From assembly GCA_016198685.1 (NCBI GenBank), contig JACQID010000004.1, forward strand, positions 185,208-249,207: DNA of 64,000 nt, written 5' to 3'. The notes beneath the pieces are model-generated. The model was not told where the DNA came from. It made no database searches and saw only the letters and a list, made by a program, of their open reading frames with translations. Shown here one piece after another: positions 1 to 64,000 of this stretch; position 1 is the first letter of the stretch; each line of letters begins with the position of its first letter. Source of the DNA: Candidatus Aenigmatarchaeota archaeon. GTDB lineage: Archaea; Aenigmatarchaeota; Aenigmatarchaeia; GW2011-AR5. Made by a program: the position numbers and the translations under genes.

Positions 1-115
1 TTTCCATGCTATCCGATAGCGAAGGCAGGGAGGAGCTTGCAAAAAAGATGGCAGTATTTATGGGATACTAGGCATCTGAAAATGATTTATAAGTTTTGCA
101 TGTATACCTTAAATT

Positions 116-532
116 ATGAATCCCGTGCCACAATACGAGTTTACCAGTTTTCTTGCATGGAAATTAGATGAAATGGGAGTCCGGTATTCTATAGAAAGGA
201 AACCCGATGATCAATGGGACGGTGAGTATATTACCTTCCGGTTTGAGAAGAACCCGAATGTTCAAAGCATACGGGTTAGGATAATGGGGGAATTTTCTCC
301 TGACGCATTTAGAAGTATGGGAGCATATTCTCAAATGGCGAATGTTGAAGCAGGTGGAGAACCTGATGAACTCATTGATTCTTACAAGCTCGAAATAGGT
401 CAAAATATCATTAGTACGCCTATTCTGCAAACTTATGGCGAAAAAAGCCGCAATATGGAGGAAGAAAGGTTATCACTCCTATATGCTCATTGGGAAAGTT
501 TTCTTGAGGATGCATTCAGGTCCGTCCAGTAA
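116..532 (+). CDS. hypothetical protein (138 aa)
   Basis: Longest ORF in this region with no motif I recognise. The overlapping antisense ORF 164..430 looks spurious. Confidence 0.35.
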   Translation: MNPVPQYEFTSFLAWKLDEMGVRYSIERKPDDQWDGEYITFRFEKNPNVQSIRVRIMGEFSPDAFRSMGAYSQMANVEAGGEPDELIDSYKLEIGQNIISTPILQTYGEKSRNMEEERLSLLYAHWESFLEDAFRSVQ

Positions 533-833
533 ATACTGCATTTCATTTCTCTGATTATTGCATTCAAGTCCGGAAATTCTTAAGTATTGCAGGCGGTCAT
601 CACTCTATATGCACAGTATGGGGGTGCCTTGATGGGAAAGAAAAAGTAAATTCTCTAAAATAATCATATAGAATCGGTGAATTTTTTCTTTTTTGTTTTC
701 CTTTATCGTGTTTTTGTAAGACCATATTCAGATAACACGTTCCAATTTTTGTGGGATCATCGTGGTTTTTGCGTTTTTTATTTTTTCATTGAATAGTAAC
801 AATATTTTATGAGGTGATTATGAGGGGGCGCCT

Positions 834-941
834 ATGAAATGCCCGCGTTGTTCAAATGAGATGGTCAATGACACAGGACTCATCTACTGCAGAAAATGTA
901 ATTATTTCTGGGAAGATTATAAGATTGATCTTATGAGCTAA
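834..941 (+). CDS. possible small zinc-ribbon protein (35 aa)
   Basis: ATG at 834 and TAA at 939-941. MKCPRCSNEM...YCRKCNYF carries two CxxC pairs. It is below the ORF-track length cutoff. Confidence 0.3.
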   Translation: MKCPRCSNEMVNDTGLIYCRKCNYFWEDYKIDLMS

Positions 942-969
942 GTAAAATTTTATCCTGAATCATAAGACA

Positions 970-2100
970 TTACTCTATCAATTTTTGTGCATTGCCGTAC
1001 GCAAATTTTTCCTGAACTGAAATATCAAGGCGTGCGATGAATGCGCGAGTGTAAGTATTCAACGTAACTGCAACGTCTTCGTCCAATGACCAAGGGGCAC
1101 TCCAGCCTCTGTCAGTCCCCCAGAGAACCTGGTCCGGATGCCTTTCTATAAAGCCTTTCCACGTTGCAACATCCTGCGCAAGAAGCAGTTCAGGATTATT
1201 GAAGTGTTGTAGGAATTGCTGTTTGCTAACTTGTGGTCTCAATAGCCATGTGTCGCCATAAAGTTCGTCCACGCCGTAGTAGGCATTGGAATGCTTGTAT
1301 AGTATATCCTCTATCTCCGATAAGTTCTGCCCTTCACCGCTTCCGGCTATGAGTTGGTCTCCGTGCCAGATGAAATTTATATCCGGATTCGCTTCCAGCA
1401 CGCGTTCAAAGCTTTTTTTCTGCCCTTCTCCAAGGTGGACATACACAATGAGATTGTTTCGTCTCACTACAGGATAGATGTCCGTAAGTCTCTCTGAATC
1501 CGGAGGAAGCTCGGCTGCCCCGCCTTGACGTGCATATAGTCCTATCTCGCCATACCCTTGAAACATGCCTGGGTAAACTGAAAGCATTTCTTCAAGGGCG
1601 CCTGCCTTGACTGTAGGATAGCCGCCAGGCGAGTTGTCGCTATCAGGCGGCATTATGAAAGGCACGAATCTTCCAGGATATTTTCCCAGCGTTTGATTGA
1701 CGATTGCGAGGGAATCTGTTATTATCGGATCCCATACGGGAAAGAATGCAAAGACCTTGCTCGTGTTTTCCTGATCCATCATGCAGACATAGTCTCCCAT
1801 CCTGAGGTTCACTCCCATCAGAGGATGATCATTTTCATTCGGCTGTCCGAAAACCGGCCCGTCAGGTATCGCCGCTATGTGTATGTGCGTGTCTATCATA
1901 GGACCTTTATAGTACGAATCGTTCAATGCGGGTACCTGAATTAATGAGCAATTCGATTCTCCAAAAACGGCCTCGATGCGTTGATCCCCTTCAAAATTTT
2001 GCATTATCGATTCTGGTATCGTCTCTGCAAAAAGTAGTGTTCCTATAATAATCAACAAAAGAATTATGCCTATTATTGCATGATTTTTTGGCATTTTCAT
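970..2100 (-). CDS. membrane-anchored amidohydrolase-superfamily metal-dependent hydrolase
   Basis: N-terminal hydrophobic anchor (AIIGIILLLIIIGTLLF). DTHIHI is an HxH metal-binding motif typical of TIM-barrel amidohydrolases, and VHLGEG and WGTDRGW segments follow. Confidence 0.55.
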   Translation of the reverse strand: MKMPKNHAIIGIILLLIIIGTLLFAETIPESIMQNFEGDQRIEAVFGESNCSLIQVPALNDSYYKGPMIDTHIHIAAIPDGPVFGQPNENDHPLMGVNLRMGDYVCMMDQENTSKVFAFFPVWDPIITDSLAIVNQTLGKYPGRFVPFIMPPDSDNSPGGYPTVKAGALEEMLSVYPGMFQGYGEIGLYARQGGAAELPPDSERLTDIYPVVRRNNLIVYVHLGEGQKKSFERVLEANPDINFIWHGDQLIAGSGEGQNLSEIEDILYKHSNAYYGVDELYGDTWLLRPQVSKQQFLQHFNNPELLLAQDVATWKGFIERHPDQVLWGTDRGWSAPWSLDEDVAVTLNTYTRAFIARLDISVQEKFAYGNAQKLIE

Positions 2101-2259
2101 TAGTCTATATGACTGCCTCTTATAAAGATATATGACCTCCCCATTTTTTGAATAAAAATTCTAATAGGTACATGGCTTTTCCGAAGGGAGAAAAAAATAA
2201 TTTATTAACAAATTGCCGGATTAATAAGGAATTTTGTATCCTTTGCAGCTAATTCCTCT

Positions 2260-3132
2260 TTATTGCCTGGAAGACCGCATTTCATAACTAATCAGAGGAT
2301 GCGTCTTTGCAAGATTGAGCCATCGTCTATCCGGAACCGCCAAGCCTTCTTCTGTCATTATATAGGGGCCGGATTCAAGGGCGGATCTTATTTGATGCCT
2401 GTATTCTTGCGGCAATTCTGCGCGGCCTGTAATCCGCACATTGTTGTCGCCTGTCTGCATATCTACGCCAAACGAGTTGTTGCCGTCATTGAAATACTCC
2501 AGTTGGAACGCATCATTTGTATATGGGAATGCGACTTCTTTTGGTCTATATCGCCTATTTGTGTTATGTTCCCAAATGCGTCCGTTTGACGCAATTTGCA
2601 GTAATTGGGCCGGACCGACAACATAGATCATGGCGAGTGTACTGCCGTTTGGGAGCCTGCCGGATTCTACTTCTTCATCATAGTGATAGGCTACTGAATT
2701 TGGATAAGTGCCGTTTGCCACGTTGTTAAAATTAATGTATGCCTCTGGATTCTCGGGATGAAATGCGTTTGAGGTATCTGGAAGTATTCCTAAGATTGCC
2801 TGGGTAATGACGTCTCTGCCCCTTTGTGACGTATGAATGGACATTACATCTCCAAGTATCTGGATTGCATACGCTTCAGTTGGGGTGAAAGTTTCTTGAT
2901 TCGGCGGTATGTTAACGCCAGGGAACATACGCTTTGCGCCAATAATTGCATTATTCGCGTATGCGATGATCATGTCATGGATATCGCTATTTTCCTCATC
3001 AAAGTTTTTAACTGGGGCAGTCAGAATGTCAAATTCCAGAGGCTTATAATGCCGGGTTTTGATTTCATAGCCTTCGGACAGCAATTTATCGATTAGCGAT
3101 CCAAATCCGTAATCTCTTGTTCCGTCGGGCAT
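2260..3132 (-). CDS. hypothetical protein (290 aa)
   Basis: Long ORF with no recognisable motif. Several short plus-strand ORFs inside it look antisense and spurious. Confidence 0.45.
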   Translation of the reverse strand: MPDGTRDYGFGSLIDKLLSEGYEIKTRHYKPLEFDILTAPVKNFDEENSDIHDMIIAYANNAIIGAKRMFPGVNIPPNQETFTPTEAYAIQILGDVMSIHTSQRGRDVITQAILGILPDTSNAFHPENPEAYINFNNVANGTYPNSVAYHYDEEVESGRLPNGSTLAMIYVVGPAQLLQIASNGRIWEHNTNRRYRPKEVAFPYTNDAFQLEYFNDGNNSFGVDMQTGDNNVRITGRAELPQEYRHQIRSALESGPYIMTEEGLAVPDRRWLNLAKTHPLISYEMRSSRQ

Positions 3133-3547
3133 GTTATCGGCAAAAATTTAACAGAAGACTATTTAAAACTATAAAATTTAACTACTTTTAAGAAATAACA
3201 GTTTATCCACCGGCTAGTTGGAATAAGCGTGCATTGCAAGAAAGTCCAAAATCAGATAGGAATTTGAGTGTCAACATAGAAGCGGTCGCCATTTATGCTA
3301 ATAAGCTTGTGTAAATTACTTGCTTGATGACTGATTACGCACTGTCACTAAAAAAAGCGCGAGAGTTTTCTCAAGCGAACACAAATTATGCATGGAAAAT
3401 ATCTGGTGGCGAAAAAAGGAGGAAGATGTTGTCAGATGGCTTTGATAATGTAGTTTATGCCGCCAGTGCAGTCAAGAATAAGTCTGATAAGAAATAGAAT
3501 GCTCATGAATTTCTCGAATTTATATAGGCATTTAATCGTTTTGAATA

Positions 3548-4144
3548 GTGACAATTATGAGAAACGGAAGAAGGGTTAGTTCATTCAACGAATACTTGGA
3601 AGCCTTGCCGCCAAAAGAAGCTCATATGGTAGCACAATACAGAAAAATCGCAGGCGTATACAATCTTCTTTGGCATGAAATCACGGTCAGAACATATAAC
3701 AGCGAATGGAGAAAGGACGGCGTAGGCAGTTGCGGGATTGATAAGGCAACATCCGAAGACTTGCTGGAAGGAAGTTGCGGAAGTAATATAATCTCACTTC
3801 GTGAGAGAAAGAATTACGAGACTCCCGGCCGGAGCATGGCCTGTCCCTATCATAGACCGGATAGAGGCTGCATTCTTGAAGAGCTTAAGAGTCCAAGATG
3901 TCTTGACCATGTCGATTACCGTCATGACGCTGAAATAAAGGAGAGATTTGGCATAGAAGTTCCTGAAATGAGAACGGCGCTCAGAATAATTCAGCTTGGC
4001 GGAAGGAATCCCAAGGAAGGTGACTTTGAACTGAAGCCGCATCTGAATGATGATTTTGTTGAAGAAACATATAGGCAAACGATGGAAATAATAAACCATG
4101 TCAGGAACTTTCCCGTGCTGCATCCAGAAGAACTGTTAATATAA
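3548..4144 (+). CDS. hypothetical Cys/His-rich protein (198 aa)
   Basis: ORF containing a CPYHRPDRGC...CLDHVDYRHD cluster that suggests metal binding. No family recognised. Confidence 0.4.
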   Translation: MTIMRNGRRVSSFNEYLEALPPKEAHMVAQYRKIAGVYNLLWHEITVRTYNSEWRKDGVGSCGIDKATSEDLLEGSCGSNIISLRERKNYETPGRSMACPYHRPDRGCILEELKSPRCLDHVDYRHDAEIKERFGIEVPEMRTALRIIQLGGRNPKEGDFELKPHLNDDFVEETYRQTMEIINHVRNFPVLHPEELLI

Positions 4145-4191
4145 ATGCCCCATTATTCATGAGTGCAAAGAATCCAGACATTAATACTTGG

Positions 4192-4203
4192 ATCCCCTGA
4201 CTG
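4192..4203. repeat. candidate distal att half-site (ATCCCCTGACTG), a direct repeat of the tRNA-Tyr 3' end
   Basis: Exact 12-nt match in direct orientation to 19098..19109 (discriminator, 3' acceptor stem and start of the T-stem of tRNA-Tyr). It lies in an intergenic gap. Confidence 0.4.
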
Positions 4204-4286
4204 GGCAGAATGCGGCTATTCTATATGCTTCTCCTGTTTTTTGTATGGCTGGCAGAGTATTTAAAAATCAAAAAGCTGGTTAATCT

Positions 4287-5486
4287 ATGAAGAAGCTATT
4301 AGTTTTGTATTTTTTTATAGCACTTTCTGCTGTAAGCTATGCCGAATGTAGCTATTCTGCTTCAATAGAGACGGAGATTGAGGCTTTAGATAGTCAAGGG
4401 ACAACAAACTATCAGTTTCCTACTTTCCGAGAAGATGATTATCTCGCCTTAAAGTGGTTAAGAATAAGAAACACTGGTAATTGCACCTTAGAAAACCCAG
4501 AGTTTTTATTTCAATTACAAAACAATATAGAAGAAAAGGACGAGGTATTCTGCTTTGTCAAGAGTGTATTTACAGTCCCAGAAAACATAACGCCCGGAGG
4601 CATTTATGAAATTAAGAGGTTGCCCGATAAGTTTCAATATAACTACCAAGACTCTTCTGGAAGAGAAAAAAGCTACTGTCCTGAAAAGCTTGACGCACCC
4701 GGCAGATGGGAAATAAGCATAAAGCCAGACCCTCTTAGTCATAATCCGACAAACCCAGGTGGTTATAGTCTTCTGATTCACGGAAGGCACGTATCCAACT
4801 CAAGCTTTCGGGTTTACAGCAGTCTTGAGTTGAGTTTAGCAGACGCAGCCAAACAGTCCAATTTTCTTGCTCAAGTGGCTATAATGGCAGCTTTTTCGGC
4901 CATAATAATAACAGTTGGATTGGAGCGATGGAAACAAAAAAAGGAAGAAGACAAACACAAGGAAAAACAAGTTAGCTTGCTAAAATCATTGGCCTTTGAG
5001 ATAAGTCAAATAAAAAATAACTCGGAAAGTTTTGACAAAATATTCAAACTAAACGAAGAAAAAATAATGAAGAAATATGGACAGGTTGTAGTATCTCAAT
5101 ATCCAATAAGAGCACTGGATGCAGCATTTTACATAAGAAACTTAGATGAGAAAATAGAAGGAAAAACCACTGCACTTTTGAAGAGGAACCTTATGAGACT
5201 TGAAGATAAAATATGGCTTGTAAATGATAGCTGGCTTCAAGTAAAAAATGCTATGGTCGGTAAAGATTTAGACCATGCTAAATATGTAATAGAAGAATTC
5301 TATAAAAAAATAGACACCCGCTATGGAAAGACTGGAGGCCACGCAAAAACAGATATGGATAATTTAGTAGAAATAATACAGGATTTATTAAGAAAGCGCT
5401 TTGGTATATCAGAGCCTTTGGTTGAAGAAGAGGTACTCTTTGAACTAATGAAACAGAACTCCTATGAAGAAAGGCCTACATCGTAA
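4287..5486 (+). CDS. hypothetical membrane protein (signal peptide, central TM helix, C-terminal coiled-coil-like region)
   Basis: N-terminal MKKLLVLYFFIALSAVSYA signal-like segment. Hydrophobic helix VAIMAAFSAIIITVGL is followed by a lysine/glutamate-rich region. Confidence 0.45.
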   Translation: MKKLLVLYFFIALSAVSYAECSYSASIETEIEALDSQGTTNYQFPTFREDDYLALKWLRIRNTGNCTLENPEFLFQLQNNIEEKDEVFCFVKSVFTVPENITPGGIYEIKRLPDKFQYNYQDSSGREKSYCPEKLDAPGRWEISIKPDPLSHNPTNPGGYSLLIHGRHVSNSSFRVYSSLELSLADAAKQSNFLAQVAIMAAFSAIIITVGLERWKQKKEEDKHKEKQVSLLKSLAFEISQIKNNSESFDKIFKLNEEKIMKKYGQVVVSQYPIRALDAAFYIRNLDEKIEGKTTALLKRNLMRLEDKIWLVNDSWLQVKNAMVGKDLDHAKYVIEEFYKKIDTRYGKTGGHAKTDMDNLVEIIQDLLRKRFGISEPLVEEEVLFELMKQNSYEERPTS

Positions 5487-5521
5487 ATATTGCAAATTCC
5501 ACAAGATTCCCGTCAGGAGCA

Positions 5522-6199
5522 TCAGCGAGGCGGTGGCAGGGCATATAGTGAAGGTTTGCCCGGTGTCTTCACAAGGTGTCCGTTTCGGACAAGATTCTCC
5601 AAACGCCTATAAAACGCCGTTTCTGACAACCCTATGTATCTGGCATCTTTTGTTGTGACAGAACCCCTCGACCTTACAAAATCAAGGATAGCAGACTCAG
5701 TGAGATATTTTCTTAAAGGAGTAGGCGTAGGGGAGAGCATACCCTTATGGAGAGTGTCCATAGAGGCCATACTGGAAGGAACTTTAATGTGAATATCATT
5801 GTAGCCTCTGCATCCTCGTGAACTTATCCAGATGGGAATTTCTCCCATTTGAGTAACTCGTAACGTAAACCCCACTGTCCCATGAAAACGCCGGAAATGA
5901 GCTCCCACTTCAGGAGTCTTCAGTTTCATACAGAACATCTTGTAGGAATCTGGGCCCAAATGCTTTTTCATAACTTTCTTCACCTCATTTTCATCCAAAT
6001 CCGTATCAAACGTAACCCGTCCATTAGCGAGGGAAATCATAACCTTGCCTACAGACGGAACATGAAAGCAAACATTCTTTGCCCTGTCCTTGGGAGACGG
6101 TTCTTTCTTCGTTGCGTATTCTTCCCACGTTTCCGCCAAAAGTGCTGAAGCTTCTTTTTCTATCTGCGAAACGTGCCGGAAGCCGTGCTTTGACCTCAT
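5522..6199 (-). CDS. hypothetical protein with C-terminal winged-helix-like DNA-binding domain
   Basis: The C-terminus ILDFVRSRGSVTTKDARYIGLSETAFYRRLENLVRNGHLVK has an HTH/wHTH pattern. Its start overlaps the stop of 6196..6477 by 4 nt. Confidence 0.45.
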   Translation of the reverse strand: MRSKHGFRHVSQIEKEASALLAETWEEYATKKEPSPKDRAKNVCFHVPSVGKVMISLANGRVTFDTDLDENEVKKVMKKHLGPDSYKMFCMKLKTPEVGAHFRRFHGTVGFTLRVTQMGEIPIWISSRGCRGYNDIHIKVPSSMASMDTLHKGMLSPTPTPLRKYLTESAILDFVRSRGSVTTKDARYIGLSETAFYRRLENLVRNGHLVKTPGKPSLYALPPPR

Positions 6200-6477
6200 A
6201 TTTCAGCCTCCTTTAAGACGAGATAGTGGTATGGTCGTATCTCCAGCATTCCCATCTGGCGCATAAGCTTTAGGAATTGGAAGTGCGACTTTTTCGGTAT
6301 CCGATAAATTGCGCCCAAGATGTGATAAGCCTGCGAGAACTTCAGCTTGCGGTTAGCCGGGTTGTCTTTTGTGGCTTCCTTAAGCAGGCGTTCGTGAACA
6401 TTGACAAGATACTGCCGGGGCAATCCGTCACACTTAAGAGCCGTCAGTGTATTCTTCTTCATAGTTAAGACCGTCAC
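6196..6477 (-). CDS. hypothetical small protein (93 aa)
   Basis: ORF coupled by a 4-nt overlap to the downstream gene 5522..6199. It is divergent from the gene at 6585. Confidence 0.4.
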   Translation of the reverse strand: MTVLTMKKNTLTALKCDGLPRQYLVNVHERLLKEATKDNPANRKLKFSQAYHILGAIYRIPKKSHFQFLKLMRQMGMLEIRPYHYLVLKEAEI

Positions 6478-6584
6478 GAGGCTTTCTCTTGGTCTCCTTC
6501 AGCCATCCCTGAAGGAGCGCCATTGTTTTCTCCATGCCGTCATAGAGGTTACGCCGGTTTTAAGATGTTTTTCACACAAATCTG

Positions 6585-7364
6585 TTGATGGAAGATTTGC
6601 TAAAGGGTTTACCTCCAGATGGCGAAAAAGAAGTAGCTAATCATTTTCTGAAATATGGAAAGTGGATAGGCAACGGAGTAGAAGCCAAAAGAGTGCGAGA
6701 GAGGGCAAACAAAGAAAATATCATAAACTGCCTTAAGGATATCAGGCTTCTGCTTAAATTTGTAAAATCTTCAGAAAGGGATGAAATAGAAGGGGAAATT
6801 TTGAGGCTATTTGTGGTAGCAAACGAAAGCGAACTTCTAAGGAAGTTAAGATATGACCCAAAGTCTATGTTTAACATAGACCGCAATATGAGAATGACAC
6901 CTGCAGAAACGCTTACTTCTGTGCTGATAGATGTTGGAATTGACGACCCGCAAGTCAGGGTATACATAAAATTAAAATTATACAAAGACTTACAAACCGA
7001 CATAAAAGCGGTTACAATGTTTAATCAAATGAGATATGATAAAAAATACACACGACTTAAAAATGTCTTTCTGAAAGTAGTTGACGACATGATAGCCAAT
7101 GGCATGCCAAAGGCGCCATTGCCTAAAGATGTGCAAAGGCATATACTCAACAAGCTTATTTGGACATATAATCTTTTGGAGTTGTCGGACGATAAGAAAT
7201 TTGTTTACCTTACGCCTATAGGAACAAGTCTTTACCACCCTCTTGAATTACAGAAAAAATGGACGAAACCACTGAAAAGGTTTGACAAAGATGCTTTTGA
7301 TTCTGGTTTAAGAGCCGCCATTGAAAAGTATCTGCAAGAAATAGGAAAAAATAGTATAAATTGA
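6585..7364 (+). CDS. hypothetical protein (259 aa)
   Basis: First gene of a tightly packed plus-strand run (6585-9014). No motif recognised. Confidence 0.45.
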   Translation: MMEDLLKGLPPDGEKEVANHFLKYGKWIGNGVEAKRVRERANKENIINCLKDIRLLLKFVKSSERDEIEGEILRLFVVANESELLRKLRYDPKSMFNIDRNMRMTPAETLTSVLIDVGIDDPQVRVYIKLKLYKDLQTDIKAVTMFNQMRYDKKYTRLKNVFLKVVDDMIANGMPKAPLPKDVQRHILNKLIWTYNLLELSDDKKFVYLTPIGTSLYHPLELQKKWTKPLKRFDKDAFDSGLRAAIEKYLQEIGKNSIN

Positions 7365-7365
7365 A

Positions 7366-7896
7366 GTGCGGCGCCCAGTCCGCCCTTTAGTAGGAAAAAT
7401 CCGTCACATTATGACTATTCAAGAAGCTATCATAGACAGAAGGCGTAAAGTCCTGAGCCTTTATATGAATAGATTCACGGTTACCGAAATAGCCCGCATA
7501 CTCGGCTGGAACAGGGACACGATAACTGGCGACCTTAACTGGATTCGCCGGGAGCACGAAAACGTAGACCTGAAAGGCGAGAACCCTATTACCGACTTTC
7601 TACTCAGGAACGCCGACCAGTATAAGCGAGCAGTGAAAGAATACAGGCATGCCGATAAGTCAATGGAACGCCTCCATGCCATCCGTATTATGAAAGAGTT
7701 GGATAGGGAAAGAATAGAGACAATCAAAAGTATAGGGATAGAGCTAAAGGTACCACAAACATTGGAAACACTGCGAAAAGAGAGTTTAGCGGAAATAATA
7801 CCTAAATTAATGGCAGATATACAAAAAGAGGAAGAGGAATGGCAACGAAAGAGGCAATCCGTCTTAGAAGGCAAAAGGTTCTCGCCCTGTCGCTGA
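7366..7896 (+). CDS. HTH-domain protein, paralogue A
   Basis: FTVTEIARILGWNRDTITGDLNWIRRE is an HTH-like segment. The protein aligns over about 110 aa with the next gene product. The likely true start is the ATG at 7411 (MTIQEAI). Confidence 0.5.
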   Translation: MRRPVRPLVGKIRHIMTIQEAIIDRRRKVLSLYMNRFTVTEIARILGWNRDTITGDLNWIRREHENVDLKGENPITDFLLRNADQYKRAVKEYRHADKSMERLHAIRIMKELDRERIETIKSIGIELKVPQTLETLRKESLAEIIPKLMADIQKEEEEWQRKRQSVLEGKRFSPCR

Positions 7897-8285
7897 ACAA
7901 GGTCAGCATAGACCAAATAGCCCAAAGGCTCGGCTGGGACAGGCATACCATCTGGAACGACATCGTGGCCACCCGTCGGGAATACGCCAAGAAGGAGCTG
8001 GAAGGCGAAGACCCTGTTACTGACTACCTAATGACGAATGCCGAGCTTTACAGAAAAGTGGCTAAGATAGAGAGGGAAGCCACGGACGACAATGTAAGGC
8101 TCCGGGCCATAAGGGAGATGCGGGAGCTCCAGAAAGACCGCTTTGAGAAGCTGCTAATTACTGGCATAGTGGACAAGAAGAAACCTGAACTGCCAGCGAG
8201 GAAATATATAATTCAGTGGGAAACTGACCCGAAAGAGAAAATGAAGGAAATTGTAACTGATGCCGAGAAGAGAGGAGAGATATAG
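7839..8285 (+). CDS. HTH-domain protein, paralogue B
   Basis: VSIDQIAQRLGWDRHTIWNDIVATRRE is colinear with paralogue A (RRxKVLxL ... GE(N/D)P(I/V)TD(F/Y)L ... RL(H/R)AIR). Its start lies 58 nt inside the previous ORF. Confidence 0.5.
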   Translation: MATKEAIRLRRQKVLALSLNKVSIDQIAQRLGWDRHTIWNDIVATRREYAKKELEGEDPVTDYLMTNAELYRKVAKIEREATDDNVRLRAIREMRELQKDRFEKLLITGIVDKKKPELPARKYIIQWETDPKEKMKEIVTDAEKRGEI

Positions 8286-8300
8286 GCACTTTTCACTTTC

Positions 8301-9014
8301 TTGACGCTCTCTCAACACATAAAAAGCCTTTTTCCCAGTAATTTTATGGCATTCCAACTCTCTCCTTCTTCTATCAACCTCATGTTTGAATGCGAAAAAT
8401 GCTTCTGGCTCCAGATAGTCAAAAAGGTTAGGCGGCCTGCTGGCATATTTCCTTCTCTTCCATCCGGGATGGACAGGATTCTCAAGCAGCATTTTGACCG
8501 CTTCGCAGCCAAAGGCAAACTGCCGCCGGAACTGAGGGACAACGAGCATACAAAAGGCATTGCACTGTTCAGTGATATGGACGCCTTGAACGTATGGCGG
8601 AATAACAGGAAAGGATTGACCTATACTGACTCTGGCACAGGCATCCTACTCAGAGGAGCAGTAGATAATATTCTGACGAAAGACGGCAAGCTTATAGTTC
8701 TGGACTACAAAACCCGCGGCTATCCGTTGAAAGACGATACCCATGAACATTATGCCAGCCAGATGCATCTGTATAATTACCTGCTGAAGCAGAACGGCCA
8801 CGATACCGAGGATTTCGCCCTTCTGCTTTTCTATCATCCTAATACTGTAACAGAAGCAGGAGAAGTAATCTTTAACACAGATCTAATAAGAATGTCATCA
8901 AACGCCCAAGAAGGCGAGAAAATCTTCCAGAAAGCGATAGGCGTCCTGCAAGGAGAGGAGCCGGACGCCTCAAATAACTGCGGATTTTGCGAGTTTCGGA
9001 GTAATGGCAACTGA
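8301..9014 (+). CDS. PD-(D/E)XK nuclease, Cas4/RecB-like, with Cys pairs
   Basis: GAVD...VLDYKTRG...QMHLYNY matches the RecB-family D / (D/E)xK / QxxxY motifs. It has an N-terminal CEKC and a C-terminal CGFC. The likely start is the ATG at 8346 (MAFQLSP). Confidence 0.6.
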   Translation: MTLSQHIKSLFPSNFMAFQLSPSSINLMFECEKCFWLQIVKKVRRPAGIFPSLPSGMDRILKQHFDRFAAKGKLPPELRDNEHTKGIALFSDMDALNVWRNNRKGLTYTDSGTGILLRGAVDNILTKDGKLIVLDYKTRGYPLKDDTHEHYASQMHLYNYLLKQNGHDTEDFALLLFYHPNTVTEAGEVIFNTDLIRMSSNAQEGEKIFQKAIGVLQGEEPDASNNCGFCEFRSNGN

Positions 9015-9104
9015 TTAAACTTAAGACAAACCGTAATTATAGTGATTTAGATAGCAAGGCGAAAAAGTTAAAGGAAGTTTGTAGAGGCTATAGAAGAGTG
9101 AATA

Positions 9105-11123
9105 ATGAGGAGAGCAGAAGTGAATAATTTTCAGGAAAAAGTAACGTTTATTTGGGACTTGGCAGATTTACTGAGAGGAGTTTATAAAAGAAACGAATAT
9201 CAGAAGGTGATACTGCCTTTTACTGTATTAAAAAGATTCGATTGCGTTCTTGCCCATTCAAAAAAGACACTTCTCGAATCTTACAACAAATATAAGAACC
9301 AGTTTGAAAACTTGGAGCATATTCTTCAGGATTCTGCCAAAGATAAAGACGGAAATCCTCTTGGCTTTTACAACTATTCAAAATACGATTTTAGAACGTT
9401 GCTAGAAGATCCAGAGCACATAGAACAGAATCTTTTGCACTATCTTGATTCTTTCAGCAAAAATGTTCAGGATATATTTGAGAACTTCTCCATAAAAACC
9501 CATATAGCCAATTTAGCCAAGTCTGACTTACTGTTTATTTTAATCAAAAAGTTTTCAGACTCAAAAGTTGACTTGCATCCAGATATTGTTTCTAATCATG
9601 AGATGGGCATGATTTTTGAGGAACTGATACGAAAATTTGCAGAACAATCCAACGAAGAAGCAGGAGAACACTTTACGCCAAGAGACGTTGTTGAAGTGAT
9701 GACTAAACTTATTTTTGTAGAGAATGGAGTTCATCTGAAGAATAAAGACATTATTAAGACAGTTTACGACCCAGCATGTGGAACAGGAGGTATGCTGACA
9801 AGCTGCAAGGAGTTTATCAAAAAGCTGAATAATTCTGTTGAAATTGTTTTGTATGGGCAAGAAGTCAATCCAGAGATATACGCAATATGCAAGGCTGACA
9901 TGCTAATGAAGGGCGAAAATGACGACAATATTAAAGGAGCTTACAGCACGCTTTCAAAGGACAAGTTCAGAGACATGAAATTTGATTTTATGATTTCTAA
10001 TCCTCCTTACGGTAGAAAATGGGAACAGGATGAAGCAGATGTAATCAAAGAAGCTGAAAGAGGCTTTGAAGGAAGATTTGGAGCAGGACTTCCACGTATA
10101 AACGACGGGCAACTCCTCTTTTTACAACACATGGTTTCAAAAATGAAAGTCAAGGAAAAATCAAGAATCGCTATTATTACAAATGGCTCTCCTTTATTTA
10201 CAGGCGATGCTGGTTCTGGGGAAAGCGACATCAGAAAGTGGATGATTGAAAATGATTATATTGCTCTTCCAGACCAGTTATTTTACAACACAGCAATAAA
10301 AACTTACATCTGGGTATTGACCAACAAGAAGCCAAAAGAAAGAATTGGTAAAATCCAGCTCGTAGATGCAACTTCGAGATTTAAGAAAATGCGTAAAAGC
10401 TTGGGCTTCAAAAGACATATTTTAGGGGAAGACGATATTAAAGAAATACTCCAGTTTTATGAAAAGTTTGAAGCTGGTAAACATGTCAAGATATTCAATA
10501 ATGAGGAATTTGGGTATACTAAAGTAATCATTGAAAGACCCACGCAGTTAAACTACCAAGTCAGTGATGAACGGCTTGAGGATATGTATTCTGTCAGTGC
10601 CTTTGTAAAGCTTGCCGAAAGCAAAAAAGAAAACCCAGAACTGAAACTAAAAGAAGAGGAAGAAGGCAAAAAGAAGCAGAAAGAAATAATAGAAGCTCTA
10701 AAGACAGTCGGCAATAAACTGTATAAAAATTTGGATGAATTTGAAGCGAAGGTAAAACAAGCATTACATATATTTGACTTGAAACCAAACTTTATCAAGA
10801 GCATAATTTTGGCGTTGTCCGAACATGATGATACAGCAGAATATGTTCTGGACGTCAAAGGCAAAAGACAGCCTGATTCTAACCTACGGGACTCTGAAAA
10901 AATACCGTTGGGGCAAGATATAGAGAAATATTTTGTAAAAGAAGTCAAACCATATTACCCAGATGCATGGATGGACAGGAGCAAGGACAAAGTTGGCTAT
11001 GAAATAAACTTCACACAGTATTTCTATAAGTATCAACCCCCAAGACCTCTTGAGGAGATAGAAAGAGACATAAAGAAAGTGATTAAAGAGATACAGGAAC
11101 TCATTAAGGAGGATGTTGAATGA
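9105..11123 (+). CDS. hsdM: Type I restriction-modification system, DNA methyltransferase subunit M
   Basis: DPACGTGGML is the SAM motif I and ISNPPYGRKW is the N6-adenine NPPY motif IV. The N-terminal HsdM-like region and the 672-aa size also fit. Confidence 0.9.
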   Translation: MRRAEVNNFQEKVTFIWDLADLLRGVYKRNEYQKVILPFTVLKRFDCVLAHSKKTLLESYNKYKNQFENLEHILQDSAKDKDGNPLGFYNYSKYDFRTLLEDPEHIEQNLLHYLDSFSKNVQDIFENFSIKTHIANLAKSDLLFILIKKFSDSKVDLHPDIVSNHEMGMIFEELIRKFAEQSNEEAGEHFTPRDVVEVMTKLIFVENGVHLKNKDIIKTVYDPACGTGGMLTSCKEFIKKLNNSVEIVLYGQEVNPEIYAICKADMLMKGENDDNIKGAYSTLSKDKFRDMKFDFMISNPPYGRKWEQDEADVIKEAERGFEGRFGAGLPRINDGQLLFLQHMVSKMKVKEKSRIAIITNGSPLFTGDAGSGESDIRKWMIENDYIALPDQLFYNTAIKTYIWVLTNKKPKERIGKIQLVDATSRFKKMRKSLGFKRHILGEDDIKEILQFYEKFEAGKHVKIFNNEEFGYTKVIIERPTQLNYQVSDERLEDMYSVSAFVKLAESKKENPELKLKEEEEGKKKQKEIIEALKTVGNKLYKNLDEFEAKVKQALHIFDLKPNFIKSIILALSEHDDTAEYVLDVKGKRQPDSNLRDSEKIPLGQDIEKYFVKEVKPYYPDAWMDRSKDKVGYEINFTQYFYKYQPPRPLEEIERDIKKVIKEIQELIKEDVE

Positions 11124-11219
11124 TGACAAAAAGACAAACTACCCATAGACAATTAACAAATTTAGCAAGAGGAAGGCAGATATTGTTTCAAAATCAATTA
11201 AGACGGAGCGGAAAAGAAA

Positions 11220-12503
11220 ATGAAACTCAAAGCCTATTCTAAATATAAGAAATCTGGGATTCAGTGGATTGGCGATATACCTGAAGGCTGGTCATTAGAA
11301 AGGTTTAAGCTTAGATTTAAAAGTAAAAAAGGAAAAATACCCGATAATCTCGATGTTACCAATGGCGAGGGTTACTTACCCTATTTAAGTATGGAATACT
11401 TAAGGGGCAAAGAAGAAAATGCTCAGTTTTCAAACGATCCTACTGCATTAAAAGTTGAAGACCATGATTTATTGTTATTATGGGACGGATCAAATGCAGG
11501 GGAATTTATTTCTGCTAAAAAAGGGATCCTATCTTCTACAATGGTGAAACTTAACATACAAAGAATGAATACTCAATATTGCAAATATTTATGTTCAGGT
11601 TTTGAACCCATGCTAAGAGATTTAACTGTTGGAATGGGAATTCCTCATGTAAATGGTGATGTTTTGGGTAATATTCAAATCCCAATTATAGGTATTGGAG
11701 AACAAAAAAAAGCAACTTCTTTTCTCGACTCCAAAACCTCACAAATCTCCAAAACAATCTCAGCCGACAAACAACTTATAGAGCTTCTCAAAGAAAAAAG
11801 AACTGCTTTAATCAATCACGTTGTAACGAAAGGCCTGAATCCTAAAGCAAAAATGAAAGATTCTGGGATTGAATGGATTGGAGAAGTGCCTGAAGGGTGG
11901 GAAGTTAAAAAAATTAAATTTATTGGAAATATTGTTTTAGGGAAAATGCTTACCGACAAAGAACATGATGGTCATATACAAAAACCATATCTACGAGCAC
12001 AAAATATTCTATGGGAGAAGGTTGATGTTTCTGATGTCAAAGAAATGTGGTTTTCATCTGGAGAGTTAAAAAGATTTAGATTGAAAAATAATGATTTACT
12101 TGTATCGGAAGGTGGGGAAGCTGGAAGAACAGCTCTATGGAAAGGAGAAATAGATGAATGTTATATTCAAAATTCGGTGCAAAAAGTAACGTTAGATGAA
12201 GGATGTATTCCAAATTATTTTCTGTATTTATTTGAGTCTTATGGTAAAAGGGGCATTTTTGATTCAGTTGTGAGTAGGGTTAGCATAGCTCATTTAACAA
12301 GAGAAAAACTAAAAGAGATAATTTGCACAGTCCCTCCAAAACAAGAACAAGCCCAAATAGCAAAATTTCTCGACAAAGCAACCTCAAAAATAGACCAAAC
12401 TATCCAGAAAATTGAGGCAAAAATAGAGCTTCTTGAGGAATTTAAAAAATCATTAATACATCATGTTGTTACAGGCAAGGTAGATGTAAGGTGTGAAATA
12501 TGA
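11220..12503 (+). CDS. hsdS: Type I restriction-modification system, specificity subunit S
   Basis: Two half-repeats (SGIQWIGDIPEGWSLERFK / SGIEWIGEVPEGWEVKKIK). Conserved helical spacers are present (LIELLKEKRTALINHVVTKG, LLEEFKKSLIHHVVTGK). Confidence 0.85.
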   Translation: MKLKAYSKYKKSGIQWIGDIPEGWSLERFKLRFKSKKGKIPDNLDVTNGEGYLPYLSMEYLRGKEENAQFSNDPTALKVEDHDLLLLWDGSNAGEFISAKKGILSSTMVKLNIQRMNTQYCKYLCSGFEPMLRDLTVGMGIPHVNGDVLGNIQIPIIGIGEQKKATSFLDSKTSQISKTISADKQLIELLKEKRTALINHVVTKGLNPKAKMKDSGIEWIGEVPEGWEVKKIKFIGNIVLGKMLTDKEHDGHIQKPYLRAQNILWEKVDVSDVKEMWFSSGELKRFRLKNNDLLVSEGGEAGRTALWKGEIDECYIQNSVQKVTLDEGCIPNYFLYLFESYGKRGIFDSVVSRVSIAHLTREKLKEIICTVPPKQEQAQIAKFLDKATSKIDQTIQKIEAKIELLEEFKKSLIHHVVTGKVDVRCEI

Positions 12504-14038
12504 AAAAGAAATTAAAACAAGTCGCTGAACTAGAAAATCAGGAGCAAGAATCCGATTTTTCTGCCATTAGTTCTAAACTAGATATCAAAGAGCCGACTAA
12601 GAGAAAAATGAAAGATGTTCATAGAGATTTTAAAGAGGGCAATATAATTCTCCAACCAGAATTTCAAAGAGATTTTATATGGACAAAAAATAAGCAAGCG
12701 GAATTAATTAAATCTATATGGAGAGGGATTCCTTTACCGATGTTTTATTTTTCAGTAGAGCGTAATGGAAAATTCGAGGTAATTGATGGGCAACAAAGAT
12801 TAACTACTATATTTGGATACATTTCATCTCAACTGATAAAAGACAGAAGGATAAGGGATAAATTAATAAAAAAAATAAAAATTAAAGATGAAAATAAAAA
12901 TAATATTTCCAGAGATGATATAATAAAAAGAGTTCTAGAGGATACAAACATTTATTGCGTAGAAATTCCTGAAGTTGGTTTGAATACAAATGATAAGTTT
13001 GAAATATTTAGATCGTTAAACCTTGGAGCCACTCCTCTTAAATTTCAAGAAATAAGAAATGCAATTTTTCAAAAAGAAATACCTCATCTTAATAAATCAT
13101 TAAAGAGCGGAGCACAAAAAATAGAAAGATTGACAGGTATGAAAAATTTTAGAATGACTTTTGAGGACCTTGTTTTACGATTTTATATCATAAATGAGAA
13201 AGGATATGATAAAAGAGTATCTGACCAGCTTAAAAACAATGTTGAGCTAAAGAACATATTTACTGAAGAAAAAATTAAAACAATAAATTCTAAATTTAAT
13301 AGATTTATTAATTATATGAACAAAGTCTTTGGTAGAAAATCCTTTCAAACTTTATCTAAAATAAAAGAAAATAAACGGCTTCCAGATAATAAATGGGAGA
13401 AACACGCTTTTTCCGCTAAGATTAATCAAGGTTTATTTCACTTGTTTTCATATTATATCCCTAAATATTCTAAGCATCGATTAAATAAAAAAAGTGATAA
13501 AAAGATTAGAGAAGAATTTGTAAAGTTATTAAAAAATTCAAGGTTCCTGAATTTAATAACTGGTTCTGGAACAGATTCTACAAAAAATATTAAAAAATCG
13601 TCATCTCTTTTTGAAAAGTTATTCTTAAATGTATGTTTCGGGGACTGGTACAAAATCGATAAAAGAAATATCCCAAGAGAGCTTAAAACGACCATGATAG
13701 AAAATGTTCCATTTTGCTATCTGTGTTATGGTAAACTAAAAAGGATTGAACATATAGAAAATTTTTCTGATATTCATGGAGAACACATAAAATCTTTCAA
13801 AGAAGGGAACAAATCAACTTACAGAAATATTCTCTTAGCCCATAAAAAATGCAACTCTGAAAAGTCTGCAAAACGCCTTGAGGATTACAGAAAACAGGAT
13901 AAATCAATCCTAAAAAGAAAGAAAAATAAACAAAATATTAAAGAATACATAAGGTGTTTAAAAGAATGGAATACATATTACCCACTACACGCCTACAAAA
14001 AATTAGTTAAATATGCTAAGCGAGATAAAAAACTGTGA
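12500..14038 (+). CDS. DUF262 (ParB-like, DGQQR motif) protein with C-terminal HNH nuclease motif, GmrSD-like
   Basis: N-terminal FQRDFIW...EVIDGQQRLTTIFG is the DUF262 signature. C-terminal CYLCYGK...HGEHIKSF...NILLAHKKCNSEKS is the HNH motif. An ATGA overlap links it to the hsdS stop. Confidence 0.7.
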   Translation: MKKKLKQVAELENQEQESDFSAISSKLDIKEPTKRKMKDVHRDFKEGNIILQPEFQRDFIWTKNKQAELIKSIWRGIPLPMFYFSVERNGKFEVIDGQQRLTTIFGYISSQLIKDRRIRDKLIKKIKIKDENKNNISRDDIIKRVLEDTNIYCVEIPEVGLNTNDKFEIFRSLNLGATPLKFQEIRNAIFQKEIPHLNKSLKSGAQKIERLTGMKNFRMTFEDLVLRFYIINEKGYDKRVSDQLKNNVELKNIFTEEKIKTINSKFNRFINYMNKVFGRKSFQTLSKIKENKRLPDNKWEKHAFSAKINQGLFHLFSYYIPKYSKHRLNKKSDKKIREEFVKLLKNSRFLNLITGSGTDSTKNIKKSSSLFEKLFLNVCFGDWYKIDKRNIPRELKTTMIENVPFCYLCYGKLKRIEHIENFSDIHGEHIKSFKEGNKSTYRNILLAHKKCNSEKSAKRLEDYRKQDKSILKRKKNKQNIKEYIRCLKEWNTYYPLHAYKKLVKYAKRDKKL

Positions 14039-14044
14039 AGAAAA

Positions 14045-16630
14045 ATGACAACTGACACATCAGAAAAAGCATTTCAGAGGGATATTGTTGCTCACTTGGT
14101 TAGTACTGGCTACCATGAAAGAAACACCCATAATTTTGATAAAACCGTTTGCCTCGACCCGGAATTGGTATTGAAATTCATTCAAGATACACAGGAAAAG
14201 GAATGGACAAAGTTCCAGAAAATCTATGGTGACAAAGCTGGGCAAAAGTTCTTTTATCGGCTTGTAACAGAAATTGAGAAAAAAGGCACTATAAATGTCC
14301 TAAGAGATGGGTTCAAGGATGTCGGGTGCTATTTCAAGCTTTTCTATCCAAAACCTAACAATAAGAAAAACCCTGATTTATTTGAGAAGTTTGGCAAAAA
14401 TATCTTCTCGGTTGTTGATGAATTGGAATACGAAAAGAAAGAAAAAGGAAATAGGCTGGATTTGGTCATTTTCATAAACGGGCTTCCTATAATCACAATA
14501 GAGCTTAAAGATACGTTCTCTCAGGGCGTGGAAATAGCAATAAAGCAGTATAAGGAGAATAGAGACCCAAAGGAAAAAATATTCCAAAATTGTTTTGTCC
14601 ACTTCGCTATGAGCGATGAAAAGATATTCATGGCGGCAAAGCTGGAAGGCTGGAAAACGAGATTCCTGCCTTTCAATAAGGGCATTGAAAATCCGACAGT
14701 CCAAAACGACTACAAGACTTCCTACTTGTATAACGATATTTTACAGATAAATAAGCTGTCGAAGCTCATAGCCAATTTCATCTATGTGGAGAAAGATGGC
14801 GATGAAGACAAACCAATTTTCCCAAGATACCACCAGCTTGACTGTGTTAATAAACTTCTGGAGGATGCAAAACCAAGCAAAAACTATCTCATTGAACACA
14901 GTGCGGGAAGCGGGAAAACAAAAACTATCGCATGGCTCGCTCATGGATTGATAAACAAATTTGACCAGCAGGATGACAGAATCTATGATATGGTTATTGT
15001 CATTTCGGACAGAAGGGTTATAGATAAACAGTTACAGAATCAAGTCCAATCTATTGAAAAGGTCAAAGGAATTGTAGACGTAATTGATGAGAAAAAGACT
15101 TCGCAAGACCTTAAAGAAGCCCTGAAGACTGGAAGCAATATTGTAGTAACAACGTTGCAGAAGTTCCCTTACATACTGGAAGAAGTCAAGGATTTGCCGA
15201 AAAGAAAATACGGGGTTATCATTGATGAAGCCCATTCATCCCAGTCAGGGACTTTGGCAAGAAAAATGAAGCAGATTTTGAGCACGAACAGTCTTGAAGA
15301 AGCCGAATCTATGGAAAGGGATATTGATGACGAGGTTGAGGATGAGATTCTTGAGGAAGTCGAATCATTCAGAAATTTAAAGAACATAAGTTTCTTCGTT
15401 TTTACGGCAACCCCAAAGAATAAAACTCTCGAAATGTTTGGAGTAAAAGATAATAGAGGAAAATATCACCCATTCCACACGTACTCAATGAAACAGGCTA
15501 TAGAAGAAGGGTTTATTCTCAATGTCCTTGATAATTATCTCACTTATGAGACATATTTTAAGCTTGTCAAGAAAATTGTAGACGACCCAGAATATGATGA
15601 AAAGAAAGCAAAAAGACTTCTAAGGAATTTTGTTGAAAAGCACCCCCATGCTATAATGAAAAAGACGGGGATTATGCTTGACCATTTCATGAATTCTACA
15701 ATCAATAAAATAGGGGGCAAAGCAAGGGCAATGGTAGTTACACGGTCAAGATTGCACGCCGTTCTTTACAAAAGGGCTTTTGACAAGGCAATAAAAGAGA
15801 ACAATTTACCAATAAAAGCTTTGGTTGCTTTCACTGGCGTTGTAAAGCATGACGAGCAGGAATATACAGAAAGCTCGATGAATCAACTACCCCCAAAAAA
15901 GACTATTGAAAATGCCTTTGAGGAAGAACCCTATAGAATCCTGATAGTTGCAAATAAGTATCAGACTGGATTTGACCAGCCTCTTTTGCATACTATGTAT
16001 GTTGACAAGATGTTAAATGGAATTACGGCAGTTCAGACATTATGCAGAATCAACAGGATTCATCCTCATAAAAATGATACACTGATATTCGATTTTGCGA
16101 ATAAAACGGAAGTTATACAGAAGGCTTTCCAACCATACTATGGAGAAACTTACCTCAAGGAAGGTACAGACCATCATAAACTATACGAATTACAAACAAA
16201 ACTTCTCGATTATCAGGTTTTTGATGAGTCGGATGTCGATGCCTTTGTAAGGGCTTGGAAAAAAGAAGAATCACAGCCAAAATTGCACAATATTTTAAGT
16301 CCTGTCGTTGAGGAATTTAAGAAAAAGGAGAAGAAAGGGCAAGTAGGATTCAAAAAAACTATGAAGAGGTATCAAAGTATATACGCATTCCTGTCTCAAT
16401 TGATTCCGTTTTCTGATGTACGCCTTGAGAAGATATACATATTTAACAAATTCTTGACCAAAAAACTTCCTTCAATAAATAACCCTCTGCCTTATACAGT
16501 TTTGGAAGATGTTGATATGGATTCCTATAAAATTGTCAGTAAAGGGAAGAAGGAATTCACGCTTCAGATTGAAGGTGAATTGACGCCCATATCCGCGGGA
16601 GCTGGGAATATGCTCCTAATGTCAACATGA
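14045..16630 (+). CDS. hsdR: Type I restriction enzyme R subunit, N-terminal 861 aa (nuclease and helicase core)
   Basis: HsdR_N-like RLDLVIFINGLPIITIELK (PD-(D/E)xK). Helicase motifs are HSAGSGKT, VIIDEAHSSQ, FTATP and QTLCRINR. The reading frame ends prematurely relative to the C-terminal domain encoded by 16627..16968. Confidence 0.85.
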   Translation: MTTDTSEKAFQRDIVAHLVSTGYHERNTHNFDKTVCLDPELVLKFIQDTQEKEWTKFQKIYGDKAGQKFFYRLVTEIEKKGTINVLRDGFKDVGCYFKLFYPKPNNKKNPDLFEKFGKNIFSVVDELEYEKKEKGNRLDLVIFINGLPIITIELKDTFSQGVEIAIKQYKENRDPKEKIFQNCFVHFAMSDEKIFMAAKLEGWKTRFLPFNKGIENPTVQNDYKTSYLYNDILQINKLSKLIANFIYVEKDGDEDKPIFPRYHQLDCVNKLLEDAKPSKNYLIEHSAGSGKTKTIAWLAHGLINKFDQQDDRIYDMVIVISDRRVIDKQLQNQVQSIEKVKGIVDVIDEKKTSQDLKEALKTGSNIVVTTLQKFPYILEEVKDLPKRKYGVIIDEAHSSQSGTLARKMKQILSTNSLEEAESMERDIDDEVEDEILEEVESFRNLKNISFFVFTATPKNKTLEMFGVKDNRGKYHPFHTYSMKQAIEEGFILNVLDNYLTYETYFKLVKKIVDDPEYDEKKAKRLLRNFVEKHPHAIMKKTGIMLDHFMNSTINKIGGKARAMVVTRSRLHAVLYKRAFDKAIKENNLPIKALVAFTGVVKHDEQEYTESSMNQLPPKKTIENAFEEEPYRILIVANKYQTGFDQPLLHTMYVDKMLNGITAVQTLCRINRIHPHKNDTLIFDFANKTEVIQKAFQPYYGETYLKEGTDHHKLYELQTKLLDYQVFDESDVDAFVRAWKKEESQPKLHNILSPVVEEFKKKEKKGQVGFKKTMKRYQSIYAFLSQLIPFSDVRLEKIYIFNKFLTKKLPSINNPLPYTVLEDVDMDSYKIVSKGKKEFTLQIEGELTPISAGAGNMLLMST

Positions 16631-16968
16631 AGTTGTCCAAGATTCTCAAAGACCTGAATGACGCATTCGGGACAGACTTTACAGAAGATGATAGAGTATT
16701 TTTGGGTAGGGTAAAGGATAATATGCTACAAAATGAGGATTTGCTCAATAAAATGGAGCACAACTCTAAGGAAAATGTAAAGGCAGTTTTTGACAAATAT
16801 TTCAATCAGGAAATGACAAAGCTACTAAATAGTAATTTGAAACTTTACAAAAGAATAGTAGAAAATGACAAATTGAAGACGAAGCTTAAATCAGACTTAT
16901 TTAGTTTGGTTTATTTTGAATTTAATAAAAGAAAAAAGAAAACTCTCAGAGAGGAAGAAGTAAAATAA
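16627..16968 (+). CDS. hsdR: HsdR C-terminal helical domain encoded in a separate frame (split or frameshifted hsdR)
   Basis: LSKILKDLNDAFGTDFTEDDRVF...NSKENVKAVFDKYF resembles the contiguous C-terminus of long HsdR proteins. Its frame is open from 16579 and overlaps the upstream stop (ATGA at 16627-16630). Confidence 0.6.
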   Translation: MKLSKILKDLNDAFGTDFTEDDRVFLGRVKDNMLQNEDLLNKMEHNSKENVKAVFDKYFNQEMTKLLNSNLKLYKRIVENDKLKTKLKSDLFSLVYFEFNKRKKKTLREEEVK

Positions 16969-16973
16969 TTTAG

Positions 16974-17195
16974 GTGTTTTTCATGGGCGGAAGAAGTGTA
17001 GGCGGCCGGGCGGCGAACATTCGTTTACGCCAGAGAATCGCCCACCAGTCAATGAAGGAGCTTATGGAAGAGGCGGCGGTACGGGAAAAAACGCCGCCGT
17101 CACGGGACGTTAATAAGTGCGAGGCGTGCGGGTTTAAGGCGCGGTATAAATTTATACGATGTCCTGAATGTGGGGAAGTGAGGAAGAATGGCTAA
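16974..17195 (+). CDS. small zinc-ribbon protein (73 aa, GTG start)
   Basis: The C-terminus carries CEACGF...RCPECG, two CxxC pairs. The segment is GC-rich. Confidence 0.4.
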   Translation: MFFMGGRSVGGRAANIRLRQRIAHQSMKELMEEAAVREKTPPSRDVNKCEACGFKARYKFIRCPECGEVRKNG

Positions 17196-17355
17196 AGATG
17201 ATACGATATCAGGCGCTGGCATACTCCTTGGGGTTTTGGGACTCCTATTTTTAGCAGACGCATTAGATAAGAAAAGATGTTCTCATTGTGGGAATTATAA
17301 TACTAAACAAAATACAATATGTAATTATTGCGGATGGGGCTGGACGATTTTATAG
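17188..17355 (+). CDS. small TM plus zinc-ribbon protein (55 aa)
   Basis: ATG at 17188 and TAG at 17353-17355. GAGILLGVLGLLFLA is a TM helix, followed by CSHCG...CNYCG. It overlaps both neighbouring ORFs and is below the ORF-track cutoff. Confidence 0.35.
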   Translation: MAKDDTISGAGILLGVLGLLFLADALDKKRCSHCGNYNTKQNTICNYCGWGWTIL

Positions 17356-17606
17356 GCAAAAACGCTACCCCGACAGCACGGCTGGCTTCTACATTCATAA
17401 GCATCGCTATCGTATTATTTATATTTTTCAACGCTATGCCTACGGAACTTAGAAACGGAGCGTTCTACTTTCTCCTGTTCCATTTAGCAAACCATATATA
17501 TGTCGGGTATTCAGACCTTAAAATTCACACATGTTATCGTTGTGGTGAAGAATTAAGGCCGAGAGTTAATTATAAAAAACACATCTGTAAAAAGCATGGA
17601 GCTTAA
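17328..17606 (+). CDS. small membrane protein with C-terminal Cys/His motif (92 aa)
   Basis: Two hydrophobic helices followed by CYRCGEE...HICKKHG. Confidence 0.35.
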   Translation: MRMGLDDFIGKNATPTARLASTFISIAIVLFIFFNAMPTELRNGAFYFLLFHLANHIYVGYSDLKIHTCYRCGEELRPRVNYKKHICKKHGA

Positions 17607-17821
17607 GCTGATATGTTTCTTGCGGCTGCTGGTATAAAGAAAACTAACCATGCGGCGATGCCTATCAGAAAAAGCGCTATGCCCCATGTAGTAAAAAAGT
17701 TAGACATTTCTGCGATAAAAGGCTTTGAAATTCCACCGGTGAATAAGAAAAATATACCACTAGCAATAAGTAGACCTCCTATACTCTTTGGTTGAAATAT
17801 GACTTTTAGCCAATCAGACAT
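17603..17821 (-). CDS. small membrane protein (72 aa)
   Basis: Two predicted TM helices (GGLLIASGIFFLF, WGIALFLIGIAAWLVFFI). It lies immediately downstream of the integrase on the same strand. Confidence 0.4.
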   Translation of the reverse strand: MSDWLKVIFQPKSIGGLLIASGIFFLFTGGISKPFIAEMSNFFTTWGIALFLIGIAAWLVFFIPAAARNISA

Positions 17822-17845
17822 TTGATTATTCGTCTATAAGTCTTT

Positions 17846-19042
17846 TTAAGTCTTAGCTTCACTGAACAGCCCCTCATACTTCTTCTTTTCGGCTATCTTG
17901 GTGAAACGCTTCTTGATGTGCGGGAACTCCTCGCCTAATGCGCTTAGCGTCTCAAAGAGATAGTCGTCCAGAAGGGCTTTTTTGTTCGGTTCGTCTAACG
18001 GCAGGTAGCATTTGCCGCACAGCTTTGAGGCCGGGTCATTCGGCTGCCCGCAGCGCTCGCATGGCTTTACAGAGATTACTGGTTTGCCATTGCTTCCGTT
18101 TAGGGTTATGCCGTGCTGCTTCAGTATGGCTTCGTCCATGCTTTTTCCGCTCAGGTGGGTGTAAGTGCTTATGGTATCGGATTTGCGCCAGCCGAAGAAT
18201 TCCTTCATTTGCCTGTCTGTGAATGTGCTGGCCATGAACGTGGCTCTGGCATGGCGGAAGGCATGTGGATTTACGCTCTTGTGTATATCCGCTTTTTGGG
18301 AAGCTTCTTTCAGCATCTTACGAATTAAGCCGTATGTCAGGTATCTGTCACGGCCTCTCACTCTTTCATGAACCCACAGATATGCTTCAGGGTCGTTCTT
18401 GTATGGATGGCTGTCCAGCCAGTCTTTCAGCGCCGGCGTGGAAGCTACTATGCGTATTCTTCTGTCGCCTGTTTTCCCAGAGACTCGCAGGACGGCTCCG
18501 TATTCGTCAAATGCTACGTTCTTCATTTTAAGGGGCAGAAACTCGCCTACCCTTGTGCCAGACTCGTAAAGGCAAAGAATGAAAGCCCTGTCCCTTATGG
18601 TTCTTGCGTTTATGGCTATCGCCTTTATCTCGTCTTCCGTCAAAACGTCGTCAGGCAGCAGCGTCTTGGAACTGTTCTTTATCTTAATCCATGATACGTC
18701 TTCCGTATCCTTGCCCCTGAGAAATTTGTAGTATTTCCGTAAAAAGACTTTGAAATCCCGTTTTGTCCAGTCTGCCCATCTGGTGCTGGCTGATATGTCC
18801 GCCACGAGTTGGATTATGTCACTCTTGTTAGCGTTTCGTAGTGGTTTCTTCAACATAGTGGAAAGTGTTTTCATACTGTAGAAATACTTGGTTATCCTGC
18901 CTTGTGTTATGCCCTCTGCCATCAATTGGGTATAGAAGCGTTGTGCATCCTCTTTGTCTTCCTCGTAAAGCGGGGAATCGCTTCCGAGGTATTGTTTCGC
19001 CACTTTGGCCAAGGTCTTCTCGTAATTGTGTATGTTTCCCAT
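17846..19042 (-). CDS. tyrosine recombinase / integrase with C-terminal zinc ribbon
   Basis: Catalytic pattern YESGTRVGEF (Arg), HAFRHARAT (HxxR) and ISTYTHL (Tyr). There is an extra C-terminal CERCGQPNDPASKLCGKCY. The gene is adjacent to tRNA-Tyr. Confidence 0.85.
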   Translation of the reverse strand: MGNIHNYEKTLAKVAKQYLGSDSPLYEEDKEDAQRFYTQLMAEGITQGRITKYFYSMKTLSTMLKKPLRNANKSDIIQLVADISASTRWADWTKRDFKVFLRKYYKFLRGKDTEDVSWIKIKNSSKTLLPDDVLTEDEIKAIAINARTIRDRAFILCLYESGTRVGEFLPLKMKNVAFDEYGAVLRVSGKTGDRRIRIVASTPALKDWLDSHPYKNDPEAYLWVHERVRGRDRYLTYGLIRKMLKEASQKADIHKSVNPHAFRHARATFMASTFTDRQMKEFFGWRKSDTISTYTHLSGKSMDEAILKQHGITLNGSNGKPVISVKPCERCGQPNDPASKLCGKCYLPLDEPNKKALLDDYLFETLSALGEEFPHIKKRFTKIAEKKKYEGLFSEAKT

Positions 19043-19097
19043 CGTTTCATCCTCTCCTCACTGCTCTTTAAGGAGAGGCATTAGGAATAGCCTTATC

Positions 19098-19109
19098 ATC
19101 CCCTGACTG
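19098..19109. repeat. candidate proximal att half-site within the tRNA-Tyr 3' end
   Basis: ATCCCCTGACTG, identical to 4192..4203. Confidence 0.4.
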
Positions 19110-19211
19110 AGATTTGAACTCAGAACCTCACCGTTTCTGGCAGAGTGCTGACATTCTTGCGCATTCAGCGCATGACTACAGCGGTGCGCTCTACCGTTGA
19201 GCTATCAGGGG
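19099..19211 (-). tRNA. tRNA-Tyr(GUA): tRNA-Tyr (anticodon GUA) with a 41-nt intron at the canonical 37/38 position
   Basis: Folded by hand: acceptor CCCCTGA/TCAGGGG (C1:G72, the archaeal/eukaryal Tyr identity pair), D-arm GCTC-AACGGTA-GAGC, anticodon stem CACCG/CGGTG, loop CTGTAG|intron|A, T-arm CTGAG-TTCAAAT-CTCAG, discriminator A. No encoded CCA. Confidence 0.8.
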
Positions 19212-19327
19212 TGTCTTACAAATAAGATAGTGAAGGAATTAAAGGTTTTCATAAAGGCCCTACAGTCAGAAATACGGTCTCCTATATATTGGTAGGTCTT
19301 GCCTAATAATTAAACGGAAAAACTTAC

Positions 19328-20728
19328 TTAGTTGCGTTCAACCTTCTTCTTGGGAACGTGGCCGAGAAGCGCTTCTTCGCTGAGGGATCGCATCAAGTTC
19401 TTGCCGAGTAAGTAGGCTGCAGATGCCTTAGGCAGCGCAAGCGAGCTATTCAGGCCGAATATAGGCACTATTTTGTAGCTGACTATGCGCTCATCTCTGT
19501 TGTTCATGTCTTTGAGCTTCCATGTAAGGTCAGTGCCATAGGCATGCTTTCTCTTGATGAACTTGGGTCCGACCGAGTCCTTGACAACGAATACCGGAGG
19601 CACAAAGTCCTTGATCGTTACAGAATCTATTTTCCTGCCAGTTGCGTTCTTTAATTCAACACCTACTGTGAATTCCGTGCCTTCGCTTATGACCTTCTTC
19701 TGCATTATGTATTTTCTTACCCTAAGCACGCGCATCTTGTAAAGATAGTACCATGCGCCTGCAACTAGTGCCGCAAGAAGGAGAACTAGCGGTAAATAGT
19801 CTATTTTCTGTTCTATCACGGCACTTTTGCCGGGTTCAATGTCATTAAGATGCCATAAATATGAGCCTTTGTCAGAGGAAGAATATTTGGTGCCTGCAAG
19901 GAACCACGCTCCGGTTCCTGAAATGTTTCTTGCTATTGTGGCATTTCCTGCTATATTGCCGGCATTCTTTACTTCTATTTTTTCTCCGTGACCCGTGATC
20001 ATCAAAACAGGCGAAACTTTTTCGATCATTACGGCTTTCTCATAAATTTCAAATTCCTGTTTTGCCGAAAGCTGCGAGTCCTTGGAGCTTAGAGCAACAT
20101 CAATCCAATAGACGCCGGCAGGCATGTTCTCCGGAACCCTGAAGTTTATCTCCGCTATTTTGCTTTCGGCGGGTGCTATAACAGGTATTCTGGTGCCTTC
20201 AACTTTTATCATGCCGTTCATACTTGCAAATGTGACGTTCACATTGACGTTTTGAACTGTTGTACTTCTGTAGTTCTTGACGTATATCTTGGCATTGATG
20301 TTGCCTGTAGGGAAGAAATCACCGCTTATCGAGGTTTTGTCTATGTCAACGACATCATCCCTGCTTACAAAAATGTAAATGTCCTTCGAATCTTCTCTCT
20401 GGGTATTCAGGCCTTTGGCCGTCAGGGTAAGCTTGTAATTTATTCCTGAAACCACCTCTCGCGGCGGGGTTATGTAAAGCGTAACATTGTCCTTTCGAGC
20501 TTCAACAGTTTCTATAGAATATGCGCTGAGTATGGTCCATGTCTTCTCGCCATTAAGGCTCAAGATTACGGTTTCTTTTCCGTCACCTGTTATAAAAATC
20601 GGTATCGCTTCTGTCGAGCCTACTGAAACCCTATAAGATGTCTTCTCAATGTCAAGGGATAATGCAAATGCAGGAGCTGCGGAAAAAACTGCAGCAAGAA
20701 ACGCTATCAATATCGCCCGGTTGAGCAT
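19328..20728 (-). CDS. secreted/membrane-anchored protein with Ig-like repeat architecture (466 aa)
   Basis: Signal peptide (ILIAFLAAVFSAAPAFA), beta-rich repeats and a TM helix (LPLVLLLAALVAGAWYYLY). No family assigned. Confidence 0.45.
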   Translation of the reverse strand: MLNRAILIAFLAAVFSAAPAFALSLDIEKTSYRVSVGSTEAIPIFITGDGKETVILSLNGEKTWTILSAYSIETVEARKDNVTLYITPPREVVSGINYKLTLTAKGLNTQREDSKDIYIFVSRDDVVDIDKTSISGDFFPTGNINAKIYVKNYRSTTVQNVNVNVTFASMNGMIKVEGTRIPVIAPAESKIAEINFRVPENMPAGVYWIDVALSSKDSQLSAKQEFEIYEKAVMIEKVSPVLMITGHGEKIEVKNAGNIAGNATIARNISGTGAWFLAGTKYSSSDKGSYLWHLNDIEPGKSAVIEQKIDYLPLVLLLAALVAGAWYYLYKMRVLRVRKYIMQKKVISEGTEFTVGVELKNATGRKIDSVTIKDFVPPVFVVKDSVGPKFIKRKHAYGTDLTWKLKDMNNRDERIVSYKIVPIFGLNSSLALPKASAAYLLGKNLMRSLSEEALLGHVPKKKVERN

Positions 20729-20764
20729 AACTTTATCTACTGATTAAATTATATAAGGTGATTT

Positions 20765-21322
20765 TTGCGCAAAGGGCGTTTAAATTTCCTGCCCCAAATA
20801 CAATTCATGGAAGTATGGAGGCGGTTTGCGTGGGTTCCTGGAATATTGGCTTTAGTGGCGCTTTATGCATTGAATCTGCTCCCCATACTGTTTCTTGCGG
20901 CGCTTAGCTTGGCCACGAGCTTTGTGATAAACCGGATACAAATCCGCTCTTTAGGCGTGGAATTTGCCCTTTTTACATCGGTCATCGCAGGCATAGCATA
21001 TGGCCCCTGGGCAGGAGCGCTCACTGCGCTTGCGCTTATGTCCTTTCATATCGCCGTTGCAAATTACATAGGTCCCTATATAATATGGGTGATACCGGAA
21101 TATGTTCTGGCAGGCTTTCTCGCAGGGTTTCTGCAATGGGATCCGGTCACACTGGGCGTTTCTTTGGCATTGATGGTCAATGCCATAGGATTATTCTTCA
21201 CTTTCATCTTCAACCGCAACTTTCTGGGCCATTATCTGCCTTATGCCATCACGAATGTGATTTTTAATTTTCTTGTATTTCGCGCAGCTGCACACGGAAT
21301 TCTTTCTTGGTTCATGCCCTAA
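20765..21322 (+). CDS. integral membrane protein
   Basis: Multiple hydrophobic helices. The likely start is the ATG at 20807 (MEVWRRF). Confidence 0.45.
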   Translation: MRKGRLNFLPQIQFMEVWRRFAWVPGILALVALYALNLLPILFLAALSLATSFVINRIQIRSLGVEFALFTSVIAGIAYGPWAGALTALALMSFHIAVANYIGPYIIWVIPEYVLAGFLAGFLQWDPVTLGVSLALMVNAIGLFFTFIFNRNFLGHYLPYAITNVIFNFLVFRAAAHGILSWFMP

Positions 21323-21681
21323 AAGTTGAAATAGGAAATTAAGATAATTGCGATGACAATCAGAACAATTATAATTTCCATTGTTAGATATAATCTGTAT
21401 CCTCTTCCCATTGTCATATTGACAAGCGTTCTTCCTTTCAGCTTTGCGGGATTTTTCGGGTTTTTAGGCACATGGGCCAAAGAAACTTCCGGAAACAGCA
21501 TTCCTCTATGCCCGCAATGATGGCATTCCTTGAAAATATGTCCGAATCCTGCCATTAAAGGATTTGAGAAATCGGCTGAGATGTCTTTGCTGTTGCACAG
21601 AGGGCAAATAATAACTTTGTTTCTTTTAGACATTAATATTTTTTCATCTATGAGAATAAAAGCTAAATATACCCTCAACAA
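21319..21681 (-). CDS. zinc-ribbon membrane protein (120 aa)
   Basis: CPLCNS...CHHCGH motif plus a C-terminal TM helix (IIIVLIVIAIILISYF). Confidence 0.4.
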   Translation of the reverse strand: MLRVYLAFILIDEKILMSKRNKVIICPLCNSKDISADFSNPLMAGFGHIFKECHHCGHRGMLFPEVSLAHVPKNPKNPAKLKGRTLVNMTMGRGYRLYLTMEIIIVLIVIAIILISYFNF

Positions 21682-21695
21682 TTATATCTCGGAAC

Positions 21696-22139
21696 ATGAC
21701 TAAAATATACATAGGCTCGGATCATAACGGTTTTCTTCTCAAGCAGGAAATCAAAAAATACCTGAAAGAAAAAGGTTTTGACTTCGAAGATCTTGGAAAC
21801 GCGATCATGGACAAGAACGATGATTATCCTGAATATGCGTTTGCAGTTGCAAAGAAGGTTGGAGAGGGAGCGACAGGCATTCTTCTCTGCGGGTCGGGCC
21901 ATGGAATGGCGATAGCCGCAAACAAGATTGCAGGAGTGCGCGCCGTTTGCGTCAGCAGTGCTGACGATGCAAAGAGCGCAAAATCAGACGACAATGCTAA
22001 TCTTATATGCCTGTCAGGCTGGGCATTGGGCCCTTCCAAGGCAAAAGAAATATTGAATGCATGGTTCTCGACTGAGTTTAGCGGCGCCGAGCGCCACAAG
22101 AGGCGGCTTGCCCAAATTGAAAGGATGGAAAGAAAATGA
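21696..22139 (+). CDS. rpiB: ribose-5-phosphate isomerase B
   Basis: IYIGSDHNGFLLK...GILLCGSGHGMAIAANK is the RpiB/LacAB family signature. The 147-aa size fits. Confidence 0.85.
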   Translation: MTKIYIGSDHNGFLLKQEIKKYLKEKGFDFEDLGNAIMDKNDDYPEYAFAVAKKVGEGATGILLCGSGHGMAIAANKIAGVRAVCVSSADDAKSAKSDDNANLICLSGWALGPSKAKEILNAWFSTEFSGAERHKRRLAQIERMERK

Positions 22140-22747
22140 AAATTATTCCCTCCATAATAGCCAAAGACCAGAAGGAACTTGATATCCGTCTGGGCAGAGT
22201 AATAAGATATTCCAATCTTTTTCATCTTGATGTCATGGACGGCGAGTTTGTCAGGAATACTTCACTGCAATTCAATCTTGCATTGCCCAACGCCTGCTAT
22301 GAAGCTCATCTGATGGTCAAGAATCCTGTCAAGTGGCTCGATGATAACGCAAAGAAAATGGATAGGGTCATATTCCACGCCGAAAGTCCGTCACTTTCCC
22401 GTCTCATAAGCGACGCCAAAAAGCTTGGCAAGAAGGTGAGTTTAGCCCTGAACCCAGAAACTGAGATAAGGGACATCGAGCCGTTTCTTGAGTTGGTAGA
22501 CCGAGTTCTTGTCATGACCGTAAGTCCAGGCGCATACGGAGCTCCATTCCTGCCGGAAACCCTGAGGAAGATAAAGAGGCTCAAAGAGCTTTATCCTGGC
22601 ATCGAAATAGAAACTGACGGCGGGGTAACCCCTCAGACCATCAAAAGCATGAAGATGGCTGGGGCGGGGTTATTTGTCTGCGGGTCTTACATTCAGGATA
22701 ATGATGCCGGGAAAGCGATAGCGGAAATGGAAGCATTAATTCGATAA
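22136..22747 (+). CDS. rpe: ribulose-phosphate 3-epimerase
   Basis: PSIIA...HLDVMDGEFV...HLMV...ETDGG is the typical RPE barrel motif set. An ATGA overlap links it to rpiB. Confidence 0.8.
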   Translation: MKIIPSIIAKDQKELDIRLGRVIRYSNLFHLDVMDGEFVRNTSLQFNLALPNACYEAHLMVKNPVKWLDDNAKKMDRVIFHAESPSLSRLISDAKKLGKKVSLALNPETEIRDIEPFLELVDRVLVMTVSPGAYGAPFLPETLRKIKRLKELYPGIEIETDGGVTPQTIKSMKMAGAGLFVCGSYIQDNDAGKAIAEMEALIR

Positions 22748-22808
22748 TTTCATTAGTTTCGATCGTTCTATATATAAAAGGCGCTGCCAATATTTATCAC
22801 GTGATTTA

Positions 22809-24632
22809 ATGGCCGACAAAAGGCAGCTTGCGGATATATCTTCTATATTACGTATTGATTCATTAAAGATGACCTCAGAGGCAGGAAGCGGTCATCCTAC
22901 ATCTTGCATGTCATGCGCCGAAATAATGAGTGTTTTGTTTTTCCATGAGATGGCTTACGATACAAAAAATCCCTGCAATCCAGATAACGATGAATTCATT
23001 TTAAGTAAAGGCCATGCCGCGCCTATTCTCTATTCGAGCCTCTACAGGGCAGGGTGCATACGCGATGATTTGATGTCGCTAAGAAAAATGTCAAGCCGCC
23101 TTGAGGGGCATCCTGTGCCTTCTTCCCTTCCATGGGTAAAGGTAGCCACCGGCTCGCTCGGGCAAGGGTTGTCAGTCGGCGTTGGTATGGCGCTTGCATC
23201 CAAGATGCAGAGCAGAAAATACAGGACATACGTCCTGATTGGCGACAGTGAAGCTGCAGAAGGCTCGGTATACGAGGCTCTGCAAATTGCTTCCCATTAC
23301 AAGCTCAATAATCTTTGCGTCATAGTCGACGTCAACCGTCTCGGCCAGAGAGGCGAAACCATGCCAGGCCATGACACGGACTATTACGCAAAAAGATTTG
23401 GATCTTTCGGATGGCAGACAATAGTGATAGATGGCCATGACATCACGGCAATCATACAGGCTCTTGGAGAATCCAGATCTTCTATGCCCACAGTGATAAT
23501 AGCAAAAACATTGAAAGGCAAAGGCGTTTCATTTCTTGAGAACAAAGAAGGATGGCACGGCAAGGCTCTTGACAAGGATGCATTGGCCCAGGCGTTGGCC
23601 GAAATTCCTCAGGCACCAATGCCATCAATTGCAATAAGAAAGCCCATGGCTTGCAAAATTATTGCAAAGTCTCCAAGCAAGCCTGCAAGTCCCTCTTACG
23701 CCTTGGGGACAGAAGTGGCCACGCGTCAGGCATACGGAACGGCGCTTGCAAAGCTCGCTAAAGCCGACAGTTCCGTGATTGCAGTCGATGCAGAAGTGAG
23801 CAATTCAACATATGCCGAGCAAGTGAAAAAGTTATCACCATCGCAATTTATCGAAGCCTACATAGCAGAGCAGAATATGGTAGGCATGTCGTTGGGCCTT
23901 TCGGTCAAAGGCTTCAATGTCTTTGCGTCCACGTTCGCTGCATTTCTTTGCAGGGCGCATGATCAGATAAGGATGGCATCCCTTTCTTCGGCTAACATGA
24001 CGTTCTCAGGCTCCCATTGCGGCGTCTCCATAGGCGAAGACGGAGCTTCTCAGATGGGGTTGGACGACATAGCCATGTTCCGTGGCTTGCATGGAAGCGT
24101 GATTCTTTATCCTTCTGACGCCGTGTCGACAGAGAAGCTTGTCTTTCTCGCGGCACAGAACAAAGGAATAAAATACATAAGAACCACAAGACCTGCAATA
24201 CCGGTCGTTTATGGTAATAATGAAGAATTCCCGCTTGGCGGATTCAAGGCCGTCAAAAAGAATGCAAAAGATAAAATCGTATTGGCCGGTGCCGGCATAA
24301 CGCTGCATGAGGCATTGAAGGCCTATGATGATCTGCAGAAGCTTGGAATAAGTTCTGCGGTTACAGATCTTTACTGCATAAAACCGTTCGTCGCAGAAAA
24401 GTTTGCGGATTTCGTTAAAAAGCATGGAAACTGTCTGATAGTATCTGAAGACCATTATGCCGCGGGAGGCATAGGTGAGATGATAATTTCTTCTCTGAAG
24501 AACACCGGAATAAAAATCGAGTGCCTGTCGGTCAAAGGAATGCCGCATTCTGGCAAGAAAGATGAGCTTTTGGATAAGTGCGGCATTAGTTCAAAACATA
24601 TTATCAAGGCAGCGAGGAGGCTTTTGGAATGA
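22809..24632 (+). CDS. tkt: transketolase (single-chain, 607 aa)
   Basis: SGHPTSCMS (ThDP-binding His), IGDSEAAEGSVYEA...N (GDG-type ThDP motif), and Pyr and C-terminal domains colinear with transketolases. Confidence 0.85.
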   Translation: MADKRQLADISSILRIDSLKMTSEAGSGHPTSCMSCAEIMSVLFFHEMAYDTKNPCNPDNDEFILSKGHAAPILYSSLYRAGCIRDDLMSLRKMSSRLEGHPVPSSLPWVKVATGSLGQGLSVGVGMALASKMQSRKYRTYVLIGDSEAAEGSVYEALQIASHYKLNNLCVIVDVNRLGQRGETMPGHDTDYYAKRFGSFGWQTIVIDGHDITAIIQALGESRSSMPTVIIAKTLKGKGVSFLENKEGWHGKALDKDALAQALAEIPQAPMPSIAIRKPMACKIIAKSPSKPASPSYALGTEVATRQAYGTALAKLAKADSSVIAVDAEVSNSTYAEQVKKLSPSQFIEAYIAEQNMVGMSLGLSVKGFNVFASTFAAFLCRAHDQIRMASLSSANMTFSGSHCGVSIGEDGASQMGLDDIAMFRGLHGSVILYPSDAVSTEKLVFLAAQNKGIKYIRTTRPAIPVVYGNNEEFPLGGFKAVKKNAKDKIVLAGAGITLHEALKAYDDLQKLGISSAVTDLYCIKPFVAEKFADFVKKHGNCLIVSEDHYAAGGIGEMIISSLKNTGIKIECLSVKGMPHSGKKDELLDKCGISSKHIIKAARRLLE

Positions 24633-25321
24633 AAGAAACTATAGATAGCATATTGCAAGCCGATAGGCGAATATTTAGAGTGGCGATTTTCGGCTCTGCG
24701 AGGATCAAAAAAAACGATGCCAATTACAGGATGATTTACAGGCTCGCGAAAATGATAGGCAAGGAGCATGTCGATATCGTGACTGGCGGCGGCCCGGGAA
24801 TAATGGAAGCTGCAAATAAAGGGCATAAGGCAGGAAGCAATGGTAATGGCGCTCACTCGATGGGGCTTCTCATAAAGCTGCCTAACGAGCAGAAATCAAA
24901 CAAGCATATTGACATAAAGAAAGAGTATAGGCATTTCTCCGAAAGGCTTGATAATTTTATGATGCTTTCAAGCGCGGTAGTAGTCGCGCCTGGCGGATTA
25001 GGGACTCTGCTTGAACTTGTATATGCATGGCAACTGATGCAGGTCCGGCATACATGCGAGATACCGCTTATCGTCATAGGCGATATGTGGAAAGAATTTG
25101 TGGCATGGTCGAAAAAATGGCAATTGAGAAGTGCCTACATGAAGCCCGAGGATTTTGATTCTATCTATACTGTGGCTACGGCAGATGATGCCATGGAAAT
25201 ATTGAAGCAAGCTCATGAACAGTATCTGAAGGCCGGCAAGAATGCGTGCTTCAATACTGTAAGATATGGCAAAAAGCTGCATGTGAACGGAAAAAAAGCG
25301 GTATTGCGAAGGCTGTCATGA
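24629..25321 (+). CDS. LOG / TIGR00730-family Rossmann-fold nucleotide-binding protein
   Basis: GGGPGIMEAANKG and PGGLGTLLEL motifs. An ATGA overlap links it to the tkt stop. Confidence 0.7.
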   Translation: MKETIDSILQADRRIFRVAIFGSARIKKNDANYRMIYRLAKMIGKEHVDIVTGGGPGIMEAANKGHKAGSNGNGAHSMGLLIKLPNEQKSNKHIDIKKEYRHFSERLDNFMMLSSAVVVAPGGLGTLLELVYAWQLMQVRHTCEIPLIVIGDMWKEFVAWSKKWQLRSAYMKPEDFDSIYTVATADDAMEILKQAHEQYLKAGKNACFNTVRYGKKLHVNGKKAVLRRLS

Positions 25322-25432
25322 TGATGATATTGCCTTCTTGCCTGGAACAGTGGAATATACATCAATACGGCAGGATGCGAATAAGCACTGCAAATACGGG
25401 AAAGCTTAAATAGTTTTTGTTACTATTTTTTA

Positions 25433-26149
25433 GTGAGAATTATGCCTATAAGAATAGACAGAGAAGGTATCCATATATCCGTCAGACTCGGCCCTATTTT
25501 ACCGCAGAGGAATAAAAAAATAGAGCGGGTTGCTATTGACCAACCACCTGCAACAGAAAGAGAAGCTTCTGCTGACGCGCAAACGACAGCGCCTTCTTGC
25601 GGTGATGATGTAGGAAAATACAGCGGCATAGCGCTTAAGGGCTGGCTATCACAGAATTATGCCGTAAGCCCTGTTGAAACAAACGATAATATGGTTATAG
25701 TTACAGGAAGGGATTTTGAAACCAATAGTCCTAAGTTTGAGTTGATACCTCGTTCTTATCGTGCAGCAAGGCAAAAACGTCCCAAACATCATAAAGAGGA
25801 CAGCGGACGTTCAGTTACCGAGATACCCGATTCTGCTTACAGAGAAAGCACCTCTTACACGGGTCCTGTTATTGTTCATGCATACGCCGAGCTTGCTGAC
25901 ATGCTTGTGGAAAATGGAGAACTTTTCATCGATAAAAATCAACGGCTCGCAGGAAAACGCGTAGTAGCACGGGGGAACGGTATAGCGAAAAATCTCAAAC
26001 GGATGCTGACGGCGTATCTTCATGCCAATGGCATAGAATATGATGTCAGAATAGATTATAGAAACGATGGAGCAATGCTGACAATAAACCCAGAAGCCCG
26101 CGCGGCCTACAATGCACTGGGTCAAATAAATGCAGGCAGGCATTATTGA
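25433..26149 (+). CDS. hypothetical protein (238 aa)
   Basis: ORF embedded in the sugar-phosphate cluster with no motif recognised. The ATG at 25442 is the more likely start. Confidence 0.4.
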   Translation: MRIMPIRIDREGIHISVRLGPILPQRNKKIERVAIDQPPATEREASADAQTTAPSCGDDVGKYSGIALKGWLSQNYAVSPVETNDNMVIVTGRDFETNSPKFELIPRSYRAARQKRPKHHKEDSGRSVTEIPDSAYRESTSYTGPVIVHAYAELADMLVENGELFIDKNQRLAGKRVVARGNGIAKNLKRMLTAYLHANGIEYDVRIDYRNDGAMLTINPEARAAYNALGQINAGRHY

Positions 26150-26211
26150 TTAGATGCGTGGTTTTACAACACTTTTATATAACCTGTTGCCCTCTATTTA
26201 TTGGTGGCTGC

Positions 26212-27036
26212 ATGAAAATTTTCATAGATACCGGGAGCTTGGAGGAAATAGAAGAGGCTTATTCTTCCGGGATAATGGACGGCATCACTACCAACCCCTC
26301 TTTGATGAAGAAGGCTGTTGAGGAACTCAAGAAATCCGGCCAGATGCTTGACATGGAAGATTATATCAAGCGAATATTGAAAGCCGCACGCGGAACGCCC
26401 GTGAGTTTGGAAGTCACATCGTCTGATTATGAAGGAATGGTCAAAGAGGGCATTGTGCTTTTCAAAAAATTCAACCCTGTTGCCGGGAACGTAGTCATCA
26501 AGGTGCCCTGCAATACGTCGATTGAAGGGCAAAACAGGCATTTTGACGGTCTCAAGGCCATAAAAGCGCTTTCCAGCGAAGGAATTCCGGTTAATTGCAC
26601 CCTGATATTTACGCCTGAGCAGGCTCTGCTTGCAGCCAAAGCAGGAGCAAAGATGGTCAGCCCTTTTGCAGGAAGAATTGACGATTTCATACGGTTAAAG
26701 AACTCTATGCATTTTGGAAAATCCGATTATTTCCCGGTCCAGGGAATCGAAAAGGACGGAAAGAAACTCGAAGATAATGGAGTGACATCAGGCATTGACT
26801 TGGTTGCACAGTGCGCCGAAATATTCAGATATTACGGGATAAATGCCGAAGTTCTTGCGGCAAGCATAAGGAATACCCGCCAGCTGAGGGACGCCTCGCT
26901 TGCAGGCGCGGATATAGCGACAGCACCTTTGGAAGTTATAAAAGCTGCAATGCGGCATCCCAAGACAGTAGAAGGAGTCAAAGTATTTTCAGCGGATGTG
27001 GTGCCAGAATATGCTGCGATGGGTAATGGAAAATGA
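26212..27036 (+). CDS. tal: transaldolase / fructose-6-phosphate aldolase family (short type)
   Basis: MKIFIDTGSLEEIEE...GITTNPSL...VKVP...SPFAGR(I)DD motifs. The ORF track starts at 26146, but the conserved N-terminus begins at the ATG at 26212. Confidence 0.8.
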   Translation: MKIFIDTGSLEEIEEAYSSGIMDGITTNPSLMKKAVEELKKSGQMLDMEDYIKRILKAARGTPVSLEVTSSDYEGMVKEGIVLFKKFNPVAGNVVIKVPCNTSIEGQNRHFDGLKAIKALSSEGIPVNCTLIFTPEQALLAAKAGAKMVSPFAGRIDDFIRLKNSMHFGKSDYFPVQGIEKDGKKLEDNGVTSGIDLVAQCAEIFRYYGINAEVLAASIRNTRQLRDASLAGADIATAPLEVIKAAMRHPKTVEGVKVFSADVVPEYAAMGNGK

Positions 27037-28337
27037 AGGATGCGTCTTTTTTCTCGTTGGATTCCCTTGCCAAAGAAGGTCTTCCTATAATAAAGGAAAG
27101 GCTGCGTGTCGAGATTAAAACCATGGAAAGAGCGTTATCGGTTAATTCTGCAGACGGTCGTGAGTTTGCAAGATTGCCGTTTGATAATGATATGCTTGGT
27201 GCTGTCAAGAATATGATAAAGGAGAAACGGGCGCTTAAGCCTGAATACGTTGTAGTCATAGGCATAGGCGGCAGCAGTCTGGGGACAGAAGCAGTTGGCC
27301 AAGCTGTGGTTTTGAAAGGCAAAAGACCCAAGTTACTATATGCCAACACTGCAGATTCCTTCACTCTCCAGTCAATTATGGAAAAAATCGAAGAGGTTTT
27401 GGCCAAGAAAAAGACTATCATTCTAAATTGTGTAAGCAAGTCCGGAAGCACCGCCGAAACCGCTGCAAATTTCCAGATACTTCTTGCTATCCTGAAAAGA
27501 TACAGGAAAGATTATGCTAAATTTGTCGTCATAACTACTGATAAGGATTCGCGGCTTTGGCATGCCGCACTGACGCAGGGATTCTCCGTGCTTGAAATAC
27601 CTTCAAGAATCGGCGGAAGATATTCCGTCTTCTCGGCTGTCGGACTTTTCCCGCTTGGAATGGCAGGAGTCAATCTGGATGGACTTCTTTCAGGCGCAGC
27701 TGCTATGGCGAAGCGTTGCGTTGAGAGAGATGTTGAAATGAATCCCGCCGCCATGTCAGCCGCCATTCTCTACTGGCATCTGCAGAGAGGCAGGAAAATT
27801 CATGATACGTTCCTGTTTTCACCGGCCTTCGAGTGTCTTGGTAAATGGTACAGACAGCTCATGGCAGAAAGCGTAGGCAAGGCCCTTGACAAGAACGGGA
27901 AGAAAGTAAGTGCAGGCATGACACCGACAGTTTCTCTTCCTCAGGATCTTCATTCCATGGCGCAGCTCTATCTCGGAGGTCCGCAAGACAAATTCACAAC
28001 CTTTGTCAAGTCTGAGGATAACGGGGCTGCAATAAAAGTTCCGTCAATGAAAGAATATTCGGGGTTATCAGAAAACATACAGGGCAGGTCGCTTTCTGAA
28101 ATTACAGACGCTCTTTATGGAGGCATAGTTGCGGCTTATAGAGACGGAAAGCGCCCATTTGCGGAAATTCATATTCCAGACAGATCCTCGCAATCGATCG
28201 GCCAGTTCTTGCAGATGAAGATGATGGAAATGTGCTATCTTTGCTATCTGATGAATGTCAATCCTTTTGACCAGCCAGCTGTCGAATCGTACAAATTCAA
28301 TGCGAGGCAGATGCTCGGCGAGAAAAAGGGGCAATGA
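27033..28337 (+). CDS. pgi: glucose-6-phosphate isomerase
   Basis: VVIGIGGSSLG, SKSGSTAET and GGRYSVFSAVG are SIS/PGI motifs. An ATGA overlap links it to tal. Confidence 0.8.
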   Translation: MKDASFFSLDSLAKEGLPIIKERLRVEIKTMERALSVNSADGREFARLPFDNDMLGAVKNMIKEKRALKPEYVVVIGIGGSSLGTEAVGQAVVLKGKRPKLLYANTADSFTLQSIMEKIEEVLAKKKTIILNCVSKSGSTAETAANFQILLAILKRYRKDYAKFVVITTDKDSRLWHAALTQGFSVLEIPSRIGGRYSVFSAVGLFPLGMAGVNLDGLLSGAAAMAKRCVERDVEMNPAAMSAAILYWHLQRGRKIHDTFLFSPAFECLGKWYRQLMAESVGKALDKNGKKVSAGMTPTVSLPQDLHSMAQLYLGGPQDKFTTFVKSEDNGAAIKVPSMKEYSGLSENIQGRSLSEITDALYGGIVAAYRDGKRPFAEIHIPDRSSQSIGQFLQMKMMEMCYLCYLMNVNPFDQPAVESYKFNARQMLGEKKGQ

Positions 28338-28999
28338 TTATGAATGTATTTGTCGGGATAGACAGGGACGGAACGATAATCAAAGATACCGGCAACAGGC
28401 AATATCTTGGAAGATCGGAAGGCTGGGAAAACGAAATAGAATTCCTGCCTGGCGTGACAACCGGCATAAAAGCGCTGAGAAAGATTCAAGGCATAAAAAT
28501 TTATATGATAAGCAACCAGACAGGCATCGGGATAGCCGACTTTTCTGATCTTACTGAAGAAAGGGCGCACGATGTTTGCAAGGAAATACTAAAGCGCCTG
28601 GATAAAGAAGGCGCCGCTCTTGACGATTATCTGTTCTGCCCGCATATCTCAAAGCATTACATTACGAAACATCCGGAGAGGAAATTTGACCCTGCTTATG
28701 TTCGCGAATGTGACTGTGCGAAGCCCAATCCCGGCATGCTTTTCGCGGCGATGAAGAAAGATGGCATGGCTAAAGGGAAAGCGCATATCTACATGATCGG
28801 TGACAGGGATAGTGATGTAGAAACAGGCTTGAATGCCGGAGGAATAGGCATACTCGTGCCTTCTGAGAGCCAGCCGGGCCATGACAAGAAAGTTTTGGCG
28901 ATGAAAAATCCCTCCGCTTTTGTAGCTAAAAACTTTGAAGACGCTGCAAACCTCATATTGAACAGAGAATCACTGTCTGCCGGAAGAGTTCCAGAATAA
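28334..28999 (+). CDS. HAD-IIIA phosphatase, GmhB/histidinol-phosphatase-like
   Basis: GIDRDGTI (DxDGT nucleophile motif), SNQ, a CPH...CDCAKPNPGM zinc loop, and GDRDSDVE. Confidence 0.7.
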   Translation: MIMNVFVGIDRDGTIIKDTGNRQYLGRSEGWENEIEFLPGVTTGIKALRKIQGIKIYMISNQTGIGIADFSDLTEERAHDVCKEILKRLDKEGAALDDYLFCPHISKHYITKHPERKFDPAYVRECDCAKPNPGMLFAAMKKDGMAKGKAHIYMIGDRDSDVETGLNAGGIGILVPSESQPGHDKKVLAMKNPSAFVAKNFEDAANLILNRESLSAGRVPE

Positions 29000-29032
29000 T
29001 TCTTTTTATATTGTAGGAGCAAATACAAGCTC

Positions 29033-30304
29033 ATGGCTCAGCTGAAAAAAGAGCTTTCTCTTGTGACCGCCATATTCTACGGCGTTGGCATTATTCTTGG
29101 CGCGGGAATCTATGTGCTGATAGGTCAGGGCGCTGCCGTTGCAGGAAATGCGCTCTGGCTCTCTTTTGTCGTGGCGGCGGTCATAGCTTCCTTCACAGCA
29201 ATGAGCTATGCCGAGCTTGCAGGAATGCTTCCCAAGACCGCGGCAGAATACGTATATACGAAAAAAGCCTTTGGCAAGGAATGGCTGGCGTTTGCCGTCC
29301 AATGGATAATGATATTTGCTCTCATCATTAGCGCAACAACCGTGGCATTAGGGTTTGGAGGATACTTTTCTTATCTATTTGGTATCAATCAAGTATGGGC
29401 GGCGGCAGGCCTTCTCATAGTTCTTTCTCTTATCAGCTACACAGGAATCAAGGAATCAGTCCGCTTCAATATTCTGGCAACTATCATAGAAATGATCGGG
29501 CTTTTGATTGTCATAATTCTCGGGATAGGCTTCATAGGAACGGTTGATTACTTTGCCGCGCCCGCAGGGATGACCAGCATACTCATGGCAACAGCTCTTC
29601 TGTTCTTTGCTTACATAGGCTTTGAAGAGGTTGTCAACCTGTCGGAAGAAACAAAGAACGCGAGCAAAGTTATACCGAAGGCGCTCCTAATTTCAATAGC
29701 AATAACCACCGTGCTTTACATACTTGTGGCAATATCCGCGGTTTCGATAATGCCTGCAGGGGAACTTGCCAAGGCAAAAGCCCCGCTCACGGAAGTCGTA
29801 AGCAGGGTGATGCCGCAGGCCGGATCCATCATGACAGTGATTGCATTGTTTGCGACTTCAAACACGGTATTGGCTATTCTTGTTGTGGCTTCGCGTATGC
29901 TCTACGGCCTCGCAAGGAATAACGTCCTTCCTAAGCTCTTAGCCAAACTCGGAAAAAGCCGGACACCGTATGTTTCCGTGTTTCTTGTAATGCTTGTGTC
30001 GCTGGCTTTCCTGCAGTTCGGAGCCATCGGCACCGTGGCGCTGCTTACGGATATCGGCATATTTGCCGTTTACCTCTTCATCAATGCCGCTGTCATATGG
30101 CTGAGATACAAGGAACCGAAGGCCAAAAGAACGTTCAAGTCTCCGCTCAATATAGGCCGATTTCCGGCCCTTGCCGGTCTTGGGATAGTGAGCTCACTGC
30201 TAATGCTGCTGCATTTTGAGTCTGTCCTTATCTTTTACGAGATTCTTGTAGTCCTTGCCGGATTTTTGATATATAAAGCATTCCGCTTTATGGCAGGTAA
30301 ATGA
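29033..30304 (+). CDS. APC-family amino acid permease
   Basis: About 12 TM helices, an N-terminal GAGIYVLIG motif and a typical APC layout. Confidence 0.75.
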   Translation: MAQLKKELSLVTAIFYGVGIILGAGIYVLIGQGAAVAGNALWLSFVVAAVIASFTAMSYAELAGMLPKTAAEYVYTKKAFGKEWLAFAVQWIMIFALIISATTVALGFGGYFSYLFGINQVWAAAGLLIVLSLISYTGIKESVRFNILATIIEMIGLLIVIILGIGFIGTVDYFAAPAGMTSILMATALLFFAYIGFEEVVNLSEETKNASKVIPKALLISIAITTVLYILVAISAVSIMPAGELAKAKAPLTEVVSRVMPQAGSIMTVIALFATSNTVLAILVVASRMLYGLARNNVLPKLLAKLGKSRTPYVSVFLVMLVSLAFLQFGAIGTVALLTDIGIFAVYLFINAAVIWLRYKEPKAKRTFKSPLNIGRFPALAGLGIVSSLLMLLHFESVLIFYEILVVLAGFLIYKAFRFMAGK

Positions 30305-30369
30305 ATAGAATCAATAATATGTTATAAAAAAAAGAAAACTGTCTTGTCTATACTAGTTAATCAGAAGAA

Positions 30370-30543
30370 TTAGAACTTCCTCTTCTTAGCATAGCAATCT
30401 TTGCAGAAAACAGGCCTGCCTTCTGTGGGCTTGAATGGTACTTCGCATTCAGCGCCGCATTCAGAGCAAGTTGCTTTGTGCATTTCACGGGGACCGAAAT
30501 CCTTGCGGAAGCCGCCACCGTTTCTGCCGAAACCTTCTCTCAT
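30370..30543 (-). CDS. small zinc-ribbon protein (57 aa), zf-trcl-like
   Basis: MREGFGRNGGGFRKDFGPREMHKATCSECGAECEVPFKPTEGRPVFCKDCYAKKRKF. It has two CxxC pairs and a strong AAGGAGG box 6 nt upstream of the ATG. It is missed by the ORF track, which lists the antisense ORF 30401..30595 instead. Confidence 0.65.
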   Translation of the reverse strand: MREGFGRNGGGFRKDFGPREMHKATCSECGAECEVPFKPTEGRPVFCKDCYAKKRKF

Positions 30544-30937
30544 GTTTTATTCCTCCTTAAAGTATAACGAGCGGAAAGCTTATAAATTGCTCTAAAATCA
30601 GGAAAAATTATACTATTGTTACTACTTAATAACAATTTAAATAGATTTCTGTCTTTGACTTTTGGGATAATCATGTCTATAGCAGATAAAGTATATCTAT
30701 CAGATGGGTTCGTATTAAAAAATGTAGCTGCTGCGTACATTTTCATGAAAGTTCGACAAGAAGGGGATGTTCCGCCTTATCCTACTACCCCTAACTCACA
30801 GAAAGCAACACTATGTGCAGCTATGCGACTAGGATACCGACCAGAATATCGGGATGCTATGTTTGCATAATTAGACTATTTTATAGTAAAATAACTACTT
30901 TATAGTAATTTAAATATACTTCTATCTTAGCATTCAT

Positions 30938-31417
30938 ATGGGATACAGACTGCCGCTGGAAACTCCGGAAACAAAAGAAGATGTGTTCTTCTATGCGCCA
31001 ACAGGAACATCCAAGAGCATGGTAGCGTTCCCTGAAGGTTATAGGGTCGATTATGATACGTTCCTGCTTAATAATGCAATGAACAATTTCGAAGCGAACT
31101 ATTTTGGCAGTGTCCCTCACAGGAGATTTCTTCCCGAAATCAAGGAAGCTCTTATTGTCATGGAAAAAGAATACCCTGGCTTGAGAGAAAAAATGGACAA
31201 ATTAAAAGACCGTGTGGATGCCCTTGCGGAAGAGAGAGTGGATTTAATAGGAAATCTGTATAGGGTCAGGACTCCAATGGAAGAGATATTACAGAACGAG
31301 CAGGTACTGGAACTCAACGCCAGACAAAATGCTCTGGAAGAAGTTCTGAAACCGGCGCTTTATACTGCCTACAAATTCGTACAGCACTACCTGCCAAAGC
31401 ATAGTATCATCATATGA
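30938..31417 (+). CDS. hypothetical protein (159 aa)
   Basis: ORF with a coiled-coil-like C-terminal half. No motif recognised. Confidence 0.4.
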   Translation: MGYRLPLETPETKEDVFFYAPTGTSKSMVAFPEGYRVDYDTFLLNNAMNNFEANYFGSVPHRRFLPEIKEALIVMEKEYPGLREKMDKLKDRVDALAEERVDLIGNLYRVRTPMEEILQNEQVLELNARQNALEEVLKPALYTAYKFVQHYLPKHSIII

Positions 31418-31518
31418 AGCCCCGGGCGAGAGTTGAACTCGCGACCTTTACCTTACCAAGGTTTAGCGACGATGTCTTATGGCATTCGTTAACGCTCTAC
31501 CAACTGAGCTACCGAGGC
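31418..31518 (-). tRNA. tRNA-Thr(GGU): tRNA-Thr (anticodon GGU) with a 28-nt intron at a non-canonical position in the anticodon stem (about 29/30)
   Basis: Folded by hand: acceptor GCCTCGG/CCGGGGC, D-arm GCTC-AGTTGGTA-GAGC, T-arm GCGAG-TTCAACT-CTCGC. A 5-bp anticodon stem TTACC/GGTAA with loop TTGGTAA forms only if ACGAATGCCATAAGACATCGTCGCTAAA is removed from the 5' stem strand. Confidence 0.65.
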
Positions 31519-31571
31519 ACCTGCTTTACTTTGGAAGAAAAGCTTTTATTATTCCACCGGCATTTAGCAAC

Positions 31572-31934
31572 GTGATAAAATACCATCATTCTGATGCCGT
31601 GAAGACCCGTATAAGCGAAATAGCCGCTAAATTAGGCATCAAGCATGACCTGTCCCGCGTAGCGTGCGTTGAAAGCGTAGGTTCAAAAAGCAAGCGAACT
31701 CTTGCGCGTTGCCACGCGTTGCCGCGCATAATGCAGGTGGCACTTGGAACAAAGGCCCATTACGTCATAGAGGTCATAACTGAGAATTTCTCGCGCTTGC
31801 CAAAGGCAGAGCAGGACAAGACCTTGATTCATGAGCTCATGCACATACCCAAAAGCTTCGGAGGCGGGTTCCGGCATCATGATTACGTCTGCAGGAAGAA
31901 CATTGATGAGATGTACAGGAAGTTGGGGGAATGA
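31572..31934 (+). CDS. predicted small Zn-metallopeptidase (HExxH)
   Basis: LIHELMHIPKSFGGGFRHH is an HExxH motif. The ORF-track start at 31479 lies inside the tRNA gene, so I used the in-frame GTG at 31572 (VIKYHH...). Confidence 0.5.
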   Translation: MIKYHHSDAVKTRISEIAAKLGIKHDLSRVACVESVGSKSKRTLARCHALPRIMQVALGTKAHYVIEVITENFSRLPKAEQDKTLIHELMHIPKSFGGGFRHHDYVCRKNIDEMYRKLGE

Positions 31935-31937
31935 CGC

Positions 31938-32225
31938 TCAAGCTTTCGCTTTCTTCATGTCTCTCTTGAACTGCTGCTTCAGTTTGGGCACTCCTAATTT
32001 GGCTCCGCAGCCCCCGCATTTGACAGAAAATGGCCTTTTCCATTCCTGTTCAACATATGATTCATGGCCGCATTTTGGGCACTTGTACTCGACGCGCGCA
32101 ATGCCGTCGGATTTTGGAACGAGAACGCGTATCTTCCCCTTGTCTTCAACATTTCTATTCGTATGATAAAGCGTACTTGAAGGCTTTAGCGAGTTTGCTG
32201 CGATATAATCATCTATCTTGCCCAT
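31938..32225 (-). CDS. zinc-ribbon protein (95 aa)
   Basis: The CPKCGHE...CGGCGAK pairs form a zinc-ribbon pattern. Confidence 0.45.
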   Translation of the reverse strand: MGKIDDYIAANSLKPSSTLYHTNRNVEDKGKIRVLVPKSDGIARVEYKCPKCGHESYVEQEWKRPFSVKCGGCGAKLGVPKLKQQFKRDMKKAKA

Positions 32226-32268
32226 GTCATCACATATAGTTAGATATGCTTCTCCTTATAAACGTTTA

Positions 32269-33075
32269 CTAAGCGACTCCAGCAGCGCCAAATGCAATGG
32301 CCATCAAAACCGCGGAGAAAGCCGTGATTATCACGGCGTTTTTATGGAAACTTATGGCCATTAACAGGAGCATGTCGGCGGCAAGCGCAAAGAAGACATA
32401 GATATAGCCTTCAATGCCAATCCCAAATGGCACGAAGCTGATTGCAATAGCCAGAAGTAAAAACGCTGCGGCAATGGTTCTCGCCCGATTTACACCGTAT
32501 TTTTCAGCAATGGATGTTGTGTTCTTCCCGTTCATCATCGCAGCGACTCCGTTGTATATGTCTGCTCCTGCCGCCGCCAAGAAGAGAAAAGACGCAAGAA
32601 ACAAGCCCGGTAATGGATTGACGCTTAAAAGAGCGCCAAATATGAAAGGCCCCACCACAAGAGCTGCAAATGCAAGATTGCCAAGCAGGGTCACGCGCCT
32701 GAGTTTCCAGAAATAAATAAGAGAAAACAAGAAAGCTGCTATTGATATTAAGGCCATGTTGGCACCAAGAGGGAAGGCAGATAGTGTTGCTGCCACAAAG
32801 AACGTGATGGATGCTGCAAGTGCAGTGTGCGGCAAAATGCCGTCTTGTTCTTGTGAAAAATAACGTAATAACGACATTATGCCAGCGCATATAAGCAGGG
32901 CAGAAAGCGCGGCAAATGTCACGGCATTTGCAGGATTCGTGCCGCCTGAAACCATAGCTGAAGTATAAACCGCACCTGCGGTCAAAGCGCATATTTCAGG
33001 GCGGATTAAGGCCGCATAATCTGCAAAGCCCGGATTTCTCATGGCAGGCAGAGGCGGGGTGATGTTTGATCTCAT
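32269..33075 (-). CDS. polytopic integral membrane protein
   Basis: About 8 hydrophobic helices. A 4-nt overlap links it to the upstream hydrolase gene. Confidence 0.5.
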   Translation of the reverse strand: MRSNITPPLPAMRNPGFADYAALIRPEICALTAGAVYTSAMVSGGTNPANAVTFAALSALLICAGIMSLLRYFSQEQDGILPHTALAASITFFVAATLSAFPLGANMALISIAAFLFSLIYFWKLRRVTLLGNLAFAALVVGPFIFGALLSVNPLPGLFLASFLFLAAAGADIYNGVAAMMNGKNTTSIAEKYGVNRARTIAAAFLLLAIAISFVPFGIGIEGYIYVFFALAADMLLLMAISFHKNAVIITAFSAVLMAIAFGAAGVA

Positions 33076-33857
33076 CCTTTAAGCCACCGTGTTATTTCTT
33101 TCATGAGGGCCGGTTGCTCGGCAAAAAGGTTGGTTCCATGCGCTGCGGTATCGTAAGTTCTAGTTTCCTTATTCTTGATTATAGATCCGAGTTTGCCGGC
33201 GGTGCCGCTGGATGATATGTCCGAAGACCCCTCTGCCATGAAAACGTACTGGTTCTTTCTTAGCATGCGGGCTGCAGGCTCGGTCAGGACGCCCCTATAT
33301 GCGAGCCCGGCCGAAAGCAGGACGGTTTTTTCGATTTCAGGATGCCTACACTGATAAATCAACGCAAGATTAGCACCTATTGAAGCGCCTGAAATGAATG
33401 TTTTTTCAATTCCTCTTTTCTTCAGATATTGTATTCCATCTTCAACGTCCTGCAGGGAACTTTGATGTTCTGCATCCGAGAATTTTCGAAAATCGAGTTT
33501 TTTGTTGCCTTGTTTCGTGCTTTCTCCATGACCGCGAAGGTCGATGGCGAGAACAGAAAATCCGTTTTCATTCAAGATTTTCGCAAAATTATTCCAGCTT
33601 TGTTTTGTGGATGGCATCATGTGCAGAAGAAGAACTCCAGTATTCGAGCCCGGCCAGTAATTGCCCTCTATCGTAATGCCGTCGCTGGTAACGAAAGAAA
33701 CTTTCTCCATTTTATCAATAGGCGGCGGATGCTTATAAAAATAATGCCCTAAAAAATCAATCGCTATTATTATGATGATGGCGGAATCTGGGAATAAGAA
33801 TAGAAATACAATCCTTTGCTTCCTTGCGAACATACATATCTGTAAGGGAGCCGGCAA
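33072..33857 (-). CDS. alpha/beta-fold hydrolase
   Basis: VLLLHMMP, RGHGES, nucleophile elbow SGASIGAN (GxSxG) and a C-terminal His region (AAHGTN). Confidence 0.7.
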   Translation of the reverse strand: MPAPLQICMFARKQRIVFLFLFPDSAIIIIIAIDFLGHYFYKHPPPIDKMEKVSFVTSDGITIEGNYWPGSNTGVLLLHMMPSTKQSWNNFAKILNENGFSVLAIDLRGHGESTKQGNKKLDFRKFSDAEHQSSLQDVEDGIQYLKKRGIEKTFISGASIGANLALIYQCRHPEIEKTVLLSAGLAYRGVLTEPAARMLRKNQYVFMAEGSSDISSSGTAGKLGSIIKNKETRTYDTAAHGTNLFAEQPALMKEITRWLKG

Positions 33858-34051
33858 GGCCTATGGCGAAAAGGCCTCAGACAACGCCGCCTTTTCATAT
33901 TCTCCTGCCCGTAGAAAGTTGAAAGCCGTAGTTGCAAAGGCGTTCGCTGAATATAGAAAAGTAGTTTCATACTTGATATTAGAAGGAGTGATGTATTTTA
34001 CTCGATTTATGACTTGCATAGCTTTCTTCATCAAGGATATCACCCGTGTGA

Positions 34052-34237
34052 TTATACCTTGGCGCCGCGCCTTTCCTTGGCCTTGAGCCTTAAATCCTTA
34101 GAACCGCACTTCCTGCATTTTGACTTTCTCAGGGCCACCTTGGCCTGCGTAGTCCTGAGTTTCGCGTTGCAGTTCATGCAAACGTATACGTTCAGATAAT
34201 TCCTTTTCAGTACCATTTCGTTTAGTTTCTTAGGCAT
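34052..34237 (-). CDS. rpl40e: 50S ribosomal protein L40e
   Basis: CMNCNAKL...KCRKCGSKDLRLKAKERRG is the characteristic L40e zinc-ribbon and basic tail. The 61-aa size fits. Confidence 0.8.
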   Translation of the reverse strand: MPKKLNEMVLKRNYLNVYVCMNCNAKLRTTQAKVALRKSKCRKCGSKDLRLKAKERRGAKV

Positions 34238-34276
34238 AGCTAATCATAGTTCCATAACTTTCTTAAATCCCATACC

Positions 34277-35104
34277 TTATACAGACATGTGCCTTAATAT
34301 AGATATTCTTTCCTCGACGGGCGGGTGCGTAGAAAATAATTTAGCCAAAAAATTGGGCGCAAAGGGATTGATTATAAAAAGCGCTGACATGGAAGGATCC
34401 CCTTTTGCCGGCTGAGCGGTTGCTGCGGCCGATATTTTTTCCAAAGCGCTTGCCAGATCAAGCGGGTCGGAAATATGCGCCCCGAACTTGTCAGCTTCAA
34501 ACTCGCGGCCGCGAGAAATAGCAAGCTGGATGATCGTTGCAGCAAGGGGCGCAACTATCAAAAGCAGCAAATAACTTGCAGCGCTCCGCTCTTCGTTGCT
34601 ACTGAATATGAACATGTGGGCGAACCATGTTATCGCCCCTGCAAGGGTAGCTGCCATGGCGCTTATGAGAGTGTCCCTGTTCTTTACATGGCCTATTTCA
34701 TGAGCCAGAACGGCTTCGATTTCTTCTGTATTAAGATGTGCAAGCAGACCCTTGGTCACAGCTACAGCGGCATGTTTAGGATCCCTGCCTGTAGCAAAAG
34801 CGTTGGGGACGTCGGCATTGACATAATAAAGGGGCGGGACCGGTATGTCGGCCTTTTTGGCTATTTTCTCAAGCGAGGCATAAACTTCAGGATAATCATT
34901 AGTCTTGACCTTCTTCGCGCCATATGCCATAAGAACGAACTTGTCAGAATACCAGTATGCAAGCAAATTGGCGCCTAATGCCATAAGAAATCCCAGAGCC
35001 ATCCCTGCAGCTCCTGCAAAATAGTATCCTACGCCAAGGAAAAGAGCTGTCAATATGGTCAGTGGAATCAGGGTTCTGAAAATTGAAGACATAATCTTAT
35101 ACAA
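34277..35104 (-). CDS. htpX: HtpX-family M48 membrane protease
   Basis: HEIGHVKNRD (HExxH), four TM segments and a C-terminal STHPPVEERI motif. Confidence 0.85.
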   Translation of the reverse strand: MYKIMSSIFRTLIPLTILTALFLGVGYYFAGAAGMALGFLMALGANLLAYWYSDKFVLMAYGAKKVKTNDYPEVYASLEKIAKKADIPVPPLYYVNADVPNAFATGRDPKHAAVAVTKGLLAHLNTEEIEAVLAHEIGHVKNRDTLISAMAATLAGAITWFAHMFIFSSNEERSAASYLLLLIVAPLAATIIQLAISRGREFEADKFGAHISDPLDLASALEKISAAATAQPAKGDPSMSALFIINPFAPNFLAKLFSTHPPVEERISILRHMSV

Positions 35105-35109
35105 CGTCC

Positions 35110-35667
35110 TCAGATATTAAAGCGTTTGAACTCCGCATCCAACAAATAATTGCCGTATTTTTTTGTCCAGTTTATGGATCCGGGATTGTATTTTTTCCCT
35201 ATTTTCCCTGAAATCATGTTTTTTATTATGAGTGCCGCTTCTTTACCGGATTTTTTTGACGTGTCTATTTCCACAACTTTCCGGCGCTTGCCGAGGGCTT
35301 CAATAGTTATAGTATCAAGAATTTCGGCCTGCACGTTCTCTCTTATCTTACGGGCGCTCCATTTGCGCGATTTCAGCCGTTTTTGTATTTCTGTAGGATT
35401 GCAGCGCAGAACTACGATAATATCCGCCTTAAGCAGATGGGACAGCATTCCTTCGATTATCGAATCGCCTTTTATCATCTTATTTACGGCTTTCTGCAGT
35501 TTAGTAGGATCTACTATCATAGCTTTTCTCATCGCATCTCTACCGCTGACTGCGCCGTGCAATGCCGCGCTTTTTGTGCTTATAATCTTGAACCCTGTGA
35601 TTATCGAGAGCGCTTTAGCGACCTGCGTCTTTCCTGTTCCCGGGGTTCCTGCTATTGCTATGATCAT
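35110..35667 (-). CDS. AK6/Fap7-like putative adenylate kinase (P-loop NTPase)
   Basis: MIIAIAGTPGTGKTQVAK is a Walker A motif. The 185-aa size is typical of the archaeal AK6-like kinase. Confidence 0.65.
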   Translation of the reverse strand: MIIAIAGTPGTGKTQVAKALSIITGFKIISTKSAALHGAVSGRDAMRKAMIVDPTKLQKAVNKMIKGDSIIEGMLSHLLKADIIVVLRCNPTEIQKRLKSRKWSARKIRENVQAEILDTITIEALGKRRKVVEIDTSKKSGKEAALIIKNMISGKIGKKYNPGSINWTKKYGNYLLDAEFKRFNI

Positions 35668-37421
35668 CCGAAAATACCTTTGAGGAGCGATTCAAAGAAT
35701 GCCAATATGGCGCTTATAATATTCCCGTTACCTTCCGGTGCATTGCTTTTTATTTCGAGAATGCCGTCATAACTGTATATTCCATTGCTCGCAACAGAGA
35801 CTTGCACAGCATGCTTGCCTCCGGTGGCAGCAAAAGTAAAGTTTGCCTGTGCATTGCGGCCCGAGTTTATTGTGATATCCTGTTTTTTTGAGTTCGAGCC
35901 CAGCGCAACTGAAACCACTGCAGTTCTTGAGGAATTAGCGATATTGGTCACGCCGATAGATATTGTGACATTCCCTTCAGATGCGTTTTCAGGCATTCTT
36001 ACATTGATTATGAATTCTCTTTCCCTGGACACCTTGACTGTTTTTATATCAAGCCCCCCATCGGAGTAGAGATAGAAAACATTATTGCCGGGCCTTGGGA
36101 AGGAAAACTCCCATTCTTTGATTGTGCTCGCGCCAAGATCATCGTTGTAAAAGATGAAATCCTCTTCTGAATCCGCAACAAGGTATATTTTCTCGCCCGT
36201 AGCGGCCGTTTCAGGCCCGCTTATTGAAGGTGTTGCATAAACTTTTTCTTCGCCCGATATGCTTATTGTTTTTTGTGCCGAGCTTCCTGTCTGGCTGTAT
36301 ATGGTCACAGGACATGAGTACACGAATGTCGGCTTGAGGGATTCAGAAACGTTGAAGAACCAGTAGAGTTCACGGCTTCCGCATGCGAATACCTTTTTGG
36401 AAGGCTCATAAGGCAGCAAAACCTGGCCCCCTTCGCTGGCGCATGCGTTCATGCGCAATTCAGCTATCATGCATGTGCCTGTTGTGATGTTGGCTTTTAT
36501 GTAACCTTTTTCTCCGGCGTTGAAATCTTTTGTTTCTATGCGTATGTGCGATACGTCGGACTCAGAATAATCAGCAAGGTCAAGAACATCGTCATTTCGC
36601 ACCCATTCAGCTTTCCCGCCATAGGTGCTGTATGTGAATGTCTCGCTCTGATTGGCATCCTGCTGATATGCGGTCACGACGTGCGTGGCATCAAGATAGC
36701 CCACTTGATTCCATGTGGGGTCAATAGGTATCCATGTGCCGTCTTCGGCCAGAATCTCAACCCATGTGTGACCGACAAGCTTGTTCTCTATTGATGAATA
36801 GGCATATCCTATCACGTATCTTGTAGGTATGCCGGAAATTTTCAGGAGTGAAGAAAGCAAGTTTGCGAATTCTACGCATACTCCGCGTCTGTTATCCATG
36901 ACCCAGTCGCTGGGCTTCAATTCTCCTGCAAGGCTCAAATCATACGTAAGATAATCATGAACAAACATGGCAAGTTGGGATGCTCTTGTCAGCGTTCTCT
37001 CGTACGGGAATGCTGCATCCCGCATCTTATCATTGAACGTTATTTGTGCATTGCCTTTCAGGTAAGCGTCATTTGAGCCTAATTTCTTCATTGAAGTGTA
37101 TATTGCGTTGTTTTTGACCGTGATTTCAACTTTATACGGTACATCCGCCGACCTGCTGCCCCATTCAAGAAGCAGCAGGCGGTTTCCATTGCTGTCATTT
37201 ATGAGTCTCCAATTTTCTGCGTCAACTTTCAACGATTCTATGCCTTTCTGCGGTATTGAAACCGTGAGATTTGCGGATGCTATGCCGCCGTTCATCTTTA
37301 TTGTGCCGGACTTGATTATATGAAAAGTGGCTTCTGTAATGCGTTTTGGGTTGATGGATTCCTCTGCCAATGAAAATGGCAGACATAAGAGAAGCGCGAT
37401 CAATAATGCGGCTTTCATCAT
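35664..37421 (-). CDS. secreted transglutaminase-like cysteine protease-domain protein
   Basis: Signal peptide and a transglutaminase core (RRGVCVEFANL...GHTWVEIL...IDPT, the Cys-His-Asp triad). The C-terminus is beta-rich and repeat-like. Confidence 0.7.
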   Translation of the reverse strand: MMKAALLIALLLCLPFSLAEESINPKRITEATFHIIKSGTIKMNGGIASANLTVSIPQKGIESLKVDAENWRLINDSNGNRLLLLEWGSRSADVPYKVEITVKNNAIYTSMKKLGSNDAYLKGNAQITFNDKMRDAAFPYERTLTRASQLAMFVHDYLTYDLSLAGELKPSDWVMDNRRGVCVEFANLLSSLLKISGIPTRYVIGYAYSSIENKLVGHTWVEILAEDGTWIPIDPTWNQVGYLDATHVVTAYQQDANQSETFTYSTYGGKAEWVRNDDVLDLADYSESDVSHIRIETKDFNAGEKGYIKANITTGTCMIAELRMNACASEGGQVLLPYEPSKKVFACGSRELYWFFNVSESLKPTFVYSCPVTIYSQTGSSAQKTISISGEEKVYATPSISGPETAATGEKIYLVADSEEDFIFYNDDLGASTIKEWEFSFPRPGNNVFYLYSDGGLDIKTVKVSREREFIINVRMPENASEGNVTISIGVTNIANSSRTAVVSVALGSNSKKQDITINSGRNAQANFTFAATGGKHAVQVSVASNGIYSYDGILEIKSNAPEGNGNIISAILAFFESLLKGIFG

Positions 37422-37466
37422 GTTATTTGGCTGGCGCTTATAAATATTGGCTGCATAGTATTAGCC

Positions 37467-38417
37467 ATGAACGATATATGGACTGAGAAGTACAGGCCGC
37501 GTCTTTTGAAGGATATGCGCGGCCAAGAAAGCATAGTTTCTCGGCTTTCGGCCTTCATAAAGGAAGGCTCTCTGCCCCATTTGCTCTTTGCCGGTCCTGC
37601 AGGATCGGGCAAGACGACTGCATCTTTGTGCATTGCCCGCGAACTATATGGCGAAAGGTGGCATTCGAATTTTCTTGAATTGAACGCCTCTAACGAGCGG
37701 GGGATCGACACGATCCGGGTCAAGGTGAAGGATTTTGCGAAGACGATCCCCATGGGAACGAAATTCAAGGTCATATACCTTGACGAAGCCGATGCCTTGA
37801 CACAGGATGCCCAGCACGCGCTTCGCAGAACGATGGAAAAATACTCAGAAACCACGCGTTTCATACTTGCATGCAATTACATGTCCAAGATAATACCTCC
37901 CATACAGTCAAGATGCGCTGTTTTCCGTTTCTCACCGCTTTCTCGCGATGAAACCAAGGCTTTTCTCAAGGATATAGCAATTAAGGAAAACGCGGATGCC
38001 GAGGATTCTGCTTATGACGCCATACTTGACATTGCCGAAGGCGATATGCGTCGGGCGGTCAATGTCTTGCAGACGGCTTCAATTCTCAAGAAGAAAGTCA
38101 CTGAAAAAACTGTCAATGAGGTGGCAGGAGGTGCAGATCCTGCTGCGGTAAAAATGATGCTCCAAAATGCTGTTTCTGGTGATTACAAGAAGGCAAGAGA
38201 AGCTCTTCTTGACCTAATACTCAAGCAAGGCTTCCAGGCAGAGGACATAATGAAAGAAGTATACCGGCAGATTCATTCGCTTGATGTTCCGGACGAGCGA
38301 AAGCTTATTCTCATGGAAAAAGCCGGAGAATATGAGTTCCGCCTGACCGAAGGCTCTAATCCTAGAATACAGTTAGAAGCCATGCTGGCGAGTTTTGCCA
38401 TCTCAAGAAAGCTATAA
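37467..38417 (+). CDS. rfcS: replication factor C small subunit
   Basis: WTEKYRP, GPAGSGKTT, LDEADALT and SRC motifs. The 316-aa size fits. Confidence 0.9.
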   Translation: MNDIWTEKYRPRLLKDMRGQESIVSRLSAFIKEGSLPHLLFAGPAGSGKTTASLCIARELYGERWHSNFLELNASNERGIDTIRVKVKDFAKTIPMGTKFKVIYLDEADALTQDAQHALRRTMEKYSETTRFILACNYMSKIIPPIQSRCAVFRFSPLSRDETKAFLKDIAIKENADAEDSAYDAILDIAEGDMRRAVNVLQTASILKKKVTEKTVNEVAGGADPAAVKMMLQNAVSGDYKKAREALLDLILKQGFQAEDIMKEVYRQIHSLDVPDERKLILMEKAGEYEFRLTEGSNPRIQLEAMLASFAISRKL

Positions 38418-38420
38418 AAA
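38413..38420 (+). promoter_or_regulatory. candidate archaeal TATA box for tRNA-Met
   Basis: TATAAAAA ends 27 nt upstream of the first tRNA nucleotide, which is typical archaeal TATA-to-start spacing. It overlaps the rfcS stop codon. Confidence 0.35.
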
Positions 38421-38446
38421 ATGTATTTTCAGTTATAAAGTAGTAA

Positions 38447-38581
38447 GCCGGGGTAGCTCAGCGGTAGAGCGCCAGACTCATAATTCGTCCGAAAAAGGCG
38501 ATTAACACTATGAGTTTCGAGCCCGAAAGGGCTGTGACATGGGATATCTGGAGGTCGCGAGTTCGAAACTCGCTCTCGGCA
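38447..38581 (+). tRNA. tRNA-Met(CAU): tRNA with CAU anticodon (elongator Met, or Ile2 if modified) and a 63-nt intron at 37/38
   Basis: Folded by hand: acceptor GCCGGGG/TCTCGGC (two G:U pairs), D-arm GCTC-AGCGGTA-GAGC, anticodon stem CCAGA/TCTGG, loop CTCATA|intron|A, T-arm GCGAG-TTCGAAA-CTCGC, discriminator A. It lacks initiator features (A1:U72, 3 G:C pairs in the anticodon stem). Confidence 0.8.
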
Positions 38582-38719
38582 TTCAAACTCATATTATTCC
38601 CTTATCATATGAATTATAATTCTCTCTATTAGATGCACTGCTTAAGCGTTGTCAAGGCTCTTGCCATTCTTTAATCATGCGATTTTCTTTTAAATTAATA
38701 ATAATTATTTAATTAATTC

Positions 38720-39469
38720 ATGGTGCTTCTTGAGAATCCGAGACTTCAGGATGCGGAGCAAGTGATAACCGAAAGCATACAAGCCGGCCGCATGACGATA
38801 ATTGTTGGAAAGTGCGTTGTTAATTATTACGGCCGTGCCGGTTCAGTGCTTCCTGAAGGCGAGAGGTTGATTATAATCAAGGAAGACGGCTCGGTTCTTG
38901 TTCATCAGAAGGACAAGTATACGCCTGTGAATTATCAGCCGACTGGCTGTAATGTTCAGTGCATCATCAAAGGCGATTCACTCGCCATAATGTCGCAGCG
39001 TAAGAGACCTAAGGAAGTTCTTCATGCATTTTTCAGCTCTATTCAATGCATAGCAAGCTTTGAGCTTCTTGATGATGAAAATATTACTCTGGTGGGATCA
39101 GAGCGGGATCTTGCTCTTCAGATATTCCAACAGCCTGATATGATAGAAAAAGGACTTAAGATCACAGAGATAGAAAAAGCGGTGAGTTCAGGAGAAATTG
39201 ATCTTTTTGGAGAAGATTGCGAGGGTAAGCTTGTTATTATAGAACTCAAAAGAAAGAAAGTAGGCCTTGAATCAGTAAGCCAACTCAAGCGTTATACCGA
39301 CGAGATACGGGGTGCCTATGGCAATAGGGCTGTCAGGGGGATGCTTTGTGCGCCAGCTCTTACAAAAAATGCGATGAGGCTTCTGCAAGCCGACGGTCTG
39401 GAATTTATAGAAATAAAACCCAGCATCATGACGTTCAAGAACGGTACGATGGGCGCCGGGAAACAATAG
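38720..39469 (+). CDS. nucS: endonuclease NucS/EndoMS
   Basis: N-terminal GKCVVNYYGRAGSVLPEGERLIIIKEDGSVLVHQ. The C-terminal PD-(D/E)xK is GEIDLFGED...LVIIELKRKK. The 249-aa size fits. Confidence 0.8.
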   Translation: MVLLENPRLQDAEQVITESIQAGRMTIIVGKCVVNYYGRAGSVLPEGERLIIIKEDGSVLVHQKDKYTPVNYQPTGCNVQCIIKGDSLAIMSQRKRPKEVLHAFFSSIQCIASFELLDDENITLVGSERDLALQIFQQPDMIEKGLKITEIEKAVSSGEIDLFGEDCEGKLVIIELKRKKVGLESVSQLKRYTDEIRGAYGNRAVRGMLCAPALTKNAMRLLQADGLEFIEIKPSIMTFKNGTMGAGKQ

Positions 39470-39502
39470 CTTTTTTTATATTGCGGCCGTGCAAATAATC
39501 GC

Positions 39503-40300
39503 ATGGACGTGACCAAGGCATCAGGCGAGCGCCAGCGGTTCCGGCCTGGCAAGATATACAACACGTGCAGGCGCGCAGGTGCTTCAAAAGAAATTACCGA
39601 CAAAATAGTTCAGGAAGTAAAGTCGAAGCTCTACGATGGCATGCCTACAAGCGAAATATCAAAGATAGTTCTCAGGATGCTGCGACCGGAGGTATGTGCA
39701 GCTGCCAAATATCGCCTCAAGCAGGCGATAATGGAACTCGGTCCGGATGGCTTTGTCTTTGAGGAGTTCATAGCGTCGCTACTGCAGAGCTATGGATTCA
39801 AGGCGCGGGTGGGGAGGATTTTCATGGGCAAATGCGTGGGGCATGAAGTTGACGTGCAGGCCGTGAAAGACAAGCGCTATATGGTGGAATGCAAATACCA
39901 TAACTTTCGCGGTATCCATACTGACGTAAAGGTCGCAATGTATACAAATGCGCGTTTCCTTGATCTTTCGGAAGATTTTGACGCACCGTGGCTCATATGC
40001 AACACGAAGTTCACACCCGATGCCATAGCTTATGCCGAGTGTCAGGGGATAAAAATTACAGGATGGCGATATCCCGAAGGGTCTGGTCTGGAATCCATGA
40101 TAGAAGAGAAGAAGCATTATCCGGTGAGTGTATTACGTTCGGTTGACAGGAAGACAAGGAGTCTGCTGGCAGCAGCCGGCATAGTGACTGCCAGGGCCAT
40201 TCTCGACAGCGGAGAGTCAGCGCTCAAAGAAGCAGGCATAGCTACTGACAAAACGCGGGCAATCATATCAGAAACCGAAAAAATCTGCGAATTACAGTAA
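39503..40300 (+). CDS. ATP-cone domain fused to Mrr-like PD-(D/E)xK endonuclease and a C-terminal helix-hairpin-helix-like tail
   Basis: N-terminal VTKASGERQRFRPGKIYNTCRRAG...EISKIVLRML is an ATP-cone pattern. FEEFIASLLQSYGF...GHEVDVQAV...YMVECKYH is the Mrr_cat pattern. The tail resembles AAGIVTARAIL...LKEAGI. Confidence 0.65.
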   Translation: MDVTKASGERQRFRPGKIYNTCRRAGASKEITDKIVQEVKSKLYDGMPTSEISKIVLRMLRPEVCAAAKYRLKQAIMELGPDGFVFEEFIASLLQSYGFKARVGRIFMGKCVGHEVDVQAVKDKRYMVECKYHNFRGIHTDVKVAMYTNARFLDLSEDFDAPWLICNTKFTPDAIAYAECQGIKITGWRYPEGSGLESMIEEKKHYPVSVLRSVDRKTRSLLAAAGIVTARAILDSGESALKEAGIATDKTRAIISETEKICELQ

Positions 40301-40374
40301 AGCAGATATAACAAAATTAAGATGAAAAAAATTCCGGGCGGTGCCTTGCGGACCGCCCTGGAAAAGAAGAATCC

Positions 40375-41406
40375 TTATGACAGGATGTCAACGCCAAGTT
40401 CGCTATTGGAGTTCTTGGATGCGCGTCTTGCGCCCTGTCCAAGTATGTATGGCGACTTCACGCCTGTCACGATGGTTATCACATGGATTTTGCCCTGATA
40501 TTCGGGCAGTATCCTTGCGCCCCACATGACCATGGCATCCTTGGACATGTTCTTGGATACAGTTTCGCCTATGGTATTAATCTCCTCAAGCTTCATGTCA
40601 TCTCCACCGATGATCTGGATAAGGGCACCGGAAGCGCCGGAATAGTCAACGTCAAGCAATGGATGCGCCATGGCTTTGTTGATCGCTATCTGCGCTCTGT
40701 TGTGGCCTGCATCGCTTTCAGCTTCGCCTACGCCTATTGTTGCAACGCCGCCTGATCGCATTATTGTTCTCACGTCTGCATAGTCAAGGTTGACAAGGGA
40801 AGGCTGGGAAATTGTTTCTGTTATGCCTTTTATCATCGTGGCTATCAGGTTGTCTGCGACGCCAAATGCCTCTTTAAGAGGCCTGTTCCCTACCATTTCC
40901 ACGAGTTTCTGGTTTTCTATTACGATGACGGTGTCACAGAATTCTCTAAGCTTGGCAAGGCCTTCTTCAGCTTTTACTATCCTTGCGCCTTCTATCTTGA
41001 ATGGCAGGGTGACTGTAGCTATGACAATTGTGCCCTGTTCCTTGGCTATGCTGGCTATGACTGGAGCAGAACCTGTTCCGGTTCCGCCTCCAAGACCGCA
41101 CGTGAGGAACAGAAGGTCGCATCCCTGCAAAAGCTGCTTTATTGTCTCCTTTGATTCTTTGGCTGCTTTCTCGCCGACGTCAGGGTAGCCGCCTGCTCCC
41201 AACCCTCTGGTAAGATCCTTTCCAATCAATATTCTCTTGTGGGCTCTTGTCACGTTCAGGTGCTTAGCGTCTGTATTAGCTGCTATAGTGTTAGCGCCCT
41301 CTATGTTGAGGTCTGTCAATCTTGTTATGGTGTTGCAGCCTGCGCCTCCACAACCGACCACAACTATCCTCGCTTGATCCATTTGTATGTCAAAATCGTC
41401 TGCCAT
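40375..41406 (-). CDS. ftsZ: cell division protein FtsZ
   Basis: GCGGAGCN and [15 protein letters not shown] tubulin signature motifs. The 343-aa size fits. Confidence 0.9.
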
Positions 41407-41814
41407 GCATATTTCGCCTCCTATGTTTATTGAAATATATGTTGCAGTATAAAAATACTATTTATACCGGAAGCATATACTTCGCTTAAGGAGCTTCAAA
41501 AATAGTAACAACCAGAAGTTCATGCATGCTTGTTCAAATCTCTTGGTCGGGCTTTGAACAAGCTTATTTTTCTCTCCTACATAATATACTTTTCTATGCT
41601 CGAAGATTCATTTTAATAAAAGCCAATCCAATATCACTTATTCGAATCTAAATTTGGCGTTATTTATAGGCGAGATGTATTATAATGATGTGAAAAACGC
41701 CGAAAGAATAGAGAAACAATCAGCAGAAATGATGTCTATGCTTGTAGAAATGGAAAATTACATACATAAAGTTGTGAAATAGGATAGAAAGCTTCTTGAA
41801 AAATTGGCAAAATA

Positions 41815-42069
41815 TTAACCTATATATCCGTTTTTTAGCTCCTCTTCTATATGAATATCCATATCTTTATCTAGGTTTTCACTTTTCTGGCGGAGCCATG
41901 CTTCTATTTCTTCGCGGGTTTTCAAGCCTGCGGCGACTTCCACTATGAAATGATAGTCTTTAGCATAGTTCGTTTTCAAATGGAATTTATTTGTATAAAG
42001 TATGATTTTGATGAGAATGTATGTAGTTCTTTTGTTACCGTCAACAAATATATGATAATTGTATGCCAT
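41815..42069 (-). pseudogene. Doc/Fic-family toxin remnant (N-terminally truncated)
   Basis: HIFVDGNKRTT is the Doc-type Fic motif, but it sits at residues 6-16 of the ATG-initiated ORF. The frame stays open for 52 more codons upstream (to the stop at 42226-42228) with no ATG, GTG or TTG. Confidence 0.5.
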
Positions 42070-42286
42070 TTTGAGAAAGAAGCCGGCAAGTCCGGGAAAG
42101 ATAGTGCATAATATGGCAATAAATGCTACTTCCCATCGCCAGAAAATCAGAAGGTTGCCACCGGCAGAATCAATGAAGGCAATCTTAATTTTGCTGCTTG
42201 GGAGATGGCAGAAATTATAAAAAACTTACACGAAGGAAAAGCCATCAGAAAAATATCGCGTATTTTTTGTAGAAGCTCCTTTTGAC

Positions 42287-42748
42287 TTGATGTCGTTATC
42301 TAAATATGATCATCGTTGTATAAAAGTCGTTGTAGGGAACCTATTTATTCAGCCGCGCAGAATTTTAAATATGAATAAGGTTTTGCCATCAATAATATTC
42401 ATAGTTCTGATATCCTTGCTTTACTTTACAGGCGGTTCTTTGAATTGTGTTTCAGTTGCAGGGTCGACAGAATGCTGGTCGTTTTCAGACAGAAATATAA
42501 CCTCTGAATTTTGTGCTAATAATGCAACAACCTGTTTTGCAACGGTTAACGATCAGAGGTATAACGCCCATATATCTGTACTTCTGAAAGCCTGCGATAA
42601 AGCCAGAAATGAAAATTATGCAGTTGAGAGTACAAATGATGCTATAGAGAATACTTTGACCGGCCTATTTAATGAATCTATTGAAACAAGAAATCTATGC
42701 GATAATGCTGCTCCCTATTTAGTTTATCGGGAATACGGCTTTTCCTGA
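42287..42748 (+). CDS. secreted Cys-rich hypothetical protein
   Basis: The likely start is at 42371 (MNKVLPSIIFIVLISLLYF signal/anchor). Several Cys residues follow. Confidence 0.4.
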   Translation: MMSLSKYDHRCIKVVVGNLFIQPRRILNMNKVLPSIIFIVLISLLYFTGGSLNCVSVAGSTECWSFSDRNITSEFCANNATTCFATVNDQRYNAHISVLLKACDKARNENYAVESTNDAIENTLTGLFNESIETRNLCDNAAPYLVYREYGFS

Positions 42749-42793
42749 AACATAAACTAATTTTAATCTCAAAATAGCAACTTGCATAAAGAT

Positions 42794-43045
42794 CTAACGT
42801 CTCTTATGTCTATCTTCTGGTACCGCGTCAAATTCTTTTTGTCTGCTTTTAATCCATTTTTTCATTGTATCAGGATTATTCATACCATCTTTCATTTTTT
42901 TCATTGCTTCTATATGATCTTTATCATGCTTTTGATACATTTCCATGCCATGATTTTTGCTCATTTCGGCGATTTCATCAAATGTTTCGGCATGAAACTC
43001 TTTCTCACAAGTTCCTCCGAGTTGCTTACATGTCATTGTTTTCAC
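42794..43045 (-). CDS. DUF1059-family small protein
   Basis: The N-terminal MKTMTCKQLGGTCEKEFHAETFDEIAEMSKNHGMEMY pattern is characteristic of DUF1059. Confidence 0.6.
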   Translation of the reverse strand: MKTMTCKQLGGTCEKEFHAETFDEIAEMSKNHGMEMYQKHDKDHIEAMKKMKDGMNNPDTMKKWIKSRQKEFDAVPEDRHKRR

Positions 43046-43147
43046 AGTATATCACCTTTCATTTGGCTAATGGATGTTGATTTTTAATATATATTTACGT
43101 AGTGGTATTAAGCACAGGTTTTTATAAATTCGTCCCGAAGTCTTTAT

Positions 43148-43822
43148 ATGAAGATACTAGTTTTCTCGGCGCATCCTGATGATGCAGATTTCGGCTGCGG
43201 CGGGACGGTTGCAAAAAAAGCTGCTGAAGGCCACGAAATCCATTATGTAGTTGCGACTGGCGGCCAAAAAGGCAAACACGGTATAGACGCGTCTTCTGAA
43301 CAGTTTGCCCTTATGCGGGAGGAAGAACAGCGAAACTCTGCTGCCATATTAGGCGTGAAAAGCGTGATGTTCCTGAAGTTTGTTGATGGCGAGCTCGAAA
43401 ATAATGATGAGCTGAGGCGCTGGCTCGTCCATGCGATAAGAGAGAAGAAGCCTGACATTCTTATGTCCATGGATCCTTCTGCCCAAAAATTTGATAGTGT
43501 CTACCGTTATCATAAAGATCATAGAACCATAGCTATGGCGGTATTTGATGCCGGATATCCTGCAGCCGGGAACAATAATTTTTATCCTGAGACGGGAGAG
43601 CCTTGGACACCGAAGGAATTCTGGTTTTTTGGGGGAGAACCTAATCATCATGAAGATACGACAAGCTTCATCAATACAAAAATAATGGCATTGCTTTGCC
43701 ATAAATCGCAGGTCAACCCTGAAGAAATGGAAAAATGGGTCCGGCAATGGGCAGAAGATACGGGAAAGAACGCCGGAATGCCATATGCAGAGGCGTTTAG
43801 AATATTAAGTTTCAATAGATAA
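43148..43822 (+). CDS. PIG-L/LmbE-family deacetylase
   Basis: ILVFSAHPDDADFGCGGT signature, and HKDHR further downstream. Confidence 0.75.
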   Translation: MKILVFSAHPDDADFGCGGTVAKKAAEGHEIHYVVATGGQKGKHGIDASSEQFALMREEEQRNSAAILGVKSVMFLKFVDGELENNDELRRWLVHAIREKKPDILMSMDPSAQKFDSVYRYHKDHRTIAMAVFDAGYPAAGNNNFYPETGEPWTPKEFWFFGGEPNHHEDTTSFINTKIMALLCHKSQVNPEEMEKWVRQWAEDTGKNAGMPYAEAFRILSFNR

Positions 43823-43854
43823 AGCTTAATTAGAGAGCAAAAGAGAGGATATAG

Positions 43855-44283
43855 ATGGAAAAGCTGAAGAGCAAGATAGTAGTGCTCAATTCGCTTCGAT
43901 CCCATTTCTTTCTTGTTTTCAACGTGCCATTGCTCTTGATAATGCTTTATCTTGTAGCTTATGCGCCGAACGGCCATATACCCGGACTTCTTTTGATAGC
44001 AGGATTGTGGATTGTCATGATGCTTGTAATAAACAAGGTCGAAATACTTCAGAATTATGTGATTATAGAACCATGGGCGAGCGCGCTTTCTAAGGCCGGA
44101 CTGAAATCCATAATAGAAAAGAAGCAGATAAAATCGGTTGAATATCTTCCTGGTGGCAGGTTCACAGGCGAGATGATAATTAAATATGTCGATGATAGCA
44201 AGGAGAAGAAACTTTACGTGGGCATAACTGAGAATGGCGCAGGCGACATAAAGGTCATCCGGCACTTCTTCAGGAATAAATAA
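43855..44283 (+). CDS. membrane protein with possible bacterial-PH-like C-terminal domain
   Basis: Two TM helices followed by a soluble domain of about 70 aa. The antisense ORF 43648..44265 was judged spurious. Confidence 0.45.
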   Translation: MEKLKSKIVVLNSLRSHFFLVFNVPLLLIMLYLVAYAPNGHIPGLLLIAGLWIVMMLVINKVEILQNYVIIEPWASALSKAGLKSIIEKKQIKSVEYLPGGRFTGEMIIKYVDDSKEKKLYVGITENGAGDIKVIRHFFRNK

Positions 44284-44310
44284 TAATTCATACGACGGTG
44301 AAAATAAGCC

Positions 44311-45390
44311 ATGAAAGAAAGAATAAAGAAGATTTTTTCCTCGTCAAACGCCGATGCGTTCATAATAGTCAATGGTTCGCATCCGTCCCTTGATCCTAAT
44401 TTCTTCTATGCGAGTGGCATACTTTCAGGGGTATTCGAGCACTCGATGATAATTGCGCAAAAAGCCGGCAAGGCAACGCTGCTTACTTCCCGGCTGGAAG
44501 AGGATATAGCGAGAAAGGAGACATCTCTTGATGTTCAGGTCTTTGAGTCAAAAGAAACGAAGGAAGCTGCTATAAGGAGCCTGCTTTCCGGCACAAAGGC
44601 AGTAGGACTGAGCGGCAGTTTCATCTCTTATAGGGATTTCAATCGGCTGTCTAAAATAATCAACGTGAAAATGAAAGATATGACAGCGGCCTTTGCCCAT
44701 GCCCGTTCGATTAAAGACCCGAGGGAAATAAAATCAATAACTGCAGCCTGCAGGATATCTGCAAAGGCGGCAGAAGAGTTTCCCGGTTATCTCAAAGAAG
44801 GCGTCACGGAAAGGGAAATGGCAGCAAAGCTTGCCGAACTTCAGTACGCGTTTGGCGCGACAAGCATAGCATTCCCTCCTATAGTGGCTTTTGGCGAGAA
44901 CGCTTCAAGGCCGCATCATACGGCTTCATTGCGGAAATTGAAGAAAAACGAATTTGTGCTGATAGATTTCGGGGCTGAATACATGCGATATGCCTCCGAT
45001 CTTTCACGGACTTTTGTGTTTGGAAGGGCGTCTGAGACAATGAAATCGATGTATATGGCCGTGAAGGAAGCCCAGGATGCTGCGATGGATATCATCCGAG
45101 AAGGCAAAAATGGAAGGGATGCTGACAGAGAGGCCCGCAGGATAATTGACAGAAATTTCAAAGGCAAATTCATCCATTCCTTAGGGCATGAGGTCGGCCT
45201 TGAAATTCATGACGGCGGTGTTCTGGGACCGAACGGCAGTTTCCCCCTTAAGAAAAACATGGTAGTCACGAATGAACCCGGAGTATATATCCCGCAGATT
45301 GGCGGCGTACGAATAGAGGATACGGTTCTTGTCGGCAAAGGCCGTCCGAAAATACTTACGGCTTCAAGCACGGATTTGCAGGAAATCTAA
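44311..45390 (+). CDS. M24-family Xaa-Pro peptidase
   Basis: FPPIVAFG, IDFGAEY, HSLGHEVGLEIHD, NEPGVY and VRIEDT are the M24B metal-ligand motifs. Confidence 0.8.
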   Translation: MKERIKKIFSSSNADAFIIVNGSHPSLDPNFFYASGILSGVFEHSMIIAQKAGKATLLTSRLEEDIARKETSLDVQVFESKETKEAAIRSLLSGTKAVGLSGSFISYRDFNRLSKIINVKMKDMTAAFAHARSIKDPREIKSITAACRISAKAAEEFPGYLKEGVTEREMAAKLAELQYAFGATSIAFPPIVAFGENASRPHHTASLRKLKKNEFVLIDFGAEYMRYASDLSRTFVFGRASETMKSMYMAVKEAQDAAMDIIREGKNGRDADREARRIIDRNFKGKFIHSLGHEVGLEIHDGGVLGPNGSFPLKKNMVVTNEPGVYIPQIGGVRIEDTVLVGKGRPKILTASSTDLQEI

Positions 45391-46584
45391 TTATCTGCTG
45401 GTCACTATTTCGACAACATCGCCGGATTTCAATGCATGTTCCTTTCCTACTACCATTCTTGTCTTGACGTCTATGGCGCGGATGAAGGCCTTGCCTATAT
45501 CCGTGTGTATTTTGTATGCAAAATCAAGCGCTGTAGATTTTGGCGGAAGAAGGAAGCAGTCGGGAAGAACATTGCCCTCCCTGTCCTGAAGCTTGTTGAG
45601 TCCGCCGGGGAATATATACATATATTGCAGCATCCCGAACACGGCTTCATTAAGCACGTCCTGAACTCCTGTCGTTCCGTATTTCTCAAGAACGTTCTTT
45701 CTTATGAATTCAAGTGCCGCTTTCTGCTTTTCATTCATAGATTCGGGCTTCCTTAGGACAAAGTCATTTTCACCTGGTATGTAATTTATCATCTCAAGCC
45801 TGTGCGCTTCTCTCAAGGCCAGCTCAGACTCCGCCGAGCATGGTATTATTTTTAGGTGCGGGAACTGTTCCTTCAGCCTTAGAAGATTTTTTTCAGCGTC
45901 TCCCTTGTCCATCTTGTTCGCGGCAATTATCATGGGCTTTGTCTTCTTTCTAAGATAGCTGGAAAGCGCAAGCATCTGTTCGTCAGTCCATAACGACACG
46001 TTTTCGGTGTCAAGCCTCAGTGCGGTGACGGCTTCGTTCATAAGCTCTTCCTTGACGCTGAATGCCGACATTTGCTCTGCAAGCTCTTTTGCAATCTCCT
46101 TTTCGCCGTGCTGTAATGTGCGGGAAAACTTGGCCCAACCCTTCTTGAGTATGCCAAGATACCAGTAGTCGAGTTCTTCTTCAAGAAATTTCACGTCTTC
46201 CGCAGGATCATAGCGTTGCGTGCGCTCGCCTTTCTCGTTTGTTGTGCCGGAAGCATCTATGACATGTATGAGAACATCAGCCTGGTTCAAGTCATTAAGG
46301 AACTGGTTGCCCATGCCTTTGCCTTCGTGCGCGCCTGGAACAAGGCCGGCAACGTCTATCATGTCTATAGGCACAAACCGCGTGCCGCTTATGCAGTATC
46401 CGTAGCGCGGATTGCACTTGACGTTGAAATGTTTTTCAGCGCATGTGACTTTGACAAAGCCAACGCTGTGATTGGGTTCGATCGTTGCGAAAGGATAATC
46501 CGCTATTTTAACTTCGGCAAGAGTAGATGCCTTGAAGAAAGTGCTCTTCCCTACGTTTGGCTTTCCTACAACCCCGACTAACAT
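45391..46584 (-). CDS. Obg-like GTPase/ATPase (YchF/OLA1-type) with C-terminal TGS-like domain
   Basis: [11 protein letters not shown] (G1), DVAGLVPGA (G3), ANKMD (G4) and a C-terminal [10 protein letters not shown]-like end. Confidence 0.75.
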
Positions 46585-46633
46585 GACTACAGACTCTTTG
46601 GATATTTTAAATAGGTTGTATGCGCAGGATTTT

Positions 46634-47134
46634 TCAGATATTATCCAGTTCCGCCATATTTTTTATGATATCACTGAAAGCAGAAGGCGGTTCCTTGATA
46701 GAAGGAAGGATATTAAAATAATACGCAAGTTCTGTGACGGCATTGGGATTCTTGGAGGGGGATAGTATTCCGAAATGGCCTTCTTCATCCAATATCGCCA
46801 GCCTTTCATCCTTGTTATTATATACAATCCTAAGGGTCATGTTCCCGTTTTCCGTGTAAATGCCGACTTCGGTTATTTCATAATTCGGCGGAAGCTGGCG
46901 CCATGCTTTGCCTATATCAGTGCCATTGTGGCGCTTATCTAAAAACAGCATATACCACGGATCCCTGTGAAGTTCATCGATATTGCCATCTGCGGGAACA
47001 TAGAGCCCGCAGGCATGCGGCACGTAATTGTGGCTTTTTGCTATACGATAAGCCGTGGGACTCATGCCGGCCTTTGCCATTTCTGTTAAAACTCGGCTTT
47101 TATTATTGTCCAAATCCTCGACCAATTTTAGCAT
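46634..47134 (-). CDS. hypothetical protein (166 aa)
   Basis: ORF with no motif recognised. Confidence 0.4.
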   Translation of the reverse strand: MLKLVEDLDNNKSRVLTEMAKAGMSPTAYRIAKSHNYVPHACGLYVPADGNIDELHRDPWYMLFLDKRHNGTDIGKAWRQLPPNYEITEVGIYTENGNMTLRIVYNNKDERLAILDEEGHFGILSPSKNPNAVTELAYYFNILPSIKEPPSAFSDIIKNMAELDNI

Positions 47135-47167
47135 TTATCATTATGCCTGCTGAATATAATAAAGCTT

Positions 47168-49798
47168 TTATCTTATTTTTTCTAAGCCTAAAAAGTAATC
47201 CACGATCGCCTTCTTGTTTGCATGGAGCCATTTGGCAGAGCGTTTGAGACGTTCAAATGCCCTGTCCGTTACTGCCTTGTATTTTACGGGATGCGATGCA
47301 AAGAAATCCCGGAGATGCTGTTCTTGTGTCACATGGGCATTGATGAAATATTCTATTATGTTAAGAAACACGGGGCCGGATTTGCTGTATTTTTCTATAG
47401 AAGCCCAATTTTTCTCCATCCATGCAATAAGTATTGTTCTTGAAGACGGATTCGCGGCAAGGGATGCAAATACCGCAGGCAAGTCCTGAATTCGTGCCTT
47501 TCCAGAAACTGAAAAATCCAACAATTTATTCAAGAGTTTCGGATCTGTAAACTGGCCCATCGCAAGCAGTGCGTTTGATCTTTCTTCCGGATTCCGGGTT
47601 TCTTGGCATATATGCATCATGGCATTATGCCTCTGTTCGCCGCCGGCTAGAGCCGCTGCATACATGGCAGGATAGCGAAGGTCCGGGGGAATTGACGAAA
47701 TACTGGCCGCATTCCTGTCGAACATTTCAACTGCTTTCTTCATTGTGCCTTCATCTTTGACAAAAATCAGGTATCGTATTGCAAGTTCGCGCATTAAAGC
47801 ATCTTCTTGCGGCTCGTTTCTTCGTGCGTTCCATGTAAGTTTCTCCAAATTTCTTCTGTAAGGCTCCATATAGTGCTTGGAGAATCCGTGCCATGCCTTT
47901 TTCCATTCAGGTTCTTCTGAAAAGACCGAATGTATGCTGCGCATGTTGGCAGATATGCTTCCGAGTATCAGGTATGTATCTTCATTTCCGTATGATCCCA
48001 AGATTTCAAGGTATTCCTTCAACGGCATCATGCCGTTAAGCGAGAGCCTGAAAATATCATCTTGTAAACCCCAGCGGTCTAGCGGATCTAATTGCTTGTT
48101 TTGGACAAGCATCATCATCTTGGCAGAGTTTTCCTTGTCATAGCTGACCCTGTAAAATCCTGTTTGGCCGTAGTTGGCTTTGAACCATCCTGCGCTGTCG
48201 AGATTCATTTCTACGGTTTTGTTGCTTATCATATGCCTTACTGGAGCTTTCAGCCCCTCTGCCATGACTATAAGCGGTATCTTCCATGTCGTTGCGCCGT
48301 CCTTGCCGCCGAATACAAAACGTTTCTGCATGACGTGGAGCTTGCCTCTTTTCATCGATGCCTCAACCATCGGGTAGCCTGCCTGCTTTATCCAGCTTAT
48401 TACGATATCCTTGGCCGGTTTCTCCGAGACTGCCGCAAGCGAGTCCCAGAGATCCTCTGAAGATGCATTGCCGTATTTATGGGCCTCAAGATATCTGCTG
48501 ACCCCTATTCTGAATGCATCATGCCCCAAATAATCCTCTATCATCCTCAGTATGTTGCCGCCTTTGGCATAACTTATTGCATCAAAAAGCTGTTCGATTT
48601 CGTGAACATTCTTTACATTCGCTTCTATAGGATGAGTTGTCTTGAGAGAATCATCGTCCAGTGCCCTCACAGTTTCAAGCCTGAGAAAATCTTCCCACAT
48701 GTTCCATTCGGGGAACATATGATCGACTGCCTTGTATGCCATGAAAGTGGCAAAGCTCTCGTTAAGCCACAGATCATTCCACCATTTCATGGTCACAAGA
48801 TCTCCTGACCACTGATGCCAGAGCTCGTGCGCAACTATCATGGCTATGAATTTCTTGGTTGATGTCGAAGTTTTCTTTTCATCGTACAGAAGGTATATTT
48901 CCCTGAATGTGACAGCGCCCCAATTCTCCATTGCACCGCTGGAGAAATCCGGCAATGCTATCATGTCGAGTTTCGGAAGAGGATACGGAATGCTGGAATA
49001 TTTCTCAAAGTATAAAAGAGCTTTTTTGGCAACATCAAGCGCAAACTTAGCTCCACCTTTCTTGTTGCCTACTGTCGCAACACGTATTAGGGTGTTATCA
49101 GCCCTGGTTTCTTCGAAGTCAAACTCCCCGATACCAAGATAAAGAAGGTATGTGGACATTACCGGCGTTTTTTGGAACAAAATTATCTTCTTTTCGTTTT
49201 CAAGCGTCTCCTTTTTTGCAGGCATATTGGATATACCCGTGAACTTTTTTCCCATCTTCAGCGTCACATCAAAACTTGCCTTATAATTTGGCTCGTCAAA
49301 GCAGGGGAACGCGCGTCTCGCATAAGGCGCCTCAAAATGCGTTGTCGCAGCGTATCTTAATGATCCATCCGGCATCACTACCTTGGTTCTGTAGAATCCG
49401 ACCAGGCTATCGTTTAATTTTCCCCTGAATTCCAGCAGGATTTCGGCTTTGCCTCTTATTTTTTCAGGCAATTTAAGAATCAATATCTGGTTTTCCGGCT
49501 GCATTTCAACGCGTGCAGGAAGTATTTTGTTGTTCACTAATATGGCGGCTGTTGTTATTTTCAGATCCAGCGCATTAAGAATTATGGCTTTTGCGGGAGC
49601 AGATATGTCTATTGCTATTCTCTCCTTTCCGGAAAAGGAGAAATTTTCCATATCAACGTCAAAGATCATATCGTAATTGGACGGTTGAACAGTATCCGGA
49701 AGCCTGTGCATTATTTTAGGCATTCTATGATATTGTTCTTTTGAGCATAAGAATGCAGGAATTACGAGACTCCTGTGCCAGTCTTCGCAATCATGCAA
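47168..49798 (-). CDS. M1-family aminopeptidase (aminopeptidase N / tricorn-interacting-factor-like)
   Basis: GAMENWG exopeptidase motif and HELWHQWSGDLV...WLNESFA zincin motif. The probable true start is an internal Met (MPKIMHRLPD, near 49723). Confidence 0.85.
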   Translation of the reverse strand: MHDCEDWHRSLVIPAFLCSKEQYHRMPKIMHRLPDTVQPSNYDMIFDVDMENFSFSGKERIAIDISAPAKAIILNALDLKITTAAILVNNKILPARVEMQPENQILILKLPEKIRGKAEILLEFRGKLNDSLVGFYRTKVVMPDGSLRYAATTHFEAPYARRAFPCFDEPNYKASFDVTLKMGKKFTGISNMPAKKETLENEKKIILFQKTPVMSTYLLYLGIGEFDFEETRADNTLIRVATVGNKKGGAKFALDVAKKALLYFEKYSSIPYPLPKLDMIALPDFSSGAMENWGAVTFREIYLLYDEKKTSTSTKKFIAMIVAHELWHQWSGDLVTMKWWNDLWLNESFATFMAYKAVDHMFPEWNMWEDFLRLETVRALDDDSLKTTHPIEANVKNVHEIEQLFDAISYAKGGNILRMIEDYLGHDAFRIGVSRYLEAHKYGNASSEDLWDSLAAVSEKPAKDIVISWIKQAGYPMVEASMKRGKLHVMQKRFVFGGKDGATTWKIPLIVMAEGLKAPVRHMISNKTVEMNLDSAGWFKANYGQTGFYRVSYDKENSAKMMMLVQNKQLDPLDRWGLQDDIFRLSLNGMMPLKEYLEILGSYGNEDTYLILGSISANMRSIHSVFSEEPEWKKAWHGFSKHYMEPYRRNLEKLTWNARRNEPQEDALMRELAIRYLIFVKDEGTMKKAVEMFDRNAASISSIPPDLRYPAMYAAALAGGEQRHNAMMHICQETRNPEERSNALLAMGQFTDPKLLNKLLDFSVSGKARIQDLPAVFASLAANPSSRTILIAWMEKNWASIEKYSKSGPVFLNIIEYFINAHVTQEQHLRDFFASHPVKYKAVTDRAFERLKRSAKWLHANKKAIVDYFLGLEKIR

Positions 49799-49828
49799 TA
49801 TTAGAGGTTTAACGCCATTATAATTACC

Positions 49829-50464
49829 ATGAAGATAGGAATTCTAGGTTCCGGCGTTGTTGGCCAAACACTGGGAATCGGGCTTATGGGCCAAGGGCAT
49901 GAAGTTACTATAGGAACTAGAGACTCTGGAAAACTGAACGAATGGCTTTTGAAAGCCGGCAGTAAAGCTTCTGTAGGTTCATTTTACGATGCGGCAAAGT
50001 TCGGGGAAGTTATATTCATAGCTACAGTATGGACAGGCACCGAAAATGCCATTAATCTTGCAGGGAAAGAAAACTTTGCAGGTAAGATAGTCGTAGACGT
50101 CACTAATCCTCTGGATTTTTCAAAAGGCACTCCTGCCCCTGCAGTCTCTTATCCTCTTTCGGCATCCGAACAAATACAGAACTGGCTTCCGGCCGCAAAG
50201 GTTGTTAAAGCATTCAACATAGTGCCTGCGCATGTTCAGGTAACCCCGAAATCCCTGGGCGATGCCGATCTTTTCATTGCAGGAAACCACAAAGACGCCA
50301 AGGAATTTGTGCGTGAAACCGCAAAACGCTGGGGCTGGTCAGATGTCATAGACATGGGCGACATCAAAGCTGCATATTGGGTAGAGATGCTCGGCTTGGC
50401 AGTAATAAATTACGGCTTCAAGCACAACGATTGGAATTTCGCACTGAAGCTCTTGAGGAAATGA
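49829..50464 (+). CDS. NADP oxidoreductase, coenzyme-F420-dependent-type (NpdG-like) Rossmann protein
   Basis: MKIGILGSGVVGQTLG is a dinucleotide-binding motif. The 211-aa size and layout fit the F420_oxidored family. Confidence 0.6.
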   Translation: MKIGILGSGVVGQTLGIGLMGQGHEVTIGTRDSGKLNEWLLKAGSKASVGSFYDAAKFGEVIFIATVWTGTENAINLAGKENFAGKIVVDVTNPLDFSKGTPAPAVSYPLSASEQIQNWLPAAKVVKAFNIVPAHVQVTPKSLGDADLFIAGNHKDAKEFVRETAKRWGWSDVIDMGDIKAAYWVEMLGLAVINYGFKHNDWNFALKLLRK

Positions 50465-50474
50465 TATGATTCTA

Positions 50475-53042
50475 TTATCTTTCCGGAATTAAATGAAGAA
50501 GATTCAGGCGCCTAAATTCTTGATATAACTCATTATCACTTTTTCTCAACTCGCGTCTGGTTGCATTAGTGTGGTTCATAAGAAGCCGCAAAAGTAAATC
50601 TTCCACTACAGCCTTGGGCTCATAAAGTGTCATATTCCTTGGCATTGTTATGGTGATATATTCATTTCCATCGATAGTTGTTGCAGGTAGGCTCTCTAGA
50701 ATCGTTTTCATATTTGTTCTTAAGTTAGTAAAAAGATAACGGGACACAGTATCCTGCAGGTCATCTAATCCGCTTTCGTGCTGGAAAGCGAATTGCGTGC
50801 AGATCTCATGATTTGTTTGGCCATCTATGGATGCATCGGGCTTTCTTTTGCCCCTTTTTGATTCCATCACATTTCTATCTACGTTAAATTCGAAGTATTC
50901 TTTAGGTATTTCAAGGACCGGGTCGGTATATTTTCTAGAGGTGATTACGTAGACAGAGAATTTGCTGTCCTTAGGCTCTGTAGCCATTACCTTTCCTGAC
51001 AGTTCCGGTATCACTTCAAATCCCGCAAGTTTCATTCCGGCGTATAACTTGTCTAAATCGAGGTCAAGGTAAGCCGGAAGCGCTTGTATATTGAATGCAC
51101 GTTTTCTTGATACGCGATTCTGCTCCTTTATCGACATCTCCCTTTCCCTTATTATGCGTCCGGTCATGTCCGTTCTTTCCAGTTCCGTATGGTTCAAACC
51201 CAGAGAGCACAAAACAAGATCGAACTCGTCATTTGTAAAGGGAAGTGCATGCAAATAGCCCTTGTGATATTCATTATCAGGATGGGCGCCCATGATTTTT
51301 GCCTTTTCAAAATTGGCAATATTTATGTCAAGACTTACCGTAGGTATTCCCATCGCCATTGAGAGGATGGCGGGTCCGGAGGGGGCATCAAGTATTCTTG
51401 ATATCTTCTCGCCGCTTCCTTGCAAGCCTTCAATTATTCTCTTGTATACTTGTGCAGTTTTTCCAGAGTAAGACATAGGCCAATTATGCATATAATAATC
51501 TGCAAAATCCGAGGCTGTCCTGCCGTCATTAGCATAGATCAACCTTTCGTTGGATTCAGCGCTTCTACCGGCCATCACAGTCAATATCCTTCTTACGTGC
51601 TGGGCGGGCGTATAAATCACGTCAAGTATAGGTCGTTTTGTATGAACGGGCGAATCTGACACCAGTTTGCCGTCCTCAAGCTTTACCCTTCCGCCCCTCA
51701 TGGCAATATCTATAATTCTCTTCTTATCTGACACAAGATGATTTATGCCTGCATCGATGGAGCCTCTGGGATGCATAGGGTAATTGACAACGAGTTGCGT
51801 GATGCGTACCGGCTTTTCCTGACCTCTTCTGTCTATCCTTTTTGTCATTTGATATAGCGGGCCATAACTATATGGAAGATCGAGAAGGAATTCCTGCGAT
51901 GCTGCAACCAGTGGAAGCGACTCGCCCATGGTATGCGGATTCGATATCAAGACACAATGCTCCGGGGAATTTTCAAAAAGATGCCTCACAATCTCGCGTT
52001 CGCTTTCTTTGCCCATCCGACCAGTCGGTACGCTGCCGTCTATCCTTAGCGCCTTGTGCTTCTTGTAACGTTCTTCGAGTTTCCGTGTGACACCGTTCAC
52101 AAATCTTGAAGAAAATACAACGCATTTTTCCCCATTTGCTATCGCGTTGCCTACAAGGCGGTCAAGCTCAAGGTATTTCGATGATTCTATATCGTTTAAT
52201 TTTTCGCGTAGTACCGGATCTGTTATCATGTCTGGCTCTACAAGAGACGGGTCCAGCGAAGCCTTCCTAAGTTGGTCAAGCTTTTCGGTAGGTGATATGT
52301 CTTCATAGGCAAGAACTGCAGCATAGACTGCTGCATGATCTGGATTCATTTCCACAAAGCAGGTGCTTATCTCAGGTAATTCGACATCACCTCTCCTCAG
52401 CATTTTCCTGTTCAGGACGCTTCCGAGAACAAGAGGATTTTTTTGATATGCTCTTGCCACATGCCATGGCGTTGGGTAATTTTCAGGCTCAAGCATGCTT
52501 ATGAGGTTGAACATATCGGACATGCCGTCCGGCACAGGAGTTGCGGTAAGCAGTGCAAGATATTTCGCCCTGTCCGTTAACCTTCTCATATTATACCGGT
52601 GCGTCTTGGGGTCTCCTGTATGATGCTCCTCATCAACAATAACATAGTCGGGCTTGAAGTTTTCAAGCGCCTGAGTTACTTTATCCCGCGTAGTCTTGAC
52701 GCCAAAAACGTCATGATTGACTATGATGGCATCCGAGTCCAAAACGACCCTATCAAGAGATCGTGTGCCATAGTCATTCAGAAGCGTGGTCCTTAGCCGA
52801 GGATAATTGGTGCCCAGTTGTGACTTCCAGTATTCAAGGCCAGAATTTGGCACTACAGCTAGAGTCTTAGGCATACGGCCCGTGCCTATCTCAATGAGCC
52901 TGATAGCGCCTATGGCTTGCTGTGTCTTCCCAAAGCCGCCGCCGTCTGCTATGAGTATTCTGCCTTCATCATATATCTTGAAAGAGCCGTACTCCTGCTG
53001 TATATTGGGCCTTATGACCGAGACTTCCCTGTAAGTTGTCAT
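50475..53042 (-). CDS. SNF2-family helicase fused to a class-I SAM-methyltransferase-like domain and an unknown C-terminal region (855 aa)
   Basis: Helicase motifs are GGGFGKTQQ (I), VIVDEEHH (II), LLTATPV (III) and QMTKRIDRRGQ (VI). The MTase-like part is ILDAPSGPAI / VSLDIN / FDLVLCSLGLNH. An ATGA overlap links it to the upstream gene, and AAAGGAGG lies at 53051-53058. Confidence 0.7.
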   Translation of the reverse strand: MTTYREVSVIRPNIQQEYGSFKIYDEGRILIADGGGFGKTQQAIGAIRLIEIGTGRMPKTLAVVPNSGLEYWKSQLGTNYPRLRTTLLNDYGTRSLDRVVLDSDAIIVNHDVFGVKTTRDKVTQALENFKPDYVIVDEEHHTGDPKTHRYNMRRLTDRAKYLALLTATPVPDGMSDMFNLISMLEPENYPTPWHVARAYQKNPLVLGSVLNRKMLRRGDVELPEISTCFVEMNPDHAAVYAAVLAYEDISPTEKLDQLRKASLDPSLVEPDMITDPVLREKLNDIESSKYLELDRLVGNAIANGEKCVVFSSRFVNGVTRKLEERYKKHKALRIDGSVPTGRMGKESEREIVRHLFENSPEHCVLISNPHTMGESLPLVAASQEFLLDLPYSYGPLYQMTKRIDRRGQEKPVRITQLVVNYPMHPRGSIDAGINHLVSDKKRIIDIAMRGGRVKLEDGKLVSDSPVHTKRPILDVIYTPAQHVRRILTVMAGRSAESNERLIYANDGRTASDFADYYMHNWPMSYSGKTAQVYKRIIEGLQGSGEKISRILDAPSGPAILSMAMGIPTVSLDINIANFEKAKIMGAHPDNEYHKGYLHALPFTNDEFDLVLCSLGLNHTELERTDMTGRIIREREMSIKEQNRVSRKRAFNIQALPAYLDLDLDKLYAGMKLAGFEVIPELSGKVMATEPKDSKFSVYVITSRKYTDPVLEIPKEYFEFNVDRNVMESKRGKRKPDASIDGQTNHEICTQFAFQHESGLDDLQDTVSRYLFTNLRTNMKTILESLPATTIDGNEYITITMPRNMTLYEPKAVVEDLLLRLLMNHTNATRRELRKSDNELYQEFRRLNLLHLIPER

Positions 53043-54736
53043 GCCATAGCCTCCTTTTCAGGCATTAATTTCCTGGCTTTCCTTGTGAGCGTTAAGAATC
53101 TCTGGAATTCGTCATAAAGGGTTCCGTGAAGCCATTTCAAGGGTTCGTTACCTTCTGCGATAGCTTTTTCCTTTATCAAGCCGAGCAGGGTTTCTTCATC
53201 CTCATGCGAGGGATATTCATCATTTCGGAGCAGAGACATGTAATAATCCCTTCCTATCTTGAGGAAGCCTTCGCGGAGCATCTTATCGTTGTTTATTATT
53301 GGCATAGGTATGCTCCCTATAACGTCGCCGCCAAAGCCGGACAGGTCCGGTCTTTTGAATCTGCCTATGTAAGGACCCAATGAGGGCAGATATTCATATG
53401 CCACCTCTTCGTCGACTATGCCAGGATAATAAAGGGCCAGAATCCTCGCGGCAAGCATGTCTATCATGCCACCTGCTGTGCTTCCATGGTAGAATAATGA
53501 CACAACCCTTTGCGCATCTTCATGCGTCTCGACAAACTCCCTGAAGGATGGGGCGTCGTTAATTTTAACGACGGAATTTATACCTCTGCCATTATCAAAA
53601 TTAAAGTTATGCGCTTCTGCTGGTGTCATCGGTGTTATTCCAGCTCTTAATAACCAACGTCTTGCACGAGTATTCTTAATTCCTAAGTATTTTCCAAGAT
53701 AATTCGCACTTCTGTAACCAGGATTTTGCTCAACAAGCTTCGCCAAATCCCCATCTGCAATCATTTTGACACCGGTTCTTATTTCATGAGACAATAACAA
53801 AGCTTCTTGTTGTGTCATCGGTGTTATTCCAGCTCTTAATAACATGCCTTTGGCGCCTGTAGGACTAATTCCCAAATATTTTGCAAGCATACTTTCACTC
53901 GCATATTCAGGGTTTTCTTTAACAATATCTACAAGTTCCTGATCAGTGAGCATTTTTACATCGGGCGAGAAGATAATATGTCTAGATTCAACTCTAGACA
54001 TTGGTTCTATCCCAGCTTTTCTCAAATATCTTGCCGCTGCTCCATTACCAATATTTAAGTATGTACTTAGTATGAGAGCACTTCTATACTTAGGTTCCCG
54101 CTCTACAAGTGCTACTAACTCCTGACTTGTTAAAATTTTTACATTAGAGCCATTATATTTGACTAATTTACCTTCAGACAGATTCATAGGTTGTATGTTT
54201 GCAGCGTTCAAATAGTTTCTTGCAGTGCTAGGGCTTACACCTAAATAGCCAGCTAGAATAGTGGGGCTTCTCATGGCAGGATCGTCCTCAATGAGTTCTT
54301 TTAACGCCTCCTCGCTTGGCTTATTCTTATAATGTCCTCCAAGATGCTGTACCAACTTGGCCTCGCTGATAGTCATTGTTTTTATGCCAGCAAGCAATAG
54401 ATATCTTGTTGCGGCAGCAGGACTTACACCCAAATGTTTAGATAAAATACTAGGACTTCTCATGGCAGGATCGTCCTCAATGAGTTCTTTTAACGCCTCC
54501 TCGCTTGGCTTATTCTTATAAGGTTGTTTAAAATGTTGAACCAATTTTCCTTCAGTAATATTCATTGGCTCTATGCCTGCAGATAACAAATATTCTCTAG
54601 CAGCACTTCTACTCATATTCAAATATGTTGCAAGTGAAGTGCTGCTTCTATACTCAGGATGGTTTTGTACCAGCATTCGCAACGCTTCATTACTAATTCT
54701 GGTTTTATAAGATGGCATACTTTCATCCTTAACCAA
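53039..54736 (-). CDS. protein with six tandem HTH-like repeats (about 63 aa each) plus a unique C-terminal domain of about 185 aa
   Basis: Six units show the recurring pattern ...P.YRS...L..YLG(V/I)S.....(R)..L..AGI.PM.... The ORF-track start is a TTG, and the ATG at 54718 (MPSYKTR) is more likely. Confidence 0.6.
   Translation of the reverse strand: MVKDESMPSYKTRISNEALRMLVQNHPEYRSSTSLATYLNMSRSAAREYLLSAGIEPMNITEGKLVQHFKQPYKNKPSEEALKELIEDDPAMRSPSILSKHLGVSPAAATRYLLLAGIKTMTISEAKLVQHLGGHYKNKPSEEALKELIEDDPAMRSPTILAGYLGVSPSTARNYLNAANIQPMNLSEGKLVKYNGSNVKILTSQELVALVEREPKYRSALILSTYLNIGNGAAARYLRKAGIEPMSRVESRHIIFSPDVKMLTDQELVDIVKENPEYASESMLAKYLGISPTGAKGMLLRAGITPMTQQEALLLSHEIRTGVKMIADGDLAKLVEQNPGYRSANYLGKYLGIKNTRARRWLLRAGITPMTPAEAHNFNFDNGRGINSVVKINDAPSFREFVETHEDAQRVVSLFYHGSTAGGMIDMLAARILALYYPGIVDEEVAYEYLPSLGPYIGRFKRPDLSGFGGDVIGSIPMPIINNDKMLREGFLKIGRDYYMSLLRNDEYPSHEDEETLLGLIKEKAIAEGNEPLKWLHGTLYDEFQRFLTLTRKARKLMPEKEAMA
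53623..53654. repeat. 32-bp perfect direct repeat, copy 1 (intragenic)
   Basis: GTGTCATCGGTGTTATTCCAGCTCTTAATAAC recurs at 53812..53843, an offset of 189 bp. Confidence 0.85.
53812..53843. repeat. 32-bp perfect direct repeat, copy 2 (intragenic)
   Basis: Identical to 53623..53654. Confidence 0.85.
54267..54332. repeat. 66-bp perfect direct repeat, copy 1 (intragenic)
   Basis: Identical to 54456..54521. The 189-bp offset equals one protein repeat unit. Confidence 0.9.
54456..54521. repeat. 66-bp perfect direct repeat, copy 2 (intragenic)
   Basis: Identical to 54267..54332. Confidence 0.9.
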
Positions 54737-54914
54737 TTAGGAAGGAAAGTATAAATACTTTACTATTTATAAGTAATAAATATTTAAGTTTCTAAATATA
54801 CTAACGAATGGATGTATGAGTTCGTGACTTTCTATATATTGGGAGATACAAATATAGAAAGTATATGTTCTATTTACTATATTAATCACAATAAAAATGA
54901 TATCAAAATTTTAA

Positions 54915-54987
54915 AGCCGCCTGAGGGGATCGAACCCCCGACCTGCAGTTTACAAAACTGCCGCTCTACCAGCTGAGCTAAGGCGGC
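54915..54987 (-). tRNA. tRNA-Thr(UGU): tRNA-Thr (anticodon UGU), intron-less
   Basis: Folded by hand: acceptor GCCGCCT/AGGCGGC, D-arm GCTC-AGCTGGTA-GAGC, anticodon stem GCAGT/ACTGC with loop TTTGTAA, T-arm GGGGG-TTCGATC-CCCTC, discriminator U. Confidence 0.85.
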
Positions 54988-55019
54988 GCTTTTAGAAATA
55001 AGGAAAGAACTCTTTTAAT

Positions 55020-55436
55020 TCATATGTCCAGAAGCTTCAGGCCGGTTTCTGCGTCATATTTTCTCTCGACCTCGAATGGCAATACTTTCAGAAATACTTC
55101 GAGCGTGCCTGCGGCAACCATTTCCATGACATGGCCGCCAAAGGCATGAAATTTCTCATCTGCTATCGTGGCATGGGCGTGAATTATCGGCCTGCCTTCG
55201 TGCATCGAAGAATTGCCTATGAGACCGGTAACTTCGAATTCGCCTTTGAACGTCTTGCGATGGTACTGCTTGTCTTTAAGGGAATAGAACGCAAGCTCCG
55301 CTTCCGTCACCGCACCTATTGCATCGAACTTGGAAAATTTTATCTTATTCTCGCCCAAAAAGTTAAGCAGAGTTTCCGCCAGCCTGTCGCCTTTCTCAAG
55401 TTTTATGAGATAAGAGTCCGATTTCTTTATGCACTT
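55020..55436 (-). CDS. PPC (DUF296) domain protein
   Basis: GAVTEAELAFY...GEFEVTGLIGN...IIHAHATI matches the PPC/DUF296 pattern. I used the internal start MKCIKK at 55436 because the ORF-track start (55499) would overlap mscS by 64 nt. Confidence 0.6.
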   Translation of the reverse strand, partial: KCIKKSDSYLIKLEKGDRLAETLLNFLGENKIKFSKFDAIGAVTEAELAFYSLKDKQYHRKTFKGEFEVTGLIGNSSMHEGRPIIHAHATIADEKFHAFGGHVMEMVAAGTLEVFLKVLPFEVERKYDAETGLKLLDI

Positions 55437-56524
55437 CATTTTTTCACACGTTCTTTTGTAAGATGAACAACCTGCGTCGGATACGCAAATTCTATGCATT
55501 CCTCCTTGAATTTTTGCATGATGCCTATGTTTATTTCCTGTTGTATGTCCATGTAGATGTTGTAGTTTGCAGATTTTATATAATAAACAACTTCAAATAC
55601 AAGGCTAAAATCTCCAAATTTCTGGAAATGAGCCCTGTCAATTTCAGCATCATTGATTTTGCGTATTATGTCAAATATCATGACCGGTATCTGCTGTATT
55701 TTTTCCACCGGCGTCTCGTATTTGATGCCAAAATTGAAAACAACCCTCCTCTTCTCCATTCTCTTGTAATTATTGACCCGTGCTTCAGTAAGTTCCTTGT
55801 TTGATATTATCAGTTCCTGACCCTGAAGCGTCTGCATCCTTGTTGATTTTATGCCTATATTCTTCACTACACCCATGTCATTTCCCACTATTATAAAATC
55901 CCCCTTCTTGAAGGGTCTGTCAAAAAATATCGAAAACGAAGCAAAGACGTCATCAAGGACATTCTGGAGAGCGAATGCCACAGCCACTCCGCCTATGCCA
56001 AGCCCTGCTATGAGCGGTGTTATGTTGAAGCCTAGGTTAATTAGAACAAAGAAAAATCCAAGTATCCAGAGGGATATATTGAAAATCTTTGACAATATTT
56101 CTATCATTTCTGTATCAGAATCGCCTTCCTGCATGCGTTTAGCTGATATTTTTTGTGCTCCATATTCTATTATTCCGTTGAGTATCACGATAGTATAATA
56201 AGTCCCTATTATTGTAATCCCAGAAAACATCAGCATACGGATTATGTCGGGTATCTTTACAAAGTGTGTGGCAAGATAGAGGGATATGAACAGATAAAGC
56301 GGGAGACCGATCTTGTCTGCCATGCTAACAATAAGATCATCAAACTGCGTTTTTGTGGACTTAACAATGACTTTGAGTTTCAACAATACCAGAGCCTTGA
56401 ACACCTTTAGTAATATGAAGGAAATAAAGAATACTGCAGTTGCTGCAATGTAATCTTGCGCAATATTGCCGGCAAATTGTTGATTGAGGAAAAATTCTAA
56501 TTCCATGTTATAATAAGAGATCAA
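55436..56524 (-). CDS. MscS-family mechanosensitive channel
   Basis: N-terminal TM helices, pore-helix region GLGIGGVAVAFALQNVL and a beta-domain (FKKGDFIIVGN..GVV..IGIKSTR). Confidence 0.8.
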   Translation of the reverse strand: MISYYNMELEFFLNQQFAGNIAQDYIAATAVFFISFILLKVFKALVLLKLKVIVKSTKTQFDDLIVSMADKIGLPLYLFISLYLATHFVKIPDIIRMLMFSGITIIGTYYTIVILNGIIEYGAQKISAKRMQEGDSDTEMIEILSKIFNISLWILGFFFVLINLGFNITPLIAGLGIGGVAVAFALQNVLDDVFASFSIFFDRPFKKGDFIIVGNDMGVVKNIGIKSTRMQTLQGQELIISNKELTEARVNNYKRMEKRRVVFNFGIKYETPVEKIQQIPVMIFDIIRKINDAEIDRAHFQKFGDFSLVFEVVYYIKSANYNIYMDIQQEINIGIMQKFKEECIEFAYPTQVVHLTKERVKK

Positions 56525-56586
56525 ATGATATTTAAGTTATTATAAAAACGCATTTATAGCTCAATGGCTAAATAACGTAGGATTTT

Positions 56587-57978
56587 ATGAACACTGCCCA
56601 TATAGAGATTTCTGACCGCGAAGAAGCAGGATGTGTTTTTCTTATCTCCAAAGAGGAAGCATCAAAGCTTGGTATTCCTGAGTTCGCAGGCGAGGAAGGA
56701 GAAAGTTATGTTTCTCTGAAAACACCTATTCCAAAGATATATGCCGGGATGGGAGAAGAAAAATCGCTGTCCCTTGAAGGTGTCAGAAGGGGGGTTTCTT
56801 CTGGAATCGACCGGGCGCTTTCCATGAAACTTAAAACTCTGTCAATAGGTTTTCAGAATGCATGTCTTGGTGAGGTTGCAATGGTTGGCGCAATCGCTGA
56901 TGCGTCTGTGCTTGCAACTTATGTATTCTCGAAATACAAACCCCCGAAAAATGTAATTGAAAGAATTTCGATAAAGGCGCGAGATAAGCATCAGCCAGTC
57001 CTCAAAAGAGCTATTCTAACTTCTGAAAATGCTAATTTTCTCAAAGAATGGATAAGCGAAAGCCCGACTATCATGAACACCGCAGAAATGGAGAAGCTAT
57101 GCAGGGAAGTATGTGAAAAGGCAGGCCTGAAAGTCACGGTATTTGGGGAAGAAAAGCTCAGGGAGATGGGCATGGAGATGATACTTGCAGTTGGCCGTGG
57201 CGCGTCTTCAGGCCCGCGCATGATACTTGCAGAGTATAACGGCGGTGCTTCCGGCAAAAAGAAAATAGCTCTTGTCGGCAAAGGCATCACTTTTGATTCC
57301 GGGGGAATGAACCTGAAGCCTACAGGTCACATAGAGACCATGAAAATCGATAAAGCTGGCGCCCTTACAGTGCTTGCGGCCATGAAAACTGCAGCAGAGT
57401 TGAAACTTAACGTCAATATAATAGGCATAATGCCTTTCTGCGAGAATATGATAGGCCCCAATTCCTATAAGCCCGGTGATATACTTCGTTCATATTCAGG
57501 GAAGACCGTTGAAATTACGAATACAGATGCCGAGGGAAGGCTGATTCTTGGAGATGCGCTTGCTTATGCTGTTGAACAGAAGCCTGATTGCATAATTGAC
57601 CTTGCCACCCTCACAGGCGCCTGCGTTGCAGCCTTAGGCGAATTCACTGCAGGCTTGTTCTCGAGCGACAAGGAACTTGTCAAAAAGCTTTATGAATCCG
57701 GCGAAATCACAGGCGAAAGAGTATGGCACCTGCCCCTGCACAAGGACTACAGCAAGGAGATGGAAGGAAATATATCAGACCTTAAGAATGCCCTGACAGG
57801 CAGGGTGCCCGGGGCAGTCATGGGAGCGGCGTTCCTCCAGAATTTTGTTGGCAAAACCCCTTGGGCGCACCTCGATATTGCCGGCACTGCATGGTGGGAC
57901 AAAAAAAGATATTATGTTCCTCAAGGACCTACTGGCTGGGGAGTCAGGCTCCTTGCTGATTTTCTTGAGAAAATGTAA
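56587..57978 (+). CDS. pepA: M17 leucyl aminopeptidase
   Basis: VGKGITFDSGG and NTDAEGRLILGD signature motifs. Confidence 0.85.
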   Translation: MNTAHIEISDREEAGCVFLISKEEASKLGIPEFAGEEGESYVSLKTPIPKIYAGMGEEKSLSLEGVRRGVSSGIDRALSMKLKTLSIGFQNACLGEVAMVGAIADASVLATYVFSKYKPPKNVIERISIKARDKHQPVLKRAILTSENANFLKEWISESPTIMNTAEMEKLCREVCEKAGLKVTVFGEEKLREMGMEMILAVGRGASSGPRMILAEYNGGASGKKKIALVGKGITFDSGGMNLKPTGHIETMKIDKAGALTVLAAMKTAAELKLNVNIIGIMPFCENMIGPNSYKPGDILRSYSGKTVEITNTDAEGRLILGDALAYAVEQKPDCIIDLATLTGACVAALGEFTAGLFSSDKELVKKLYESGEITGERVWHLPLHKDYSKEMEGNISDLKNALTGRVPGAVMGAAFLQNFVGKTPWAHLDIAGTAWWDKKRYYVPQGPTGWGVRLLADFLEKM

Positions 57979-58067
57979 CTTCTTTTACGTCATCAAAATC
58001 CGGATGACTTCGGCTTTAAATATTCCCGGCCTTATGGCAAAATATAAAAGCCTCCGGGCTTAACACA

Positions 58068-59891
58068 TTGCAAGGTAATGTGATGGCTGACAAGACGCTT
58101 AACGATTTTTCATGGAAGGTGGCAGGCGAGGCTGGTCACGGTATACTCAACGCCGGTCTCTCGATGTTTGCGAAGACCTGCCTGCGTTCCGGCCTTTACG
58201 TTTATGCGACTGCCGAATATCCTTCTCTTATACGAGGAGGGCACAACAATCTTGATGTCCGTGTGTCGGACAAACCTATAGAATCACAGAACAAGCATAT
58301 AGATATGCTGGTTGCCCTTGACAAGGCATCTGTAGAGAAGCACGCAGGCAAGCTTTCTCAGGGCGGTGCAGTCATCTATGATGGAGAGAAAATAACCCTA
58401 GACAGGAGCGGGATACGGGACGACGTAAAGCTCTATTCTGTTCCTCTTTCCTTGATTGCAGAGTCTTCCGGCGGTCAGATCATGCGCAATACCGTTGCCA
58501 TAGGAGCTGCGATGGCACTGCTCAATTTCGATCTTTCGGTTCTTGAAGGCGTCTTGACGGAGTCTTTCAGGAAAAAAGGTGACGACATCATACAAGGCAA
58601 CATAAAAGCTGCCCGTGACGGCCATGCTTATGTCAAAAAGAACTTTGCCGATGATTTTGGCCACATGCTCAAGGGCCATGGCAAGCACAACAAGATGTTC
58701 CTTTCCGGTCATGATGCTCTTGCAGCAGGGGCAATAAAGGCCGGATGCAAGTTCTATGCAGCTTACCCAATGACTCCGGCATCGTCGCTCCTTGGCAGCA
58801 TGGCAGCAAGTGAAGGCAGGTATAACCTTGTAGTCAAGCAAACTGAAGATGAAATAGCCGCAATAAACATGGCCATAGGCGCAGGATATGCAGGCGTGCG
58901 CAGCATGGTAGGCACATCCGGAGGCGGTTTCTCATTGATGGTTGAAGGATTCGGTCTTGCTGCAATGACAGAAACGCCGCTTGTAATTGTGGAATCCCAA
59001 AGACCCGGCCCTGCAACAGGCATGGCAACGCATACAGGTCAGGCAGACTTAAGATTCATGCTTCATGCATCTACCGACGAATTTGAAAGAGTGATCATAG
59101 CTCCGGGAGATGTGCAACAATGTTTCTATGAGACGATAAAGGCTTTCAATCTTGCCGACAAATACCAGATGCCAATCGTGATAATGACTGACAAGTATCT
59201 TGGCGAGAGTTATTTCACTGCCGATGAATTTGAGACCAAAGACGTGAAGATAGATCGTGGTAAGATGCTTACTGATTCTGAACTTGCTGGCATGACGGAA
59301 TACAGAAGATACAAAGTCACTGAAGATGCCGTTGCGCCCCGTTCCATACCAGGACAGAAGAACGGCTGCTTTGTTGCGACGAGCTACGAGCACGATGAAG
59401 CAGGGTTTGAACGCGAAGAAGAGGAAATCAGAGTTACCATGCATAACAAGCGCTTCAGAAAATTTGCCTTGGCATCCAAGGAACTTGTCAACCCTGGACA
59501 TTTGGGAGATGCAAATGCTGATATCATGATAATCGGCTGGGGCTCGACAAAGGGTCCTATACTGGAGGCCATGAAACTGCTGAAGGCAAAAGGCATCAAA
59601 GTTGCCTATCAGCAGGTCCTTTATCTTAGCCCATTTCCTGCATCTCTTATAAAAGAAACCATAGCCAAAGCAAAGCGCGTAGTCATAATTGAAAACAACA
59701 AGATGTCCCAACTTAATAGTGTGATAAGAGAGCACTGCCTTGTGAGCGTTGATAACAAGATTTTGCGTTACGATGGCAGACCTTTCTCGCCGCAGGACAT
59801 AGAGGATGGTGTGCTGAAGATAGTGAGGAGCACTGCGCCACGCGTGTTGGAATATGCAACTTTCGGCATTGTTAATGAGGTGAAAGCATGA
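58068..59891 (+). CDS. 2-oxoacid:ferredoxin oxidoreductase, alpha subunit (fused gamma-alpha type)
   Basis: N-terminal gamma-like domain (GEAGHGILNAG...EYPSLIRGGHN) followed by the alpha/Pyr domain (YPMTPASS, GAGYAGVR). An ATGA overlap links it to the beta gene. Confidence 0.8.
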   Translation: MQGNVMADKTLNDFSWKVAGEAGHGILNAGLSMFAKTCLRSGLYVYATAEYPSLIRGGHNNLDVRVSDKPIESQNKHIDMLVALDKASVEKHAGKLSQGGAVIYDGEKITLDRSGIRDDVKLYSVPLSLIAESSGGQIMRNTVAIGAAMALLNFDLSVLEGVLTESFRKKGDDIIQGNIKAARDGHAYVKKNFADDFGHMLKGHGKHNKMFLSGHDALAAGAIKAGCKFYAAYPMTPASSLLGSMAASEGRYNLVVKQTEDEIAAINMAIGAGYAGVRSMVGTSGGGFSLMVEGFGLAAMTETPLVIVESQRPGPATGMATHTGQADLRFMLHASTDEFERVIIAPGDVQQCFYETIKAFNLADKYQMPIVIMTDKYLGESYFTADEFETKDVKIDRGKMLTDSELAGMTEYRRYKVTEDAVAPRSIPGQKNGCFVATSYEHDEAGFEREEEEIRVTMHNKRFRKFALASKELVNPGHLGDANADIMIIGWGSTKGPILEAMKLLKAKGIKVAYQQVLYLSPFPASLIKETIAKAKRVVIIENNKMSQLNSVIREHCLVSVDNKILRYDGRPFSPQDIEDGVLKIVRSTAPRVLEYATFGIVNEVKA

Positions 59892-61843
59892 AGACTACAT
59901 TGAAGGAACTAACAACAAAGGAAATGCCTTCATGGTGTCCGGCATGCGTGATGCCTGGAACGCTTATTCATACCAATCCTTCGGCAAAAAAGATAGAAGA
60001 AATAAAGGAAGGGGACAGGGTGCTCGGCAAGGACGGAAAATACCACGATGTCACCGAAATAATGATTCACATGCACAAAGGCGATGTATTCAGGATAACC
60101 GCCAAGTGCTTCGGGGAGACAGTAATAACAGGGGAGCATCCGGTTCTCATTTCAAAAAGAAAAGCCAAGCCGTACAATAATTCCGTTTTTGATCTTGAAT
60201 GGGCGGAAGCAAAGAACGTACGGGAAGGAGACTATCTCCCGTATCCGATACTCAAAGAGGTCAAGGACACTGGGGAAATAGAGCTTCCGGCAAAAAGAAA
60301 AGAGATGGATAGGAAACATATTGAGATTCCAAAAACCGTAAATATAGGAGCGGACTTTCTGAGACTGGCGGGTTATTATATCGCCGAAGGTTACTGCCAT
60401 AGCAGAGAGGCGTGCCTCACTTTTGGCAGCGCCGAGATGAAATATGCAGAAGATGTAAAGGATATAGTTCAACGATTGTTCGCATTGAAGGCGGCGATAA
60501 AGGCAAAAGGAAGCAAAATAAACGTTGAAATACGTTCTTCGCTCTTGGCAGAGTCCTTCGCGGAATGGTTCGGTCGGGGTGCGCAGAACAAGAAGATACC
60601 GCATTTTATGATGCTTCTACCAGCAGAGAAACAAAAAGAACTCATCAAAGGTATGTGGAGGGGTGACGGGTGGCTGGACAGAAAAGTCAATCGGGCAAGC
60701 TACAAGACCATATCGCCGATTCTAAAGGAACAGATTAAGCAACTCTTGTTAAGGCAGGGAATAGTGCCTACAGTGAGCATAAACAAAGCATATGATATTC
60801 ACAAGGAGTCATATTCAATAGAGGTAGTAAGCTTTGATGACATGGCCAAGTTATGCAACGCATTGGAAATGGTCTTTGAAGCGCGCCGTTCCGAGTCTCA
60901 CAAGCCTCCAATACAGAGGGATGAGAATTACGCTTATTTGCCTATAAGACGGATAACAAAGGAGTTTTACGATGGGCCTGTCCATAACATGGAAGTGGCT
61001 GAAGTAAATTCCTACGTAAGCGGCAGTGCAATACTTCACAACTGCGGAGATTTTAACATACTTTTTGCTATAAAGAACGCCCTAACAGAGCTTGATACCG
61101 AGCCTGAGAATATAGTAATTGTGTCAGGGATCGGGTGTGGTTCCAAAACCCCTCACTTCATCAAGACTTACGGATTTGAAGGTCTTCACGGCAGGGCCGC
61201 GCCCGTGGCCACGGGAATCAAATTAGCTAACAAAGGTTTGAAAGTCATAGTTGTCGGCGGAGACGGCGACGGTTATGGAATAGGTGCCGGCCATTTACTC
61301 CATACGATGAGAAGGAATCTTGACATAACTTATCTTGTTCAGAATAATGCCGTTTACGGCCTTACGAAAGGCCAGTACTCGCCTACGAGCAAGAAGGGAT
61401 TCAGGTCGCCTTCAACGCCATCGGGCAGCCTGGAAAATGAAGTTAATCCCATGTTATTTGGTCTTGCAATGGGCGCAACTTACGTTGCAAGAGGCTATGC
61501 TTATGAAGTCAAGCATTTGCAAAAACTGATAGTCGATGGCGTTCGTCATAAAGGTTTCTCCATCATAGACATATTCCAGCCCTGCTCAACATATAACAAG
61601 ATCCAGACTATAGCATGGTACAAGCAGAACCTTGTCAAGATGGAAGACATAGGCCATGATGCAAATGATTTCAATGAAGCCCTGAAAAAAGCGGCAATGA
61701 CTGAAAAGCTGCCGATTGGATTGTTCTACAAGACCGAAAAACCCACGTATGAGGATGGCATACCGCAAGTAAGTTCACTGCCTTTAGTGAAGCATGATAT
61801 AAACAATATTGATATAAAACCTTTGCTGGGCAAATTCAAGTGA
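59888..61843 (+). CDS. 2-oxoacid:ferredoxin oxidoreductase, beta (ThDP-binding) subunit, interrupted by an intein
   Basis: The exteins rejoin to ...SWCPA|CGDFNIL..., the conserved WCPxCG motif. Downstream motifs are GIGCGS, GGDGDGYGIG and NNAVYGLTKGQ. At 651 aa it is far longer than the roughly 290 aa I would expect for this subunit. Confidence 0.85.
   Translation: MKTTLKELTTKEMPSWCPACVMPGTLIHTNPSAKKIEEIKEGDRVLGKDGKYHDVTEIMIHMHKGDVFRITAKCFGETVITGEHPVLISKRKAKPYNNSVFDLEWAEAKNVREGDYLPYPILKEVKDTGEIELPAKRKEMDRKHIEIPKTVNIGADFLRLAGYYIAEGYCHSREACLTFGSAEMKYAEDVKDIVQRLFALKAAIKAKGSKINVEIRSSLLAESFAEWFGRGAQNKKIPHFMMLLPAEKQKELIKGMWRGDGWLDRKVNRASYKTISPILKEQIKQLLLRQGIVPTVSINKAYDIHKESYSIEVVSFDDMAKLCNALEMVFEARRSESHKPPIQRDENYAYLPIRRITKEFYDGPVHNMEVAEVNSYVSGSAILHNCGDFNILFAIKNALTELDTEPENIVIVSGIGCGSKTPHFIKTYGFEGLHGRAAPVATGIKLANKGLKVIVVGGDGDGYGIGAGHLLHTMRRNLDITYLVQNNAVYGLTKGQYSPTSKKGFRSPSTPSGSLENEVNPMLFGLAMGATYVARGYAYEVKHLQKLIVDGVRHKGFSIIDIFQPCSTYNKIQTIAWYKQNLVKMEDIGHDANDFNEALKKAAMTEKLPIGLFYKTEKPTYEDGIPQVSSLPLVKHDINNIDIKPLLGKFK
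59945..61042 (+). mobile_element. intein (366 aa) with LAGLIDADG homing-endonuclease domain
   Basis: It starts with Cys (CVMPGTLIHT, block A). ITGEHPVLIS is block B. The LAGLIDADG motifs are LAGYYIAEGY and LIKGMWRGDGW. The C-terminus is VHNMEV...AILHN followed by the +1 Cys (CGDF). Confidence 0.85.
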
Positions 61844-61847
61844 GTCT

Positions 61848-63050
61848 ATGGCAAAAAATTATGATGTAGTTGTAGTCGGTGGCGGTCCGGGCGGAAGCAC
61901 CTGCGCAGCTCTTTTAGGCAAGGCAGGCAAGGCAGTAGTTTTGCTTGAAAAAGCCCGCTTCCCAAGAGACAAGACCTGCGGAGACGCAATATCAGGTTCC
62001 TTGAGAGTGCAGAAAAGCCTCAACATCATAGAAAAGATGAAAGAACAGCCGCATGCTCAAATAACAGGAGTTGAATTTTCTTCTCCTGAAGGCGTCATAC
62101 TTGATATACCTTTCGGAAGCCCTGGCTTCTGCTGCAAGAGGTTTGTTTATGACAATATTGTCTTTCAGGAAGCTCTGAACAATGCCGATGTGATTCAGGA
62201 ATTTGAAGTGAGCGATCTCATAAAACAAGACGGCAAGGTTGTAGGCGTTAAAGGCAAGCACAATGATGGCAGAGAAGAAGAAATATATGCCAAGCTCGTT
62301 ATTGGCGCTGACGGCGCTTATTCTGTTGTTGCGCAGCAAACAGGATGCCTTGATCTCGATGAAAGGCATACGATAACTGCTGTGAGAGCCTATTACAAGG
62401 GCATCAAGAATTTACGCAACATGATAGAATTGCATTTTGTCAATGAAATACTTCCAGGATACTTCTGGATATTCCCTGTCGGCGATGGCGTTGCCAATGT
62501 CGGCGTTGGAATGGTGGACAGCTTCATGAAAAAGAAGAAACAAAACATGCCTAATGCGATGATGAAAATAATAAAGGAGAATGCTATTTTCAAGCAGCGT
62601 TTTGAGGGCGCAGAGCTTCAGCCAGGTTCCTTGAAAGGATGGCGTTTGCCTGTGGGCTCAAAACGCAGAACCATACACGGCGATGGCTTCATTCTTGTCG
62701 GTGATGCTGCGGCCCTTATAGATCCGTTCACAGGCGAAGGCATAGCCAATTCCATGGTATCAGGCGAGATAGCTGCCGAGTGGGCGGTCAAGGCTTTGGA
62801 GGCAGCCAACTTCTCAGGTGAATTCCTGCGAGGATACGAGGATGCGGTGTGGCAGGAGCTTGGAGGCAAAATGAAAGCATCCTACAGGCTCCAGAAAATA
62901 GGCAACATCAAGTTCCTGACAAACATGATAATAAAGAAGGCTGCAAGAAACGAACAGATAAGGAACAGCCTCAAGAGCATGGTAGAAGATATAGAACACA
63001 GGAATAACATAATCAATCCTGCCTTTTATCTGAAGCTGCTGCTGGCTTAG
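61848..63050 (+). CDS. geranylgeranyl reductase family FAD-dependent oxidoreductase
   Basis: YDVVVVGGGPGGSTCA is the FAD motif, and CGDAIS and VGDAAALIDPFTGEGI are typical GGR motifs. Confidence 0.8.
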   Translation: MAKNYDVVVVGGGPGGSTCAALLGKAGKAVVLLEKARFPRDKTCGDAISGSLRVQKSLNIIEKMKEQPHAQITGVEFSSPEGVILDIPFGSPGFCCKRFVYDNIVFQEALNNADVIQEFEVSDLIKQDGKVVGVKGKHNDGREEEIYAKLVIGADGAYSVVAQQTGCLDLDERHTITAVRAYYKGIKNLRNMIELHFVNEILPGYFWIFPVGDGVANVGVGMVDSFMKKKKQNMPNAMMKIIKENAIFKQRFEGAELQPGSLKGWRLPVGSKRRTIHGDGFILVGDAAALIDPFTGEGIANSMVSGEIAAEWAVKALEAANFSGEFLRGYEDAVWQELGGKMKASYRLQKIGNIKFLTNMIIKKAARNEQIRNSLKSMVEDIEHRNNIINPAFYLKLLLA

Positions 63051-63056
63051 AAACTC

Positions 63057-63419
63057 CTAAACCCGCGTTTTATGCCCTATTTCCCTGACTAGAAGCATTT
63101 TCTCATCCATCCATTCGCTTATGCCAACAGCTTCACCCATGCTTAGGATGCGTTTTTGGCCGGTAGGAAGAAGATCCCAACAGTGTTTGGCTTCTATATT
63201 TACTGAAAACGGAGAGTCTATGGCTTCAACTTCCAGGACATCGGGCATTCCGGCATATCCTCTTATTGCCCTCATATTTGCTATCGGTTTTCTGCCTTCA
63301 GGAGAATTGTAGAATATTGTATAGCTGTTATTTCCAGGATAGCCGCGGACTGGCGAATGCCCTATAGCGAACTTGTGAGGGCCTTCGGGCGCCCTATATT
63401 GTAAACAAGGAATATACAT
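63057..63419 (-). CDS. hypothetical protein (120 aa)
   Basis: ORF with no motif recognised. Confidence 0.35.
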   Translation of the reverse strand: MYIPCLQYRAPEGPHKFAIGHSPVRGYPGNNSYTIFYNSPEGRKPIANMRAIRGYAGMPDVLEVEAIDSPFSVNIEAKHCWDLLPTGQKRILSMGEAVGISEWMDEKMLLVREIGHKTRV

Positions 63420-63484
63420 TTCAGCCTCTTCTACTAAGTGAATAAAACATAAAAATATCTTTTCTGAAAAAAATCAGAACAAAA

Positions 63485-63766
63485 TTATTGTGCATCATGC
63501 CAGAATCGTTTGTGTATAGAAGGAAATTCCGATTTTATTTCAAGACTTAATCCGCACGATAAATCCACAGGCGCATAAATTATCCTTTTGCCTATATCAA
63601 ACGCAAATTGATTTCCGGCATAACTTAAGACTCCTGTTTGTATGCATATGTTGTGTTCTTTCTCGTTGAGTCTGCCATTATTATACAATGCTTTAGCCAC
63701 TATTTCCTTTACTTGACGTAGATCATCAATTTCCGAAGTTCCATTGGATTGGTAATCGGCCGTCAT
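63485..63766 (-). CDS. hypothetical protein (93 aa)
   Basis: ORF with no motif recognised. Confidence 0.35.
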   Translation of the reverse strand: MTADYQSNGTSEIDDLRQVKEIVAKALYNNGRLNEKEHNICIQTGVLSYAGNQFAFDIGKRIIYAPVDLSCGLSLEIKSEFPSIHKRFWHDAQ

Positions 63767-63815
63767 TTTATGCTTATACTTAAGGGGGAAAAAATAAATA
63801 TGGCTGGCTACCGGG

Positions 63816-64000
63816 TCACTTTTTCCTGTTGCGTAGCAATCCTATCACTGCCGGCAGCACGGAAAGCGCAACTATAGCAAGAACCATGACTTCAAGATTC
63901 TCGCGGACAAATGCGATGTTCCCAAGGAAATATCCAAGGGTTAGGAAAGACCCTACCCAGAGTATCGCGCCAATGACGTTATACGCAACGAAAGTTCTGT
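63816..64000 (-). CDS. DedA/SNARE-associated family membrane protein, C-terminal part (the gene continues beyond the window)
   Basis: The open frame up to the window edge ends at TGA (63816-63818). The translation ...FVAYNVIGAILWVGSFLTLGYFLGN...VLAIVALSVLPAVIGLLRNRKK resembles a DedA C-terminus. Confidence 0.5.
   Translation of the reverse strand, partial: RTFVAYNVIGAILWVGSFLTLGYFLGNIAFVRENLEVMVLAIVALSVLPAVIGLLRNRKK

What the first reader, a model, noticed from the sequence alone, without database searches (positions are those of the whole stretch)
50475..54736. Coupled two-gene operon: six-fold HTH-repeat protein plus SNF2 helicase/methyltransferase-like fusion, beside tRNA-Thr(UGU)
Two minus-strand genes overlap in an ATGA: the upstream gene stops at 53039-53041 and the downstream gene starts at 53040-53042. 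An AAAGGAGG box lies at 53051-53058, so the two genes are very likely one expression unit.

The upstream product carries six consecutive units of about 53-71 aa (residues about 7-380). Each has a helix-turn-helix-like pattern (..P.YRS...L..YLG(V/I)S.....R..L..AGI.PM). A non-repetitive domain of about 185 aa follows.

The downstream product is an SNF2-type helicase core (GGGFGKTQQ, VIVDEEHH, LLTATPV, QMTKRIDRRGQ). It is fused to a class-I SAM-methyltransferase-like segment with an atypical glycine loop (LDAPSGPA). It ends in about 200 aa that I cannot assign.

I know of no described system that pairs an HTH-repeat array with an SNF2/MTase fusion. The pair sits immediately downstream of a tRNA gene and converges on a housekeeping-type oxidoreductase gene. 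That placement fits an accessory module for defence, DNA targeting or chromatin remodelling. This is my best candidate for the undescribed system in this window.
Basis: partly seen in the sequence, partly recalled or inferred. Interest (0 to 1): 0.8.

Follow-up and report, generated by a model that had tools for sequence, protein, structure and literature searches.

The report
HTH-array adaptor plus SNF2–methyltransferase motor
Two overlapping genes in a tiny symbiotic (DPANN) archaeon encode a swappable DNA-reading subunit and an ATP-driven motor fused to a methyltransferase; they belong to a sizeable, unnamed family, so this looks like an undescribed way of directing methylation to chosen sites.

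Summary
Two minus-strand genes overlap in ATGA behind a GGAGG box. GeneA has six gap-free ~62-aa helix-turn-helix (HTH) units plus a 174-aa C-terminal domain (CTD). GeneB is an intact SNF2 ATPase fused to a class-I SAM methyltransferase (Methyltransf_11/Rrp8-like).

The pairing is not chance. In all 13 related loci a CTD-bearing repeat protein is coupled to, or fused with, the SNF2-MTase. Orders seen are A-B, B-A and B-A-A'. P0021 and P0046 are single-chain fusions.

The CTD is conserved while the HTH arrays are swapped wholesale between lineages. Against the closest relative, geneB is 85% identical, the CTD 89% and the arrays 45%. One locus carries two adaptors with near-identical CTDs and unrelated arrays.

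An exhaustive search shows a large unnamed family (355 cluster representatives at E≤1e-30), with no nuclease domain among 47 diverse members scanned. It matches no PADLOC, BREX, DISARM or Zorya system and is absent from phage and plasmid records.

Six relatives, in four arrangements, also carry an adjacent AAG/MPG-like protein lacking the catalytic glutamate. The window does not.

Best reading: a specificity-subunit-guided translocase-methyltransferase. Its substrate and biological role are unproven.

The parts
54737..54914 (-). AT-rich intergenic region between tRNA-Thr and geneA. Presumed archaeal promoter region of the operon.
   Evidence: The sequence holds several TATA-like runs. No experimental support. 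No repeat of the tRNA 3' end was found.
53039..54736 (-). geneA: targeting/adaptor subunit, 565 aa from the TTG start. The more likely start is the ATG at 54716-54718, giving 559 aa.
   Evidence: The homologue P0015 starts at the equivalent Met.
53603..54694 (-). Array of six helix-turn-helix units of 52 aa each with ~10-aa basic linkers. Units lie at nt 54539-54694, 54350-54505, 54161-54316, 53975-54130, 53792-53947 and 53603-53758.
   Evidence: Gap-free alignment at 35-69% identity. Pfam HTH_11/HTH_10/HTH_17 above cut-off. AF2 gives pLDDT 70-83 with a helix-helix-turn-helix pattern per unit. The array has pI 9.4. The most variable positions sit at the start and middle of helix 3.
54184..54561 (-). 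189-nt tandem duplication (54184-54372 / 54373-54561) corresponding to units 2 and 3. Evidence of recent unit duplication.
   Evidence: 75% nt identity; 69% aa identity.
53042..53563 (-). geneA C-terminal domain (CTD), residues 392-565. All-alpha and acidic. Presumed docking domain for the SNF2-MTase.
   Evidence: The CTD is conserved at 37-89% identity across lineages whose repeat arrays are unrelated. The CTD profile hits the N-terminal part of fused proteins P0046 (E 1.7e-17) and P0021 (E 2.7e-9), just before their SNF2 core. It is also found in the adaptors of L035, L033, L123, L128 and L129. pI is 5.05. No PDB relative was found.
53039..53058 (-). Translational coupling signals: AAAGGAGG box (53051-53058) and the ATGA stop/start overlap (53039-53042).
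   Evidence: The junction is identical in L005, and all other two-gene loci also have overlapping junctions.
50475..53042 (-). geneB: SNF2 ATPase fused to a class-I SAM methyltransferase, 855 aa.
51648..52970 (-). SNF2 motor core, residues ~25-465. Motifs: I GGGFGKT (K39), II DEEHH (D137/E138), III TATP, VI QMTKRIDRRGQ (Q398, R402, R405).
   Evidence: Pfam SNF2-rel_dom E 5.5e-15. These residues are invariant across 47 diverse relatives. The closest solved relative is Sulfolobus SSO1653 (1z63), E 2e-12.
50928..51530 (-). Class-I SAM methyltransferase domain, residues ~505-705. Motif I is LDAPSGPA at nt 51369-51392. The 'ERE..(K/R)E.NR' and 'LP' motifs follow.
   Evidence: The profile hits solved Methyltransf_11-type MTases at 1e-9, RRP8 at 1e-7, RlmA at 1.5e-3 and Bud23 at 8e-3, and no DNA MTase. 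D552 and G556 are invariant in the 19-sequence MTase alignment; D552, R634 and E640 are at least 90% conserved across 47 relatives. Most relatives have the canonical DLGSGPG motif.
50478..50927 (-). C-terminal tail. Residues 706-765 are a family-wide conserved segment ('EIC..FAF'). Residues 766-855 form a clade-specific small alpha/beta plus helical domain of unknown function.
   Evidence: Alignments. AF2 pLDDT is 65-87 for residues 770-850. No Pfam match.
54915..54987 (-). tRNA-Thr(TGT). A neighbour only, not part of the system.
   Evidence: It is not adjacent in any related locus, and there is no att-type repeat.

Best explanation
The two genes encode the two subunits of one machine: a specificity-subunit-guided, ATP-driven translocase-methyltransferase.

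Step 1 (shown). The genes form one translationally coupled expression unit.

Step 2 (shown by comparative evidence). GeneA is an adaptor.
- Its conserved acidic C-terminal domain is the interface to the SNF2-MTase.
- In some organisms the same domain is covalently fused just upstream of the SNF2 core.
- It stays conserved while the N-terminal arrays are exchanged.
- Two adaptors with near-identical docking domains can serve one motor.

Step 3 (inferred from family resemblance). The six basic helix-turn-helix units bind double-stranded DNA. Each reads a few base pairs through helix 3, so together they specify a long composite site or several sites. Homing endonucleases read long targets in a similar way, by stringing small HTH modules together.

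Step 4 (inferred from intact motifs). Once anchored, the SNF2 core hydrolyses ATP and tracks along the duplex. This would loop DNA or strip bound proteins.

Step 5 (inferred). The motor's action presents substrate to the C-terminal SAM-dependent methyltransferase. The most likely substrate is a base in DNA, and possibly a purine ring nitrogen. This is the weakest step. Two points suggest it:
- The MTase is of the Methyltransf_11/Rrp8 type, not an amino- or C5-DNA-MTase.
- In six relatives the module sits next to an AAG/MPG-fold (methylpurine-recognising) protein that has lost its catalytic glutamate. That protein would act as a reader rather than an eraser.

Biological role (inferred). This is an accessory, fast-diversifying targeting system embedded in the chromosome of DPANN archaea. 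It either marks particular DNA epigenetically or serves in genetic conflict.

Approximate confidence by step:
- Steps 1-2: 0.9
- Steps 3-4: 0.65
- DNA as substrate: 0.5
- Purine N-methylation: 0.25
For: Coupling:
- ATGA overlap plus SD box.
- Overlapping junctions in every two-gene relative.

Partnership (13 of 13 related loci):
- A-B order in L001, L003, L005, L006, L007, L033, L035 and L123.
- B-A order in L129, and B-A-A' in L128.
- Fused in L009.
- Sources.

Rosetta-stone fusions:
- P0046: CTD at residues 247-398, E 1.7e-17.
- P0021: CTD at residues 71-194, E 2.7e-9.
- Giant fused forms carry 8-14 N-terminal repeats.

Adaptor logic:
- Window versus L005 identity is 85% for geneB, 89% for the CTD (92% nt) and 45% for the arrays (58% nt). 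The arrays have 6 versus 5 units with no one-to-one orthology.
- Arrays belong to different HTH families in different lineages: HTH_11/10/17, HTH_Tnp_1/HTH_28, HNH_repeat, wHTH/Sigma70_r4 and HTH_36.
- L128 has two adaptors with a near-identical CTD and unrelated arrays.

DNA binding:
- Pfam HTH hits lie above cut-off.
- Each unit models as a tri-helical bundle.
- The array has pI 9.4 and the CTD pI 5.05.
- Variability is concentrated at the start and middle of helix 3.

Enzymes under selection:
- Walker A Lys, DExH and motif VI Gln/Arg are invariant across 47 members, and MTase residues D552, R634 and E640 are at least 90% conserved; G556 is invariant in the 19-sequence MTase alignment.
- Methyltransf_11 matches 45 of 47 members.
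- The PDB profile search finds class-I MTases at 1e-9.

MPG link:
- An MPG homologue is adjacent in L001, L003, L006, L035, L123 and L128, in four different arrangements.
- The Glu125 position is G, A or W in all six.
Against: - No direct evidence exists for DNA binding, for the A-B contact or for methyl transfer.
- The HTH assignment rests on summed weak repeat hits. The unit profile has no significant PDB match (best E 0.14). Foldseek on the low-pTM model gave nothing below E 0.5.
- The window's MTase motif I is degenerate (P and A replace the first and third glycines). Its Pfam score is just below cut-off, so this particular copy could be weakened.
- Methyltransf_11-type enzymes usually act on RNA, proteins or small molecules, not DNA.
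- The AF2 model of the MTase region was unusable (pLDDT below 50).
- The window has no MPG homologue anywhere in its 64 kb, so the purine-methylation inference is borrowed from relatives.
- The locus sample is small (about 13) and mostly DPANN. Part of the MPG adjacency could be inherited synteny.
Confidence: 0.55

Rival explanations
1. It is an anti-virus or anti-plasmid defence system of the 'methyltransferase plus SF2 motor' kind, analogous to Type I R-M, BREX or DISARM. The HTH arrays would define self or non-self sites. Methylation would either mark the host genome or poison invading DNA. Where present, the MPG-like protein would sense or process the methylated base.
For: - The logic of a specificity subunit, a motor and an MTase mirrors Type I R-M.
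- The targeting arrays diversify fast and are swapped between lineages.
- One locus has two alternative adaptors.
- Distribution looks patchy. There are 355 cluster representatives among 1.84 billion proteins, and only a handful of GTDB species genomes matched the two family-specific motifs scanned.
- Toxin-antitoxin pairs and a NERD protein lie near the L001 and L003 copies.
Against: - No nuclease or other effector domain appears in 47 of 47 members.
- No PADLOC system-level match was found.
- Neighbours are housekeeping genes in the window, L033, L034 and L035.
- GC content is host-like and there is no integrase. The real defence island in the same window is low-GC with an integrase.
- The MTase is not of a known DNA-modification class.
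- The family is absent from phage and plasmid records.
Confidence: 0.3
2. It is a chromatin or transcription factor rather than a DNA modifier. On this reading it is a RapA- or remodeller-like SNF2 recruited to specific promoters or loci by the HTH arrays. Its methyltransferase would modify a protein (a chromatin protein or RNA polymerase) or nascent RNA.
For: - The nearest non-family sequence relatives are RapA-type SNF2 proteins.
- The nearest solved relatives are SSO1653 and eukaryotic remodellers including HELLS and DDM1.
- The MTase resembles RRP8, Bud23 and RlmA RNA methyltransferases and generic Methyltransf_11 enzymes.
- The gene context is housekeeping.
Against: - A core regulator would not be expected to swap its whole DNA-reading array between close relatives, nor to be so patchily distributed.
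- The recurrent MPG/AAG-fold neighbour points to a modified DNA base.
- The RapA score is 41 bits against a cut-off of 576, and there is no RapA_C domain.
Confidence: 0.2
3. The methyltransferase domain of the window copy is a degenerate, non-catalytic SAM-binding or structural module. The pair would then act only as an HTH-guided DNA translocase or remodeller.
For: - The window's motif I is LDAPSGPA instead of DLGSGPG.
- The Pfam score of 21.1 is just under the 21.2 cut-off.
- The whole window clade (P0001-P0006) has A, P or S at the first glycine position.
Against: - The motif-I Asp and central Gly, the post-I acidic residue and the ERE/NR motif are retained in the window protein and are invariant or nearly so family-wide.
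- Many active class-I MTases tolerate non-Gly at the first and third loop positions (general knowledge, not tested here).
- The domain is 52% identical between the window protein and P0003, against about 51% for the whole proteins. It is therefore not decaying.
Confidence: 0.12
4. The two genes are unrelated neighbours that happen to overlap.
For: Short overlaps are common in compact DPANN genomes.
Against: - The pairing recurs in 13 of 13 loci across at least four archaeal lineages, in three gene orders and as fusions.
Confidence: 0.01

Closest known systems
Type I restriction-modification enzymes (HsdS specificity subunit, HsdM methyltransferase, HsdR SF2 translocase)
   Same: - A separate, rapidly diversifying and exchangeable specificity subunit docks on a conserved enzymatic core.
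- That core combines an ATP-driven dsDNA translocase with a SAM-dependent methyltransferase.
- One core can serve alternative specificity subunits.
   Different: - The specificity subunit here is an array of 5-7 small HTH modules plus an all-alpha docking domain. It is not two TRDs on a coiled coil, and there is no Methylase_S match.
- The motor is a true SNF2, and it is fused to the MTase.
- The MTase is Methyltransf_11/Rrp8-like with no N6_Mtase domain or (D/N)PP(Y/F) motif.
- There is no nuclease.
- A genuine Type I system lies elsewhere in the same window for comparison.
DISARM (DrmD SNF2 with DrmMI/MII) and BREX (BrxHI/HII helicase with PglX) defence systems
   Same: They associate an SF2/SNF2 ATPase with a DNA methyltransferase. 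The PADLOC DrmD, BrxH, DpdE and ZorD models touch the SNF2 core.
   Different: - Hits are partial and far below family cut-offs: DrmD scores 24 bits against 610.
- No DrmA, DrmB, DrmC, PglZ, BrxC, BrxA or ZorABC partner is present.
- The MTase class differs.
- The HTH-array adaptor and its CTD have no counterpart in those systems.
Eukaryotic DNMT5 (SNF2-C5-MTase fusion) and the DDM1/LSH(HELLS) remodellers needed for DNA methylation
   Same: These are SNF2 motors physically or functionally coupled to methylation of DNA. HELLS and DDM1 are among the best solved sequence matches to the motor half.
   Different: - DNMT5 carries a C5 cytosine MTase placed N-terminal of the SNF2, whereas here a Methyltransf_11-type domain follows the SNF2.
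- Similarity to HELLS and DDM1 is only generic SNF2-level (E 1e-8 to 1e-11).
- The eukaryotic proteins have no HTH-array adaptor.
Modular DNA-binding regions of homing endonucleases (NUMOD1/HNH_repeat modules, for example in I-TevI and I-HmuI)
   Same: - Several small helix-turn-helix modules are strung on flexible linkers to read a long target.
- Relatives' arrays match Pfam HNH_repeat: 29.9 and 28.4 bits against a cut-off of 26.
- The window units give weak NUMOD1 hits.
   Different: - No endonuclease domain is present.
- Arrays are longer (5-14 units) and end in a dedicated docking domain for an SNF2-MTase.
Sulfolobus SSO1653 (SsoRad54-like SNF2 core) and bacterial RapA
   Same: SSO1653 is the closest solved prokaryotic SNF2 ATPase core (1z63, E 2e-12). 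The nearest non-family database relatives are RapA-like.
   Different: - Neither carries a methyltransferase or pairs with an HTH-array protein.
- The RapA model scores 41 bits against 576, and there is no RapA_C domain.
Alkyltransferase-like proteins (ATLs): repair-enzyme homologues that lost catalysis and act as lesion sensors
   Same: They are a conceptual parallel for the module-linked AAG/MPG homologues, which keep the fold and the base-stacking Tyr but lack the general-base Glu125.
   Different: - The fold and lesion class are different.
- The parallel comes from general knowledge and applies only to relatives, because the window has no MPG gene.

Membership tests
SNF2-family ATPase | Helicase motifs I (GxGKT), II (DExH), III and VI (QxxxRxxRxGQ) in two RecA lobes with SNF2-specific insertions | tested here: met
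   GGGFGKT, DEEHH, TATP and QMTKRIDRRGQ are present. K39, D137, E138, Q398 and R402 are invariant in 47 relatives. Pfam SNF2-rel_dom scores 55.7 bits against 24.9.
SNF2-family ATPase | C-terminal RecA lobe recognised as Helicase_C | tested here: inconclusive
   The window protein scores 16.7 bits against a cut-off of 23.5. However, 46 of 47 relatives match at E≤1e-3.
Class-I (Rossmann-fold) SAM-dependent methyltransferase, Methyltransf_11 type | Motif I acidic residue plus glycine-rich loop, acidic residue at the end of strand 2, and a profile match over the seven-strand core | tested here: met
   The window copy scores 21.1 bits against 21.2. The family profile hits solved MTases at E=1e-9. 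Methyltransf_11 matches 45 of 47 relatives, best E 1.1e-14. D552 and G556 are invariant, and the post-I D/E is conserved. Catalysis itself is not testable here.
DNA amino-methyltransferases (N6-A/N4-C) and C5-cytosine methyltransferases | (D/N/S)PP(Y/F/W) catalytic motif, or PCQ/ENV motifs; Pfam N6_Mtase, MethyltransfD12 or DNA_methylase domains | tested here: not met
   No such motif occurs in the 19-sequence MTase alignment. No such Pfam family appears in 47 members. No DNA MTase appears among the PDB hits.
DISARM | DrmD equivalog score, with DrmA (DUF1998 helicase), DrmB (DUF1998) and DrmC or DrmMI/MII neighbours | tested here: not met
   NCBIfam DrmD scores 24.3 and 19.9 bits against cut-offs of 610 and 950. 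No such neighbours occur in the window or in any locus.
BREX / Zorya / Dpd | Core partners: PglZ, PglX and BrxC; ZorA, ZorB and ZorC with an Mrr nuclease on ZorD; or the DpdA-K cluster | tested here: not met
   Only partial SNF2-core PADLOC hits were found: ZorD 47.8 bits, BrxH 33 and DpdE 29. No nuclease domain is present. No partner genes are nearby.
Type I restriction-modification | HsdS with two Methylase_S TRDs, HsdM with N6_Mtase, and HsdR with HSDR_N/ResIII plus a nuclease | tested here: not met
   None of these domains occurs in geneA or geneB. They are found in the separate system at 9105-16630. The resemblance is one of logic only.
RapA/HepA | RapA equivalog score, N-terminal Tudor-like domains and a RapA_C domain | tested here: not met
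   NF003426 scores 41.4 bits against 576. PF12137 is absent from the window protein, whereas the true RapA-like hits P0007 and P0009 carry it.
Unnamed family proposed here: HTH-array adaptor plus SNF2-Methyltransf_11 fusion | (i) SNF2 core followed by a Methyltransf_11-type domain with the 'ERE..REANR' motif. (ii) A partner or N-terminal region consisting of tandem HTH-type units followed by the all-alpha CTD ('..F.(E/D)F(I/V)....A......(L)GPY(L/I)G..'). (iii) Coupling or fusion of the two. | tested here: met
   (i). (ii). (iii). The optional fourth component, a Glu125-less MPG homologue, is not met in the window.

The most novel reading that the evidence does not exclude
The family is a previously unrecognised, programmable 'writer-reader' system for a non-canonical DNA base methylation, on a purine ring nitrogen such as m1A, m3A or m7G.

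- Interchangeable HTH arrays would choose the DNA.
- The SNF2 motor would spread or expose the substrate.
- The Rrp8-like MTase would write the mark.
- A catalytically disabled AAG-fold protein would read it.

In host-dependent DPANN archaea this would serve as a new kind of epigenetic or conflict system. The modular HTH arrays could follow a decipherable recognition code.
Probability: 0.2. Interest if true: 0.92.

Novelty: new variant of a known kind. Interest (0 to 1): 0.72.

Why it matters
If the model is right, four things follow.

- It adds a fourth solution to the problem of pointing a methyltransferase-motor at chosen DNA. The known three are Type I/III R-M, BREX/DISARM and eukaryotic DNMT5/DDM1.
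- It uses a modular, swappable array of small HTH units on a standard docking domain. That is an architecture with obvious engineering appeal, because arrays might be re-targetable.
- It gives a concrete function to a sizeable family that public annotation calls only 'SNF2-related protein' or 'helicase/UbiE methylase'. That family is concentrated in DPANN archaea, whose genomes are so small that a 4.3-kb module must earn its keep.
- The recurrent partnership with an AAG-fold protein lacking its catalytic glutamate raises a testable possibility. Methylpurines, normally treated as damage, may be written and read on purpose.

Tried and rejected
- **AF2 model of geneB.** With the 6-sequence alignment the MTase region had pLDDT below 50. 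I did not use it for fold search, and both prediction slots were then spent.
- **Foldseek on the geneA model against PDB.** Nothing scored below E 0.5. Small HTH DNA-binding domains appeared only in the non-significant tail.
- **Profile-versus-PDB searches.** The CTD gave no hit and the single HTH unit gave a best E of 0.14. The CTD fold therefore remains unassigned.
- **Word-indexed homology search.** It returned only 5 and 2 relatives and at first suggested a tiny family. The exhaustive profile search corrected this.
- **First genome scan with the full-length alignment.** It used generic Walker-A and DEAH patterns and was swamped by unrelated SNF2 genes. I replaced it with MTase-specific and insertion-specific alignments. 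A 19-sequence MTase alignment was too diverse for pattern extraction.
- **Integrated-element hypothesis.** I rejected it: there is no att-like repeat of tRNA-Thr, no integrase, host-like GC, and only 10 nt between geneB and the convergent gene.
- **Phage or plasmid origin.** Only SNF2-core similarity was found. The phrog_62 match (E 6e-37) covers residues 15-465 only.
- **Candidate DNA target repeats near the locus.** None was found.
- **Fusion of MPG to any family member.** None was found among 167 proteins.
- **Literature.** Five full-text probes found no description. That is not proof that none exists.

Full report
**Observation**

The window carries two minus-strand ORFs: 53039-54736 (565 aa) and 50475-53042 (855 aa). 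They overlap in ATGA, and an AAAGGAGG box lies 7 nt upstream of the second start. tRNA-Thr(TGT) sits 178 nt upstream at 54915-54987. An F420_oxidored-family gene converges on the 3' end with 10 nt to spare.

GeneA contains six units at residues 15-66, 78-129, 141-192, 203-254, 264-315 and 327-378. Their period is 61-63 aa, and they align without a single gap over 52 residues at 35-69% identity. Units 2 and 3 are still recognisable as a 189-nt tandem duplication in the DNA. Pfam HTH_11, HTH_10 and HTH_17 all exceed their whole-protein cut-offs.

The AF2 model has mean pLDDT 66, with 70-83 inside the units. It gives each unit a helix, a short helix, a helix, a turn and a helix, followed by a linker helix, and it makes the last 174 residues all-alpha.

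GeneB has every SNF2 signature. Pfam SNF2-rel_dom scores 55.7 bits. A methyltransferase-like segment follows, and its Methyltransf_11 score (21.1) is a hair under the cut-off (21.2). The likely true start of geneA is the ATG at 54716-54718.

**Host and setting**

The window's YchF-type GTPase is 92% identical to that of a Candidatus Aenigmatarchaeota MAG. The next-best matches are Woesearchaeota, Nanoarchaeota and Micrarchaeota. The window therefore comes from a DPANN archaeon.

Both flanks of the module are housekeeping genes: M1 and M17 aminopeptidases, an MscS channel, a PCC-domain protein, 2-oxoacid:ferredoxin oxidoreductase and geranylgeranyl reductase. GC content across the module (0.44-0.47) matches the background. 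There is no integrase and no direct repeat of the tRNA 3' end.

The same window offers a contrast. A low-GC island (0.29-0.36) at 9.1-16.6 kb encodes a Type I R-M system plus a GmrSD-like enzyme, with a tyrosine integrase at 17846-19042.

**Is the pairing real?**

Yes. The word-indexed search found only five full-length relatives of geneB and two of geneA. In every recoverable context, however, a gene overlapping or abutting the SNF2-MTase gene encodes a repeat protein ending in the same C-terminal domain. This holds for L001, L003, L005, L006 and L007.

Family-specific scans added more loci:
- L033, a Nanohaloarchaea MAG.
- L035, an Aenigmarchaeota MAG on a 1.1-Mb contig.
- L123, a metagenome contig.
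- L128, a second Aenigmatarchaeota MAG.
- L129, an uncultured archaeon.

All have a CTD-bearing repeat protein coupled to the SNF2-MTase. The gene order is A-B in some, B-A in L129 and B-A-A' in L128.

The CTD profile also hits single polypeptides just upstream of their SNF2 cores: P0046 (E 1.7e-17, residues 247-398) and P0021 (E 2.7e-9, residues 71-194). L009 (Woesearchaeota) and the giant proteins P0074, P0096, P0105, P0113 and P0134 are fused forms. They carry 8-14 N-terminal repeats, a linker region, SNF2 and MTase. Order-independent linkage together with Rosetta-stone fusions is the strongest genomic evidence available for a physical partnership.

**The adaptor logic**

The CTD is conserved at 37-89% identity across lineages, but the arrays are not homologous to one another. 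They match different HTH families:
- HTH_11/HTH_10/HTH_17 in the window.
- HTH_Tnp_1/HTH_28 in L001 and L006.
- HNH_repeat in L006 and L033 (Pfam); units of the same type are read directly from the sequences of L003 (a faint precomputed HNH_repeat hit), L128 and L129.
- Winged-HTH/Sigma70_r4-like in L035.
- HTH_36 in P0134.

L006 even mixes two types in one protein. Between the window and its closest relative L005, identity is 85% for geneB, 89% for the CTD (92% at nucleotide level) and only 45% for the arrays (58% nt). The arrays have six versus five units with no one-to-one unit correspondence.

L128 encodes two adaptors whose CTDs are nearly identical. Their arrays are unrelated: 7 x ~75 aa and 7 x 57 aa. 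Within the window-type unit, the structural core is fixed (L5, P13, Y15-R-S, L21, Y24-L-G, A32, Y35-L-L, A39-G-I, P43). The most variable positions cluster at the start and middle of helix 3, the usual recognition helix. The array is basic (pI 9.4) and the CTD acidic (pI 5.05).

I read this as follows: geneA is an exchangeable specificity subunit, and the CTD is its plug.

**The enzymatic subunit**

An exhaustive profile search of 1.84 billion cluster representatives found 355 proteins at E≤1e-30. Of the best 150, 128 carry the MTase domain after the SNF2 core, and several of the remainder are short fragments.

Across 47 diverse members, SNF2-rel_dom matches 47, Helicase_C 46, Methyltransf_11 45 and the Rrp8-type Methyltransf_8 19. 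No nuclease domain appears. The Walker-A lysine, DExH, and motif VI Gln/Arg are invariant, and the MTase residues D552, R634 and E640 are at least 90% conserved. Both activities are therefore under purifying selection.

Most relatives have a canonical DLGSGPG loop. The window clade has A or P at the first glycine, and A or S at other loop positions, but keeps the Asp and the central Gly.

The MTase profile hits solved Methyltransf_11-type enzymes at E=1e-9, human RRP8 at 1e-7, RlmA at 1.5e-3 and Bud23 at 8e-3. It hits no DNA methyltransferase, and there is no (D/N)PP(Y/F) or C5 motif. The motor half is closest to Sulfolobus SSO1653 (E 2e-12) and then to eukaryotic remodellers.

Public annotation offers only 'SNF2-related protein' or 'helicase/UbiE methylase'.

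**An unexpected third partner in relatives**

A Pur_DNA_glyco (AAG/MPG) homologue lies next to the module in six loci, in four arrangements:
- Same-strand upstream of A in L001, L003 and L006.
- Overlapping the 3' end of B in L035.
- Divergent from A in L123.
- Directly upstream of B in L128.

Aligned to human AAG (E 8e-18), the motif IVETEAY becomes ITETGAY, ITETAAY, ITETWPY, IAETGAY or VETGAY. The position replaced by G, A or W is Glu125, the residue changed to Gln in entry 1EWN. From general knowledge this is the general base. A ~10-residue segment that includes the 'AAHS' stretch is also missing. The stacking tyrosine is invariant.

These proteins thus look like methylpurine binders rather than glycosylases. 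The window has no such gene anywhere in its 64 kb, so this bears on the family's chemistry and not directly on this locus.

**Known systems**

- PADLOC returns only partial SNF2-core matches to ZorD, DrmD, BrxH and DpdE, and a 22-residue HTH match for geneA.
- NCBIfam scores for RapA, DpdE and DrmD are 20-41 bits against cut-offs of 500-1200.
- PHROG phrog_62 matches residues 15-465 only.
- tblastn against phage and plasmid records, and a family-specific scan of viral contigs, find nothing beyond the SNF2 core.
- Five full-text literature probes found no description.

**Interpretation**

The best-supported model is a two-subunit, specificity-subunit-guided translocase-methyltransferase. It is analogous in logic to Type I R-M but built from different parts.

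What is shown:
- Coupling of the two genes.
- Order-independent linkage and fusion.
- A conserved plug with swapped arrays.
- Intact and conserved ATPase and MTase signatures.

What is inferred:
- DNA binding by the arrays.
- Docking through the CTD.
- ATP-driven tracking along the duplex.
- The substrate.

That the substrate is a DNA base, perhaps a purine ring nitrogen, rests only on the MTase's family resemblance and on the AAG-fold neighbour in relatives. I give it about 0.25.

The biological role is open. Fast-evolving, exchangeable targeting modules and a patchy distribution suggest conflict. The lack of any nuclease, the housekeeping context and the host-like composition argue against a classical defence island.

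**Limits**

- Both structure predictions were made from shallow alignments, and the MTase part was unusable.
- Fold and sequence searches did not place the CTD or the HTH unit next to any solved structure.
- The locus sample is small and was found by motif-limited scans.
- The taxonomic spread beyond DPANN rests on one '[bacterium]' label.

Noticed in passing
window 8301-19042: A low-GC island (GC 0.29-0.36 against about 0.45) is a genuine defence island. It holds a PD-(D/E)XK nuclease (8301-9014), Type I R-M HsdM (9105-11123), HsdS (11220-12503), a GmrSD_N+HNH Type IV-like enzyme (12500-14038) inserted between HsdS and HsdR, and HsdR (14045-16630). A tyrosine integrase follows at 17846-19042(-).
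   Followed up: partly
window 59888-61843: The 2-oxoacid:ferredoxin oxidoreductase beta subunit (TPP_enzyme_C + PFO_beta_C) is interrupted by an intein carrying a LAGLIDADG homing-endonuclease domain.
   Followed up: no
L001 8109-8582; L003 8374-8865; L006 105-593; L035 8956-9465; L123 4634-5137(-); L128 487-996: AAG/MPG-fold proteins adjacent to the module in relatives all lack the catalytic Glu125 equivalent (G, A or W instead). They also lack a ~10-aa segment that includes the AAHS stretch, but keep the stacking Tyr. They may be methylpurine readers rather than glycosylases.
   Followed up: partly
L128 3724-7216: Two consecutive adaptor genes have near-identical docking domains but unrelated repeat arrays (7 x ~75 aa and 7 x 57 aa) downstream of one SNF2-MTase gene. 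This suggests alternative specificity subunits for one motor.
   Followed up: partly
L003 8871-10001: The adaptor gene of this relative is split by an in-frame stop between repeat units (135-aa and 217-aa ORFs). It is either a pseudogene, a sequencing error or a truncated adaptor that keeps one unit plus the CTD.
   Followed up: no
L001 308-1855 and L003 6452-8017: A eukaryote-type topoisomerase IB gene (Topoisom_I_N, Topoisom_I, Topo_C_assoc) lies upstream of the MPG-A-B cluster on the opposite strand. It is directly adjacent in L003 and about 6 kb away in L001. A Metallophos phosphoesterase recurs 1.4-4 kb downstream in L001, L003 and L035.
   Followed up: no
window 54716-54736: The mechanical ORF start of geneA is a TTG. 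An ATG six codons downstream aligns with the start of the closest homologue and is the more likely initiation codon.
   Followed up: yes
window 46634-47134: A 166-aa ORF between the YchF-like GTPase and the M1 aminopeptidase has no Pfam match.
   Followed up: no
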